The notes beneath the pieces were generated by a model. It did no database searches and was not told the DNA's origin. It worked only from the letters and a program-made list of their open reading frames with translations. A stretch of 62,670 nucleotides of DNA, counting the filler, from Folioceros fuciformis (Eukaryota): assembly GCA_049999805.1 (NCBI GenBank). It is 4 parts of 4 records of this genome, joined end to end, with 100 filler letters (N's around TTAATTAATTAA, not from the genome) between each part and the next. Parts side by side here need not be neighbours in the genome. Positions count along the whole stretch, not along the records: positions 1 to 20,402 come from JBNGIO010006356.1; positions 20,503 to 36,471 come from JBNGIO010006368.1; 2 more parts are not named here. The stretch is one strand, 5' to 3'. The first letter of the stretch is position 1. Every line of letters starts with the position of its first letter. Made by a program: the position numbers and the translations under genes. Of this stretch, positions 1 through 62,670 are shown in pieces.

Positions 1-366
1 GCTCTACTCTGCGCTCCCTGCTCTGGCCTTCTGCCCTCTGCCCCCTGTGTCCTCTGCCTCTGTGCCCTCTTGCTTAATATTTTTTACAGTACCATGTCTC
101 ACCCGCTCGCTGCTGCCGCGCACCTTCGCTCCCAACGGATGATGGAGCAAAAGCACCTTGCAGCCTGCAAGTAGCCTGCATCCTGCAAGTAGCCTGCCCT
201 GCATCACCCCAACATCATCGTCCAGCAAATACGATCATCACCATCTTACGGGATGAAAGCCACTACTGCACATATCAGTCACCTCTCTACCCGCAACCAA
301 CGGGAAGCCCAGGCCAGACAAGGGAAGACGGTTAGCTACCCTACGCCACCACCAAAAAAAATGCAA

Positions 367-420
367 AAACAAAACCACAACCAGAACCAGAACCAGAACC
401 ACAGCCAAAACCACAGCAAG
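367..420. repeat. AACCAG/AACCAC hexamer microsatellite (a CCCAG pentamer run also lies at 595-635)
   Basis: Directly visible short tandem repeats. Confidence 0.8.
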
Positions 421-2399
421 CACACACCATATTTATCCTCCGCTGCCCAATGGCGGCCTTCCGCAATCTTGTGTCCGAGATCGCCAACCCTCGGCCCCAT
501 AAAACTCTTTAAACTATACAACGGTATGCCATATCCGCCTAATAATTGCGCCGCGCCGGAAAATGCAACATTCAATATTCTGAGACTCTGGGAGCCCAGC
601 CCAGCCCAGACCAGCCCAGCCCAGCCAAGCCAAGCCAAGAACGGCCCGGGCAACCAGGGCACAAAAAGGGATGCGATGCCATAGGATCATAGGCTGGGAT
701 GTTGCCTGCACAGCCGCCTCGGTTTTCGAGACCAAGGCCCCTGGAGTCGGCGTCGCCGCCCTTCGCTCATCGCCCAACACAATCAACAAGAGCCACAACA
801 ACACCCACCCAGGGTCCACGTCCAGGGGTCCACACCGTCCACGCCTACAAACCACAAACCTCGCCTCCCCTCTCCACACCTTGGACAACGCTTTTGCATT
901 TATTCGCACGCCCTCCATTCCCATTCCCCCCTGCTGCCCTCTCCTTTACACTGGGATCACACGCGTCTCCTTTATTACATCCTACGCCTCTTCTCTTCCT
1001 CTCCTAATTGCTCAACTCCCTAATTCGGAAGCCCCCACCCGAATCCCAAGCCCAAGCCGTTGAACAGCGCGTTTCTCGATGCCCTCACAAATGCATGCAC
1101 CTTCCTTCCTTGCCAGGCCCATCAATGTTATATGTTAGTGTACACACCCAACTCCTTCCACAATCGGCCGGCCCGGGGGCTCGTCCCTTCATCCGTCCCA
1201 CAACAAAACCAACCAACGACCCATACATTACATACATAACACGAGACAAGGGAACAAAATGTCTGCGTCCGTGATTACACACACCCACCTTCACCCTCGG
1301 CCGCCTCGGGTGGTCCCACTAATCAACCACCATGTGCTACCCCGTGCCCCTAATCACAATCACATGCTCATCCCGTCCACACATCCCTGTCGTCTCTCCA
1401 TTCTTCATTCATTCCTTCCTACCTTCCACTGGACCCTTCCCTATGTCTGGGACTCCGACCCCGACTCCGGCTTGGGCCTCCATCATCCCCGTAGCCTAGG
1501 AGCACCATCCCAACCTCCACGCTCTTACGTGACCCACATTCCGTAATAGGCAGACATGCCAAGCAACCAGGCAGGCAGGCAGGCCAAACTACAGTCCAGG
1601 GCAGACAAATCCTTCCCTCATCATGTCCTAGTCATGTTCTTCTCTCTGCATTACTGGGAAGTGGCTCAAAAAAGATATTCCCATGTCCAATGGGGATACG
1701 ACAAGCAGAGATGACGGCAAGCCATCGGCAACGCGCACACCCCTCTGCTACGCGTGCACTTGTCACTTGTTTCTATCTGCATCGGCACTGCTGCCCAAAC
1801 CACACACTCTGGCTCTAACACCACGTCGCGTCCAGCGGGATACCGACATCTCTTACCGTTCCGCTCTCTCGGACCACACCTGGCCTACTACTCGTCCACA
1901 TCCTCACTTCCCTGCCTGCCCCATCTTTGTTGTCCTTTCACATGACACACCAGTGCGTCCACTACCAGATACATTTGTTTACTCTACTGGCGTAACTTGG
2001 GCCTCTCCCCATTTCATCGGATCTGGATTCCTGCAGTGCAATACTTCCCACAGACGACACTCCACGCACACTACCGCTGCTCCTTGTGTTCATTTCATGC
2101 ACACAAGCTAGTGGTAGGTGAGGGCGAGAATCGCAATCACGCCGCACGCGGACGCTAACTGTGACCCGTGACGGGACTCGACCCGACCCGACCCCACGGT
2201 GCCATCCACCTCACTCTCACCCGTTCCATCAAACCACGTCTAACCTTGCTCTTCCTACTAGGCATCTTCAATGGCATCTACTCTACCACGAACAAAAGAA
2301 GAAAAATATTCAGTCCCCACCCATCCCCTTCCTTAGGTCAACAACCAGACCAGTGCAAGGACAAATAAGTGTGCCATCTACACAGACGCAGATGACTCC

Positions 2400-4088
2400 T
2401 CAAGCCTTGTGAGGTCGCCCGCCCACCCTCCCTGGAAGCTTGCTCATCACAAGCTCCAAGTAATTGCTCAACTCTTCCACGGCAACCCTCACCGAGTTGT
2501 CGATTTCCTCTTCGTACTGCTCGTACACGTAAGGGACACTGAATGCAGCCACAATGGCGAAAGCTGATAAGGACCTCACTGAGAACCTCCCCAGCTGGTG
2601 CACTAACCGAAGACACAGCATCACCTTCAGCAGCAGGGATGGCTGCCTTTCTAGTACTAGCCTGCTTATCAACTGTGTGCTCCAGTTCCACCCTGACCCT
2701 AAGCACGCGGCTGCACTGTCGAACGCCTCCTCAGGGAATTGGATAGGAGTGCCTGGAACTTTTGGCAGTCTCTTCCCCACCAAATTCGCCGGAATCATGG
2801 TGTAGAGGAAGGTGGTCACGATGCACAGCAGCAACGCTTTGGCTACGAAAGTCACCAAGCTGTAAGCCCGGATGAAGAGAAAGTAGTACACCAGGGCTGT
2901 CAGGAACAGGTAAACCGAAGTCCGCTTTACATCTCTCCAAAGCAGCACATCCGCCAGCTGCCCAGTGCCCAGGACGGCAGACACCTTGGATGGCCCCAAG
3001 CTCCGTGCTTTCACCACCACCTCCTTCCTTAAATGGCTGAACGACTCCACTGTCCGCTGGATGGCCTCATCCAAAGACACCACCGGAGCATAACCTAGGA
3101 GCCTCTCTGCTCTGGAGATGTTGAAAGTGCGGTAGGATGACACGGTCCGCATGCGAGAAGGTGTGAATGGCCCAGGGTCGCTTCCCACTTTGCTGCTCAC
3201 CCACTGCACGGCATAAGAGAGGGGCAGCACCACCTTCATGGGCAGCTTGTACTTGGGCCTGTCGTAACCCAGGCCTTCCAAAATTCTGCCGATGAATTCC
3301 CAGAACTTGATGGGCTCCTTGTTGGTGATGAAGTAGGCCTTGCCGCCTGCAGCATCCTCCCCTTCCACAGGACCTCCGGGGCGTCCCAGAGCTCGCTCCG
3401 CACACAGGTGGGCGTGTGCTACATTTTCCACGTATGTCCAATCGAACAAGTTCTCCCCATCGCCTACCATGAATTTGGTCTTCCCTCGCCGGGCAGATGC
3501 AACCGTTGTAGGCACGAACAACCGGTCCCCTGGCCCGAAGATACCGCTAGGTCGTATAGCGCACGTCAGCAGCCCCTTCTTGCCGTTGGCGCTGAGCACC
3601 AGCTGCTCCCCCTGAGCCTTGGTCTCCGAGTAGGCGTCGTTGTGCTGGAGAGGGTAAGGGGCAGACTCGTCCGTATTCCTTAACGAGGTGAAGCCATCGA
3701 ACACGACGCTAGGGGAGCTCGTATATATCAGCTTCTTCACGCCGTGCTCCAGGCACGCGTCCACCACATTCTTGGTCCCTGTCACGCTCACGGAATGGTG
3801 CAGCGTGAAGTCGTTGATGGAAGAATCCGGAGCTGCCATGTGAAATACCACTTGCACACCATGCAATGCCGCCAGCACCTGCGCCCTGTCCCGCAGATCC
3901 GCAGCCACGTACTCCGCCTCCCCAGAAGCCACAGCCTTGGCCAGCACTTTCTCATCCTCGCCCAGCACGATCGTGGGACCCAAATCTAGGATTCGCACCA
4001 CCCATGTCCCTTGCTGCAGCAGCTTCACCACCAGATGCCGCCCAGCAAATCCTCGCCCGCCCGTCACCGCGCACACCCGCTTCGCCAT
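2400..4088 (-). CDS. 3BETAHSD/D: 3-beta-hydroxysteroid dehydrogenase/C4-decarboxylase with C-terminal reticulon domain (single exon, 562 aa)
   Basis: TGGRGFAG NAD-binding motif, YTSSPSVVF, catalytic YSETK (YxxxK), IRPSGIFGPGD and YVENVAHAH. The C-terminus begins ADVLLWRD and continues with long hydrophobic segments typical of reticulons. Confidence 0.93.
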   Translation of the reverse strand: MAKRVCAVTGGRGFAGRHLVVKLLQQGTWVVRILDLGPTIVLGEDEKVLAKAVASGEAEYVAADLRDRAQVLAALHGVQVVFHMAAPDSSINDFTLHHSVSVTGTKNVVDACLEHGVKKLIYTSSPSVVFDGFTSLRNTDESAPYPLQHNDAYSETKAQGEQLVLSANGKKGLLTCAIRPSGIFGPGDRLFVPTTVASARRGKTKFMVGDGENLFDWTYVENVAHAHLCAERALGRPGGPVEGEDAAGGKAYFITNKEPIKFWEFIGRILEGLGYDRPKYKLPMKVVLPLSYAVQWVSSKVGSDPGPFTPSRMRTVSSYRTFNISRAERLLGYAPVVSLDEAIQRTVESFSHLRKEVVVKARSLGPSKVSAVLGTGQLADVLLWRDVKRTSVYLFLTALVYYFLFIRAYSLVTFVAKALLLCIVTTFLYTMIPANLVGKRLPKVPGTPIQFPEEAFDSAAACLGSGWNWSTQLISRLVLERQPSLLLKVMLCLRLVHQLGRFSVRSLSAFAIVAAFSVPYVYEQYEEEIDNSVRVAVEELSNYLELVMSKLPGRVGGRPHKA

Positions 4089-4470
4089 TGCTCACTTTCC
4101 AATCCCAGCTCTGTCACACAGGGCGAACAAACTCGATTTGTCAGTGTCTCTCAGCTGCCATGTCCCCTGGACATACCTGCTTCCAAGGGTTTGCACAAAC
4201 CTCGTAAAACCTGACAACGATCCTGATTCCAGCGCGACAAGAGCTTCGCATCAAGAAGCTTTTCTTGGCCCGCCATAGGTACATAGCTTCAAAGGTGCTG
4301 CCATCCATAAACCTAGGTTCTAGCCAACAACAGTTTGCAGCCGCTCCACGTCCCGTGACTTGGAACCGGTGCGTGAAGTTCGCTTCACCGTTTACTGGGC
4401 TCCCTGAATCCCGAGACAAAAGGCGAATCGGCATACGTGCCTGGGTAAACGCTGTCAAAAGCTATAATTT

Positions 4471-6375
4471 TCACTTCCATGCACCCTTCTGTTTGTACAC
4501 GCCCAGGGCTGAGTATACTGAGGCCAACTGCTCTGCGGTGTAGCTGGTTCGACAACCAGGCAAATGCTTTGGGGCCAGCGAACGATCGAAATAAAGACCG
4601 CCCGCTTGCAGTTTTGAATTTGGCTGCAGAGCCAGCCACACCATAGTGTCAGCTCCTTGTTCCGGGGTTCGAAAGCGGTCAGCCAGCCTGCAGACAAGCA
4701 CAACCAGGATCAGGCGTCATGGCACATGATGAATTTACAGGAGGTACCCGACTGTCACTACCTTCGTCTGAAATTTGGCATATGCTGCTGGACCAGGTTC
4801 GTGTCTGCCCAACCAGGATGTGCAGAGTAGAACCCAATGCCCTTGGACCCGTACACCTCGCTCCATTTCTCACCTAAAGCCACCTGAACCACATTTCGCA
4901 CGTAACACATGAGATCCACCCAGCTAAAGCAGGCAAGCTACAAGCACAAATGGAGCGTTGTCCGCACGTTCAAGGACAACAACCTGGACTCGCTTGTTTC
5001 TCGCGTATGCTTCCAGTCCATCGAATTTGCCTTCGTCAAACTGCGATGCACAATATCGCCTCAGTAGGAACAGAGGGCAGGAAACCATTTGCCCTGCAGA
5101 CTGTCCGAACCAGTTCCAAGGTCTCACCTGCAAGTCCTGATTAAGAGGCTGCGAGTACATCCCTCCCGAGCTGACTGTTATCACTCTTGCTTCCGGAGCA
5201 GCCTTCTCAAGAGCTGGGACGAGTAATTCTGTGAGAACGTACACCGCAGCCACATTCACAGCGAAGTTGCCCTCCAATCTGCATAGGCATTAAGATTTGA
5301 ACAAGGTCAGCTAGATGTCATGCTCTGTGGGAAGATCTCGTTTTGACAACAGCAGAACAAAGGCGGGTGCACTACGCTGCCCTCAAAGATCCACAACCTA
5401 CCCTTCATCAGTCACCGCCCGGGTGGTATTTCCTCCGGTGCCGGCATTGTTCACCTGGTTTCCAGAACCAGGACCGACATTGGTTAAGACACTGGCTACA
5501 TCTGTAACAAGTTTCATTGAATTGAAAGAATCCACCAAGGAGAGAGCCCTTTGATACGGCCAGACAAAACGTCCTACTTCCTGACTGCAAACATGATATA
5601 CCAACACGTGCAGAGGTTGCCCACTGGAGGAATAGCGGGAAACAAATGCCTTAACATCCTCCACCAAAGAGAGATCACATATCTGAGACAGCACCAGCCA
5701 AGGTCTTTGCTTTTGGTCAGGTAAAGTGACACAAGAAATTAAACGTATGTGCATAAAACAGCCAGAGACCAACCATTCGTGCAAAGATAACTATCGTGTA
5801 CCTCAAGATAAGCAGAAGCAGTACCCGTGCTTGCTTTAAGCTCTTCTAAAGCCTTCTCTCCTCTGTCCTTATTTCGACAGACAAGGCACACAGTTGCTCC
5901 CCTGTTACAAGCAACCCAACCAAAGATAAGGTGGCTCTTTCCAAGCATAAAAACGCTTTCCAATAGCCACAAAATATGTACAGCAGAGAAGGCAGACCAT
6001 CACTCACCGAGCTGCAAGTGCTTTTGCAGTTTCCAGCCCAAGGCCTGAATTAGCACCAGTCACCACACAGTTCTTCCCAGTCATGTCAACCCGGAGATCA
6101 GACTCCTTGAAGTTCTTCGCGTGCTCCCTGCACAGAGCATGGACAAGCTGCTGAATTTTCCCACATGACAGTCACAAACATACTCTTGCCAAAAAAAACA
6201 ATTCACTTACACTCAGCATGGACTCATTCGACACTCATGCACCGGAAGACAACAAATGAGTACTGCAGAAAGAGATTTGTCTCTCAATCTCATCAGCAAG
6301 GAGTTTTGCTCACAGAAATGCCTGACGCGTGAAGTTAAAGTAGCCGTAGGCCAAAAACGCAGCAGTCCTGAAAGC
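4471..6375 (-). CDS. Short-chain dehydrogenase/reductase, DHRS12-like, about 9 exons; first coding exon not resolved (may extend to about 6543)
   Basis: Spliced peptides read from the minus strand: AFRTAAFLAYGYFNFTR, GKNCVVTGANSGLG, GATVCLVCRN, ICDLS, VNNAG, FAVNV, VITVSSGGMY, YARNKRVQ, HPGWADT, RTPEQGADTMVWLALQP. GT-AG boundaries separate them; TGA stop at 4471-4473. Confidence 0.88.
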
Positions 6376-7408
6376 CTGTAATCTCCTCAGCCAAGTAACC
6401 AAGGAGAGGACAAATAACGCACAGATCACACCTAGCCTCTGTCAGGTGATAGACAGTAGGAACATACCTCAGTGCTCAAAACTAGCTGAGACAACTGCAA
6501 CAAAGTAACACACCCAAAACAGGGGAGTATGACATGCCTGCATTTTGAATCACATACATCCGCGTGCCCCCTTCCGTCGAGTTGAGTGGCACTATCTCCG
6601 CCAAACACTTCAAATTCTCAGACGAGTGACATCACCGTACACAGCGCTGCGTTGGGCGGACGTGCAGACAACAGGAGCTGGAGAAACTGACACCACCTAT
6701 CCACGGATCGCTGGCGCCCAAGTGCCAAACAGGTTCACTGTCGCCATAAGCCAGAGGAGGAGATCGACAATGACCTGATTGGCAACCTCAAACTTTTCCT
6801 GGGACAATCTAGAAACCGAGATAAATGCAACCGTTTCCCAGGGAGCAAGGAGATTGGAGAAACCTGACCTGGCGTTAGGCAATGGGAACCTTCCGACTGT
6901 CCATCCACCTCGAAAGCCTCTCTCTAGGTTCTCGACGAACTCTGCCCCAATCGCTATTAGAGGCAAGGATCACCGCCGTGGCAAGTATCCAGATATTTCT
7001 CAGGTTTCGAGATATGTGGCGGAAGATAAACTGACGATCCGGCCGGTACAGCAATGATGGCGGGCCAACACTGAAGGTCCAGTGCCGGCTCGCCTAGTTG
7101 ATTCATGAACCTCACCGTGACCCCGAGTGAGCGAAGTTGAGGTCGTTACATTTCGATGAAATTGCCCAAATAGTGTTCAGTTCGTGTCTTCACAGGGAAG
7201 ATCCCACTCGTCCCTCTAGACTACATATTTAGGAAACCACCCCGTCTGTGGTAACCTAAAGCGTGTGCGTGTCTTCCGCTCTCCTGTTGTGCGCCCACCT
7301 TGGCGGAGAACTTTTCCACGCGCTTTCTCAGGGTTTTGCGCTGCTGCTACGGCCACTACAGATCGACACCAGCCCCAACCTCTTCTTGCAGATCGGACAT
7401 CAGGCGAC

Positions 7409-7972
7409 ATGGCGGAGAATGTGATCGCTATTCACGACGCCGAAGCCTTCCAGAACAAATTGAAGGAAGCGGCTACACACGGCAAAGTGGTGAGCACCTG
7501 GCACTAAAAGCTTGTCTGTGGTTGAGGTTGTTGCCCTGCGGATGAAGCCACTTGCTGGTGTAGTGGGGGTAGAGCACAGCCTGTGCTGCTTGAGCTGGGT
7601 GCGCCACTCTGTTGCTGACTGCCGATCGTTTGAGTTTTGCAGATCGTGGTTGATTTCACCGCCACATGGTGCGGTCCGTGCAAGCACATAACTCCGCACT
7701 TCGCTGAGCTCTCGAAGAAGTATCCGGAACTTATCTTCTTGAAGGTCGATGTGGATGAGCTGCCAACTATCACTTCTAAGTGGGAGGTGCAGGCTATGCC
7801 TACCTTTGTCTTCATCAAGGATCACAAAGAGGTTGACAAGCTGGTTGGGGCAAGCAAAGATCTTCTGGAGAAGAAAGTAAAGAATTTCGCTGACCAGTAT
7901 AAGTCGAGTCACACTGCAGCTCCAGCGCCGGCTGGGCATGCTGCACCCGGATCCCACCTAGCACACGCCTAG
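7409..7972 (+). CDS. Thioredoxin h-type, exons 7409-7489 and 7643-7972
   Basis: VVDFTATWCGPC active site, FLKVDVDEL, AMPTFVF. GT-AG intron 7490-7642 in phase 0. Ala/His/Pro-rich C-terminal tail. Confidence 0.92.
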
Positions 7973-8699
7973 CCCACGCAGTTGGTCTCGTAATGTGGGA
8001 ATGGCAAGGCACTCGGAGTTGGTGGTTTGTATGTACCTCTGGCAATCAGGAATGGTCCACCTTTCCTCGTTTTGCACTTAGCTAGTGAGTGTCCCGTGCA
8101 CGTCGACGAATAAGCATGTACTAGTTGGTTCGTTTTTGTCGCGTCCATTTTCTAGTATTGTAACTTAGACCGTTACATGTTTACTTTCGTTTTTTTGTGG
8201 CGTGTGGAAACGTTACCTTCGTCCGTGCTTGAAGGTGGTCTTCCCTCCTCGGGTTACGCTCTCCTGAGCGCGGGTTGGATGTACTTTCTCCCACTTTCTC
8301 GAAAGTTAAGAGTGTACTTTAGAGCTTGCGATGTGGCTGCCCATATTCTGAGCGCAGTGTTTTGTTGTCGCTTTGTGTTTTGTTTTGTGAGGATGTGGCG
8401 TTTATGTCATACCAAAGACGACAGTATCGTCTTCTTTTCACAATGCACATAGTGGGAGTCTTTTTTGGTCCAAAGAAGATAGAGAGTATCTTTCTTTCTT
8501 CACCCCATTGCATGGAGGGGACAGTCGACTTTGGTCCCAAAATTAACGGGTGTCCCCCTTCGCAACTCCGCTTTGGTCCCAAAACTAATGGTACCCTCCT
8601 TCCCAAAGGACTTATCCCAGGGTTCACACGAGAGCCTTTCGTTGTAGCCTATCTTGTGTAACTCCTTCCAGCACTTTTCGTGCAAACCATTTGGGTTTA

Positions 8700-10365
8700 G
8701 CACTTGAACTCTCCACTAATGCACACGCGCTGCGCACTCGCCTGCCTACGGCCACATTGACCCTGGCATTTGGGTTTGAGTTTCGCTCCCCTGCAGCATG
8801 GCTTAGGCTCTGAATTTGACAGGCACAGGGAGGTGGGCACGGCATGGATGGAAACTGCATGCGGCTTGGACATCAAGCGGCCCTCTCCATTGCGAGGGTT
8901 TGAGGCTACAAAGCCCATCCCCTCTCTCCGCCCGATGGTTGTTGCGAGGCTTCAGCCATGGACCATTGCTTCTTGGCTAAGAGGTTGGTCACCACTTCTG
9001 TTGGGCCCGGCGTGCTCTCGTTGCAATGGTCTATGCAAAGTGGGGGGTGAGCAGGCAGGAGGTAAGCTAGGTGGTAGCTCGCAGGAGCGGACGCCGGTCC
9101 CAATCTGCCCCGTCTAGATGCTTATGCTCCACTTGGCCATATGCAGCAAGGCTACAAAGCCCGCCAAACCTACAAGCATGGATGATGTGCTCGGCATTCC
9201 CTTACAAGATTTTACAGGACTTTGGACTCAAGAGTATACCTCAAGGGTTTATCGCTCCCAAATTTTTGGTTTGGCTAGCCATAAAGGTGTAGTTCAATTA
9301 GGCCACTTGTTGAACAAGTCAAAGTCCTGTTGGAAGGAGGTGGAGGAGGTTAAGGGAGAGTTTGACTTATCAACTCGGCATTCCAGATCCCTGTTTTCAT
9401 AGTTACAAGAGGGGTTAGATAGTACTGTAAAACAAGCGTTGATGCAACAACCGTCTATAGCCACTGAGGGGTGGTGGGCGTATTCTTTGGATAGCAAGGG
9501 GGAGGAGTCCGAGGTGGAAGAATAGGTGGAAATGTGGAATTGGGTAGGGCGATGTTGGTTTTATCTGCGGCTAACAAAGAGCAAGTGTGGTCTTTTAGTG
9601 TCTTATCGTTTGAAGGGATACTAGATGGTCGAGGCAGAGATGAAGGTGGGGTACGGCTTAGGAATTTGAGGGCAATTACAATCCTCTCTAGATCTACCCG
9701 AGCTAGGTGATGGTGCACACAAGATGAGGTCCCTAGCGTGTCACATGTCTCGGACAAGCCAAGGGTACGGTGTTGGTTTTGCCTTGTAGAGAATTAGACT
9801 TTGGCCCTAAAACCATACCTCTTCAAATGGCCTCAACGTCTAGGGAACAAGGAGGCAAGCCCTCGGTCTTTCTTCAATTTCCCAACATCAGACTTGTACC
9901 TGTGGATGGTGTGGGCGTAGAAAATCAGCCAACGCAAGCCAATGGCCCCCAAGTTGCATCTATCAGTGTGGCAGAAAAGGGAAGCCATCAAGCTTTTGTG
10001 GCTTTCAGGTGGTATACCCCCCAAGGTTAGGCTGATCGTTTGGTGCTTCTTTCAAGTGTGTTTGCCCAACGCGGATAGATGGGATGGTTTATTAGTTGCA
10101 ACAAGTGAGGAGGTGTGTCACCCATGTAGCGCTGGAGCCCCGAATAAAAGCCAGCACATGCTTTTTCATTGTAGTTTTGCTCAAGAGGTATGGAGGGAGA
10201 TTGATAGATGGCTGCAAAGGATCTTTCCTGAAGCTCACCTTAGAGTCACGGAACAAACAACGCTTTATGGGTTAGATAGTGTCTCGTGCAAACTGTTGCT
10301 TAAAACTCAATGGTGGGGCTTGCTATGGTCTACCTACCTTTCCTACCTATGGCTCAATTGGTCTT
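8700..10365 (+). mobile_element. Degenerate L1-like LINE, ORF2 C-terminal region (left part, interrupted by an LTR element)
   Basis: zf-RVT-like motif CHPC...QHMLFHCSFAQEVW at about 10115-10195. Trp-rich fragmented frames upstream with many stops. Boundaries approximate. Confidence 0.65.
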
Positions 10366-13064
10366 TGTTAGAAATGTATGGTTTAACATATATTGTACAT
10401 TACGTTATACCAAGTAGGTTATTTAGTTTAGTTTATTGAAGAGCACTTATGAACGGTTGTAACCGCTTTATAGGTTACTCTTATTTGTGTCTTTCCAACA
10501 TTATCAATGTATGCTTTTGTGTGTAAGCTTTGCGTGTCTCGTGATCCATGAGCATTTTCATGGTATCAGAGCAGGATGATCTGCATCCCTACTCATCGCT
10601 CTTGCCTTTCCATTTATCCTCAATCTTAAAATGGAATTAATCAAGTGGCAGTACGATTTCTTTTAAAGACTGGACAGTGGCTGATGAGGTCGATAGCAAG
10701 ATGCCTTGCAAGGGAGTTTGCAAGCATTCATCTGTGGACAACCTGAGTGGCAAGCATGATAAGGTGAAGACTCAAGCTACTCTGAGGGACGTGGATTTCC
10801 AGGAGGCTTTTAAGGGCCTCTACTTCAAGCAGAATATTCCACAAGTCAAGCAAGTTGAGAGGGTTTGCTTTCTACAACAATTCATTGATTCCTTCCCTCT
10901 AGAGTTCTTATCAGCCTGTGTCTCCACTTGCGTTAAGTAGCTTCAACAAGTCAGAAAAATTGTCACTAGTTCCTATTCAAGAGGAGCATTGTATGTCATC
11001 CCCTACCTGTTGTGCTCAGGCCGATTTGTTTACTGCTGCCTTCAATAGCTAGAATGCCAGGTTGGTTGAATTGTCCAGCAAGATAGACAACGCCACAGTC
11101 AGACTTGATAGGCTAGAGAAAACCGAAGAGTTAGAAAAATTCACATCCGTTTTTCAAGAGTTAGAGATCAAGAGACATGCCAAGAAAATTAGAGAGATTC
11201 GACAGCAACTCAGGTCTAATGTTCCTATCCCACAATACTCATCTTGATTTCCAATAGTAATGGCTGGAACAGGGTTAGATGGGTCTGACCGACTCCATGA
11301 GAAGGATCGGTTGACTCCTTCCAACTATGACAACTAGAGTTTTCATATTCGCTGTATTCTTGAAGAGAAGTCACTCATGGATTTGGTGGACGGCGCCAAT
11401 CCGCAGAGAATTGCTGGTCAATCGTCAAGGCCAGCAACACCAAGAGGAACAGTACCCACCTGGATAGCAAAGCAAGCAGAGGAGTGGCAGTCAAAGGACA
11501 GTAAGGCACACTCAATCCTTCAGTGTCTTCAGTGTCCCAAGACGTGATTCCTCACATCAAGCTGACAAGTACATCAAATGAAGCATGAACACTGTTGGGT
11601 GATACTTATGAATCCAAGGATATGATGACAGAAGTTGCAGCAACCTTACATTTCCAGACACTCCGCATGAAGGAGACAAATTCTGTTGAGAGCCATGTCT
11701 CGAGGTTTCGTGTAGCCAAAGCCAAGTTGGCATCTTGTGGAGTTATTGTGCCTGAGAACAGGGCAGCAATTCAACTCCTCGCGTTACTGCCACCAAGTTA
11801 TGAGCAATTTAGTGCCAGTCAACAAGCAATTGCAATAAAAGTCTCGGCAACCTCTACAACACCTGCTACTTCCAACCTGATTGTACATAAGCTGGTTGGT
11901 GCATTTCTTTATGTTGAAGCCAACAAGAAGTACATGCTGAAACCAGGTTCGTCTCTGAATAAAGGAGACACTACCCTCTTCAGTTGGAGAGGGCAAGGCA
12001 GAGTTTGTGGCAGGGGAGGACGTGGCCATAGAGGTGCTGGTAGGGGCAGAGGACAAGTGCCCTCTTCATCACCTGATCCTAACTCCACAAAGAAACCAGG
12101 TGTGTGTAATTATTGTGGCAAACATAACCATTGGGTTAAGGATTGTAGGAAGAAGAAGGCTAATGATGCAGCTAAAGGGAAACACTCATCTGAGACACAT
12201 GTAGCCAAAGCGTCCACTCCAGGTTTGTTGGTAATGTGTCTTGCATCTTCCTCACGTGATTCTTATCATTGGTTTCTTGACAGTGGTGCATCTAATCACG
12301 TGTTCTATGAGGAAGGCCTTCATTTCCTACGAACCAACTCCACCTGGTCATGACCATGCCGTTGTCCTAGGTGATAACTCAACTTTGCCAATCAGAGGGT
12401 CTGGAATAGTCCGTGTCACCCTGCAAAATGGTAGACCTTTTGAGTTAGAAAATACTCTTCATGTTCCTCTCCTGACTAAGAATTTAGTTAGTGCAATGGC
12501 CTTGGGAAAAACAGGGTTGTACAGAATTACGTTTGAGGGCATAAAGTGTACCATTTCTCTCTTATAGTCTCCATCCACAGTCCTAGCTCGTGGTTGCCCC
12601 TTGTATGACCTCTATTTGCTAGATTTCTTTATTGATGTTCCTGCTCCTGTAGCCCATGTTGCTGATGCAAAGGCTCCTGTTAGTATAGCCTATCTATGGC
12701 ATTGCAGGCTGGGTCATCCTAATATACAAGCCATGAGACATCTTCTCAAAGAGAAGATGCTAACTAGATTTGTGGAATCGGAGTTACATGATATGGAGTT
12801 GTGTGTAGCTTGTATCTATGGCAAGCAATTTAAATCCCACTTTAGAGGTGGTAAACCTCGCAAGGTTAGTGTTAGAAATGTATGGTTTAACATATATTGT
12901 ACATTACGCTATACCAAGTAGGTTATTTAGTTTAGTTTATTTAAGAGCACTTATGAACGGTTGTAACCACTTTACGGGTTACTCCTATTTGTGTCTTTCC
13001 AACATTATCCATGTATGCTTTTGTGTGTAAGCTTTGCGTGTCTCGTGATCCACGAACATTTTTA
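10366..13064 (+). mobile_element. Copia element A: internally deleted Ty1/Copia LTR retrotransposon
   Basis: 195-bp LTRs at 10366-10560 (TG..CA) and 12870-13064 (TG..TA). 5-bp TSD GTCTT on both sides. PBS TGGTATCAGAGC at 10561. Decayed gag from ATG 11260 with CCHC knuckle, protease DSGAS and WHCRLGHP, then directly the 3' LTR with no integrase core, RT or RNase H. Confidence 0.93.
10699..11247 (+). pseudogene. Extra ORF upstream of gag in Copia A (disrupted)
   Basis: Fragments MPCK...FQEAFKGLYFKQ...FLQQFIDSF and LVELSSKIDNATVRLDRLEK...QELEIK align by eye to the upstream ORF of Copia B. Confidence 0.7.
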
Positions 13065-13069
13065 GTCTT

Positions 13070-13310
13070 CAGTCGAATACGGGGGAAAGGAGACGGAGTC
13101 CCCTAAGGCCTCAATGTGGTGCATTTGGGAGCAGCTATTGATTGCAGGAGAAGGATTTAGAAGGGCACATCGGCAACAATTTAAGCGCAAGGAGTGGAGG
13201 TTGGCTGGTTTTCTAGGTTAAGGAAATGATAGACACTGGAATCACGTGTGCCGTAAGGGACGGTAAGGCCAGGTGGTTCTCTTGGTTCGGAGGAGGTCAA
13301 TGTTCTCTCA
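13070..13310 (+). mobile_element. LINE 3' coding remnant (right part, resuming after Copia A)
   Basis: Continues after the TSD. KRKEWRLAGFL...WNHVC matches the LINE-like fragment near 54050-54120 (KRKEWRTAEFL...WNHAC). Confidence 0.5.
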
Positions 13311-14074
13311 AAAGGTTGCTTTCATGCAGACGTGGGAGGCTGATGCATATGCAATTCTTGGTTGAGATTCGCCCCAGATATATAGGTTATCTACTATGCA
13401 AATGAGGGTTGAAGATTGGGCTTCTCTCCCTAGATGGTAGAGGATTCTTTGCATCTTTGAAGGTGTTGTGCGTGCATCACCGGCTGTTGGGCACACAAGG
13501 TACATGCATCCCGCGCTCCAGTTTAGCCCGGCCTTCAACTACAACAAGAAAACAGGGGAAAAAGGAAATTCTGTCCATGCCACACAGACATGCCAGCAGC
13601 ACTCACGTGTGCTGTGGCGCACTTCGGTGCAAATACAAATCAAAAGGGCTGCCCTCCACGGGCTNNNNNNNNNNNNNNNNNNNNNNNNNNNNNNNNNNNN
13701 NNNNNNNNNNNNNNNNNNNNNNNNNNNNNNNNNNNNNNNNNNNNNNNNNNNNNNNNNNNNNNNNTGTTAGAAAAATAAGTCCTATTTAATATACATTGTG
13801 CTAGTATTAGTTAGGGCACCCTTTAAAGAATTAGGGCACTCTTCAAAGGCGGTTATAACTGCCAAGACTATATATGTGTTCATGTGTTGTACTTGTTTAA
13901 TTCACTTTCTTTTCTTCTTGCAAGGATGTTGTTTTCATATATTGCTATATTGTGTACATGGTATCAGAGCCATATACCTGTTCTTTATTTAATTATGCAG
14001 TTGTCTGCAACTTCATAGCAATGTTTTCATTGTTATTATTTGGCTTTTAGTCATTGCTATGAAAAATTTATAAG

Positions 14075-14596
14075 ATGCCTCGCAAATCTCAGGTTAAGCA
14101 ATCTCAATGGTCTAATTTTGAGAGATTATTGGGTCCCAGAGATTATGACTCTCTTGGGCGACCCAATTTCATAGATGAATTTCAGCAGTTATATTTCAAG
14201 AAACATTTGACACCTTCTGAGGAGCAGTCTAGGCTTCATTTCTTGAAATCATTTGTAGATTTCTACATTACTGATAACCCTGAGATAATATCTTCAAGCA
14301 AACAATCTGCATCTGTTTCTAATTCTTTGCCTTTTAATGTTCATGCTAAATCTCATCAAGATGGTGGTGCCAATATTGAAGTTCTTTTAAATTCAGTTTT
14401 GAACTTAAAGAGTGCACTTCTTGAAATTTCATGTAAACTGTATAATCTGGCTGAAAGATAAGAGCGTTTGGAGAAAGCTCGAGAGTCAGATCAGATTGTA
14501 GCTGTTTCACAAGAGCTTGAGGTTAAGCAGCAGTCTAAAGATATTCAATCCCTAAAGGAGCAAATGGCACTTTTAGGGGTAACTAAATCTTCTTGA
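14075..14596 (+). CDS. Extra ORF upstream of gag in Copia B, about 173 codons with one in-frame TAA at 14459
   Basis: ATG 14075. The frame continues past the TAA into ERLEKARESDQIVAVSQELEVKQQSKDIQSLKEQMALL and ends at TGA 14594-14596, just before the gag ATG at 14620. Confidence 0.7.
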
Positions 14597-14619
14597 GGCA
14601 TAAATAAGAACAGTGTATC

Positions 14620-17600
14620 ATGTCGACAGATGCGTCTGATCGACTGTTGGAGAAGGATAGACTCACCTCCTCCAATTATGATCACTGGAGTTTTAGAGTC
14701 AAAACTATTTTGGAAGATAAACAATTGATGGATATTGTTGATGGGACAAATCCAGAGCGTGTGGCCGGCAAGCCTTCAGGTGTTATGTCACCTGGAGGCA
14801 GTACTCCTGTTAACTGGACTCACAAGGAGGATGACCTTTGGCATAAGTCAACAAAGAGGCTAAGGCAATTTTGGTTTCAACTATATCGCCAGAGATGATA
14901 CCACACATTAAGCTTGCCAGACTTTCAAGCGAAATCTGGTCAATGTTTGTTGAAACATATGAATCCAAGGACGTCATGTCAGAAGTTGCTGCAACTTTGC
15001 ATTTTCAGAATCTCCGTATGAAGGAGACTGATTCAGTTGAGAGTCACATAGCCAAATTTAGGGCAGCAAGAGCCAAATTGGCAGCATGTGGTACTATTAT
15101 CTCTGAATCTAAAGCAGCAATTCAGCTGTTGGCCTCTTTACCTCCTAGTTATGAACAGTGGAGTATAAGCCAACAATCAGCAGCAGTAATTACTCCAGCT
15201 ACAGCTACACAGCCTGCAACCTCTTCCCTTACAGTTCAGAAGCTGGTTGGTGCTCTCCTGCAAGCAGAGACCAACAGGAAGATTATGAACAAGGGTGGTT
15301 CAAGCAATTCTCACAAACAGAGTGATGTAGCTCTCTTCTCTGGTCGTGGTAGAGGCCGCGGTAGAGCTCGAGGACGTGGGCGAGGATATTTTGGTAGAGG
15401 CAGAGGACAAACGTCTAATGCTGATCAAAATTCCAACAACTCACAACAAGGCAAGAAACCTGGAGTATGTAATTATTGCAGTAAGCCTGGTCACTGGATC
15501 AGAGACTGTAGAAAGAAAAAGGCTGATGAATCTGGCAGGGGAAAACAAACTTCAGAGACACATATTGCTAGGACTTCTACTCCTGGCCTATTAGTAATGT
15601 GTCTTACCTCTGTTTCAAAAGATGAGAATTTGTGGTTTCTTGATAGTGGAGCCTCCAACCATATGTGTGCTTCACGCAAGGCTTTTGTTACATACCAGCC
15701 TGTTCCTAGTCATCATGCAGTGGTGTTAGGAGATAATTCGAATATACCCATTAAAGGGATTGGTTCAGTATCAGTTATCCTGCAAAATGGGAATTCGTGG
15801 GAGTTAGAGAATACTCTTCATGTTCCAGCCTTAAAGGGATAAGTACTATGGCACTTGGGAAAACAGGCCTTTATAAGATTGCTTTCGAAGGTTTAGAGTG
15901 TGCAATTACCAGAGTTGATGCCCCTACTTGTGTGGTAGCAAGGGGAACGCCACTATATGATCTCTATCTTTTAGATTTTGTATCAGCCCCTTCACGTCCT
16001 ACAGTTCATGTAGCTTCAGCAAAGTCTTCAAAGTCTGTACAAGCTTTTCAGTGGCATTGCCGCTTGGGTCATCCCAATATTCAAGCCATGCGTAGGTTAT
16101 TAAAGGAGAAAATGGTGACAGGATTTACAGAAGCAGAATTACCTGACTTAGAACTTTGTGTAGCTTGTGTTCATGGCAAGCAATTTAAATCACACTTTGG
16201 TTCTGGTAAACCTAGGAAGGCCACAGAGGTATTAGATCTCGTTCACATTGACATCTGTGGGCCTATGTCAGTACCTAGCTGGGGAGGTGCTCGTTATTTT
16301 GTGGTATTTGAGGATGACAGAACTCATTTTACAGTCACTGAGCTTTTGAAGCTTAAGAGTGATGTTTTTGATAGCTTTAAACGCTATCTAGCTTATGCTG
16401 AACGTCAGACGGGTTTTAAACTTAAATGTATCCGCTCCGACAATGGGAAGGAGTATCTGTCCACAGCATTTCAAGAGTTCTGTCAGGCACGTGGAATCAC
16501 TAGGCAAGTTACTATTCCATACCATTCAGATATGAATGGTCGTGCTGAAAGGCGTCATCGGACTATTCAGGATACAGCTAGAGCTATGCTTTTCCAGGGG
16601 AGATTACCAGTGAAATTTTGGGCAGAAGCTGTACAAGCTGCTACTTACTTACAGAATCGGACAGCTGTGTCTTCATTGAAAGGTTGTACACCTTTTGAAG
16701 CCTGGACTGGAGTGAAGCCTGATGTTTCTTATCTTCGCATTCTTGGGTGTCCTGCATATGCTCATATTCCTGATAAACTTCGTCGTAAGTTTGACTTCAA
16801 GTCTAAGAGACATATTTTTATTGGGTATACTGCTGGCATTCACGGCTATAAGTTGTTTAACCCACTCACCAGGAAAGTTACTCATGCTCGCACAGTTGTG
16901 TTTGATGAGCGTAAGGTTATGGAGCCTCCTCCTACAACTGAAGTTGCTCCTACGCCCGATCTTTCGGCTGATCCTCTTGCTTCTCCTCCTGATGCTGATC
17001 CTTCTGACTTGTCCACTATGGATTATGTTGAGTTTCCAGCTGATGATGCTTCCTTTCCTTCTGCGGAATCCATTCCCCTACCCATTCCACAGGATATGAA
17101 TCCTCTTCCTCTGGATGATGGTGATGTTGTGCCTACAATTGATGCTGCAGATCCTGGCACACAGGTTCTACGTTTTGATCCTGTTGAGGAGTCTGCAAAT
17201 GAACCTGTTGAGCAGTCTGGAGATGATCTTACTGAGGATTCTGGAGATGATCCTGTTGAGTATGTTTTGCCTCCTCCTGCGCCCGAGCCTGGCCCTCGAC
17301 GTTCTGCACGTGTTCATCGTTCCCGTGATCAGTGGCTGGAACCTCCTTACAGCAGCGCTTCTTTGAGTTCCTTGACAGATTTACCTTCACATTCTGCTCA
17401 AGTAACAGTTAATCCTGGCTATGAACCTCAAAGTTATCTAGAAGCTATTTCAGGTCCTGATGCTGTTCACTGGAAAGCTGCTATCAAATCGGAATATGAC
17501 TCCTTGGTTTCAAATCATACCTGGGAGCTTTGCAGACCCCCTCAGGGGAGGAAGATTGTGACCTCTAAGTGGGTCTTCAAACTCAAATATCGGGCTGATG

Positions 17601-19021
17601 GTTCCATTGCACGCTATAAGGCCCGGCTCGTTGCACGGGGCTTTTCTCAAGTCCCTGGCCTGGACTACCACGACACTTTTTCACCTGTTGTGAAGGCACA
17701 GTCTCTTCGTGTATTGTTTGCTTTATCTGCATTTTTCTCACTCATCATCCACCAGATGGATGTTAAAACGACGTTCCTTCATGGACAGTTAGAGGAAGAC
17801 ATCTATATGCAACAGCCTGAAGGTCATGAGGTTGCTGGCAAACTAGATTGGGTTTGCCACCTTCTTAAAACTCTCTACGGCCTCAAGCAGAGTCCACGAG
17901 CCTGGTATCAGTGTATTGATGAATACTTACTTGATTTGGGCTTTGTTACGTCCACTGCAGATTCTAATGTGTATACTTATCGTGATAAGTCTTCTTTTGT
18001 TATACTCGCCCTTTACGTTGACGACTGTATTCTTCTTGGCACTGACCTGTCAAGTATACAGAAAGTTAAAGTGCAGCTGTCAGAAAGATTTGATATGGTT
18101 GATATTGGTGAGCTGTCTTACTGTTTGGGTACGCAGTTGTTACGCATTCCAGATACTGGCACTCTCATTATTCATCAAGAAAAATACATATTTGACATGC
18201 TGTACAAGTACAAGCTACTTGATGCAAAGCCTGCTGCGACCCCTATGGAGGCTGGCTGCAAATTGTTGAAGAACCAGTCTCCTCAAACTTCTACTGAGGT
18301 AGAAGAGATGAAGTCCGTACCATATTCACAAGCTGTTGGTTCGTTGATCTTCTGTTCCAATCATACAAGGCCGGACATTTCCCTTCCAGTCAGCATGACG
18401 TCACAGTTTTTAAAGGAGCCTGGACAGGTTCACTGGTCTGCAGCAAAACGCATTTTGAGATATCTTAAAGGGACGAGCAAGTATGGAATTCATTACACAA
18501 GACAAGCTTTTGATGGACAGCCACTTACTCTTGTGGGTTACTGTGATGCTGATTGGGCATCAGATCCCGACACGCGCAAGTCTGTGTCGTCTTATGCTTT
18601 TATGCTTGCTGGTGGTGTGGTGACCTGGTCATCAAAGAAACAACCAATTGTCTCCTTGTCATCGACTGAGGCAGAGTATGCTGCTCTCACACAAGCAACT
18701 AAGGAGGGAATATGGCTGCGTCGGTTGCTAAAAGACTTGGGACAAGAGCAGACACAACCCACTAAGATTTTCTGTGATAACCAGTCAGCCCTTACACTTG
18801 CACAAAATCCAGTCTTTCATGCCCGTACCAAGCATGTTGAAGTCCATCATCATTTTATCAGAGATGCAGTGGCAACCAAGCAAATTGAGCTGGAGTATAT
18901 TTCAACAGATTCCAATCCAGCTGATATTTTAACCAAAGCTTTGGGGAGGGTGAAACATTACCTATTTCGAGAGTCTCTTGGAGTCTTGGACTCCACTCAA
19001 ACAGTTTCTTCTAGTATCTAA
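14620..19021 (+). CDS. Copia B gag-pol polyprotein, broken into three frames
   Basis: ORFs 14620-14898, 14871-15842 and 15797-19021 together carry gag, an RG-rich tract, CCHC knuckle, protease, integrase, RT and RNase H motifs. Confidence 0.92.
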
Positions 19022-20502
19022 ATCTCACTTTGCAGTCACTGTTCAGCTAGGCTAAGCACCTGTGTCAGAGTCAGAAGATGACTCACTTACAAATCTACTT
19101 CTTTCCTTCAGTGTTGTTAGGTCATCAGCATGTCTCGAACCACAACAACAGTGGGAGAAAAATTCAGAGATGCTAGATGAGATGATACTGACCGTAATAG
19201 GAGATGAAGTTTCCGTCCAGTCCTCCCCACCTGTAGCATCTGTTCCTCACCATTGCAATCTCCGTCACACAGCATATAGAACCCAGCGGAGTCTCAGGAT
19301 CGTCAATTCCATTTCCATCTGATATCAGCTTGACTGTCCTTGTTGGATGTCCTATGGGAAGGATGTAGAGTCTCGGCTTGAAGTCTACAGGCACCAACAC
19401 ATGCTTCCGTCCACTTCGACAGATGGTAGAGCACAGGGCAGAAGGGTGGACTGTCAGGACACACGCATACCTTGGAGGTTGTGGCTGGATGAACGCGTGT
19501 GTTCTGCGGAGCTGATGCTGGGGTTTCTGAAGGCGCTGAGATCCCGAGGTGTGTTGCCATATGCTTGGCGATTTGAGGCTCATCTGTGTCTGAGATGTAG
19601 ATCGAAGCACGCTTGGAACCCTCTGCGGGAGTATTCGCCATCTTCCTGGGCTTCTGCAGCTGAGCAGTGTCGTCCTCGTAGTGTTGCTTTCTCAAGTGGA
19701 GCGTGTGGTGTGTAACGAGCGTAACGGGATATGTGCGCTTAACGGGATGTGTTAGGCTGTGTGTACTTGCCGTTCTGGAGTTTACGAGGAGCGTATTTAT
19801 GTTATTAATTACTAGACAATGAGTGGGAGTGTTAGAAAAATAAGTCCTATTTAATATACATTGTGCTAGTATTAGTTAGGGCACCCTTTAAAGAATTAGG
19901 GCACTCTTCAAAGGCGGTTATAACTGCCAAGACTATATATGTGTTCATGTGTTGTACTTTGTTTAATTCACTTCCTTTTCTTCTTGCAAGGATGTTGTTT
20001 TCATATATTGCTATATTGTGTACAGCTGCCATCGCTAGTCTTGAGGTCTTGGCCGCCATCATGAGCTAGCACCTCCCTCTCAGTGTGATGAGGCCACCAC
20101 CTCGCGTGATCCTTTGGCTGTTGCAGTAGCGGGCTGCATGATGTAGCCCACGAGCCACCTGCCGGGTTTGCAACCCTGGTTCTAGAAATGACCTAAATGG
20201 CCTAATAACCTATCCTGATAATGTCAGCTAAATAGCTTCATATGGGGTAAGCTAATTAATAGCTATTTCATAATGGCCAAAATCACATATATAGCCAGCC
20301 TACCTCTGGGCTACTATATATATTCCTGTAAAACAAGTCTGGTGCCACGACAGCTGTGGTGCGTGCATCTCCGGCTGTTGAGCACACAAGGTACGTGCAT
20401 CCNNNNNNNNNNNNNNNNNNNNNNNNNNNNNNNNNNNNNNNNNNNNTTAATTAATTAANNNNNNNNNNNNNNNNNNNNNNNNNNNNNNNNNNNNNNNNNN
20501 NN

Positions 20503-23500
20503 ATAACAACAAGTGGACTACTCCCTAGCCTACTCTCTGATTGGTTTTCATGGTATCAGAGCCATGTTACCACGCCTGAAGGGACTAATCAATCATGGCG
20601 AGGCGCGGAGCCCCCTGTAGGGACAAGCACAAATCAGAACCCTTCAATGACTACTCAAGTGGAGGACCTTCATTTGTGCTTCAGGCACCCTTTCTAGCAG
20701 ATGTTGTGCCAATCCCCACAGCGCCTAGCCGCCCGCGCCCTCAGCAGCATCATCCCCTTGCCCAAGGTCACCACATAGGATTTTACCCACAAATCCTTGC
20801 AAGGAATCGAAGCACCTTGGGGCGACCTGTAAAGAGACAGTGGGATTCAGACCATTGTTCCTGCAAAGGGCTCAGGCAAATCCTGGACAGATCTCAGTCA
20901 ATTCTCACTCGCGTGGAAGGACTGCTGTTCAGCCTGTTGTCATATCAAAGATCCTCCAGGATTTCATCCCGGCCTCCCGATCCTAAGCCAGCGTGCGCCA
21001 GGGCCCCCTGCACAGAAGTCCAGCAGAGCATAGACGACGTCGCCAATTTCCTATGCAATCTCAACATGCAGGCTTTTGGAAAGGGGAATCAACGCACCGA
21101 CTCACGATCGGATGCCTCCGACTGCTAAATTCTTCCGCTGCACGGGAGTAGGAGCAGCGGCAGGCCAAGGCGCACCTCAGATCTGAAAAGTCGTCTTGTG
21201 CTCCGCTCCCGCTGCAAGACTCTTTGAGTATTCACGCGGATTGGTCCACCTGTTCACTTGACTAAGGACTGGCGGTTGGAAGCACCTCTCCAAGATGCCG
21301 ATTCGCACTCTGCTGAGTCAATTGGTTACTTAGGGTTTGCTATTATTGCTATCCATTGAAGATAGGTAGATCACGCTAATAAAGGCGAGACCCTTTTTCC
21401 TAGCACGAGCGGAGCAAGAAGAAACGTGGATACAGCACGAGTAGGGGCTAGTACCCACTAGCACCTCCTCCAGCTTTACCCACACAACTCCCCCCCTCGA
21501 CACTATCCCCGCTTCAACTGGGTTAATTCCAGTCGTTCATGTTTACCACCGCATAGCTGAATGCCCTGATCAGTGGATTTCAGAACCTTACCCTACAGCC
21601 AAGCCCTCCCTGCGTAATGGCTGTATCTGTTAGTAACCCATCTTTTACCTCTGAACTCAAAGAGAGGGATAGGTTTAAGGGGCAAGGTTACACTGTTTGG
21701 CGAGTCAGGATGAAAGCCACCTTGTTGGCTAGAGGCGTTTCGGCCACTGTCGATGGTTCTTACCTCAAGCCTGACCCCAATTCAACACCAACCCCCACGG
21801 CGGACGAGGTCGCCAGATGGGACCAGTATAATGCCATCGCAGTTGCCCTGATTATTGGCGGACTGGATGCTGACCTAGTCCCAGATATCGAGTATCTCAC
21901 CTCCGCACACGACATTTGGAGTCAGCTGGAAAGAACTTACAAAGTACAGAATTTGATGACTCTATGTGCTGTGAGGCAAGAATTCTACTCACTCAGGATG
22001 AAGGAGGGGGAGAAAGTTATGTCCCACGTCAGCAAGTTTAGGCACCTGCGTGCACAACTTATGGCGATGACAGGAGACAAAATGTCGGAGGTGGACGCTA
22101 TCGCCCAGTTGCTGACCAGTCTGCCTGCCTCTTACCAAACCTTCGTCACAAGCCAGAATGGCCCAATCCGAGCTGCTCACACCGCTGCATCAGCCGGGCA
22201 ACTAGTGACAATCACCTTGGAAGAGGTGATTGGTGCTTTGTTCCAAGAAGAAAAGAGCCGTACCTTCTCTCTCCTCTGCTGTTCCTAAGAATAGAGGGGA
22301 CAAGGTGTTAGCAGCCAATTTTCGTAAAGGAAAATGGAAACCCAGAGGTACAGAAATGCAAGGCCAGAGAGGGGAGTCTTCCAACCCAGCCAAGAGACCT
22401 GGCAGCTGCAATTGGTGTGGCCTACCTGGCCATTGGGCAAGAGAATGCCGCAAAAGGAAGGCAGGTGAGCCCCAGAGACAACCAAAACCAGCTGCAAACA
22501 TTGCTGTGAAGCCAAAGTCAGGAGACACTAAAGCTCCTGTTAAGATACTTACTGTATGCCTCTCTAGCATCCGGAGTGATGACTGTTCCTGGTACCTGGA
22601 CTCTGGGGCTACGACACATATCTGCAAGAAGAGGGAGGCTCTTCAAGACCCTTGACCTAGAGAAGAAAGGAGGTCAGGTGTTTTTGGCAGATGAACAAAG
22701 CAAGACCAGCTTACAGATTGAAGGCAAGGGTACCTGTATCTTCAGGCTTCATGATGGCACAGATCTTGTGCTAGAGGACGTCATTTTTGTCCCGGGCTTG
22801 GCCAAGAACCTCATGTCATTGAGTCAGCTTCTACGTCTCAGGACATTTTACATGCATGCAGACTCCAAGCATTGCTGCTTTTACAGACAGTCCTCTCCCC
22901 ATTCGTGTGCTTTTGAAGGACTCCCAGAAAGCAACCTATATAGACTCAACATTACTTGCCTCCTACCTGAAGCACATAGTGAAATCACTCACTCAACCTC
23001 AGCCTCAACATTAAGTCAAGAACAGCAAGCACTCCTATGGCATGCCCGCTTGGGGCACATTAATAAGTCAAAGCTGATAAACATGTCAGTCATGGAGTGT
23101 CATCGAGAACCACTCCCTAAGTGTTTTAAATCATTACCTGTTTGTGAGTCTTGCATACTTGCTAAGCAGAAGGAATCCCCATTTCCTAACTCCCCTGTGC
23201 ACAGAGCCACAGAAGTCCTTGAGTTAATCCATGCGGACATATCGGGCAAAGTCCATGAACCCTCCCTCGGAGGCTCCTGCTATTTCCTAACACTCACTGA
23301 TGATTACAGCCGCTATACATGGACTTTTCCAATGCATGTGAAAAGTGACACCTACAGCTACTTCAAGGAGTGGCTCGTTGTAGCTCAGCGACAATCTGGA
23401 AAACTACTGAAGATACTCAGGACGGACAATGGCACAGAGTTTGTCAACTCACAGTTTGACGAACTACTTATGGAATCCGGCATCTTACGTCAACTTACCG

Positions 23501-26500
23501 TGCCCTACACACCACAGCAGAATGGTGTGTCAGAGCAGAAAAACCAGACATTATTAGCAATGACAAGGAGCATGCTACTGTGGGCAGGATTACCTCAGGG
23601 TTACTGGGCTGAGGCTATTGTAACCGCCACATACATATTAAACCGGGTGCTTACTAGTTCCGTTCCCAATAAGACTCCATTTGAGGTTTTTTGGAACAGA
23701 AAACCCAGCCTTTTACACCTCAGAGTCTTTGGTTCACGGGCCTATGCCCTTATACCCGCAGAAAAACGGCATAAGCTGGACAACCGTGCTGAGGACTTCA
23801 TTCTGGTTGGTTACAGTGAGCAGGCTAAAGCTTACAAGCTATACAACCCTGACACACACAATACGATTGTGGCCAGGAGTGTTACCTTCATCGAACCCAA
23901 TGCTCCCGTCTTGGCCGTCCCCACTTCTGACCATGATGTTCAGTCTCCGCCAGATGATTCTCCTGCCGTCTTTCCCTTGGATGACACTGAACCTGAATCC
24001 ATAGAACCGACCCCTGCTGTGTTAGTCCCACCACCAGTCGCTCCACAGCCACAGCCACCAGATCCAGACCTTCCCCCTGCAATCATTCAGCCAGACCAGG
24101 ATCCACCTGTTTTGGATGCAGAGGGGGATATAGGGCCGGATGCTGACCTTATACCTGATCCGGAGCCCCCAAACCAGGTTCCTCCCGCACCTGCTAATCC
24201 CGTGCCTGACTCCCCCAACCTCCGTCGGTCCACCCGTCATAGGCCTCCACCATCAGAGTGGTGCGAACCCCCTTATGCCTCCACAGATTTCCGTACCCAT
24301 ACAGCGTCAAGCCCTAGCAAACCATCTTTTCCAGAAGAACCTGTCACATTATTTCAGGCATTCAACGGCCCTGAAAGTGAGCAATGGAAGCTAGCTGTGG
24401 AGGATGAATATCAGTCTTTAATAAAAAACAATACCTGGGTTCTCGTTGATCTCCCATCAGGCAGGAAAGCCATCTCCTGCAAATGGACATTCAAATTGAA
24501 GCTTAATGCAAAAGGGGAGGTGGCTAGGTTCAAAGCGCGCCTGGTCGCTAGGGGCTTTACACAAGTGGAAGGTCTGGATTATCAGGAAACGTTCTCACCT
24601 GTGGTTCGCAGCCAATCTATACGTTTGCTTCTTGCTTATGCCACAGAGTTTGATTTAGATCTTCAGCAGATGGATGTCTGCACAGCCTTCTTATATGGTG
24701 CCCTCGACGAAGAACTTTATATGCTCCAGCCTGAGGGCTATGAGGATCCTACACATTCACACAAGGTTCTCAGATTACTTAAGTGCATATACGGGCTGAA
24801 GCAGAGTGGGAGAGTATGGTATCTCACCATGCATGAGTATCTCTTGAGTATTGGCTTTACCCAAAATACTGCAGACACCAACGTATATCGGTTGACGAAA
24901 GGACCCCTACTTGTATTGCTGGCCCTGTATGTGGACGACCTGATACTCGCCACAAACGATCAAGCCCTGTTAGCAGAGGTTAAGAAGGACCTACACAGCA
25001 GGTTTGACATCGGGGAGTTAAAGTTCTGCTTGGGAATTCAGCTCATACGTGTTCGTGAAGCAGGCCTTATGTATATTCACCAATACAAATACATTAACGA
25101 GATCTTAAGAAAGTTCAACTTAGATCAAGCTCGACCCGCTACTACACCATATGCTTCAGGCACCAAGCTCAATCGTCAGCAAAGCCCACAGACACCTGAA
25201 GAACTTAAGGATATGGAGGGCATACCTTTCAGGCACGCAGTCGGCAATTTACTTTTTGTCGCAAACTGGACCAGGCCGGACATTCAGTATTCTGTAAGCA
25301 CTGTATCCCAATTCCTCGAAAACCCTAGTAGGACACACTGGACGGCAGTGAAGAGAATTTTTCGTTATCTTAAAGGAACACTGCACTACGGGCTTATGTA
25401 CAGAAGGAGTGGTGAGCAACAGGTCACCTTATCCGGTTATTCCGACGTTGACTGGGCTTCAAACCCAGATTCAAGACGTAGCCTTTCTTCATACTGCTTC
25501 TTGCTTGCATCTGCCGCTGTTACATGGAGCAGCAAAAAGCAGGTGACAGTAGCGCTTAGTTCCACCGAGGCAGAATACAAATCACTAACAGAGGCGGCAA
25601 AGGAGGCGGAATGGGAACGAGGCTTCCTAGCATGTCTAGGGCATGAACAGCTCAACCCAACTCTTATCCTCTGCGACAACACTTCAGCCTTGGAACTGGT
25701 TTCGAAGCCTACCTTTCACGCCCAAACTAAGCATATAGAAATACACCACCACTACATACGTGATGTGGTTGCTCGCGGCGTGATTAAACTGGAATACACA
25801 AGCTCAGACACCAACACAGCTGATATCCTGACGAAAGGGTTACCCAAGCATGCACACTACTTACATATGCAGGGGCTGGGCCTCAGTGATTTTTCTGCCT
25901 ATGTCGACCCCTGACGCTCATCGCTGGTGACTGAACGAGATGCGGACCTACCCCGGCAGCACCTTCAGCTCACCAGGCGAGATCAGCCGTTTTTACCATC
26001 TCGGCAGCCTGCACATGTACAGGGCAGATGGTTAGAGTGGCCATGCGCAAAAGGGGACGAGTAGGTCGATAAAGACAGATCAAAGAGCGTAGACCACAGC
26101 GGCGCAGCAAGACCGCACAACGTTAGAGTAACTAATAAGGCACGCACCGGGCGGATGAAGCCTTAGCGCCCGATCCAATCGCCCGAGTTGCGGCGCCTCC
26201 CTCCTACGCCAACTAGCACCTTCAGACACACGGGCCATGCATGCTGTGTGAAAAAAAAAAAAAAAAAAAAGAGGACAGTGGTGCTGGGCTGTCTTGGCTG
26301 CAGACACGGGCTCTACGTCGACGGACGATAGCGCCTGATCTTCGTTCCATGCCGCACCGGACACCCACAACCCCGGATCACAAAGCCTCCAGCTTAGCGC
26401 ACATCGACCCGACCAGAAATGCAGCCATACCGATCCCGCGCGCGTCGTGTGGCCACGAGTGTTCTGTCCTTTTTTTTTTCCCCGTCGCCCGTCTTTAGTT

Positions 26501-26714
26501 TAAGAGGGGGTGTTCGCGTATATTCCCGCATACAGCCGTATATAGGCATATAAATAAACATAAATACGAAGCGACACATTAGTCATGAGGCCGTTGGGTA
26601 GGTGGTCGAAACGTGGGTATTAAAGATGTTTTTGTACATAAGTTTAATTAATTGTCTTATTGCTTGATAACAACGAGTGGACTACTCCCTAGCCTACTCT
26701 CTGATTGGTTTTCA
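20503..26714 (+). mobile_element. Copia element D: Ty1/Copia retrotransposon, apparently nested in Copia C
   Basis: Partial 5' LTR 20503-20550 next to a gap matches the end of the 3' LTR 26511-26714 (TG..CA). PBS at 20551, PPT AAGAGGGGG at about 26502. gag from 21617 and pol to 25914 with RTDNGTEF, LYVDD and ADILTK. Two frameshifts near 22270 and 22650. Confidence 0.93.
20595..21128 (+). CDS. Extra ORF upstream of gag in Copia D (177 aa, unknown function)
   Basis: ATG-initiated open frame starting about 30 bp after the PBS, with helical segments LRQILDRSQSILTRVEGLL and VQQSIDDVANFLCNL. No clear similarity to the A/B ORF. Confidence 0.5.
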   Translation: MARRGAPCRDKHKSEPFNDYSSGGPSFVLQAPFLADVVPIPTAPSRPRPQQHHPLAQGHHIGFYPQILARNRSTLGRPVKRQWDSDHCSCKGLRQILDRSQSILTRVEGLLFSLLSYQRSSRISSRPPDPKPACARAPCTEVQQSIDDVANFLCNLNMQAFGKGNQRTDSRSDASDC

Positions 26715-29700
26715 GGCCATCTCACAGCAAGCAACGAAGAGCAATATGCAAGCTGATGAGATTGCTAACCTGAAGGAGCAGTTGGCACTGCTCAAATCCC
26801 CTCAACCCTAGAGTGGGCATTACAACTCCAGCATCGTTCATGGTTGCAGTAGCGGATCAGACTTCAGATCGCCTGCAGGACAAGGACAGGCTTTCGCCTC
26901 ACAACTACGATGCATGGAGTTTTAGGGTACATTGTATCCTTGAAGATAAAGGTCTCATGGATATTGTAGAGGGCACTATTCCGAAAAGAATTACAGGAGA
27001 GGATTCAGGCAAGAAGGATACGCAAGGAAATGTCATCCCTTGGACAACGATAGAAGACGTTGCTTGGCATAAACTGGATAGGAAGGCCAAAACTATATTA
27101 GTTGCTTCTGTTTCCCAAGAGATGATCCCCCATATCAAGTTGACGAAGCTATCTGCAGAAATGTGGACGCTGCTATCAGAAACATATGAATCAAAAGACA
27201 TAATGTCAGAGGTAGCAGCAACGCAGCATTTCCAGTCACTGAAGATGAGGGAGAATGATTCAGTTGAGAGTCATCTAGCCAAGTTTCGTGCAGCAAGGGC
27301 AAAACTGGCTTCCTGTGGTGTTATCATTTCTGAATCAAGAGCAGCAGTGCAACTGTTAGCCTCATTGCCTCCTAGCTATGAACAGTGGAGTTCCAGCCAA
27401 CAGGCTGCCGCTGTTCAAGTACCTGCAACATCAACTACACCTGCCACTTCTAGCCTTACAGTTCAGAAGTTAGTCGGTGCCTTGCTACAGGCTGAAGCCA
27501 GTCGGAAAATAAGCAAGGGTGGATCCAGTTCTTCTCACAGACAGAGTGATACTGCACTCTTTACCGGTCGTGGCCGAGGACGAGGTGGATTCGGACGAGG
27601 TCGAGGACAAGCGTTCTCATCTGGTTCTGGCTCCACACTGTTTGCAGGGAAGAAACCAGGCGTCTGTAATTATTGCAATAAGCCTGGGCATTGGATCAAG
27701 GATTGCAGGAAACGAAAAACAGATGAAGGAGGCAGATCAAAACCAGGTGAAGCAAATGTAACAGGAGTTGCACGCTCGTCCACACCTGGCTTCTTGGTTA
27801 CATGTCTCACCTCTGTATCCAAGAATTCACATAGGTGGTTCCTGGATAGTGGAGCATCTAACCACATGTGTTCCCAACGAAAGTACTTTGCTACCTATCA
27901 GACATCACCATAGTGTCAAGGTCATGCAGTGGTACTTGGAGATAACTCTCAGCTTGCAATTAAGGGATCTAGGAGTATCACAGTTCATTTGCACAATGGA
28001 GACTTGCTGCAACTTGAGAATACTTTGCATGTACCAGCTTTGACTAAAAACTTGGTCAGTACTATGGTCTTATGCAGAGAAGGAAGGTACAGAGTTACCT
28101 TTGAAGGGACGGAGTGTGTTGTGTCACATCTATCCACTTCCATGGTGGTTGCTCGTGGTAAACCACTGTATGATTTGTACCTACTTGACTTCTTTTCAGT
28201 GACTCCTCTGCAACAGCCCACACAGCAAATGTTAGACCGTCACTTAGCAATGCATTTCGGTGGCATTGCCGCTTGGGCCATCCCAACTTACAAGCTATGC
28301 GGAGGCTACTTAAGGAGAATATGGTCACAGGGTTCAGTGAAACAGACTTACCGGCCTTGGAGCTGTGTGTGGCATGTGTCCATGGTAAGCAATTCAAATC
28401 TCACTTTGGCAGTGAGAGACCACGGAAAGCTTCAGATACCCTTGATTTGGTGCACACTGACATATGTGGACCAATGTCTACTCCCTCATGGGGAGGTGCA
28501 CGATACTTTGTAGTATTTGAAGATGATCGTACTCACTTCACTGTATATGATTTGTTGAAGCATAAGAGTCAAGTGTTTGACAGTTTCAAAAAATATCTTG
28601 CCTATGCTGAGAGACAGACAGGATACAAGCTGAAATGCATTCGTTCTGATAACGGCAAGGAGTACCTGTCACAAGCATTTCAGGAGTTTTGTCAGGAGCG
28701 TGGCATTACTCATCAGCTTACTATCCCATATCACTCCGATATGAATGGTCGGGCAGAGAGGAGACATCGAACAATACAGGATGCAGCCAGATCACTACTG
28801 TTCCAGGGGAGGTTGTCAATCAAATTCTGGGCAGAAGCTGTGCAGGTTGCAACTTACCTTCAAAACCGGATTGCTGTTTCTTCTCTCCCTGGTGGAACAC
28901 CATTTGAAGCTTGGACGGGAGCTAAGCCAGATGTTTCACATCTTTGTACCTTCGGCAGTATTGCGTATGCACATGTTCTTGACAAGCTAAGACGTAAGTT
29001 CGACTATAAATCGAAACGACATATCTTTATTGGGTACACTTCAGGCATTCATGGTTATAAATTGTTCGAACCTGAGTCACGTAGAGTGGTGTATGCCCGT
29101 ACTATCGTGTTTGATGAGAGAATGGTCTTACAAACTTCTGATCCTGGTTTGGAAGATGTCGCTGATGTAATAGATGCTGTAGAAGATCCTATACAACATC
29201 CCTCAGATGTGTCGGATGTTGCTGAATTTCCTGTGTCAGATCCATCTTATGTAGATGTCTTACCAGTTGTTGATGCAGAGGATGGCCCCGAGACCCCTGA
29301 TCCAGAGCCTTATGTTGATGATGGTCATGTCCCACAGCCACCTGGTCCCCTTCTCGCTCCCGATATTTCTGACACAGAGTCTGTTCCTCAACAACATGAT
29401 CTAGAGTCAGATCCTGAAGTCGAGGGTGTCGATCCTTCGTTTGAAGATGAACTTGGTCAGTATGAGGATGAGCCTATTATACCTGAGCCTGCTCCAGCAC
29501 CTGAAGTCCCCCTTCCTCGTCGTTCAGCTCAAGTACATCATCCTCCTGATGATTGGGTTGAACGTCCATATCGTAGTATTGATTGGCGATCCAGTCATGA
29601 TGACAGACCAGTTCCTCGTCCTCTTGGTTCTGGTCCTGGTGAGTTTGTAGTTGATGTCGTTCATGGAGTGAACCTTACGTCAACCCTGATCACGAACCAC

Positions 29701-30080
29701 AAACCTATCAAGAGGCTATCACATGTCCTGAATCCATGTTCTAGAAGGCCGCCATTCAATCTGAAAATGACTCTTTGATTGCCAACAATACTTGGGAGTT
29801 ATGCCCTCCGCCTCAGGGGAGAAAGATAGTTACCTCCAAGTGGGTCTTCAAGTTGAAGTATAAGGCTGATGGCACAATCTCCCGGTATAAGGCAAGACTT
29901 GTTGCTCGTGGATTTTCTCAAGTTCCAGGTTTGGACTATCATGAGACATTCTCTCCCGTGGTGAAATCACAGTCACTGTGTGTACTCTTCTCCATGTCAG
30001 CATTCTTTGGCCTGTTCATCCACTAGATGGACGTTAAAACTGCATTCTTGCATGGCAAACTGGAAGAAGAACTGCCTGGG
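26715..30080 (+). mobile_element. Copia element C: relative of A and B, 5' end lost at the D insertion or gap, truncated inside RT
   Basis: Tail of the upstream ORF (DEIANLKEQLALL, stop 26811), gag ATG 26840, CCHC knuckle, DSGAS and an integrase closely similar to B. RT start WVFKLK...KARLVARG breaks off after FLHGKLEE. Several stops and frameshifts. Confidence 0.9.
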
Positions 30081-30750
30081 GACTAGTTGCGCACTTGTCT
30101 GCTGGCTGCCTAGCCACCGATCCACCCAAGCCTGGCTCCCATGATCCCGCCATCAGCTGCTCCTGGCCTGTCTGGCCAGATCCGGTTAACCACCTGGATC
30201 CTCCTGCAGCCAATTGGCTAAGCTGCCGACCAAGATCCCCCACTCGCGCCAGCCCCTGTCTGGCTCCGGCCTGCGCAACCGCCTACCTACCAGCCGCCAG
30301 CCAGCCTGCTGGGCTGCTTGCTCCCGTTCAACCCTATTTCTAGACATAAGGAGGACTCATGTGGTCTGCATGCTTTGTCAAAAGGCTGATGAACAAGAGG
30401 CATTCAGCAACTTGCCTCTCGAGGCCCATAATTTCACCAAAACATCCCTGACCTTCTCACGTCGCCTTGCCCTAGGGTTCCACACTCCTCAATATCCCTG
30501 ACCCCAAAAGGAGCCCAAGCCCATTACCTTTTGACCACAATCACTACTTAGACCCTAACCATCCCACCTAGCCCAATCCCCTAATTTTTTCCCATAAACT
30601 TTAACCAAAAAAATAAAATAAAATAAATCTCTATCATTTTTCTAGGGAATCTATCTACCATGTGGACTCCACACATACATATAACGCTTGAACACAACAT
30701 CAATCATTCATCAGCTTGTATTACTTGTTAATGAAGATTAGGTTGCCAGC

Positions 30751-31990
30751 TCATGGCTTTTGTAACTTCACACAGTCTGGGCAAAACCAATCTTCTTATG
30801 GTACTTCTTCCAAGGATGGCTGTAGACAAAACAGGTGATACCCTTGATTGCAACAGTCGCACAAGAGCATGGCATCTTCTTCATCAATGCAACCACAAAT
30901 GCGGCATTCCAAGTCCTTGGGTGGTATCCAATTGCTAGGTCATAGCTTTGGATCTAGATCTGGCAAATGACAAGGAGCTAGGTTCTTCAAATGATCTTGC
31001 CACCTTCGTCCATTAGATCCCTCCAGCTCCACCACCTCAGTATCCTTGACAACAACCACCCGCAGAATTGTGCGCCCAACACTACTATCAAGTGTATCCG
31101 AAGGCACATTGAGCCAAGTATACGTAATAAGCAAGTTCAAATTAATGCACTTTGGGCTTCCAACTTCCTCCTTTTGTATGAGCATAGCGCAGTCTGTCCC
31201 TATGTTGTGCAATGGCCAACTTTTCCATTGCCACTGGCATTACATGCTAAAACAACATTGCTCGTCTTTGCAGCTCTCTCATGCAACCATCCACATCTTG
31301 CCATGATATTGGTCTTTCCATAGTAGCTTGCTGCACATTAGGCAATTGTGGATGTCTCCATAACAATAGAAACTATGGAGAAAAGTTGGCAAGCGTGGCT
31401 TGAGTGCTTACCTAATAGCCTAGCAACATGTATAGCACCACTTCATCCCAATCTTTCATGCTATTTTGCAAGCAATACTTCCATAGGGCACGCTTGACAT
31501 TTTGCACTCCCCTTTCAGCCAAATCATTTGCTTGCAGATGATCCTTGCTTGTGCAACAATGATCAATGAGCGCCTTCTCCATAAGCTGTTGAAATTCCCC
31601 TCTAAACTCTAATCCCTGATCCGTCACTACTTCAGCAGCACATGCACCAAACCTTGGCAACACCTGCAAAAATGCCATTTTTGCAGGTGTTGTCTTTCAT
31701 GAGAAGACAACAACTTCAATCCATTTGGAGAAGTACTCAATCATCAACATCATGTGACGATTTCCTCGCGACGTCCTTGGGAATTCCAGCAACAAGTCAA
31801 CTCCCCACTTGTAGAACAATCCTCTTATAGGTAGAGAATGAAGCACCACACCATTTGCCATGAATCTTGCCTTGATTTGATCACATGATTCGCACCTGGC
31901 AACAATCTCCTGCACTTGCTTGTACATGCCTGCCCAACAATATCTTGGCATCAACATGCTCAACGTGCGTTTGACACCAAAATGATTTGC
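30751..31990 (-). mobile_element. Degenerate Ty3/Gypsy integrase with C-terminal PHD finger
   Basis: Integrase motifs YCWAGMYKQV...CESC, WGVDL, IEYFSKWIE, VTDQGLEF, AERGVQ and LAPCHLP. In the same frame follows CRICGCIDEEDAMLLCDCCNQGYHLFCLQPSLEEVP*EDWFCPDC (C4HC3). Confidence 0.85.
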
Positions 31991-33179
31991 TCTTGTTAGG
32001 CTTCATTGGGCTTGAAGGGATTTGGAAGTAGCTAACTCTAGTCGCAATCTGTTCGAGTAAGACCACTGGCCCGTATTCTTACCTGGGTGTCTGGCCGAAG
32101 CTCCTTGGAGTAGAAGTGCAGCGTCAGATGGTCAATAATGTACAAAAAGTGGGGAGCAAACGAAGGGGAGTATGCTTGGTGGATACGAGATGGAGTGGCG
32201 GTTGTAGCGGAGGGAGACAGGCAGAATGGTGAGCGAAGCTTGTTTCAAGCGACGAGGTGAAATTGATGGACTGGTGGGAATCATGCGACTTAGCTCGGGT
32301 GGGTACTGTGCTCCGACAAATTTACCTGGTGGAGTCATTGCAGTTGAAGGTTGCCAGGCTCGCTCCCTGTGGAGTCAAATGTTGTGTCCGGGGACACCGC
32401 GAGGCCCCCTTTATGTCGTTGTAGCCATGGGATTCGTTCCTGAGGGAATGATTTGTGCCAAGTAACACAAGTTTCTTCTTATACTGACTCTTACATAGGT
32501 CAGGCCTTATCTACCACCAGTTCTACTACTGACCACGCCCTACCACTACCCCTCAGTTAGCCTAACTATTGCGGGTCCCACTCTACGACTCAGGTCTCTA
32601 CACGATGGCCTCGGTCACGGTCTCCGCACCTACTAGTAACTTCCACGATCATGGTGGGGCCCACCCAAAACCCTAACTATATTTCCCCGGTGCATGCGCC
32701 GCCGCGGGTTTCCACCACGGGGTTCCGTCCAAGGGTTTTCAGACTCAGAGATCTGGTCTTATGGGATGCTCCACGCACATGCAACTGCTAATCCTTGGGG
32801 GACAAGACCCTGCAGATCAGCCATACTTTCCACACACACACACACACATGCAACACTCTCCATAAATGCAAAACACACCAGAAGCTTTGATGTACACTTA
32901 TTCCTCACAGGCCCGTCCTCAAGGGTCTTCGATCTTCTAGTTGCACCCACAAATCTCTAGCAAATCCTTCACAATCCCTCTCAAGGTTCAACGACCTCCA
33001 ATAGTCACTCACAAACACTTCGAAATTTCCCAGAAATTCTCCAGGAATCACATCCAACTTCTGCACTCTCTCTCAATCATCCGGCCACTTCTCAGCAGTT
33101 TTCTTCAGTTTTCCAGCAACCTTAGCAATCTTCCAGGGTCCTCCTTACTCTTTCAGCTCACTCTTCCGCAGCCAACAGC

Positions 33180-33690
33180 TCAGGGAATAAGGGAAGGAGA
33201 AACTCTCCCTCCACTCCGCGCAACGAGCGGATTCGTCCCCCTCTCCTCAGCTTATGGCCAATCAGTCTCCTCTCACACACTCACTCCTTCACCCTTCTCC
33301 TCCTTACTCACTCACTCTTCACTCAACCCTTCTCGCTCACTTCAACTCCTTATCTTCTCACATACGCTCTTCGACTCCTCGTCGTCTCACACACGCTCTT
33401 CTCCACGAGATTCAGAACGCAACCGAAGGGTCAAGGAATAAGGGAAGGAGAAGCTCCCCTTCCACTCCGTGCAGCTGGCGGATTCGTTCCCCTCTCCTTA
33501 GTTACGGACCACAGTCAATCGTTTAGGAAATAAAGGAAAGAGAAGTTCTTCTTCCACTCCACGCAGCTGGCAGATTCGTTCCTCTCACTTTCTACTGTAG
33601 AACACAACTAGCAATTCGAGGAATAAGAAAAGGTGACCTTCCACTCAGCAGGGAATTTGCTGATTCGTCCCCCTCACCATTCGCTGTGCA
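33180..33690. repeat. About four degenerate copies of a 60-90 bp unit (GGAATAAGGGAAGGAGAA...TCCACTCC...GATTCGT)
   Basis: The motif recurs near 33184, 33435, 33526 and 33620. Confidence 0.7.
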
Positions 33691-34569
33691 GCAAAGCTCT
33701 CGATCCCTCTTAGGAGCGTCATGCACACGATGCCCACCTAGACATCTCCAATCCAGCCACGAACAACACAGGAACCTTGGTCGGAAAGAGTCTCCAACAT
33801 TTGCTTATTAGTGAGGTACCAACAGGCCTCTTTGTAAACACGCTGGGCAGGATCGTAGCTGCCATTAAGTTCAGTCTCAAGCAGTCAAGCGCTCTTAATT
33901 ATGAGCGGCATCAAGTCCAAGAAAGAATCTTCACCAAATCTTAACTAAATGCTACTCTAAGATGCAATGAATTCTGGCCTATCCTATCACCGCGCTCGCC
34001 TCCTATCCGGCCTTTATGTACCCCTCCCCCGACCGCCAAACCCCCGGGCCCTCCTTCCTCTCCACTGGTCAGGCAAATCCTCCCATAAAACCTCTATCTT
34101 GCTCTCGCCACCGTCTGACTTCTCTTGTTGAGGCGTGGGTGGGGTCTGCCGAGGGGTCCTTCCCCCCACCTTCTAGCCACCTGTTGCTGAGGACCATCAT
34201 AGGTTTTTGCTCCACCCATGCCTGCACTTCTTCCTCCGTGAGTTCCTCCAAGACTGCCTCGAATAACAAGGAGGCAGTCCCCACACCCGGAAGTAGTGAG
34301 AGAAGCATCCCCCACAAGTCTTCAGTTATAGGCAGTAAGCCCTTGTCCCTCCTATTTCCACACACACATGGACAGTCAGGTTAAGTACACAGTCCCCATT
34401 CACATAAAGGCCAGGAACATAAGTTTTCTCATCCAGATGCTGTAATGCAATCTAGCCTCCTACTATAGATGAGGTGCTTATCCCCTCCTCCCGTGGGCTA
34501 CCCCGAACTGCCTGTCTTTTGCTCTCCAAAGGTACTGGGGAATCCTCCGCTCTTCTGGCGGTGTGTCAG

Positions 34570-34680
34570 AAGAAGCAGAAGCGGGGTGCTTGCCACACTT
34601 TTGGAAGGCTGGAACTATATAGCCATCGATCTGGAGCAGCGGCATACTATCTTCATCGAGCAAAGAATAACTGGGCCCGA
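34570..34680 (+). pseudogene. Possible SAM-dependent N4/N6 DNA methyltransferase fragment (motif I region)
   Basis: RSRSGVLATLLEGWNYIAIDLEQRHTIFIEQRI resembles the GSGS-x-LAA-x-LEGRN-x-I-x-ID C-terminal block of beta-class methyltransferases. Short and decayed. Confidence 0.4.
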
Positions 34681-36570
34681 GGTGTTTCCATTGGACCAAG
34701 AGGAGTTGACGACCAAGCCGCATGCTAGGGGCCACTCAATATTCTTTGCATGTGAGGTTGCAAGCGGAAGGTCGGTTAGACCAAGAGCTTAGATGCTGCA
34801 AATGGTGCATGAGAACACTACACCTCTGGATCTCCTTGAACTTAGCTAATCTTAAGGGCACGCAAAGAAGAAGAGCAAGGGGAAAGGAAAGGAGATAATG
34901 AACACTAAAGGTCAAGGACCGGGAAAGGACTGGAAGAACAGCCTGGGGATCAGCCTTGGGAGCTATATCATTTTGAGACATTCTCGAACAGGGCTTTGCT
35001 GCGAGGACACACTGACAAGCAAGAAGTGCCAAATATGGCGATGCACAACGAGGAGAGAGGAGATGATATTATTGTCCCCATGGCAAAACGACTAGAACCT
35101 CCACGGGTTCAAGGTTAGGAATTGTCAGTCGGTAGAATGGAAACTTGCTCAGAGTGAAGGCATGTACTTGAGTGCGACTTTGAAACTGCTCTACACGTCC
35201 CTAAGCGCGTATTTTGTAAAACCCTAAAGGACATTATGTGTTTGCCATGACCAGACCCCATGAAAACATTTGTTTCAAATACGGGGAAGGCTTGTGGTCG
35301 ACCATGACTAACACTATATGTGCGATATGGCATATTTTTGGGTTGTAAAGAGATGACCTCAACAACAACCCTATACCCTAAAACCCGCGGCATTCAAGGG
35401 GCTAGTACGCTTTCCGCATATGACCCTCTTCAAGTTGTTCCTTTTCATTCTCCTTGTCCTAATTCTCTTCTTTCAATAAAATATAAATTAAATATTAATG
35501 TTTGCACAAGTTCCACATTAATACTATCCTTTCATATTTCAATTCTTTTGTGAACGATATACTTCAAAATATAGAGCACTTTAAGATTATCTGAATGGAA
35601 AACAGAGAAGTCTTACCTTATTATGACTTGATATATAGTTGTTCTTACAAAAGTAAGAATAGAGAAGACGTGATGAAGTTCAAGCTAAAAAGTATTTTGT
35701 ATTCCAATGGATCAAAAGCTAAGCATTTGTTTAAATACATCAATACACATATTATATTTTATATGCAATGCTCATATATATCTAGATAATTATTTTAGGA
35801 TTTGATTGATTATAAATCTATATAAAATAATAGTATATATATATAAATATGTAAGATTAATATCAAATAAAAGGATATGTTTAAATGAGTCCTAGAAAAT
35901 GTATGTCGAGTGTATGAAAGTTGAGAGTTTTTTTTTTAAGGTTTTTTTGGGGTTTTGACCACTTTAAATAGTGTTTGGCTTTGATAACCCACAACCACCT
36001 ACCTGGTTGCGAGTACTGTCACTCACCCTACCCCGAACCTTACCTCTCTACATTGGCAGGAGTGCGGGCTTGCAACTCCATCTGTGGGGGTGGGGTTTGG
36101 TGCGGGCAGCAGGGAAGCTAACTCCGACTGCCTGCCGTGGAACCCTACCTAGATTCGTAGGACATGCGTGAGAGAGCAGCATTAAGAAGGCAGAGTTCTT
36201 GTGGGGGTGAATCCGTCCTTCCAGTCCACGTGTGTTTTCAACTGAGTAGGTCTGCAGTGCGGTGCTCCTGGCACTGGCGGAGGAAATTTGTTCGTGACCA
36301 GCTCCCTAGACAGAATGTTGTTGCTCTTTCATTTCCTTCGAATGGCCAGTTTGTTTCTCACGCTTTGCGCCTTGTTTTCTGATCCTCAGGAATACTTGAC
36401 ACGCCTTCAAGCTGGACGCTTGTTTCTATGCCCAGCTATCTCGATGATCCTTGCTTACCTTCCTTATGGTGNNNNNNNNNNNNNNNNNNNNNNNNNNNNN
36501 NNNNNNNNNNNNNNNTTAATTAATTAANNNNNNNNNNNNNNNNNNNNNNNNNNNNNNNNNNNNNNNNNNN

Positions 36571-37365
36571 NAATATCATATGCCGCTGAGAAGTTTCCTA
36601 CAAAGGTGCATAACATGATTTTCCTTGCTGGAATAATGCCAAAAGATGGACAAAGCTACTTCGACTCATTTTCGGCACCAGTAAGATATTCATGTTATTC
36701 TTGTCATTTTTAGAACAAAAAATAGATTGATGTAGATAATTTTGTTCTATATTGCTGATCTACTGGAAATATGAATAGCTACTTGGAGGTCAAGCAAGTA
36801 TGAAAGGTTTTGTTGACTTATGAAATCCTAATGACATTTTACTCTTGAATATGGTAGCTTTTCCCAAGAGTTTCTGGAGCTGAGCACTTGATTGTGAACA
36901 ATGATGCTTAATTGTGAACAATGATGCTACTGGAAGCCCTGTATTAGTGTCGGTAAATGTTGATAAAATTGGAGAATTCTTTTACAACAAATGTCCTCCG
37001 GAGGTACATCACCATGGTCACATTACACTAGTAGCCAAATTATGCACAATTTTTTATGTGATGCAAACTAATCTTTCTTGTATTTTTTAATACAGCATAT
37101 TATTTTAGGACAATCTCTTCTTGTCCTAACTCCCTACAAGCCAGCAAACGAGAAGTTAACGTTAACGGCAACAAATTATGGAAGCATTCCGAGATATTAT
37201 ATTCGTACTTCAGATGATTTGGGAATTAACTCTTCAGATCAAGACACCATTATTGCTGCTAATCCACCGACCGAAACAAGCTCTTTAAATAATAGTGACC
37301 ATGCAGCATATTTTTCAAATCCATCTGGTTTAGCATCTCTCATCAACGGATTTGCTACTAAGTAG
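36571..37365 (+). pseudogene. Methylesterase-like alpha/beta hydrolase, 3' part (duplicate of 56973-57766)
   Basis: No differences seen by eye from the right-hand copy, including the 20-bp duplication that creates a TAA. Begins at a gap edge. Confidence 0.8.
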
Positions 37366-37534
37366 AGTGTGTCATAACCATTTACCTATTGCCTTACCAT
37401 GGTAGTCTAAGATCATGTGATATGTGTAAGGATCTTTTTTTTTTCAATATTACACTACTAATTATTTTAGGCATAATGTAATGACAACCAAGAGATGTTA
37501 GTTCTCCACAACAGCTATTCTCTAGCAATTCGAT

Positions 37535-37733
37535 TCAGCCTATGGCCCAGACTTGTCTCTATTGTAGGTCCACCAATTTTACTTTAGCCTACGGCCCAAA
37601 CTTGTCTCTATTGTAGGTCCACCAATTTCACTTTAGCCTACGGCTCAAACTCATCTCCATTGTAGGTCCACCAATTTCACTTTAGCCTACGGCTCAAACT
37701 CGTCTCCATTGTAGGTCCACCAATTTCACTTTG
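37535..37733. repeat. Tandem minisatellite, about 50 bp x 4
   Basis: Unit approximately TTTAGCCTACGGCTCAAACTCGTCTCCATTGTAGGTCCACCAATTTCAC, repeated head to tail with no spacers. Confidence 0.9.
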
Positions 37734-38859
37734 AACGTACATATCGTAATAGTTTTCAGTCTCATCTATCTTGGTTGTCGCATGTGGTGGAAAAACCTTG
37801 GGCCTTTCTTCCAAGGTTTTAACCTCTAGCATCCACAATTATCACACTTTTGTTGAGACATTGTGTTTCATCCTAGAAAGAAGTAGTGGAGCTTCTCGAT
37901 GTGATGGATGAAGGCTCAACCTTTCTCGTCTCACAACTCTTAAGCAACTCCTGGCCTGTTCTTGTACCTAAGTGCCTGCCATACCTCGAACAGATAGTTT
38001 GGTCAGCTTTCTAGCCAAGCCACAAGCAATTCGCTAACTAACATTGAGTTAGATGCCTCCTATGGTCAGTCTTTACACCAACAACCTAGAACAATTTGCC
38101 GAACCTTAAGAACACCTACTAAGGATTATGTACCTACAACTTCCTAACTCTACGGACAGACTTCCCACCTTCCACAAAATTGATGACGGATTTGAGGGCT
38201 TCCATCCAACTTCGATCAGACATAGGACAAATTGCTTGTCCAATAATCTTCTACACAGTCACACTCTCTTTAGCAAACTCACTCACTCTTATCACTACAA
38301 TGACAACCAAATCACAAATCTACAACCATCTCTCACTCACCTCCTAAATCTACCACTAACTCTTCAACCTTGCACCAACAACATTACAAGGCTACTCTCT
38401 ATGCAATCCTACTAACGCCTTCTCCCATCACATGCTTCCTAAGTACACTAATCACTAAGAAAGAAAGAATGGAAGGAGACACACTCACTCCGTGACACCG
38501 GTTCCCACAACCTTACCTTTGAGGAGTGCATCAACTCGAGTATTGATAGGATGTTGTTCGGTGCTTGGCATTTCTAGAGGCTAAGCCCGTAGTTCATGTA
38601 ATTTTTAGCACAACTCTCGCCTGCCATAATCTGACTTTCCTTGTGTGAGGAACAAAAAAAAGGAGAGTTTACAATGGAATGGTGTTAGGTAACGTCTTAT
38701 GTAACCTTGATTACATTGTTCTTAGAAACTAACACATCCTTGGAAGTTCTTTAATATAAAAGATAGTTTGAAGCCGTGTATGTAGATACAGGTCTAGTAA
38801 TTAGTAAATGTTTACAAACGCAAAGTTAAATCTACAATCCCAAAGATAACCTATTAAGT

Positions 38860-39126
38860 TGGTGTGGCAAACATGTACTCTGGGTAGCAATTGTTTACAC
38901 GAATGTCTGCTATACCCTACCCAGGACACAATTCATCCAATAGGTTGATCATCAAATCTATAAGACAAGTTTTACATTGTTGCGGAGACTCCATTATTGA
39001 CTTTGGTGGATAACAATCTACTGCACCAGAAAATACATCTCCTTGCATCAAATATTTCAAATCGTATGTGTATGGGAGTTCATTAGGAAAGTAGATAAAT
39101 GCATTGTCAATCATATCACTAACCAT
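38860..39126 (-). pseudogene. Possible Gnk2/DUF26-like cysteine-rich remnant
   Basis: GAVDC...QQCKTCL...LCPG*GIADIRVNNCY resembles the C-terminal half of DUF26. Cys spacing is atypical and there is an in-frame TAG. Confidence 0.4.
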
Positions 39127-41248
39127 ACTGTGTAAAAATATATTTTTTCATCCATACTTTTAGTAATTTTTAGACCACACTGCAATCTACTTATTTTAAA
39201 TGCAAATACGAGTAGAGATTTTGAAGAAATTTTTTCACCGTTTGGGTGATAGTTCATGACTATACAAAATATTATCCAAGGTAATTTTATAAATTTTAAA
39301 TAATTATATGTTAAAAACCCTTATAAAATAATAAAATGTAACTAAATAATTATAATTTTCAAATAGCTGATTATTATACTAGTGTAATTTTCAAGAAAAA
39401 AAAGTATAAACCATATCTAACTATCATGATGAAATTTAATATTTTTCTAAATAAATAAATAAATAATATGAGTTTATTTTTTTATTTTTAGAATAAGTTA
39501 TAGATAAAATCCAGTATAGATTAGAATATACCTTATAACAGATCATCTACATCATTTTTTGTTTTTCTTTTATTACTTTGTCGAGCATCGTAGATATTAT
39601 TTTATGTATTTTTATATTCATTATTTTCAAAGCAATTTACGATTTATAGTATAGAGTGCTTCACTTTTGCATCTATTGCATATTTCACTTGAGAAGAGTG
39701 CTCATCAAACTTTATACACAATGAGCATCTTAATTCTTTCATCACCACGTTATAAAATAATATAAAAATTTGGGGAGGCATCAATTTTGGTTCTTCACTT
39801 CTGTCATCCCATTGTTCTACGAGACAAAGAGTGTGTTAGTTTCTATATTTTTGGAACTTTTCAAGGTTTGATAAATTAAAATTTACAACTCCAAGACCGA
39901 GAAATAAGCTAAGAGACAACCAACCAATAAGTAAAGTCACCAAGTTTTTTGAAATTGAGCATCATAGTGAACAACCTTAAGTCTATCCTAAAACCCACTT
40001 GAGATCACACAACAAATAACCTATGGTTGCTACGCCCCTTTACAGTTGGCTAAGGTTTCGGAAGCATAACGAAGATAATCAAACTCGCACCTAGCTTTGT
40101 TGGGTCTTGCTTCCAAGCTTCAGCTTCAAGTAAAAGACTGGAAGCTGATAGAAAGGCTAGTCTTCTCCACATCTACAACCAGATGCGTGGCCAGCTTGCG
40201 CAGGTCAAGAAAGTGCCTAGTCCCTGCGACAGAACTCTGACCACAACGTGGCTAGACTCGTCCTCACGCCCGGAGGGTTCATGTCATCCAGGGAAAGGAT
40301 CACCAGACTGGGCCCTATCCAGGTGCGTATAGGAATATTCCATACCAAATATGACGAATGAGGGCTTGAAGTTTTCTCCCACCGGAAGGGCTAGGAGAGG
40401 AAAGCGTCTGGAGAGGACGAAGATCGTTGTCGGAAGCGCAAACTCTGCAGACACGGCAGCAGGACACTTGTCGCTTCCTCCGCGCTACTGCAATCTTCCG
40501 TCGGGATCCGGCGCTGTCCTCAATTTGCAGATCCTGTGTTTGCACCATGCCAATTATGTACGCAGATCAGTAAACCTGAAGTTTTGCCATAACTACAGTT
40601 CCGCAGTCCTTGGACGAAGCTCCAACGGAAGATAGACCAACGGCCGCTTTCAATACAGATGCAGCGGCTCCAGAGAAGTTTTGTGTCACGCAGTGGGAAG
40701 CGGAGTGCACCTGCTCAACGGTAGGCCTGCTGTCGGCTATCCAGAGTCGGCGCAAAGCCGTGCTTGCTAAAGTGCGACCAAAGTGCGTTCCAGATCTGCC
40801 GTTCTACGACGGGTGCAGGCCGAGGATGGACAACATGCTGTGATCAATGTATAACCGCAACCTGCATCTGAACACAGATTCAGCAAGCTACGGCTGACTG
40901 CTTCCTGAAAACAGAAACATGCTATCTGAACCTACAAAGGACGACCAAGGCTGAGAGAATTGCTTCTCTCGTTGGAACGTCCGTCAGCCACGCACCTGCT
41001 TACTGCGGTCTCGATCCCGTCGCGTCTGCACCAATTTCAGTGGAGGGTCGCTGGCACTGGTGCAATTCAGGCTATCCATACTGAAAGGCAGGTCTGCAAG
41101 GTTTTCTTCAACGTGTTACAAACGAAGAGAATCGGTCCAAATAAAGAGGGCACAGTTCAGGCTCACCTACAAAGACTCGAGCCAATTCTGAAGCATGCTC
41201 CACAGCCTCCAAATCGACGTAGCCTGACCGTTTTCGACATACAAGCTC

Positions 41249-43831
41249 TCAATGCTGATCCCCACATGAACAACTGCCGGCCACGAAACGGTGCACTCGG
41301 TGTGCATCTCGCACTATGATCTGTCGATTTTCAAGACGTGACATGATCTTGGTGCTACTGTGACAGTCATCACACATGCGGAGATTTTTGGTGACTAGCA
41401 AAGTCGCACCATCTGGAGTATTTAGAAGACCATAGGCCAGCGCCAGTTTCTCTGCATGCCCGCACAAAGCATCCTCCTTCTCCTGCTCAGACACCGCCTT
41501 CAGCACCAGCTTCGTTTGTGGCACATGGCCCCCTTCCTCCTTCAACCTCTTATTCACGCTAATGAGAGTGGACGAAATATCGGCCCTGTCGTCTCCCACT
41601 TTAAATTCATGCACTTTGTTCTCCACTTCGATACACGCCTTGGCAGCCTTCTTACACGCTCCTGCCGTTTTTCTCATGCCCTCTACTTGCTCCACATCAC
41701 TCCACATGCCTGCATCTGCGTAGATGTTGCCCATCAAGACGTAAGCCGAAGCATTTTCAGGCTCTAATTGTACAAGGCGGTGGAAACATCGCCTTCCACG
41801 CTCTGCGTCGCCGTACGGTCTACAAGCACTCAGCAGAGATCGCCACCCGATGGCATCATTCCCAAATGGCATGGTCTGTAAAAACTGTTCTGCCTCGTCC
41901 AAATGCCCTGATCGCGCAAGCAGATCAACCATGCAGCTACAATGGTAAGCAGTAGGTACAATGCCATACTCCTCCTGCATCATCTTGAAATACTGCCAAC
42001 CCTCATGCACCAGGCCTGCATGGCTGCATGCGACAAGAATGCAACTAAACGCAGTAACATCTGGCTTAACGCCGTGCTGACACATTTCCTTGAAACACTC
42101 CATTGCTCTTTGACCATCACTGTGTTCAGCATAGCCATTGAGCAAAACACTCCAAGTTACCACATCTCTTGTAGGCAGTGTGTCAAAGACCTTGCGAGCA
42201 TCATCCAAGCACCCACATTTTGCATACATATCCACGAGAGAGTTGCCAACCAACAGGTCATCTCCCAGGCCCATTGCGCGAATTTGTAAATGAAGCTGCT
42301 TGCCCCGATGCAGTGCACCCGTGCTTGCACAGGCTTGAAGGAGGCTGACGAATGTCACACTATTGGCTGGCGTGATTCCCTTCTGCTGCATAGCTTCATA
42401 AATATCCAGGGCTGCCTGACCCATCCCCTGCTGGGCATATCCAGCAATCATGGCAGTCCATGTCACCACATCCTTCCTTGGCATCCGCTCAAAAACTGAT
42501 CGAGCATCCTCAAGGCTCCCACATTTAGCATACATGTCCACCAGACAGTTCCCAACCAGCAAGTCAGCTTGCAGACCCTTTCGTTGTATCTGTGCATGAA
42601 GCTCCTTACCCTGATGCAGAGCGCCAACAGCAGCACATGCTTGCACAAGACACGTGAAGGTAACACTATCAGCTACACTTACAGCCTCATGTTGCATACA
42701 CAAATACAGTGCAAGGGCTTCATGTCCCAATCCCTGCTGAGAATACCCTGCGATCATGGCTGTCCAAGTCACCACATTTCTAGCAGGCAGTCTCTCAAAC
42801 ACCCTGCGAGCATCTTCCAAACTGCCACACTTCCCGTACATGTCCACCAGACCGGTGCCAATAAACTCATCACCTTCCAGTCCCCTTTCTTGAACCTGGA
42901 CATGAACCTCCTTCCCAATGTGCAAATCTCCCACAGCAGCACACGCTTGAAGGAGGCAACCAAAAGTGACCCGACTCCCCGGAGTGCCACCTTCCTGCCG
43001 CATCCTGGAATACAAGCAGAGAGCATCCCGCCCCATCCCCTGCTGCGCATACGCTGCAATCATAGCATTCCACGACACCACGTCCCTAGACGGCAACTCC
43101 TCAAACACCTTCCTCGCATCCTCCAAGCTCCCACACTTAGCATACATGTTCACCAGGCTGTTCCCCACGAACACATCGCCATAGGCAACAGCAGCAGCAA
43201 CAACATCCGCATGCACCTCCCTGCCAGCCACCAGGTCTCCTGCAGCGGCACAAGCCTTCAGAACCGCCACGAAAATGTGGCTGTCTGCCTCCGCACCGGC
43301 CTCTCGCATCTGCCGGTACAGCTTGATAGCCTCCACCGGCTTCCCATTTCCCGCATGCACCAAGATGATTGCGGCCCATACGTGAGCATCCGGCGCAGCG
43401 CAGTTCCGAAACACCTGCACAGCCTCCTCCAATCTGCCGTGCGCAGCGTACATTCGGATGATATGGTTCCCTAGGAACGCGCTACATTCGTATCCGCTCC
43501 TCACCGCAAGCGCGTGAACGCGCCTGCCAAGCTCCAAATCCCTCTCCTGCACGCACCTCCTGAGCACAAGATAGAAAACAGAGGGAGGAGCACATTCTCC
43601 CCGCTCCACCACAAAATTCAATGCTTCCACAGCGTCTCCCAGCTCCCCCTCCTCACAGCGCCTGCTCAGCTGCTCCACCGAGCGCCTCACGGCACCCTGC
43701 GTCTGTGCCTTGCGCACGATTCCATCAACTCCTCGCTCTTCTCTTGGTGACACCGCACCGATCGGGCTTCTCAATGCTTCCTTCGTCACCACAGTTCCCC
43801 GACAACAGTCTGCCCAAAGTGGCAGCTCCAT
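41249..43831 (-). CDS. PLS-class pentatricopeptide repeat protein with E and DYW:KP-like deaminase domains (organellar RNA editing factor)
   Basis: Repeated P-L-S triplets (LVDMYAKCGSLEDAR; VVTWTAMIAGY), E domain, then KKAAKACIEV, HAEKLA, KNLRMCDDCH and terminal CSCGDQH. Single coding exon; first ATG at 43831. Confidence 0.95.
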   Translation of the reverse strand: MELPLWADCCRGTVVTKEALRSPIGAVSPREERGVDGIVRKAQTQGAVRRSVEQLSRRCEEGELGDAVEALNFVVERGECAPPSVFYLVLRRCVQERDLELGRRVHALAVRSGYECSAFLGNHIIRMYAAHGRLEEAVQVFRNCAAPDAHVWAAIILVHAGNGKPVEAIKLYRQMREAGAEADSHIFVAVLKACAAAGDLVAGREVHADVVAAAVAYGDVFVGNSLVNMYAKCGSLEDARKVFEELPSRDVVSWNAMIAAYAQQGMGRDALCLYSRMRQEGGTPGSRVTFGCLLQACAAVGDLHIGKEVHVQVQERGLEGDEFIGTGLVDMYGKCGSLEDARRVFERLPARNVVTWTAMIAGYSQQGLGHEALALYLCMQHEAVSVADSVTFTCLVQACAAVGALHQGKELHAQIQRKGLQADLLVGNCLVDMYAKCGSLEDARSVFERMPRKDVVTWTAMIAGYAQQGMGQAALDIYEAMQQKGITPANSVTFVSLLQACASTGALHRGKQLHLQIRAMGLGDDLLVGNSLVDMYAKCGCLDDARKVFDTLPTRDVVTWSVLLNGYAEHSDGQRAMECFKEMCQHGVKPDVTAFSCILVACSHAGLVHEGWQYFKMMQEEYGIVPTAYHCSCMVDLLARSGHLDEAEQFLQTMPFGNDAIGWRSLLSACRPYGDAERGRRCFHRLVQLEPENASAYVLMGNIYADAGMWSDVEQVEGMRKTAGACKKAAKACIEVENKVHEFKVGDDRADISSTLISVNKRLKEEGGHVPQTKLVLKAVSEQEKEDALCGHAEKLALAYGLLNTPDGATLLVTKNLRMCDDCHSSTKIMSRLENRQIIVRDAHRVHRFVAGSCSCGDQH

Positions 43832-45326
43832 CCTCGCCACGCAAACCTAGCTGAGGCATCGCCTAGCACGCCGCCTCCATCGACATCACTGGAAGCTTTG
43901 CAGGTTAGTTTCGTCCTCCGCCGCGAGGCCTTGAGACGAAACGAGCATCAACGCAGAAACATTATCAGTGCAGGCTGAAAGCGTTCTGGTCTAGACGGTT
44001 GGATCACCCGGCCCTCCCACGAGGGGTCGGATTCAATACCCGACATTGAACCATACACTTCTCATCTGTGATACGTTTATTACGTTCTTTCGTTTCACTG
44101 TGTTTCGAAGGCTTTCCATAAGCCAGCAAGCCCGGCTGCTTTAAGTACATATGTGCGAAGTGTTTAGCACTTGAAGAACGTTTCATCCAACAAATGAAAA
44201 TCTTAAGACGCAAAAGAACATGGAGTTGTGAAAGGTGAATGAGAGGGAAACATTGGGCAACAAACTGCTTTCTCCATCCAGCTTGGTCCTAAGCTATGGC
44301 CAAAGCAGCTTAAATCAGTCCATTGAAGAAATAGAACCAATGTCAAAAGTGTTTTTGAAACACAACTTTTGTTGTGAATAGAGTTTTGTGAATGAAACAT
44401 GATAACCTGACCTTTGAGCACCAAATGCTTGGTTCAAATCTCAACTGAAGATTTCAGTAGCTAGTGTAATACAACATTAGAAGCAGCCACTTTATGAATT
44501 ACAATCACTCTTGATCCCTTAAAGGAATTGCAATGTATATGAGAAAGCTTGCAGCAACATGAGGTTTTGATCATGGTATGAGAANNNNNNNNNNATCATG
44601 GTATGAGAAAGCTTGCAGCAACATGAGGTTTTGATCATGGTGCTTCTTACAGTTTCTCCAGCAAACAACAGCCCAAACTTACGAATAAGAAAGCCATAAT
44701 TAGTGTAATGGAGAACCTCAATTGGATTCACCTTGCTCCTTAGGATAGGAGTTGAAGATGTGACAAGTAGAAGAAGCCCATTATTGAGTCTTGCATTCTG
44801 TTCAACAATCTTGGAATTTGAGAGACTAAGAGAAAGGTAATGGAAGCCAACATTGTGGTAGCAAGGCTATTGTGGAACAAAATGATATCAATGAAATTGA
44901 ATAGTCAGAAGAGCATCTTACTTGGTAGTTCTCCCATGAATTGCTGAGACTAAGGTCGAAGACTTAGACAACAACAAGAACCCATGATGGAGTAAGCGGA
45001 GAATTGGCTTTGGAAGGACCATGAAAATGCAACAAGCAAGTGCAGCAAAACTTTGAGAAGCTCAACTATTGTAGCAAATCACCCTACACATGCTTGTTGC
45101 CAACATCTAATGTTGCAAAGTCACAGCAACCTTTCATGAGAAGCCTTGACAACCTACTTCTACAATCATTCAACCATATCATACATCACGAGCTAGATTG
45201 CAAAGATCATTCACCCAAGCAATAAGGAAGTGGAGAGGGAAGCATACCTTGTAAAGCAACAATGTTATGCATACCAAGGACAATGTTAGCCTATCAGCCT
45301 CATTGAAACCAAAGATCAATCCTCAA

Positions 45327-46064
45327 CTACATGAAGATCTTGAAGACAGGATCGAACTTCAGATGTGCCCCATACACTTCAGGCCTAATGCATTTCTCTT
45401 GCCAATACCTCCACTTCCTAGGCAATAGTTTTGGTTTCTCCTTAGGGGGATAAGGAAGCCCACCACCTAGTAGAACCTCATAGGGTGCTTTCTCTATCAA
45501 CTCATCCGCTTTGGTCTCACTAAGGTCAATCCAATAAGCAGGAGTGATCTTATACAACAAGTACAGTTGCTTCATCTGCCAATATTGAATCGGATTCTCT
45601 CCAGTTCTATGCCGAAATAGACGATGGAATGCCTCATCTCGAGATAGAGATGTTTCATCAAGCTTCTCCCCCAACTCTGTCAAGAACTTCTTACAACATC
45701 CAGTTGCAGGATATTTGTTTCCATTTGTCGCCATGAAAGCTACCAACTTCTGCCCACCTTCTTCAAACATTTGATCATACACTATTTGAAGCAACCCATT
45801 CCAATACACATCCGGATCATAACCCATATTATCTAGCGAAACCATTTGTGGAATGTTTAGCTTAAATGGCACTAGTGGAGGTTCAGGAATAGGCTCCTCT
45901 ACCACTACATCTTTTGCTTCATTTCCTTTTCCAGGTTTCTTTTTATCTCCAAGTTTTTCCTTTTCCTTTTCTTTTTTATTATTATCTTTTAAACTATTTT
46001 CTATTTTATCTTTTTTATCCTTTTCATCCTTTTTAGCACTAGCATCCTTTTGCTTAGGAGCCAT
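45327..46064 (-). CDS. Hypothetical protein, about 245 aa, with Lys/Asp/Glu-rich N-terminus
   Basis: Uninterrupted ORF from MAPKQKDASAKK in AT-rich DNA where long chance ORFs are unlikely. The C-terminal region looks globular and aromatic-rich. No family recognised. Confidence 0.65.
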   Translation of the reverse strand: MAPKQKDASAKKDEKDKKDKIENSLKDNNKKEKEKEKLGDKKKPGKGNEAKDVVVEEPIPEPPLVPFKLNIPQMVSLDNMGYDPDVYWNGLLQIVYDQMFEEGGQKLVAFMATNGNKYPATGCCKKFLTELGEKLDETSLSRDEAFHRLFRHRTGENPIQYWQMKQLYLLYKITPAYWIDLSETKADELIEKAPYEVLLGGGLPYPPKEKPKLLPRKWRYWQEKCIRPEVYGAHLKFDPVFKIFM

Positions 46065-46996
46065 AGACTTAACTACATGGCCCACATGTTTTCCAAACTA
46101 AGATTAATTATAAACTTTCATAAAATAAATCTCTTGATTCCATTTTTTGAGCTACTTTTTACATGACTCTTTCTCACAATTATACTACATGCAAAACACA
46201 AGGAAAAAAGAAAATCCTTACCCACCTTCTATCCTAAAGAAGAAACTGGTTGAGTATGTAAACCCAAAAGACGTTTTTTCAATGCAGACTAAACTCATTA
46301 TTTGACAAGGAATAAACAAAGAAAATATAATTCTCTTGTCATCATGAATAGCTTATGAATGAATATAATTTATTTACACATTACATTTTTATGAGTACTC
46401 ATATTATACTCTCTCTTATATTACAAACATAAGAAATAATATGATGACATACCATAAAATTATTTAAAATGTAGTTACATATCCTAAATATATATATATT
46501 TTATTTCAATCTCATAATAGAAAATAGTTCTCAATGGAATTCAATATATATTTTTATGTAATTACTATTCTTAAATATCAACATGATCATAGTGTATTGC
46601 TCACCTTACCCTTCACACATTACATTAGATAACTTCCTGCTTATTTGTTTTAAAAATAATTTCATCATCAATTTTTAACATAAAAATAAATTTGAATTTG
46701 ATGTCAAGCTTTCCACATTACTTGAGTATTGATTCTCTCTCTTAGATTTGATGAGATCTTTTGATGTGAATTCTACTCTTAGGCACATTAATGAAAAGCA
46801 CTAAGAGTAAGTTTTAGTATACTATTATTTATGATATTTGAAAATATGTTATATATTAAAAATAATTTTTAAAATATATTATATAATTAATAATTAAAAT
46901 AAATATATATAGCTATATAAGGTATATATATAATTAAAATCTTGAAAAGAAAGAATTCTCTTTCTTTTTGCTAAAGTAGCTAGGTTGGCCAGGGAG

Positions 46997-47360
46997 CCCT
47001 AAACCGTAAACCCTTATGTAAGTTCCATGATGAAAATTCAATCTCTTCATTCTATAAACCTAGAAGTGAGATTAAAATTAAACTAGTTTAGGATTTAGGG
47101 TTTAGTTGTTTAAACCCTAAACCCTAAACCCTTATGTAAGTTCGATGATAAAAATCTCTTCTTTGTATAAACCTAGAAGTGAGATTAAAATTTAATTAGT
47201 TTAGGATTTAGGGTTTAGTTGTTTAAACCCTAAACCCTGAAACGTTTAAACCCTAAACCCTGAAACGTTTAAACTCTAAACCCTGAAGCGTTTATTTACT
47301 AATTCCTGAAACGTTTAAACCATAAACCCTGAAACGTAAGCCCTAAAGCCTTAAACCCTG
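46997..47360. repeat. Interstitial telomere-like repeats (CCCTAAA/TTTAGGG) within a duplicated unit of about 120 bp
   Basis: TTTAGGATTTAGGGTTTAGTTGTTTAAACCCTAAACCCT occurs at about 47087 and 47199, followed by AAACCCTGAAACGTTT variants. Confidence 0.85.
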
Positions 47361-47773
47361 ATCTGCTCGAACAGTGGCGCCGGGACCGGTGATGTAATAA
47401 AGGCATGTTTCCGGTCTCGATGAGGTCTCATCCACGACGCTGTACGGTGTGGGTTGCTAGACTAACCGACTGCCTTGGGTCGCTGGCCCGCCCGCTTCCA
47501 ATTGAAGGATTTGAAGGAATCGAGGCGCTAGAAGCCTCAATTCTGCGGCAGCTACACCAACTCCTCACCCTCCTGCAATCGATTCCCGCTCGCCTTCCGC
47601 CTGCAGGATTCTGACGATCGGCCAGTGGACGAGTTATATATGACTTGATCGGTGGAGGGTCACAGTGAGTGAGAGAGTTTGCAAATGTAGTCGAGGCATT
47701 CGACTCGCTTCCGTTGCGTGACGTTCCTTCCCGCTTTCCAAAATCTGCGTTAGGGGGGGTTCTGTAAACAGCC

Positions 47774-50486
47774 ATGGGCCAGCGCGAGGGCTCTTCCACC
47801 CCAGCACCTCAGGGCAGAACATTACTTAGTCGGCCTTATGACCATCAGTCTCCAGAATCCGATTCAGGCTACGGGCTTAGCCATGCCGGATCCACTCCGT
47901 TGCAAAGCAAGTTCCAGGAGAAAATTCGCCCCATGCTCGATGTCGTGGACAAGCTAAGAAACTTGGGGTTAATGGAGGAAGGAATCGCCTTGCCCACCAT
48001 CGTCGTGGTGGGCGATCAAAGCAGCGGAAAATCTAGTGTTCTGGAATCCCTTGCGGGAATCACTCTCCCCCGCGGACAGGGTATGGCCACGAGAGTGCCC
48101 TTGGTTCTTCGGCTGCAGGCGAGGTGAAAGTTTGTGGGCGGTAGTTGTGGCCTCTTGTTTTGAATTTTTTAGTTCCTGCTGATGTGACGATGACGATGTG
48201 GAATTCGCAGTGAGCAGAAAAGCGTCACGATCGAGTACTCTGGAGTGAAAGAGGAGTTTGAGAAGGAGGATGACATCGAGAAGGCTGTCGTGAGAGCGCA
48301 GAATCATCTTGCGGGAGATGGGAAAGGCATTTGCGACAGTCCCATATCGCTGCACGTCCGGAAGCCTGATGCGCCGGATTTAACTATGGTAGACCTCCCG
48401 GGTATCACTCGGGTTCCTGTGGACGGGCAGCCAGTTAACATAGATGAACAGATTTCTGACATCATTCGGCATTACATCACTCCGCCGGAGAGTGTCATTT
48501 TGAATGTTCTCTGTGCCAGTGTGGATTTTCCGACATGCCAGAGCATAAGGATGTCCCAGGTTGCGGACAAAGCAGGAACAAGAACCTTGGCGGCGGTAAC
48601 CAAGGTGGGTCTGGGTCGTCCACAACCAGTCAGCCTATTTGGTTGGGTTGTGCTACAGATCTTCGTGCAGAAGAGCTTTCCGAGCGCTCGAAGTGTGCGT
48701 AGATCGATGGCAATCTCGGACTAGTGCTAACCACTGGCCGGCCCCTCCTCCAAACTTTTGACAGGTTGACAAATCACCTGAGGGCCTTCTCGAGAAGGTG
48801 ACGACAGACGCCGTTAACATCGGCCTGGGCTACATCTGCGTCCGGAACAGAATAGCCGAGTCGGAGTCTCACGACGAAGCGAGAGCGATTGAAAAATCGT
48901 TATTCGACACACATCCACTTTTGTCTAAGCTCGACAAAAGCATATGCGGGATTCCAGTTTTGGCTGATCGGCTCACGCAGATACAGGCCGACAGTATTCG
49001 GCGGCTTCTGCCTGATATTATTTCACAGATCGAAAGAGGTTTTACCCACTTGTAGTACTGGAAGATTTTGTTTCCGTTCGTTTCCCAATCTGAAGACTGG
49101 AATTCCCTGTCTGCAGGACTGCAGAGCAAGAGGCAGGAGCTGGCAAGCCTGCCTCAAGGCATTAATAGTAACGCCGAGGCGTACATAGCGTTCTCGAAAA
49201 CCATGGCAGCCCGAACAGAGACTTTAAAGCAGATAGTTGAGCGAGGAGACAACACACAGAGTTGCTTTGCAGAGGATAAGAAAATGCACTACACAGCGAG
49301 ATTGGACGACATGTTTTCTGGTTCTCTTTTCCTGTGCCCTGAACCCAGGCTGCATGCATGTGTTTGGCTCCACTGATGAACTGCTGATGGGTATCTTCAA
49401 TATGTGGTTATTTCCTTGTGAACAGCCTTTGCGGAGTACATGCAAGAATCAGGCGCAGGGTTAATGGATCCATCAAACACAGCCAAGATCATGGAGATGA
49501 TTGGTGAAAGTAAAGGAGCCGGTCTCCCCAATTTCCTACCTTCGCCGGTCTTCCAGAAACTTGTAAAGGGGCAGGTGGACAAGATCGCTCTTGCCTGTGA
49601 TACACTCGTCCAAGATACGCACTCGTACGCTGATAGCGTGCAAAATGAGGTATGGAATTCTGTACACATTTTCACGATATACTGTCAACAGGAGTCTTCA
49701 GGTTACATATGTTTTTGCTGGTTAGCTGAGATTTCGACACAATCATCTGCTATCACCACGTCGATCAGGTGATTGGACATCACACCGCTGGCTATGCAAC
49801 ACTGAAAGCTGCTACGGAGGTGGCAGCCCGAACAGTGATTTCTGAAAGCCGCAGCAATTGTGAGAAGTTTGTGGAAAGGGTGCTGGCCAAGGAGGGAGCG
49901 GTCATCTTCACGAAAACCTCGTTGTACATGAAGTTGGTGAACAACATGAAAAGCGTGAAAGATCAAGAGGGAGCTGGGTACATGGACATGCAGGCAGAGA
50001 GAAATCGAGATGGGCTTCTCAAATTCCTCGAAGACGAAATTGGACGGTTTGATCTCGGAGAGTTAGAAGGCAGAAGGACTTCAACTGACTTTCAGGTTGG
50101 ATCGCTACTGCAACCCATGCTTTGTGTGGTCAACAAGGGTTTCCTTGCTTACATCTACATCTGACTACAAGTCCAACAATCGTGTTGCCCATTTGCAGAC
50201 GGCGTGGGATATGAAGGTTTCCCTTGCAGCTTACTGGGCGGTTGTGAGCAGAAGAATAACTGATATGCTGTGCCAGGAGATAAAGTACTCGTTGCAGCAA
50301 GCTATGGTTGGTGAGGTAATGGACCGTCTCCTGCTGCAAACGTCGGCTGGAAGCTTCCAATTCCATACATTGATGGACGAGGACAGCGTATTGGCTCAAC
50401 GACGGCGCAAATTAAGGCACAGTGTCGAAATTCTGAAACAAGCGAAATCTGCTGTGTCAGAAACTCTAGGGAAGGCTAGCAGCTGA
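47774..50486 (+). CDS. Dynamin-related GTPase, Mx-like/DRP4 class, 7 exons, about 686 aa
   Basis: G1 GDQSSGKS, G2 ATRVP, G3 DLPG, G4 TKVD and a C-terminal GED-like region. Exons 47774-48123, 48211-48604, 48765-49038, 49117-49320, 49426-49649, 49769-50095 and 50199-50486 sum to 2061 nt with GT-AG introns. Confidence 0.92.
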
Positions 50487-51505
50487 ATACACTCCATCTA
50501 GTCCCATTGCGAGGGGATGGAAGCTTGAACAAACTGACTCAATTCTTCCACATTCTTAAACAAATTTTGCAGCTTAGATTGGAAAAATGCATCCAGTTAA
50601 CCATAAACAGCAGACCTGCAGTTAACCAGTTAACCATACTGCAAACCTGTAAGGATAATCCTTCCTTTGGAACAATATTTGCTCCAGATACAGAAGGCTC
50701 ACAGCTGAAAACATGACTACCAGGCAAGTAAAGCAAAACCTTGACCCATCTATTCGAAACAAGCAAATTTGCTTCACCCGTTCCGAGACAACTGACGACA
50801 CCCCGAGTGCTAGTATGCAACTAGAAACCTATTCCACAAAAGCTGCGGCACTTTCTGTGACCAGGAGGATCCAGACAGACTAGCCAGATATGCATGCATG
50901 TCGAGAAAATACGTTAAGCATAGTTTTGTTTACTGTACCGAATGAAAATTCAAATTCCAGTCCACTGGAAAGCACAATGCTTCCCAAGCTTGGCCAAGTT
51001 GGGACGTGACGAATGTGAACGTGCAGACTTATGTCTCAGAGCTTCCAGAGTACATGGTGGGAGGCAAACTTGTTGACAGAACATGGAGCCAGGATCCTTG
51101 TAGGCTCGTGGAATATAGTAGACTGAACTCATCAACTTGATGACATCTGATACCGTGGCCAATATAATATGGATATCTTTTGAGACATGGCGGTGGAACT
51201 AGAAAATCTAATGAAGACTTTGTTCGAGGCTTCATCAACCCGCTTGTACGATGTGGCAGCCAGTGCTAGTTGCTCACCTGCTTCAAGACGCCTTGATCTG
51301 GTAGCTCGGCCTGCCTGCCGACAGTTCATCCACTGTTTCCCTTCACCCGCCGGATTTTCTTCATGGGGTCCACTGGCCGATCATTTATGACTTGATCGCT
51401 ATATCATGGCGAGCGACATCCCCTTGTAGTCAGTGAGCTCTTTCGCATTTCCTGATTCTTCCACGCTGGTCTCACAATCTACGTCATTAGCTTCCCTCTG
51501 TCGCA

Positions 51506-53842
51506 ATGGGCCGCAAATGGAACGTTGCACCGAGCCCCAGAAAGCATGCGAGTCCGGTTGCTCGAGAGGACAAGTCGCCGCGAGTAGAGCAGAATATGGG
51601 TTCTGATTCTGGCCAGGGCCCTGTCAATGCAACTCCTCTGCAGAAAAAGTTCCAAGAAAAGATTCGGCCTATGTTCGATGTGGTGGACAAACTCAGAAAC
51701 TTGGGGGTTATGGAGGAAGGCATTTCCTTGCCCACGATTGTCGTGGTGGGTGATCAAAGTAGTGGCAAATCCAGCGTTCTGGAATCACTCGCAGGAATCA
51801 GCTTGCCGCGAGGGCAGGGCATCGCCACAAGGGTCCCTCTAATTCTTCGGCTTCAGACCAGGTGAAAGTTCGTGGGTGGTAGAGATCGACACTCGTTCTG
51901 AATTTGCACTACCGCATCTCATGGACACTTTGTTTGTTTTGATTTGAATACTCAATGACGAGGAAAAAATTACGATTGAGTACCCTGGAGTGAAAGAGGA
52001 CATTGAAGAGGATGGCATTGCGAACGCGGTTGTGAGAGCCCAAAATAAGCTTGCTGGAGACGGGAAGGGAATTTGCGACAGTCCAATCTCGCTCCATGTC
52101 CGGAAGCCTGATGCACCGGATTTGACTATGGTCGACCACCCGGGTATAACCCAGGTCCCTGTCCACGGACAGCCGGAAGACATTTATGAACAGATTGCTG
52201 CCATTATTCGTCATTACATCATGCCCCAGGACAGTGTTATTCTAAATGTGCTGTCCGCTGGTGTGGATTTCCCTACCTGCGAGAGCATAAGAATGTCCCA
52301 AGTTGCGGACAAAGCTGGAAAGAGGACTCTGGCAGTGGTTACCAAGGTGAGTTCTCGACACCCAGTCGAGTCTGTTCATACGGTTGTTTCTTGTGCCACA
52401 CAGCTAATTTTGTTGAGCCGTGAAGTCTGCGTGAAGCGATGCTAACAATTGGAGGTGACTGTATCTCTTTTCTATCATCAGGTTGATAGATCACCAGAGG
52501 GCCTTCTTGAAAAGGTCACCACAGACGCAGTGAGCATCGGGCTGGGTTACATATGTGTTCGTAACAGGGTATCTGAGCTGGAGTCTCACTTAGAAGCACG
52601 AATGATCGAGAAATCGCTGTTCGACTCACATCCGCTCTTGTCAAAGATCGATAAACGTATCGTCGGAATCCCGGTTCTGGCTGATCGGCTAACGCAGATA
52701 CAGGCAGACAGTATTCGGCGGCTGCTGCCAAACATCATTTCAATGATCGAGAAAGGTTAAAGTTACCCCCATACATCTGTGGATCAGAAGCGGTAGTAAT
52801 CATAGTACAGGTTTTGTTACATGTGATTCTCATCTCCAGAGCGGACTTCATTACTTGCAGGGCTCCAGAACAAGAGGCAGGAGTTGGCAAGCCTGCCTCA
52901 GGGAGTGGCAAGTAACTCTGAGGCTTATGTGGCGTTCTCGAAAACCATGGCGTCAAGAACAGAGCCAAGCAGTTAGTCGTTCGGGGGGACTGTACTGACG
53001 GCTTTGCGCAGGATAGCAATACTTTGCACTACACAGCACGATTGGATGCGATGTTTAACGGTATGGACGGGTACCTTTCATCTTGCCGTTTTCGGTACAC
53101 TGAAAGTTTTTTGAACAGCATAATGTCCACCGTCCAGATTCATACCCTGGTCCTTCGATGATTCATACGGATGTGCAGTTCCTGTCTTGTTCGCAGCCTT
53201 CACGGAGTATATGCTCGAATCAGGGCAAAGATTGCTGAATCCTTCACATACAGATGAGATTATGGAGATGATAGCTGAAACCAAAGGAGCGTCTTTGCCC
53301 AATTTTCTGCCCACGCAGGTGTTCCTGTCTCTAGTGAAAAGACAGGTCGACCGGATTGCCGATGCTTGTGATAGTCTTGTCCAGAATACTCACTCGTACG
53401 CAGATCGAGTGCAAATGGAGGTACACTTCTCCGTAGATCTTTGGGCTGTTTGGTGTCTCCTGGGAGCCATTAGAGTTGACCAAATTTGGAATTGAGTTTG
53501 CAGGTCATTAAAACCTGCACAGTCGGGTATCCTGCTTTGAAGTCTGCCGCCGAGGTGGTAGCCCGTACCGTAATTGCTGACAGTCGGAGCAACTGTGAAA
53601 GGTTTGTGGAAAGGATGCTAGCCAAAGAGCGAACTATAATCTTCACCAAAACTAGACTCTACATGCAACTGGTGAAAGGCATGGCCGCATGTGTGAAAGA
53701 GCAGAACGTGACGGAGATCGGATCAGATCAAGACAGCGAGGCCGAGCGAAGCCAGAATGGAATTCTGAAATTCGTCCAAGATATGGTTAAAGATTTTGAC
53801 CCGACAGAAGTGCAAAGGAACAAATCTTCTAGTGACTTCATG
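51506..53842 (+). pseudogene. Tandem paralog of the Mx-like/DRP4 dynamin, disabled
   Basis: Same exon layout as the first copy. The exon 2 acceptor reads AA rather than AG (about 51955), DLPG has become DHPG, a 4-nt deletion near 52965 gives a TAG, and the last exon was not found. Confidence 0.85.
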
Positions 53843-53959
53843 GCTAGACTTTACTGCAAATGATGCTTGGCCGTATCGTAGCCTAGTCGTTGCCTGCGAT
53901 CTGATCTGATTGCTGGATTGTCTCAAAAGTGACTGCATTTTGGCTTCAACCAACCTACG

Positions 53960-54322
53960 TCACGAAAATTCTGGAGGGCAGGCCTAAAGTTTGGCAGACC
54001 AGCTGCAATGCACAAAGAGAAAAAGCCGTTAGAAGGGCCACTTCTACCAAGTTTAAGCGGAAAGAGTGGAGGACTGCAGAATTTCTAAGGGACGGATAGA
54101 ATATGGAATCACGCTTGTCCGTGGGGAAGGTAGTGGTGGTTCAGCATTTTAGAAGATGATGTATGTAGGGTGGAGTGGAATGATGCTTCTCTATCTGCTA
54201 GTTACAGCAGGTTCTAGACCTGAAGGTTATAGACCAGCATCAAGTTTTACCTGTACGTGTCATCTCAATTGTAGCTTTTTGTTGATAGAATATGAACTCT
54301 TTTCTTTGCGGGACAAAAAAAA
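53960..54322 (+). mobile_element. 5'-truncated LINE 3' end with short poly(A)
   Basis: KRKEWRTAEFL...WNHAC is similar to the LINE remnant near 13185-13250. Ends in an A-run at about 54315-54322. Confidence 0.55.
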
Positions 54323-54519
54323 TGCCTAAGCATGGACCAAGCCCAAATGAGATCTCATTGTCAGTCACAAATGTTGCTACTGCAATTTGAAATGCCTAAA
54401 TGCACAATCGAGCCAAAATCCAAGACCCAACTCATTTTCCTGAATGAGAGTAGATACATGCTAAGGAAGCCTTGGGATGGATGAGTCCTAGAGAAAGCTG
54501 ATTGGGCTTGCACATGCTA

Positions 54520-55060
54520 CTTTTCAAAAAAAGAGGCTTGAAGACCCCACATCCCTTCGAACCCTACAGAAGGAGGATATAGGATGTATGGCTTCTAGAG
54601 CCTCCAAAGGTAAAGAGTCCCTCACTTGCCTCATAAACACCCATAAACAAAAAAATCCCTCCTTGACGCCTCGTGTAAAATTCCTCAAACCAGGGAAGTC
54701 ATGGAGTAAAAAATAGGGGCTAGAATTGGAGCAAAGAGGGCCCACCTACTAAGGAAGGTGGCTAGAGCCAAGGCCTCTACGGCTAACAAGCGAGTGCCCT
54801 TAAGGCAATTGGCAAGGATGCTTGCTTTTGGGTCAAATTCTCAAGAGCACATTCGAAGGTATCGCGACCTAAGATGTCCTTTAGAACTTGCGTAACCCAA
54901 TTATCTATAGTCCTTAGATTTGTCCAAAAAGTTGGAAAAAGAGCAATGGTTCTTATCAAGTAACCTGGCCAATGCACAAAGCATAAAGAAAGATGGTGGG
55001 CAGTGGGCAACATGAGGATTGTGGGACTTCTAACACTCCAGCTCCACCCCATATTGGATT
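54520..55060 (-). mobile_element. Degenerate non-LTR retrotransposon, region downstream of the RT core
   Basis: PGYLIRT...QKQASLPIALRAL resembles the QAxLPxxxGGLG motif of non-LTR ORF2 proteins. Fragmentary. Confidence 0.45.
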
Positions 55061-55281
55061 GGCATATGAGCCTTGCATGGAAGGGGATGTCACTAAGCTT
55101 TAGTACCTAGATCCTATTGTCGTTGAATATGCTAGCCCATTTGTGAGAGTTACTGCTCTATATGTGTCGGAAGAGAAAAAGCTTTCTACACCATATGCTG
55201 TTGATGATAGGGAAGCTAATCAGCAATAGGTGATGATGAGATTTCCAAGTGAAGAGTGAGATCTTCTCCTCTATTGCTCAC

Positions 55282-55392
55282 ATGTAGGGGAGGCTTGTCA
55301 AACAAAGAGGAAGGGGGACCTTCACTTCTTTCCTATGTAGGGGAGGCTTGTCAAACAAAGAGGAAGGGGGACCTTCACTTCTTTCCTATGTA
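55282..55392. repeat. Direct tandem duplication of about 54 bp
   Basis: ATGTAGGGGAGGCTTGTCAAACAAAGAGGAAGGGGGACCTTCACTTCTTTCCT occurs twice, differing only in a G-run length. Confidence 0.9.
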
Positions 55393-56249
55393 GACACAGG
55401 AAGTCACTCCTAGTAGTGAAGAGAAGCCATATGTCAATGGGTCATAGGCAAAGCGTCTTTCATAGTCAATTTTGGTAGCAAGAAGGCTGAGGAACTCTTG
55501 GCAATTCGAAGCACATTAAAGACAAGCATCTCCTGAAATTCCAAACTATGTTTGTAAAAGTATTGAGTTTGTTCATTCTAATGTTTTAGATCTAGTTTGA
55601 GTTCTAGAGTATGCTGGACGACCAACGCACTCCATAGAACGAGGAGCGTGCCAATCTGATTTATAAAATTATTAATCATCTAGCTCAGAACCTGTAAATA
55701 TTCGTACATGGAAGAAGCTAAGCTTGTGTACTGTCACACCTAGACTCAAACCTTTGCATTTTGAACCTTTCACAACACTTCATTCTAATCTGTTGCACGA
55801 GGTAAATTGTTTTGTTTTTTGTGTTTTTTTAGTACATGTCCATCTACTTGTATTTGAAAATTGATTGATTGGTTTGTTCGATTTGATTGGTTTGTAAGAG
55901 GTCCTCAATATGAGCGAAGACGTCCAAGAGGAAACCCCCAACTTACAGTCTCAACGAGGAAGCAATGCCCCACTCGCCCTAAATATTGAAGATCGCAACC
56001 AACAGAGCACATTGAAGGGAGACTTTAATAGGCCCTAGCTAAAAATTTTAATTTAATTAAATAAAAAAAATATTCTCAAATATACTTCATTTGCTACAGT
56101 TGAATTTAAATATGATGTTGTGATCCCCATCATAATGGAGACAAAGATAGCGAGAATAGAGACAACCAAAAGGTTTTATATGTGTGCTGGTACCACACAT
56201 TTGCAACAACAATAGCAACTAATTCAAAAATTTGTTCAAAGATTGTTGT

Positions 56250-56410
56250 AGCTACTTTTCCTTGTGGATCTTTCTCTTCGTTCCATCATTCTACTTTTCT
56301 TTGTGGATCTTTCTCTTCTTTCCATTATTTTATTTTTCTTTGTGGATCTTACTCTTAATTCCATTATTTTACTTTTCTTTATCGACCTTTCTCTTCGTTC
56401 CTTTTTATTT
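56250..56410. repeat. Degenerate tandem repeat, 39 bp x about 4
   Basis: Variants of TACTTTTCTTTGTGGATCTTTCTCTTCGTTCCATCATTC. Confidence 0.8.
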
Positions 56411-56447
56411 TAGGGTGACTAGTGTATGGTTTATTTGATGTAGAACC

Positions 56448-57766
56448 ATGGTAAATTTTCACCGCAATATTTTGGCTTCTTGCATCCTTGTTATATTGGG
56501 GTGTAACTTCTTCAAGATTGGATACTCACATGTTTTGCCCATGTGTTCTTTTTTTGCAAGATTTACTAGGTGAATTGTAGCCATTTTATTGAATTAGTGG
56601 TTTTGACGTTTTGCATTGATGTGTTTGTAGACTCCATTGCACAAATTGTTTTTGTTTATGGAATGGGTCATGGAGCCTAGGCTTGGTTTGAGGTGGCAAA
56701 CCTTCTTAAACAACAAGGTTACACAGTGAAAGCCATTGATCTTACCTCCCATGGCATAGACAAAGCAACGGCAATGGATGTCAGTACACTTGACCAATAT
56801 ACAAAACCGTTGATTGATTACTTAAATACACTTGACCCAACAAGCAAAGTAAGCTTGTTGATGTATTTATATTTGCTGTATTGATCATTTTATCTCTTAG
56901 GTGTTCTCTAATCAAAGTTGCTTTTCCTTACTGTCAAGTTGTACTTATTGGCCATAGTCTTGGGGGAGGTTTAATATCATATGCCGCTGAGAAGTTTCCT
57001 ACAAAGGTGCATAACATGATTTTCCTTGCTGGAATAATGCCAAAAGATGGACAAAGCTACTTCGACTCATTTTCGGCACCAGTAAGATATTCATGTTATT
57101 CTTGTCATTTTTAGAACAAAAAATAGATTGATGTAGATAATTTTGTTCTATATTGCTGATCTACTGGAAATATGAATAGCTACTTGGAGGTCAAGCAAGT
57201 ATGAAAGGTTTTGTTGACTTATGAAATCCTAATGACATTTTACTCTTGAATATGGTAGCTTTTCCCAAGAGTTTCTGGAGCTGAGCACTTGATTGTGAAC
57301 AATGATGCTTAATTGTGAACAATGATGCTACTGGAAGCCCTGTATTAGTGTCGGTAAATGTTGATAAAATTGGAGAATTCTTTTACAACAAATGTCCTCC
57401 GGAGGTACATCACCATGGTCACATTACACTAGTAGCCAAATTATGCACAATTTTTTATGTGATGCAAACTAATCTTTCTTGTATTTTTTAATACAGCATA
57501 TTATTTTAGGACAATCTCTTCTTGTCCTAACTCCCTACAAGCCAGCAAACGAGAAGTTAACGTTAACGGCAACAAATTATGGAAGCATTCCGAGATATTA
57601 TATTCGTACTTCAGATGATTTGGGAATTAACTCTTCAGATCAAGACACCATTATTGCTGCTAATCCACCGACCGAAACAAGCTCTTTAAATAATAGTGAC
57701 CATGCAGCATATTTTTCAAATCCATCTGGTTTAGCATCTCTCATCAACGGATTTGCTACTAAGTAG
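56448..57766 (+). pseudogene. Methylesterase (MES/SABP2/HNL family) alpha/beta hydrolase pseudogene with putative signal-peptide exon
   Basis: VFVYGMGHGA*AW, AIDLTSHG, nucleophile elbow GHSLGG, SDDLGI and SDHAAYFS. Lesions are TGG to TAG, an acceptor reading CAA near 56937 and a 20-bp duplication giving TAA near 57310. Confidence 0.85.
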
Positions 57767-57991
57767 AGTGTGTCATAACCATTTACCTATTGCCTTACCA
57801 TGGTAGTCTAAGATCATGTGATATGTGTAAGGATCTTTTTTTTTTCAATATTACACTACTAATTATTTTAGGCATAATGTAATGACAACCANNNNNNNNN
57901 NNNNNNNNNNNNNNNNNNNNNNNNNNNNNNNNNNNTTAATTAATTAANNNNNNNNNNNNNNNNNNNNNNNNNNNNNNNNNNNNNNNNNNNN

Positions 57992-60900
57992 CAGGTTGAA
58001 CTTTGCTAGGCTGTCGAGGATATACTTGCGCTGTGACAGGGTGAGAACCCTATTCTTCCTGTCACGTTTTATCTCGACTCCAAGGCACCAGGTAAGTTCC
58101 CCAATGTCTGTCATGTCGAACTCAGCCTTCAGCAGATTTTTGACCATGCCTATCAAGCTCCCTGGACCAGGTGTCCCCGCCATGACCAGGTCGTCGACAT
58201 ACACCAGGAGCATCAGATATGCTCCTCCTTTCCTGAGTATATACAGGTTTGTGTCCGCAGCTGATGTTTGAAAACCGCATTTGTTGACTAGAAATCCATC
58301 CAGACGTGTGTGCCAGGCTCTAGGGCTTTGCTCCAGCCCATACAATGTTTTGTGAAGTTTGCACACTAAATTCTCCTTACCTTTCTGGATGTAGCCTTCC
58401 GGTTGAGACATGTAGATTTCTTCCTCCAGCTGGCCATTGAGGAATGCGGTGCGGACGTCCATCTGCTGCAAGTCAAGGTCACAGTGTGCAGCGACTGCAA
58501 GTACCATACGTAAGGTTGGGAACTTGATCACAGGGGCAAAAGTTTCAAAGTAGTCTTCGCCAGGTTTCTGTGAAAATCCCCGAACCACGAGGCGTGCTTT
58601 GTATCTTTCAATTGAGCCGTCTGCCTTATATTTTGTTTTAAACACCCACTTACAGGAAATTGCTCTCCTGTTTGATGGCAGAGGCTGCAAGGACCATGTC
58701 CGATTTTTGATGAGGGAGTCGTACTCTTCCTTCACTGCTTGTTTCCACTTGCTTGAGTCAGGACCAGAATAGGCCTCCTTCATTGTTAACGGGTCTCGAG
58801 GATCCACTAGTGCAACTGCCAGGGCGTGCTCAACTTCTTTGCGGACTGAGAAATCCGGGACACCAGATTGTAATGTGGCCAGCAGCGACACGTCACCAAG
58901 TGTGTCATTATCCCCGCCTTCTTCATGGTCAGACTCCCCCACTGTAGCTGGCATGGATTCCACCGTTTTGCCTGTAGACCAGTCAGTGTGACTGTGCCTG
59001 GTCCAGTAACTGGGGTCAAACTGGACAGGTGCTGACCGGTTCCGGGATGGATACCGGGATGTGGAGGCAGCTTGCTCCACTACAGGCTCAGGTTGCACTT
59101 CTTGCACATTCATATCTGCTCGTGCATCCAGGTCAGCTGGGAGATCGTCTGAGACATCAATGGTGGCCGAGTCATCTTCGACATCCATGGATATGCTACT
59201 ATTGGATTGATCAAATTGAGACAGCTGGCCCCTCACGTCAGCATTGAAATGTCCAGGGGCCTCAGAGAACTCCAGGTATTCCTCCTCTGCCTGGTCTGGT
59301 GCTGACGAGTCATGCATGGGTGAAAGCAGGCTGACTTCGTCGAAGACTACGCTCCTAGCATATTGTGCACTTCGTGTTTGAGGATCGAAGAGCTTGTATG
59401 CCTTAATGCCATCAGTGTATCCAATAAAAATCAACTTCTTGGCACGGTCTGACAGTTTTGAGTGAGCTAACTTCTCCTTTGGAATATGTGCGTACGCTGG
59501 TGAGCCAAAAGTGCGAAGATGTTGCACAGACGGTTTCCTCCCACACCATGCTTCATACGGGGTTTTTCCTTGAAGAGCTTTGCAAGGTAAGCGATTATAA
59601 AGATAATTTGCTGTGTAAATCGCTTCTCCCCAGTATGCTAAGGGCAAATGTGCCTGCTTAAGTAATGTTCTGGCAATGTCTTGTGCAGACCGATTTCTGC
59701 GTTCAGCCACTCCATTCTGAGATGAACTGTACGGCACTGTATACTGCCTCAAGATGCCCAGATCACTGCAGTATGAGTTAAATGCTTTAGAGTCGAATTC
59801 TCCTCCATTATCCGTACGCAGGCAAAGCAGATTCTTACAGGTCTGTCTCTCCACCATGGTCTTGTACTGTTTAAAGCATGCAAATGCATCACTTTTGTGT
59901 TTGAGAACATATACATGACCAAAGCGGCTGTAGTCATCAATGAAAGTCAAGAAATAAATCCCTCCTCCAAACGAGGGTGTAGAGACTGGCCCGCACAGAT
60001 CTGCATGCACCAGCTGCAGGGCTTCAGCTGCGCGAGTGCCTCCTCCCTTTGGAAAGACTGTTTTGTGATGCTTCCCAAATACACATGCTTCGCAAAAAGG
60101 TAAAGACGTGAGTTTTGTCGGTACTCCATCTGTGTAGATGTCCTTTGTACTCATGTCTTTCAACTTGCGTGGGTTTGGATGTCCCAAGCGCATGTGCCAG
60201 ATTCTGGTGACATCTGAGTCAGAGACACTGGGGCTGACCCCTGCCAGCTGTGCTGATGGTACGGGAAGACTGGAGACATTCAAGAGAAACAAATCATTAG
60301 ATAAGTGACCTGTAGCAATGGGCTTGCCAGACTGCTTGATCTCGCACATAGACCTCTTGAAGGACACCTCTATCTCTCTGCTGCGCACAAGTTGACACAC
60401 TGACACCAGGTTTTTTGTGATTGCAGGAACGTGAAGTACACTGTTCAAGACCAAGGTGCTGCCATTTTCCAACCTCAAGGTGACACTACCCACACCTCTA
60501 ATCTGCAGCTCACTGTCGTCCCCTAGCAGGACATTTTGTGACTCAGAGTGGAGAATGTATTGAGAAAAAGCAAACCTGTCATGACAAATGTGGGCAGTTG
60601 CCCATGAATCTATAAACCAACTTGGTGTGTGAGACTCTGTTGCGGACAGACAGACTGTTAGGATAGTAGGTGAATTTTTGACATGTGCTGACTGAGGCCT
60701 TGACTGTTTTGGAGGGGGAGAGGCCTCAGAGAAGGGGGATGCTCGAACCATCAGCACAGACGGCGTCGACTTCTCCTTCTTTGGCCACAGTATTGGCCTC
60801 AGGAGCAGGTACCCGTCTGGGTTCGCCATTCTTCTTCTTTCTGCAATCTCTCTCCCAGTGATTAGGCAATCCGCACCAGTTGCAGTTGCCTTGTCTCTTC

Positions 60901-62670
60901 TTGCTTGTTGATGCCTCACCTGATGGAGCTGACCCGAAACCCTTAGACTTGAAAGGCTTTCCAGGTGCTTTTCGTGGCCCCTTAGGCCGGGCTGCAAACA
61001 ATGCCTGCCCCCTAGGTGGCTTAGCAGCAGATAAGGTCTGCCTGCTAACCTCTTCCATCATTAGAGCTCCTATGAGTTCATTCACATTCAGAGTTGGAAT
61101 TTCACCCTCGTTCAGATTTGAAACCAGTGCAAGTTGTTGTGCCAGACGTAATACTGCATTTTGGCTGGTGACAAAATTGATGTAACTTGCAGGAAGAGCT
61201 GAAAGGAGCCTCATACACGCCTCTGACTCCTTCACTCGAGTGCCAGACTGCTCCAACTTGAGACGCGCAACTCGGAACTTCCCAATAAATTGGTCCAGAG
61301 GTTCTCCTTCACGCATTTTCAAGCTGTAGTACTTAGTGCTGGCTGACATCTTTGTCATCATATCTTTGCCATGATACACCATACTCAGGTGATCCCACAT
61401 CTCTTTGGATGTTGTTGCAGCTGATGTGGCAGTGACCATCTCCTCAACCAAGCCGAGCCTGATTGCACTTTGTGCCCGGATGTCCAGGAAATCCCACATT
61501 TCTTGGTCCTCTGACCGCTGTCCTGGAAGCTGCATAGGGTCATCAAACGGGCGTGGGACATCGCCAGAAACATGCCCCCACAGAGAAAGCTCCATCAGAA
61601 TTCCCTTCATTCTCAACTTCCAGACATCATAATTAGCACCACTTGTAAGCCTGTCTTTCTCCTTGAACTCGAAACGAACAGGCTGCATATTTTTGATCAG
61701 TTTCGCTGAAACACTTATGTTGCTGTCTCTTCGATCAGGTCGATCTTCAGGGCGACGATCTGCATCAAAGTTGTTGGCTTCGTCACCCATGCCGAACAAA
61801 GATGCTATCCCGCTCAGAGAATCTTCTTCGAGTGACTGGTCAATTAATTCTGAGACAGCATCACTTCCATGAAACTGCATTCAAGGAAGTGCTTGGGAAA
61901 CTGCCGGCACAAATTCAGGTTCGGCAGGTCTCCTCTCATTGCTCATTGTGCCTACTTCAGGTATGCAATGTTTAGAAGCGTTAGTCTTATTCAAATGCTC
62001 GTTTTGTAACGACACAAGCAATCGCAGGTCTAAACTGCAAAGGTGAACATCAATTCTCTGCAGGGATTTCTCTAGTCTCTCCACAGACTCCGTCAACTGA
62101 AGAGAGCGCTTGAAGGCAGCCGTGACGTAATCGGCAAAGGTGCCGGTCAAATCACGAACTTCCTGTCTTATGCACTGCAGCAGGGTGCCGGGCGCTGGAA
62201 GTTGAATCTTTGCCTGATGTTCAGGAATGCTCCTACGGCTGATCGCTCGATGACGGTGAGTGTCCAGGTACGCTACATCTTCGTGATATTGGTTCGAGGA
62301 TGCGCACTGACAGGGCCTTTCCTCCACGACGGTTGCAGGGGTGCTCCGATACAGGTGATAAGCTGGAGAGTCACGGGGCAGCAAAGTGTGCTCTCGTCTT
62401 CCAGTCTGACTTCGTCCAGGTCGGAATCCTCCTCTGCGGCTGTTGTGTCGGCGGTAGTGTCCCTGCCAACGCGCATCCATGGCTTCACGAAGGTAAGCCC
62501 TGCATCCTCCTGCAGGCACTCGCAGCGCACCCAGCACTTGACTCCACAATCGCTTCTGCTGATTCAGAGTTGTATCTTCGCAGGCCAGGAGCATGAACGC
62601 CACTCATGAGCGACGATCCTCATTGACTAACCTCCTCTCATCTCAACGCCTCATAGAGGGCTCTGATACC
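57992..62670 (-). mobile_element. Copia element E: 3' part lost in a gap, 5' LTR outside the window
   Basis: The window ends in the PBS (GGTATCAGAG on the minus strand). gag 61880-60726 with CCHC knuckle. pol with WHMRLGHP, RTDNGGEF and VYVDD. One frameshift near 60730-60780; protease motif reads DSWAT. Confidence 0.93.
61881..62603 (-). CDS. Extra ORF upstream of gag in Copia E (240 aa, predicted coiled coil)
   Basis: Open frame starting about 60 bp after the PBS, with an Arg-rich tract and heptad-like LTESVERLEKSLQRIDVHLCSLDLRL. Its TGA abuts the next ATG in the same frame. Confidence 0.7.
   Translation of the reverse strand: MAFMLLACEDTTLNQQKRLWSQVLGALRVPAGGCRAYLREAMDARWQGHYRRHNSRRGGFRPGRSQTGRREHTLLPRDSPAYHLYRSTPATVVEERPCQCASSNQYHEDVAYLDTHRHRAISRRSIPEHQAKIQLPAPGTLLQCIRQEVRDLTGTFADYVTAAFKRSLQLTESVERLEKSLQRIDVHLCSLDLRLLVSLQNEHLNKTNASKHCIPEVGTMSNERRPAEPEFVPAVSQALP

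Follow-up and report, generated by a model that had tools for sequence, protein, structure and literature searches.

A probable additional protein gene ahead of gag in a Copia lineage of Folioceros fuciformis

In the usual view a Copia element has one gene, gag-pol, and its leader is masked or passed over by annotation pipelines. In a 62,670-nt stretch of Folioceros fuciformis DNA (GCA_049999805.1; hereafter the window), whose four parts may or may not be neighbours in the genome, three related Copia elements (A, B and C) carry all or part of a reading frame, termed ORF0, directly ahead of gag, which raises the question of whether it is a gene in its own right. Taken as a whole, the observations are probably best explained if ORF0 is a true coding cistron that belongs to a single Copia lineage, represented by families A, B and C, and lies in the sense orientation between a tRNA-Met-type primer-binding site (PBS) and gag. 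This would be a small plant Copia family with a fast-evolving extra protein-coding gene in its leader. A selected 5' gene without relatives would amount to a new element-encoded factor with a testable role, and its place directly ahead of gag poses the concrete question of how Gag is translated from such an RNA. Nothing is overturned by this reading, since LTR retrotransposons are well known to carry additional ORFs, mostly of unknown function.

The elements and the place of ORF0

Elements A, B and C all lie on the + strand. Element A has LTRs at 10366-10560 (5') and 12870-13064 (3') that agree in 184 of 194 aligned bases, and is flanked on both sides by the target-site duplication GTCTT (10361-10365 and 13065-13069). 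Its PBS (10561-10572), an exact TGGTATCAGAGC directly 3' of the 5' LTR, is followed by a broken ORF0 (10701-11247) and by gag, protease and the start of integrase (11260-12869) in broken frames, a stretch that an internal deletion has joined to the 3' LTR at 12870. The LTRs of element B (13765-13958 and 19830-20024; 193 of 194 aligned bases identical) start with TGTTAG and end with TGTACA; the 5' copy begins right at the end of a 100-N gap. Its PBS (13959-13970) is again an exact TGGTATCAGAGC directly 3' of the LTR, and is followed by an ORF0 of 173 sense codons (14075-14596), interrupted in the window by a single in-frame stop at 14459-14461. Gag, protease, integrase, reverse transcriptase (RT) and RNase H (14620-19021) follow in three frames (14620-14898, 14847-15842 and 15848-19021). 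In element C, an ORF0 tail of 31 sense codons and a stop (26715-26811) precedes an intact gag of 357 aa and part of pol (26840-30074). The frame is reduced to these 32 codons because element E, a Copia element of a separate lineage (20503-26714, + strand), has inserted into it, next to a scaffold gap.

The gag ORF of element B matches the Pfam domains Retrotran_gag_2 (8.1e-18), zf-CCHC and Pol_BBD, and in its pol ORF gag_pre-integrs and rve (residues 38-227) lie ahead of RVT_2 (residues 556-801, E 1.1e-70). The resulting order of gag, protease, integrase, RT and RNase H is that of Ty1/copia, as are the TG..CA ends of the LTRs, the PBS after the 5' LTR and the 5-bp target duplication. [quoted passage not shown] No tRNA gene was found within the window. 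For Bryco and Osser, a PBS complementary to half-molecule tRNA-Met is given by Neumann et al. 2019 (PMC6317226).

The ORF0 start codons of A (10701) and B (14075) share the context AAGATGCCT.GCAA and lie 105-129 nt past the PBS (at 10561 and 13959, respectively). ORF0 ends at 11247 in A (with TGA), 14596 in B and 26811 in C, and the gag ATGs follow at 11260, 14620 and 26840. The spacers are thus 12, 23 and 28 nt, in agreement with the preliminary description of this DNA, in which an upstream ORF was said to end 12-28 bp before the gag ATG of all three elements. Relative to ORF0, gag is in frame 0 in A, -1 in B and +1 in C, which rules out one shared recoding signal. ORF0 is therefore a cistron distinct from gag: its start context and the place of its stop are both conserved, and a short spacer parts it from gag, which has an ATG of its own. 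Being in the sense orientation, between PBS and gag and outside the polyprotein frame, it has the layout of a 5' sense additional ORF.

Conservation of ORF0 as a protein

Although ORF0 is present in all three copies of the lineage in the window (in C as the tail only), none of these is uninterrupted. In A it is in three pieces, with stops and a frame change separating the N-terminal part (10701-10940) from a C-terminal part in a different frame (11053-11247) and a broken middle; B has its one stop, for which contigs from three DNA runs have a sense codon, and C is truncated. No further copies of the B ORF0 were found in the DNA runs at a likeness of at least 80%, and read depth there is single-copy-like. 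The informative pair for ORF0 is A-B only.

Protein-level likeness between A and B in spite of diverged DNA had been proposed from short peptides, and all eight of these were recovered on the + strand at their expected places: FQEAFKGLYFK (10797-10829), FLQQFID (10869-10889) and LVELSSKIDN (11062-11091) in A; FIDEFQQLYFK (14168-14200), FLKSFVD (14240-14260), LLEISCKLYN (14417-14446) and IQSLKEQMALL (14543-14575) in B; and IANLKEQLALL (26761-26793) in C. When the B product was searched against the whole window with tblastn, it matched two frames of A at a joint E of 8e-10, and in reciprocal searches both A pieces had the corresponding place in B as their best non-self match (E 1.6e-4 and 2.5e-8). 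This bears out the proposed likeness, the DNA identity of the two ORF0s being 0.48; their LTRs gave no alignment. As for the further claim that C shares its tail with B, the C tail does have the corresponding place in B as its best non-self match, but with an E of 0.065, which alone is not significant.

The A-B likeness has the signature of coding sequence. Identity at codon positions 1, 2 and 3 is 0.37, 0.62 and 0.38 over 73 codons and 0.39, 0.68 and 0.32 over 84 codons, where the amino-acid-guided alignment itself inflates position 2, so that only the excess over shuffled controls (0.46-0.47) is informative. Over 75 ungapped codons the BLOSUM score is +103 in the ORF frame and -52 and -63 in the other two, and the observed alignment score was reached by 0 of 1000 codon shuffles in either half (z 8.2 and 11.1). 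Synonymous differences are saturated (pS 0.78-0.82; NG86 fails, so these values give no true dN/dS), whilst pN is 0.45-0.48, compared with 0.18-0.24 for gag; amino-acid identity is 29-32%, against 63% for gag. Since conservation lies in codon position 2 and synonymous sites are saturated where replacement sites are not, ORF0 has been kept as a protein, as had been proposed. Purifying selection has acted on its product, at a strength some two to three times looser than for gag, and from these comparisons we consider it likely that ORF0 is a real selected coding gene. It occurs in at least two, and probably three, families whose gags differ by 27-37% at the protein level.

Predicted product and known accessory ORFs

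The ORF0 product of B has 173 residues. Its N-terminal part is predicted to be helical but weakly defined, and to be joined by a disordered linker to a ~70-residue C-terminal helix with hydrophobic heptad spacing; a single-sequence AlphaFold2 model, in which pLDDT reaches 90, places helices at residues 97-127 and 131-167. The heptad a/d occupancy contrast, itself a sequence-based prediction, is 0.8 in B (residues 99-128) and 0.65 in A. The coiled-coil and structure predictions that had been suggested as a check thus point to a long helix with heptad hydrophobics, as expected of a coiled coil, and the description of ORF0 as a coiled-coil ORF stands at the level of prediction. A membrane segment is not predicted, the highest Kyte-Doolittle 19-residue means being 1.14 in B and 1.10 and -0.15 in the A pieces. 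Pfam at E up to 0.1 gave no family for ORF0 of B or for the long 5' frames of elements D and E, and among known aORF domains neither Athila ORF-1 (PF03078), the plant mobile domain (PF10536) nor Transposase_28 (PF04195) matched ORF0. It had no PDB, Atlas or fold match, and no relatives were found among 1.84 billion proteins or by word-indexed search. As regards the suggestion that the Copia lineage may be undescribed, the best identity of its RT-RNase H to any database protein is 53%.

According to the preliminary description, canonical Copia elements have a single gag-pol ORF, extra 5' ORFs are best known from Ogre (Gypsy), and those of Sirevirus lie 3' of pol. As background this is overstated: Neumann et al. 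2019 (PMC6317226) count extra ORFs of at least 250 codons in 582 Ty1/copia elements of 45 groups and define a 5'-forward class, although their main text gives no number of Copia eORFs that are 5' forward. Extra ORFs in Copia are thus already on record, as they are among LTR retrotransposons more widely. With 173 codons ORF0 falls below the 250-codon cut-off of that study, which is a survey threshold and not a biological criterion. Within the portions of the literature drawn on here, the eORF-5'F or 5'aORF class resembles ORF0 in being sense, situated past the 5' LTR/PBS and ahead of gag, fast evolving, without database homologs, made of helices and disorder, and, as far as A, B and C show, conserved within an element group (PMC6317226, PMC11728184). 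The cases characterised there are, however, from Ty3/gypsy (Ogre, and the Tekay chromoviruses, in which 5' aORFs have been described; PMC11728184), with products of ~400 aa or more, and unlike them ORF0 belongs to Copia and abuts gag within 12-28 nt.

The env-like eORF-3'F of SIRE (Sirevirus) is likewise an accessory sense ORF of Ty1/copia that is highly divergent between families, according to the same survey (PMC6317226), but it lies downstream of pol, whereas ORF0 lies upstream of gag, and no sequence similarity or Pfam match between them was detected. Small sense accessory ORFs upstream of gag, sORF1 and sORF2, are described for the Drosophila MDG1 group (412, Stalker2), with low dN/dS and translation from the primary transcript of the element (PMC11952523). 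There, sORF2 is a membrane-anchored FAST-like fusogen of ~70 aa; ORF0 was considered as such a fusogen and rejected, as its Kyte-Doolittle maximum of 1.14 gives no single transmembrane helix. MDG1 elements are Ty3/gypsy elements of Drosophila, whilst ORF0 is found in Copia in a plant, so that both the superfamily and the host kingdom differ.

Alternative readings, expression and other Copia lineages

Four other explanations of ORF0 have to be weighed. It could be an N-terminal extension of Gag, fused to it when ribosomes read through the stop codon or shift frame. The end of ORF0 and gag do share a frame in A, with one TGA and four codons between them, and in element D, which is unrelated, a 237-codon frame is likewise in phase with gag and parted from it by one TGA. 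No single recoding event fits all three elements, however, since gag is in the -1 frame in B and +1 in C; every gag opens with an ATG of its own and then a conserved N-terminus (.SDRL.EKDRL...NYD.W), and four relatives, among 120 matches listed, begin directly at the canonical gag N-terminus. An extension is thus improbable. We regard as slightly more improbable a long regulatory uORF that throttles gag-pol translation and whose peptide is incidental, which would account for the fast evolution relative to gag, the place immediately 5' of gag with a short spacer, and the want of a recognisable domain. Such a uORF predicts equal decay at all codon positions, against the 0.62-0.68 seen at position 2 and 0.32-0.38 at position 3, and it sits badly with the frame-specific BLOSUM scores and the heptad pattern retained in both A and B.

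Conserved RNA elements occur in retroelement leaders, and ORF0 might be non-coding, its likeness due to packaging or dimerisation signals or to chance and its open frames accidental. The stops and frame changes of the window copies would suit this, but such breaks also occur in gag and pol of A and B and so do not set ORF0 apart. Moreover, the low nucleotide identity of 0.48 falls mainly on codon position 2 in a single frame; codon shuffles did not reach the observed values, and 0 of 2000 shuffles of the B leader yielded a frame as long as 128 aa. A non-coding leader is disfavoured and very improbable. Least probable, though by a narrow margin, is a host gene fragment transduced by one element and passively inherited. 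Transduction by plant LTR retrotransposons is documented, but transduced ORFs are typically present in one or a few copies (review, PMC7264820), whereas ORF0 occurs in at least two, and probably three, families with divergent gags; nor did the protein searches return a similar protein, or tblastn another copy in the window.

If ORF0 is a cistron of the element, as we favour, it would be translated as the first long cistron of the full-length element RNA. Ribosomes that have ended translation of ORF0 might then start again 12-28 nt further on to make Gag-pol, or Gag-pol might come from a second RNA without ORF0; stop-restart coupling is put forward only tentatively. Ahead of the ORF0 ATG there are three or four short upstream ATGs, and the B ORF0 itself contains seven or eight, so that simple scanning to either start would be inefficient. 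Stop-restart dicistronic expression occurs in LINEs, caliciviruses and caulimoviruses; we know of no case in Copia. LINE-1 ORF1p and the caulimovirus virion-associated protein (P3) are small coiled-coil proteins whose cistron, on a polycistronic retroelement RNA, immediately precedes the main gene for replication or the capsid, with the downstream cistron reached by unconventional restart. ORF0 may be compared with them by analogy, there being no sequence or fold match. Its protein could act in the element's own cycle, where it might self-associate by its long helix and bind either Gag or the RNA of the element, although any single named function is doubtful at best. The preliminary description had put forward particle assembly, targeting and anti-silencing as candidate roles.

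Two further Copia lineages in the window have long frames right after the PBS that are unrelated to ORF0. In element E the PBS (20551-20562, an exact TGGTATCAGAGC after the 5' LTR) is followed by a 177-aa frame (20595-21128) and a gag ATG at 21617; pol reaches 25914 and the 3' LTR ends at 26714. Element D (57944-62670, - strand) has its PBS at the window edge (62670-62660) and a 237-aa frame (62594-61881) whose TGA is followed immediately by the gag ATG, with no change of reading frame. Pol identity among the lineages ABC, D and E is 41-43%, and each has a frame of 170-240 codons beginning 33-129 nt past the PBS, which in B and D is predicted to end in a long heptad helix just ahead of gag. 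A wider reading, which we consider unlikely, is that a whole clade of Copia elements in Folioceros fuciformis shares the 5' cistron as an ancient trait that evolves very fast, the elements being truly dicistronic and gag-pol made by stop-restart; the coupling sites would then be the 12-28 nt spacer in A-C and, in D, the adjoining TGA and ATG. That three distant Copia lineages have the same layout within 62 kb suggests that such genes are under-counted by surveys that set a cut-off of 250 codons.

A frame shared by three related Copia elements

[quoted passage not shown] Four Ty1/copia elements (A, B, C and E, the last a member of another lineage) occupy the span in which the frame had been noticed, and Pfam domains follow the Copia order in all of them. 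Element A (10366–13064) is a 2.7-kb, internally deleted Copia that is bounded by 195-bp LTRs (identity 184/194) and flanked on both sides by an intact 5-bp target duplication, GTCTT. What remains of it comprises the LTR, PBS, ORF0, gag, protease and the start of integrase, beyond which the 3′ LTR follows at a GTTAG microhomology. The 5′ LTR of A starts within a non-LTR retrotransposon remnant, a 165-aa frame (9942–10439, plus strand) with a zf-RVT domain (E 2.4e-9). Element B (13765–20024), whose left end adjoins a 100-N gap, has 194/195-bp LTRs that are identical at 193/194 positions and is therefore a young insertion. Across 13959–19829, C>T differences number 467 and G>A differences 472 in one DNA run of the sample, compared with 1–13 for each other type of difference; this excess looks like bisulfite-type conversion and could yield the methylation state of element B.

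Element E (20503–26714, with its PBS at 20551 and the end of its 3′ LTR at 26714) is of a different lineage from B (Pol identity 43%), and its 5′ LTR has mostly been lost in a scaffold join made up of 44 N + TTAATTAATTAA + 44 N. Element C starts at 26715, immediately past the LTR of E, its 5′ part lying beyond the gap; a repeat at 20503–20557 matches 26667–26721, and the tail of C begins at 26715. Since C begins directly after this LTR, E must have inserted within the upstream frame of C, and it is because of this nesting that only the tail of C's ORF is seen. The gaps at 20403–20502, 36472–36571 and 57892–57991 all have the make-up 44 N + TTAATTAATTAA + 44 N, and that at 13665–13764 consists of 100 N. 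These four gaps look like scaffold joins and, as two of them fall at LTR edges, the arrangement of the pieces near B, E and C may be unreliable. The window comes from a genome of land-plant type, and elsewhere in it are an intronless PPR-E-DYW editing-factor gene and a 3-beta-HSD/reticulon fusion gene.

The PBS, an exact TGGTATCAGAGC, directly follows the 5′ LTR in A (first base 10561) and B (13959), and the ORF0 start codons, at 10701 and 14075 respectively, share the context AAGATGCCT.GCAA; both landmarks of C are lost beyond the gap. The stop codon of ORF0 ends at 11247 in A, 14596 in B and 26811 in C, and the gag ATG follows at 11260, 14620 and 26840, leaving spacers of 12, 23 and 28 nt, in agreement with the earlier statement that the ORFs stop 12–28 bp before gag. 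None of the three copies of ORF0 in the window is whole: in A, stops and a shift of frame leave two pieces, 10701–10940 and 11053–11247; in B (product of 173 residues) there is a single in-frame stop at 14459–14461; and in C, 31 sense codons remain. Since A and B also have interrupted gag and pol frames, the breaks in ORF0 reflect the state of the copies or of the assembly and are not specific to ORF0. When contigs from the DNA runs (3/3, all of one sample) were aligned to B, they had a sense codon at the position of the window's ORF0 stop; contigs also differ by small insertions, located precisely at the two points of gag/pol frame change in the window.

Coding signature and predicted product of ORF0

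Comparison of A with B indicates that ORF0 is protein-coding and under purifying selection, looser than that on gag, because its conservation is periodic by codon position, shuffled controls do not reproduce it, and pN is unsaturated where pS is saturated. The LTRs of the two elements give no alignment, their gag proteins are 63% identical, and nucleotide identity in ORF0 is 0.48. It had been proposed that the ORF0 products of A and B align despite this divergence of the DNA, and they do: a tblastn search of the window with the B product matched A in two frames (identity 31% across 75 residues in one and 32% across 66 in the other; joint E 8e-10), and in the reverse search each A piece matched B best, self-matches aside, at the corresponding position (E 1.6e-4 and 2.5e-8). 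The tail of C, which the preliminary description had called preserved, also matched the corresponding position in B, at an E value (0.065) that is not significant alone. Identity between A and B at codon positions 1/2/3 was 0.37/0.62/0.38 in the N-terminal half of ORF0 and 0.39/0.68/0.32 in the C-terminal half, the position-2 values being inflated by amino-acid-guided alignment; in gag it was 0.70/0.80/0.46. A control in which the codons of A were shuffled 1000 times and realigned gave a position-2 identity of 0.46–0.47, and 0/1000 shuffles scored as high as the real alignment (z 8.2 and 11.1). Over an ungapped 75-codon block, the BLOSUM62 sum was +103 for the ORF frame, compared with −52 and −63 for the two remaining frames, and the 128-codon stretch of B, its stop notwithstanding, exceeds every frame found in 2000 shuffles of the leader. 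In ORF0, pS was 0.78–0.82, which is saturated, versus a pN of 0.45–0.48, and in gag pN was 0.18–0.24 at similar pS. With pS above 0.75, NG86 and YN00 are inapplicable to the dN/dS of ORF0, and the maximum-likelihood dS of 16–18 is meaningless; our own arithmetic, taking the gag NG86 dS of ~2 as a floor, bounds omega at ≤ ~0.3–0.4 for ORF0, and that of gag is 0.10–0.14. To the extent that two diverged copies allow, the comparison supports the central proposal of the preliminary description, that of an accessory protein under selection.

A single-sequence AlphaFold2 model of the B product has low overall confidence (pLDDT 57.6) and places short helices within residues 9–76, disorder at 77–96, and long helices at 97–127 and 131–167 (pLDDT as high as 90), which are separated at the X that marks the stop. 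In a simple heptad count, the a/d hydrophobic contrast was 0.8 in B (residues 99–128) and 0.65 in the tail of A. From these modelled helices and heptads a coiled coil is a reasonable prediction, and the earlier claim of one holds as a prediction, not as a demonstrated property. The predicted complex of two copies of the 64-residue tail of A scored 0.02, compared with a mark of 0.32, which weighs neither for nor against self-association. No part of ORF0 has the hydrophobicity of a membrane helix. When B was aligned with the A pieces (10701–11244) in MAFFT, the N-terminal half of A was misplaced onto the C-terminal helix region (SS.DN ... F..F..L.FK versus SSKIDN ... F.SVFQELEIK), which may reflect an internal repeat in ORF0, or chance.

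Database searches with the B product returned no relatives: there were no matches among 108 candidates from a word-indexed search of 5.8 billion proteins, none at E ≤ 1e-3 in a phmmer search of 1.84 billion representatives of all lengths, none at E ≤ 1 among PDB sequences, and no Pfam or PHROGs families. The 128-aa part had no usable match in the ESM Atlas, and 0/56 of the matches listed by Foldseek for the low-confidence model (pLDDT 57.6) against the PDB reached E ≤ 1e-3. Comparison of ORF0 with gag was likewise not significant (E 0.29).

Relation of ORF0 to gag

Gag lies in frame with ORF0 (frame 0) in A, in the −1 frame in B and in the +1 frame in C, and in all three elements it has an ATG of its own and an N-terminus that is conserved. 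If ORF0 were an extension of Gag, no single readthrough or frameshift signal common to A, B and C could account for these three frames; ORF0 and gag are therefore separate cistrons. Several short upstream ATGs precede ORF0, and 7 or 8 ATGs lie inside it in B, which makes leaky scanning to gag unlikely. From an RNA that bears ORF0, Gag may be produced by restart after termination, which would suit the small and conserved gap between the stop and the gag ATG; alternatively, Gag may be made from RNA without ORF0. A YAG is found 2–8 nt 5′ of each gag ATG, a frequency near chance expectation by our own estimate. The sequencing run presumed to be RNA gave one 40-letter piece on RT and none on ORF0, and is uninformative on expression.

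Lineage, known extra ORFs and similarly placed frames

In the protein collection the lineage has no near relative: the highest RT-RH identity was 53% among the best 120 of 8000 candidates scored, and the four relatives inspected start at a canonical gag N-terminus. In metagenome contigs, 118 pattern matches to the gag alignment and 296 to the integrase alignment contained no confirmed relatives, and the same was true of 65 matches to gag in viral contigs and 59 to integrase in prokaryote contigs. Extra ORFs of at least 250 codons have been described in 582 Ty1/copia elements, forming 45 mutually dissimilar groups (Neumann et al. 2019; PMC6317226); that study defined a 5′-forward class, and the SIRE 3′ ORF is the one that it named as typical of a lineage. 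The review by Vicient and Casacuberta (PMC7264820) is concerned mainly with 3′ ORFs, and states that conserved aORFs have no host homologs and are of unknown function. Upstream ORFs have been characterized outside Copia, as 5′ aORFs in Tekay chromoviruses (PMC11728184) and, in MDG1-group elements of Drosophila, as small ORFs that precede gag (PMC11952523). Full-text literature searches on extra ORFs of copia elements yielded no description of a 5′ helical ORF in a Copia lineage, and the per-lineage supplementary tables of PMC6317226 may already list 5′ forward Copia eORFs. A feature of this kind is known; ORF0 is a new orphan case of it, at a position that is unusual for Copia.

The same layout, with frames of unrelated sequence, recurs in two further Copia lineages of the window, D and E. 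In element D (57944–62670, minus strand), whose PBS lies at the window edge, a frame of 237 codons starts 66 nt past the PBS, and its TGA is followed immediately, in one reading frame, by the ATG of the gag frame, ~75 residues ahead of the canonical gag domain. This length was reached in 0/2000 leader shuffles, and the model of the product has one long helix (135–207) with a heptad contrast of 0.85. A protein search with it gave no matches among 539 candidates, there was no Atlas match, and six PDB matches (E 0.18–0.84) were taken as chance. In element E, within a leader of ~1 kb (20551–21617, plus strand), a frame of 177 codons starts 33 nt past the PBS; its length was reached in 8/2000 leader shuffles, and ~490 nt of broken frames separate it from gag. 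Because neither the comparison of B with D (E 0.45) nor that of D with E (E 8.6) was significant, the frames of D and E are not claimed to be homologous to ORF0. Common descent of the B, D and E frames is no more than possible, since identity in ORF0 is already ~30% between A and B.

What the first reader, a model, noticed from the sequence alone, without database searches (positions are those of the whole stretch)
30751..31000. Gypsy integrase fused to a PHD finger where chromoviruses carry a chromodomain
Seen, and missed by the ORF track: reading the minus frame through two premature stops gives LAPCHLPDLDPKL*PSNWIPPKDLECRICGCIDEEDAMLLCDCCNQGYHLFCLQPSLEEVP*EDWFCPDCVKLQKP. This is a complete C4HC3 PHD finger with the typical LLCD, YH-x-x-CL and W-F-C-P-x-C motifs. 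Established: PHD fingers read histone H3 tails, and PHD-bearing LTR elements are described in Chlamydomonas (REM1), whereas land-plant Gypsy targeting domains are usually chromodomains. Inference: this is a land-plant Gypsy lineage that targets integration through an H3 reader.
Basis: partly seen in the sequence, partly recalled or inferred. Interest (0 to 1): 0.75.

Follow-up and report, generated by a model that had tools for sequence, protein, structure and literature searches.

The report
Methylase-carrying retrotransposon with histone-reader integrase
This is a dead fragment of a jumping-gene family in a probable hornwort whose intact copies carry a histone-reading PHD finger and their own DNA methyltransferase, and which seems to insert by an unusual route: it is cut at a site inside its terminal repeat instead of at its ends.

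Summary
The PHD finger is real and belongs to the integrase. The window holds only a decayed 1.3-kb integrase-PHD fragment. Intact relatives in the same genome (probably a hornwort) encode one ORF: Gag-protease-DNMT3-like cytosine methyltransferase-RT-RNase H-integrase-PHD. The family is not a chromovirus with a swapped reader. It forms its own RT and integrase clade with Klebsormidium, liverwort and chlorophyte elements, the kind described as KnitGypsy-Dnmt3. The PHD lacks the methyl-lysine cage tryptophan and resembles readers of unmethylated H3K4; targeting is inferred, not shown.

The less expected result is the end structure. Copies read A-internal-B-A-B, with TG...CA ends and 4-bp target duplications. 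The integrase attachment site is a palindrome (CAYRACA-NN-TGTCRTG) inside the LTR. A polypurine tract precedes B, and the primer site pairs with the element's own leader (self-priming). The A|B joint is ragged and sometimes keeps primer-site bases, as joined cDNA ends do. Best model: a 2-LTR circle is cut at the internal palindrome and integrated in permuted form. One prediction fails: the mirror-image product was seen in 0 of 11 copies. Verdict: new variant of a known kind.

The parts
30772..30906 (-). C4HC3 PHD finger at the integrase C-terminus, with one internal stop (30796-30798)
   Evidence: PF00628 E 1e-9, residues 65-109 of the X-read frame
30907..31101 (-). Integrase C-terminal region and linker before the PHD, without GPY/F motif; stop at 30940-30942
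   Evidence: tblastn of intact relative L021, frame shared with the PHD; motif comparison on relatives
31115..31987 (-). Integrase zinc finger (H2C2) and DDE core, 5 stops, frameshifted against the PHD part
   Evidence: PF17921 E 2.9e-11; 51.5% identity to L021 integrase; D, D and E visible in the translation
30670..31984 (-). Whole surviving fragment of the element; truncated on both sides, ending about 80 bp after the stop, before the polypurine tract and repeat B
   Evidence: 82-93% nucleotide identity to subfamily copies only over this span; the copies go on aligning with each other beyond it
26774..30077 (+). Neighbouring Copia element, broken off inside its RT about 600 bp from the fragment (context, not part of the family)
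   Evidence: Pfam gag, rve, SH3, RVT_2
32368..34310 (.). Unrelated dispersed repeat standing where RT and RNase H would be
   Evidence: 68-84% matches to other loci, several ending at 32368; no Pfam match in six frames

Best explanation
The window holds a dead integrase-PHD fragment of an old green-lineage Ty3/Gypsy-type family (Gag-PR-DNMT3-RT-RH-INT-PHD; kin of KnitGypsy-Dnmt3). Proposed cycle: (1) the transcript starts inside repeat A, and its leader pairs with the primer site just behind A and primes minus-strand synthesis (pairing shown, use inferred). (2) The plus strand starts at the G-rich tract before repeat B, so the real LTR is B+A and reverse transcription gives [BA]-internal-[BA], whose ends lack TG/CA (inferred from anatomy). 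(3) The two ends are joined A|B (ragged joints shown). (4) Integrase cuts the palindrome CA-NN-TG between B and A with a 2-nt stagger and inserts the permuted DNA, A-internal-B-A-B, with a 4-bp duplication (ends and duplications shown, cut inferred). (5) The PHD tethers the integration complex to nucleosomes with unmethylated H3K4, away from active promoters, and the DNMT3 domain methylates the cDNA or the new copy (both inferred). My odds: family identity 0.95, internal-site integration of joined ends 0.7, H3K4me0 tethering 0.55.
For: Single 2386-aa ORF with PR, DNA_methylase, RT, RH, H2C2, rve and PHD. One contig of a public run spans 1539-9444 of that locus with 18 differences (may be the assembly's own source). 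At least 148 PHD-region and 126 DNMT matches in the genome; the window's subfamily has PR, DNMT, RT and RH. DNMT: 29 of 29 PDB sequence hits are DNMT3A/B/C; model pLDDT 96.5, best fold DNMT3A, Z 28.2, rmsd 2.6 A over 265 residues; catalytic Cys kept in 57 of 60 aligned rows, Glu in 59, the two Arg in 58 and 59. Family clade SH-aLRT 99 (RT-RH) and 98 (INT). Split repeats, TG...CA ends and 4-bp duplications in full copies C6246 and C6131 and solo units C5473 and C3150. In the window's subfamily 8 of 12 solo units match within 1 mismatch, P about 2e-8. The palindrome with a 2-bp spacer recurs in subfamilies whose repeats are otherwise unlike. The primer site pairs 16-21 nt with the leader in 7 of 11 copies, 0 of 200 shuffles reach the best score, one compensatory change. 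Of 21 A|B joints 8 are precise and 4 keep 8 or more primer-site bases, one of them inside a B-A-B end. PHD: no Trp at the cage position in 95 of 95 public and 12 of 12 local fingers; best PDB hits include KDM5-family, UHRF1, BAZ2 and CHD4 fingers, and KDM5A/B PHD1, PHF21A, AIRE and CHD4 prefer H3K4me0 (Jain 2020). Foamy-virus integrase cleaves a palindromic LTR-LTR junction (PMC1180852 abstract).
Against: An unbiased cut of a 2-LTR circle should give the mirror form A-B-A-internal-B half the time; 0 of 11 5' ends show it. In the young subfamily the A|B joint type mostly follows sub-lineage, which fits inheritance as well as fresh joining. Three of the 4 long primer-site joints are solo units and could be later deletions by microhomology. 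Four of 11 copies pair poorly at the primer site. Motif IV reads EC, not PC, in the two local subfamilies aligned (E 27, P 26 of 60 rows), and the K. nitens enzyme gave no methylation in yeast, which its authors call inconclusive. No binding, activity or insertion-site data exist; 8 of 21 flanks hit TE proteins, with no null. The trees use only local outgroups labelled by their domains.
Confidence: 0.68

Rival explanations
1. Same family, but the circle is made DIRS/Ngaro-style by templated strand transfers that use the B1/B2 and A1/A2 redundancy of the RNA, so the A|B joint is inherited; integrase only replaces the tyrosine recombinase at the B|A junction.
For: The repeat layout is that of DIRS (de Mendoza 2018 legend). 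It would explain why only A-internal-B-A-B appears (0 of 11 mirror forms) and why joint type follows sub-lineage.
Against: A self-primer behind A and a polypurine tract before B are standard LTR signals. Primer-site bases at the A|B joint, one case within a full B-A-B end, point to joined cDNA ends. A1 and A2/solo alleles are interchangeable, 0 differences between C5050 and C5473.
Confidence: 0.18
2. The PHD does not choose the insertion site. It stands in for the missing ADD domain of the element's DNMT3 or acts after integration, licensing methylation of the new copy on H3K4-unmethylated chromatin.
For: PHD and DNMT3 travel together: 37 of 49 long DNMT-bearing proteins also show a PHD. Animal DNMT3 carries an ADD domain; that ADD reads H3K4me0 is recalled. 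In chlorophytes the DNMT sits directly before the integrase (40 of 49).
Against: In the streptophyte form RT and RNase H separate DNMT from INT-PHD, so protease cleavage would probably part them (inference). The C-terminal position matches targeting chromodomains. Gypsy-7a_cRei, which has a PHD, inserts between genes 2.6 times more often than chance.
Confidence: 0.25
3. A chromovirus lineage that swapped its chromodomain for a PHD in land plants.
For: Same position after the integrase; self-priming as in Tcn1/Tf1 chromoviruses.
Against: RT-RH and INT trees separate it from the genome's chromodomain/SH3_Tf2 clade. No GPY/F motif. The PHD is shared with chlorophytes and Klebsormidium, so it is older than land plants.
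Confidence: 0.05
4. A Ginger/GingerRoot-type DNA transposon, or a host PHD gene fragment lying next to an integrase by chance.
For: The window fragment itself has no RT.
Against: Subfamily copies carry RT, RH, DNMT and PR, and INT runs into the PHD in one frame in C5878 and C2064. Duplications are 4 bp, not the 6 bp of GingerRoot.
Confidence: 0.01

Closest known systems
KnitGypsy-Dnmt3 of Klebsormidium nitens (de Mendoza et al. 2018, PMC5890265; passages and supplement search seen, figures not visible)
   Same: DNMT3-like domain inside the Pol ORF of a Gypsy-type element; DIRS-like repeat layout; purifying selection; integrase and RH group with K. nitens proteins.
   Different: Here in a land plant. 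The text never mentions a PHD (0 hits in main text and held supplements; Fig. 4c may show one). In the passages read I saw no self-primer, internal attachment palindrome, target duplication or integration route.
Gypsy-7a_cRei and REM1 of Chlamydomonas reinhardtii (Craig et al. 2023, PMC9940879, passages; REM1 paper not held, recalled)
   Same: Gypsy element with a PHD finger, proposed to limit harmful insertions.
   Different: No methyltransferase or split repeats are named in those passages. REM1's PHD is recalled as a separate antisense ORF. Whether either belongs to this clade was not tested.
Chromoviruses, Tcn1/Tf1-Sushi group (Neumann et al. 2019, PMC6317226, passages)
   Same: Chromatin reader at the integrase C-terminus; self-priming.
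   Different: PHD instead of chromodomain, no GPY/F, separate clade, split LTR, added DNMT3.
DIRS/Ngaro elements with split direct repeats (layout; the rest recalled)
   Same: A1-ORFs-B1-A2-B2 layout; integration at the B|A junction of a circle.
   Different: DDE integrase, TG...CA ends and 4-bp target duplications instead of a tyrosine recombinase.
Foamy-virus integrase cleavage of 2-LTR circle junctions (Delelis et al. 2005, PMC1180852, abstract)
   Same: Integrase cuts a palindromic junction in a circle to give processed ends.
   Different: There the palindrome forms where the LTR ends meet. Here it is a fixed site inside the LTR and the joined ends are not cut.

Membership tests
Ty3/Gypsy LTR retrotransposons | Pol order PR-RT-RH-INT with H2C2/DDE integrase | tested here: met
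   L021 ORF; window subfamily
Ty3/Gypsy LTR retrotransposons | TG...CA ends, short target duplication, polypurine tract | tested here: met
Ty3/Gypsy LTR retrotransposons | Two complete LTRs flanking the internal region | tested here: not met
   A-internal-B-A-B; so an atypical member
Ty3/Gypsy LTR retrotransposons | Placement in an RT tree with curated references (REXdb, GyDB) | not testable with these tools
   only local outgroups were available
Chromoviruses | Chromodomain after the integrase | tested here: not met
   no Chromo match in L021, L023, L024 or the Calypogeia and Klebsormidium proteins scanned
Chromoviruses | RT-RH and INT group with chromodomain-bearing elements | tested here: not met
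   separate clades, SH-aLRT 98-100; the one local chromodomain element has RH and INT only
Chromoviruses (Tcn1/Tf1) | Self-complementary primer site | tested here: met
   16-21 nt in 7 of 11 copies
Gypsy-Dnmt3 (KnitGypsy-Dnmt3 kind) | Unpermuted DNMT3-like domain inside Pol | tested here: met
Gypsy-Dnmt3 (KnitGypsy-Dnmt3 kind) | DIRS-like repeat layout | tested here: met
Gypsy-Dnmt3 (KnitGypsy-Dnmt3 kind) | Clade with the published K. nitens elements | tested here: inconclusive
   groups with K. nitens INT and RH proteins, but none of these short models was shown to be the published element or to carry the DNMT
Gypsy-Dnmt3 (KnitGypsy-Dnmt3 kind) | Purifying selection on the DNMT | tested here: met
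   dN 0.22-0.36 with saturated dS in 4 comparisons; dN/dS 0.26-0.36 in 3; above 1 in 2 near-identical pairs with few changes
Gypsy-Dnmt3 (KnitGypsy-Dnmt3 kind) | Cytosine methyltransferase activity | not testable with these tools
   catalytic residues kept; no assay
DIRS/Ngaro | Tyrosine recombinase, no target duplication | tested here: not met
   rve integrase and 4-bp duplications
Ginger/GingerRoot | Integrase-like transposase without RT; GingerRoot 6-bp duplication | tested here: not met
   RT present in the family; 4-bp duplications
PHD fingers reading unmethylated H3K4 | No cage Trp two residues before the His; acidic residue before the first Cys (rule recalled) | tested here: met
   Trp in 0 of 95 public and 0 of 12 local fingers; Asp at -3 in 49 of 95 and 12 of 12
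PHD fingers reading unmethylated H3K4 | Measured binding to H3K4me0 peptides | not testable with these tools
   no assay

The most novel reading that the evidence does not exclude
An ancient, green-lineage-wide clade of Gypsy-type elements with its own integration route. The attachment site has moved inside the LTR, so only a circularly permuted 2-LTR DNA is viable. The element's DNMT3 methylates the CG pair kept in the palindrome (CACGACA/TGTCGTG) and so decides which of the two sites integrase cuts, which would explain the missing mirror form. The PHD sends the complex to H3K4-unmethylated chromatin. That would be a writer, a reader and an integrase working as one self-targeting, self-marking unit in land plants.
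Probability: 0.15. Interest if true: 0.9.

Novelty: new variant of a known kind. Interest (0 to 1): 0.65.

Why it matters
Retrotransposons that carry cytosine methyltransferases were described from algae, and one review states they are absent from land plants such as tracheophytes. This family has over a hundred copies in a probable hornwort, some nearly identical and intact, and close integrase-PHD relatives in a liverwort. TE-borne DNMT3 copies could therefore shape, or confuse the annotation of, bryophyte methylomes. The end structure gives a concrete and testable answer to why a Gypsy element has DIRS-like repeats: integration at an internal palindrome of joined cDNA. LTR finders that expect two full LTRs will miss such elements. 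The PHD adds a candidate second way, beside chromodomains, for plant retrotransposons to avoid active promoters.

Tried and rejected
Ginger/GingerRoot: rejected once RT-bearing copies were found. RT-less autonomous form: C6056 reads PR-DNMT-INT-PHD in frame, but C6046, 99.4% identical over 1616 bp, has RT-RH, so it is a deletion copy or misassembly. Selaginella as host: considered, then disfavoured by the LCIB gene and chalcone-synthase hits. No rbcL in the assembly. First translation in the wrong frame. Single-sequence fold was useless, pLDDT 36. The careful host-gene tree did not finish; the quick tree was used. ESM Atlas gave DNA_methylase clusters without taxa. No RNA holder listed for the element, which says nothing about expression. 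Cluster look-ups named no further species beyond Calypogeia and Klebsormidium. Insertion-site preference: flanks were described but no null was available. A PHD-H3 complex was not predicted, because it would pass by likeness and cannot tell methylation states apart. No earlier scan notes for this genome, by sequence, or for the repeat mechanism.

Full report
Observation. The minus frame at 30754-31098 encodes the C4HC3 finger as described, with two internal stops. Read with X it matches PF00628 at E 1e-9 over the whole profile. An integrase with an H2C2 finger (E 2.9e-11) and D, D, E residues lies upstream, in another frame and with 5 stops. The homologous block spans only 30670-31984. Six-frame scans of 32000-35000 and 36500-41200 found no RT or Gag, and the intact polyprotein matches the window nowhere else. 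So the window holds a truncated, dead fragment between a broken Copia element and an unrelated repeat.

The fusion is genuine. The genome gave 148 matches among 150 scored candidates. In the window's subfamily the integrase core runs into the PHD in one frame in C5878 and C2064. The two stops occur in 2 of 10 and 2 of 9 subfamily copies and in 0 of 15 and 0 of 14 copies of other subfamilies; 6 of the 8 sense codons at site 1 are CpG codons, a deamination hotspot. Between subfamilies PHD dN is 0.16-0.29 in 7 comparisons while dS is saturated; near-identical pairs give noisy values, some above 1.

What the family is. Locus L021 has one 2386-aa ORF with protease, DNA_methylase, RT, RNase H, H2C2, rve and PHD. 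One contig of run X1 spans positions 1539-9444 with 18 differences, and runs X2/X3 (one sample, another study) cover 30 of 30 bins; X1 may be the assembly's source. The methylase region has 126 matches in the genome, including the window's subfamily. All 29 PDB sequence hits are DNMT3A/B/C. A model from a 60-row alignment (pLDDT 96.5) matches DNMT3A best (Foldseek E 2e-17; Z 28.2 against 24.8 for HhaI). Catalytic Cys, Glu and the RxR pair are kept in 57-59 of 60 rows; the residue before the Cys is Glu in 27 and Pro in 26. This matches KnitGypsy-Dnmt3, described as Gypsy domains with DIRS-like repeats; its enzyme was inactive in yeast, inconclusively.

Range and trees. Forty-nine long public proteins share the DNMT region; the 7 with species names are chlorophytes (Haematococcus, Chlamydomonas eustigma, Monoraphidium). 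The DNMT lies just before the integrase in 40 of 49, after the protease in 8, alone in 1, and the DNMT tree nearly separates the two layouts, with weak support. The INT-PHD region hits the liverwort Calypogeia fissa at up to 72-77% and K. nitens at 43-54%. RT-RH (42 rows) and INT (44 rows) trees give the family its own clade (SH-aLRT 99 and 98), apart from the genome's chromodomain/SH3_Tf2 clade and another Gypsy clade. These are quick trees with local outgroups only, using a chosen subset of the hits. GPY/F is present in the SH3_Tf2 elements and absent in the two family members compared.

Host. Seven EPF matches, an intron-split LCIB gene and a DYW-type PPR gene point to a hornwort: Li et al. 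2020 found LCIB only in hornworts among land plants and no EPF orthologue in Marchantia. A window gene falls outside mosses, liverworts and seed plants on a long branch. This is probable, not proven.

The PHD class. The best PDB matches are Lid and KDM5-family fingers, UHRF1, WSTF, CHD4 and BAZ2B, with ORC1b and ATXR5 lower down. Jain et al. 2020 report H3K4me0 preference for KDM5A/B PHD1, PHF21A, AIRE and CHD4. The cage Trp of H3K4me3 readers (position recalled) is absent in 95 of 95 public fingers that fit the pattern (169 proteins scanned) and in 12 of 12 local ones (20 loci scanned); Asp at -3 is in 49 of 95 and 12 of 12. In Anthoceros H3K4me3 marks genes and most TE chromatin carries H3K9me1/H3K27me1, so such a reader would steer away from promoters. 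This is inference. Eight of 21 flanks hit TE proteins and one lies in a satellite, with no null.

End structure. Copy C6246 reads A1(470)-internal-B1(111)-A2-B2, 96-97% identical pairs. It starts TGTCGTG, ends CACGACA and has a 4-bp duplication. C6131, a subfamily with unrelated repeats, shows the same with its own 4-bp duplication. Solo A-B units C5473 and C3150 have perfect 4-bp duplications. In the window's subfamily 8 of 12 solo units match within one mismatch (chance 2e-8). The B1|A2 junction is CAYRACA-NN-TGTCRTG, a perfect 16-bp palindrome in C6012, always with a 2-bp spacer where intact. A G-rich tract precedes B1. The bases right after A1 pair for 16-21 nt with a stretch about 215 nt inside A in 7 of 11 copies; 0 of 200 shuffles reach the best score; one pair changes on both sides between sub-lineages; the 4 other copies are decayed or truncated. 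I did not compare the site with tRNAs.

How it most likely works. With the primer site after A and the purine tract before B, ordinary LTR reverse transcription gives [BA]-internal-[BA], whose ends are not TG/CA. Joining these ends creates A|B. Cutting after CA on each strand of the internal palindrome gives two ends with the geometry of processed retroviral ends, and inserting them yields A-internal-B-A-B with a duplication. The A|B joints behave like joined ends. Of 21 joints in 20 of 25 loci, 8 are precise, 4 keep 8 or more primer-site bases, 3 have A/AC/ACA inserts, 1 an extra G, and 5 differ otherwise. One long case, C4592, lies inside a PHD-B1-A2-B2 end and cannot be a simple internal deletion. 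A1 and A2/solo alleles are interchangeable, as LTR regeneration predicts. Copies ending at B1 (C5615, C2388, C2911; two show 4-bp matches to 5' flanks on other contigs) fit cutting of a one-LTR form, but B1-B2 recombination would give the same. Foamy-virus integrase cutting a palindromic junction is a precedent.

What does not fit. The mirror product A-B-A-internal-B is expected half the time and was seen in 0 of 11 readable 5' ends. Among 12 joints of the young subfamily the type mostly follows sub-lineage. Either integrase prefers the site nearer the joint, or the circle is made by a templated, DIRS-like route. The conserved CG in the palindrome arms suggests, speculatively, control by the element's own methylase.

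Literature. Passages read: PMC5890265 (plus supplement search; only the review file had hits, figures not visible), PMC6338049, PMC6317226, PMC6839031, PMC9940879, PMC8557442, PMC6673714, PMC10952607, PMC11982613, PMC6979384, PMC8075897, PMC12344493, bioRxiv 10.1101/2021.11.30.470311 and 10.64898/2026.05.21.726589. Abstract only: PMC1180852. REM1: not held, recalled. PHD fingers in retrotransposons are well known. Gypsy-DNMT3 is cited for 'streptophytes' without naming land plants in the passages seen. Ten searches showed no paper describing this family in bryophytes or the internal attachment site; most hits were seen only as listings. Subscription papers, Repbase reports, Craig's thesis and preprint supplements were out of reach and may cover part of this. 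Two unchecked scan notes report the same domain set in moss-like genomes; they are leads, not support.

Verdict. Observation confirmed; interpretation partly supported. New variant of a known kind. Interest 0.65, carried by the land-plant DNMT3 cargo and the testable integration route more than by the PHD alone.

Noticed in passing
window 2400-4091 (-): Intronless 3-beta-hydroxysteroid dehydrogenase/reticulon ORF, 48-53% identical to all land-plant homologues, on a long branch.
   Followed up: partly
window 41249-43846 (-): PPR-E-DYW RNA-editing factor whose last residues are DQH instead of DYW.
   Followed up: no
window 48194-52964 (+): Tandem pair of dynamin-family genes about 3.7 kb apart, 76-80% identical.
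   Followed up: no
window 11500-30077 and 57944-61880: Cluster of at least five Copia elements, three with long open Pol frames.
   Followed up: no
window 47040-47360 and 37529-37724: Interstitial telomere-like TTTAGGG repeats, and a 49-bp tandem repeat.
   Followed up: no
window 36572-36871 and 56973-57272: Identical 300-bp or longer blocks near both ends of one contig; a very young repeat or an assembly overlap.
   Followed up: no
L023 (G000 C6056) 1-3282; L024 (C6226): In-frame PR-DNMT-INT-PHD without RT-RH; a sister copy has RT. C6226 has a 1648-bp identical terminal duplication, probably an assembly artefact.
   Followed up: partly
L021 8050-9366 versus P0173/P0179: Integrase-PHD is 72-77% identical to liverwort Calypogeia proteins, closer than to other subfamilies of the same genome (50-57%) and than a host gene (51%): old parallel lineages or horizontal transfer.
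   Followed up: partly
P0004-P0052: The DNMT sits between RNase H and integrase in chlorophyte elements but between protease and RT in this genome: one relocation or two captures.
   Followed up: partly
P0050 (Monoraphidium): A Tudor-like domain (PF21743, below cut-off) follows the PHD, a possible second chromatin reader.
   Followed up: no
L129 (G000 C1919); L093-L094: Intron-split LCIB gene, and chalcone-synthase-like genes with two introns in the N-terminal domain.
   Followed up: partly
L035 1500-1900 and L036 1510-1630: Copy C6246 is inserted in a short-unit satellite array.
   Followed up: no
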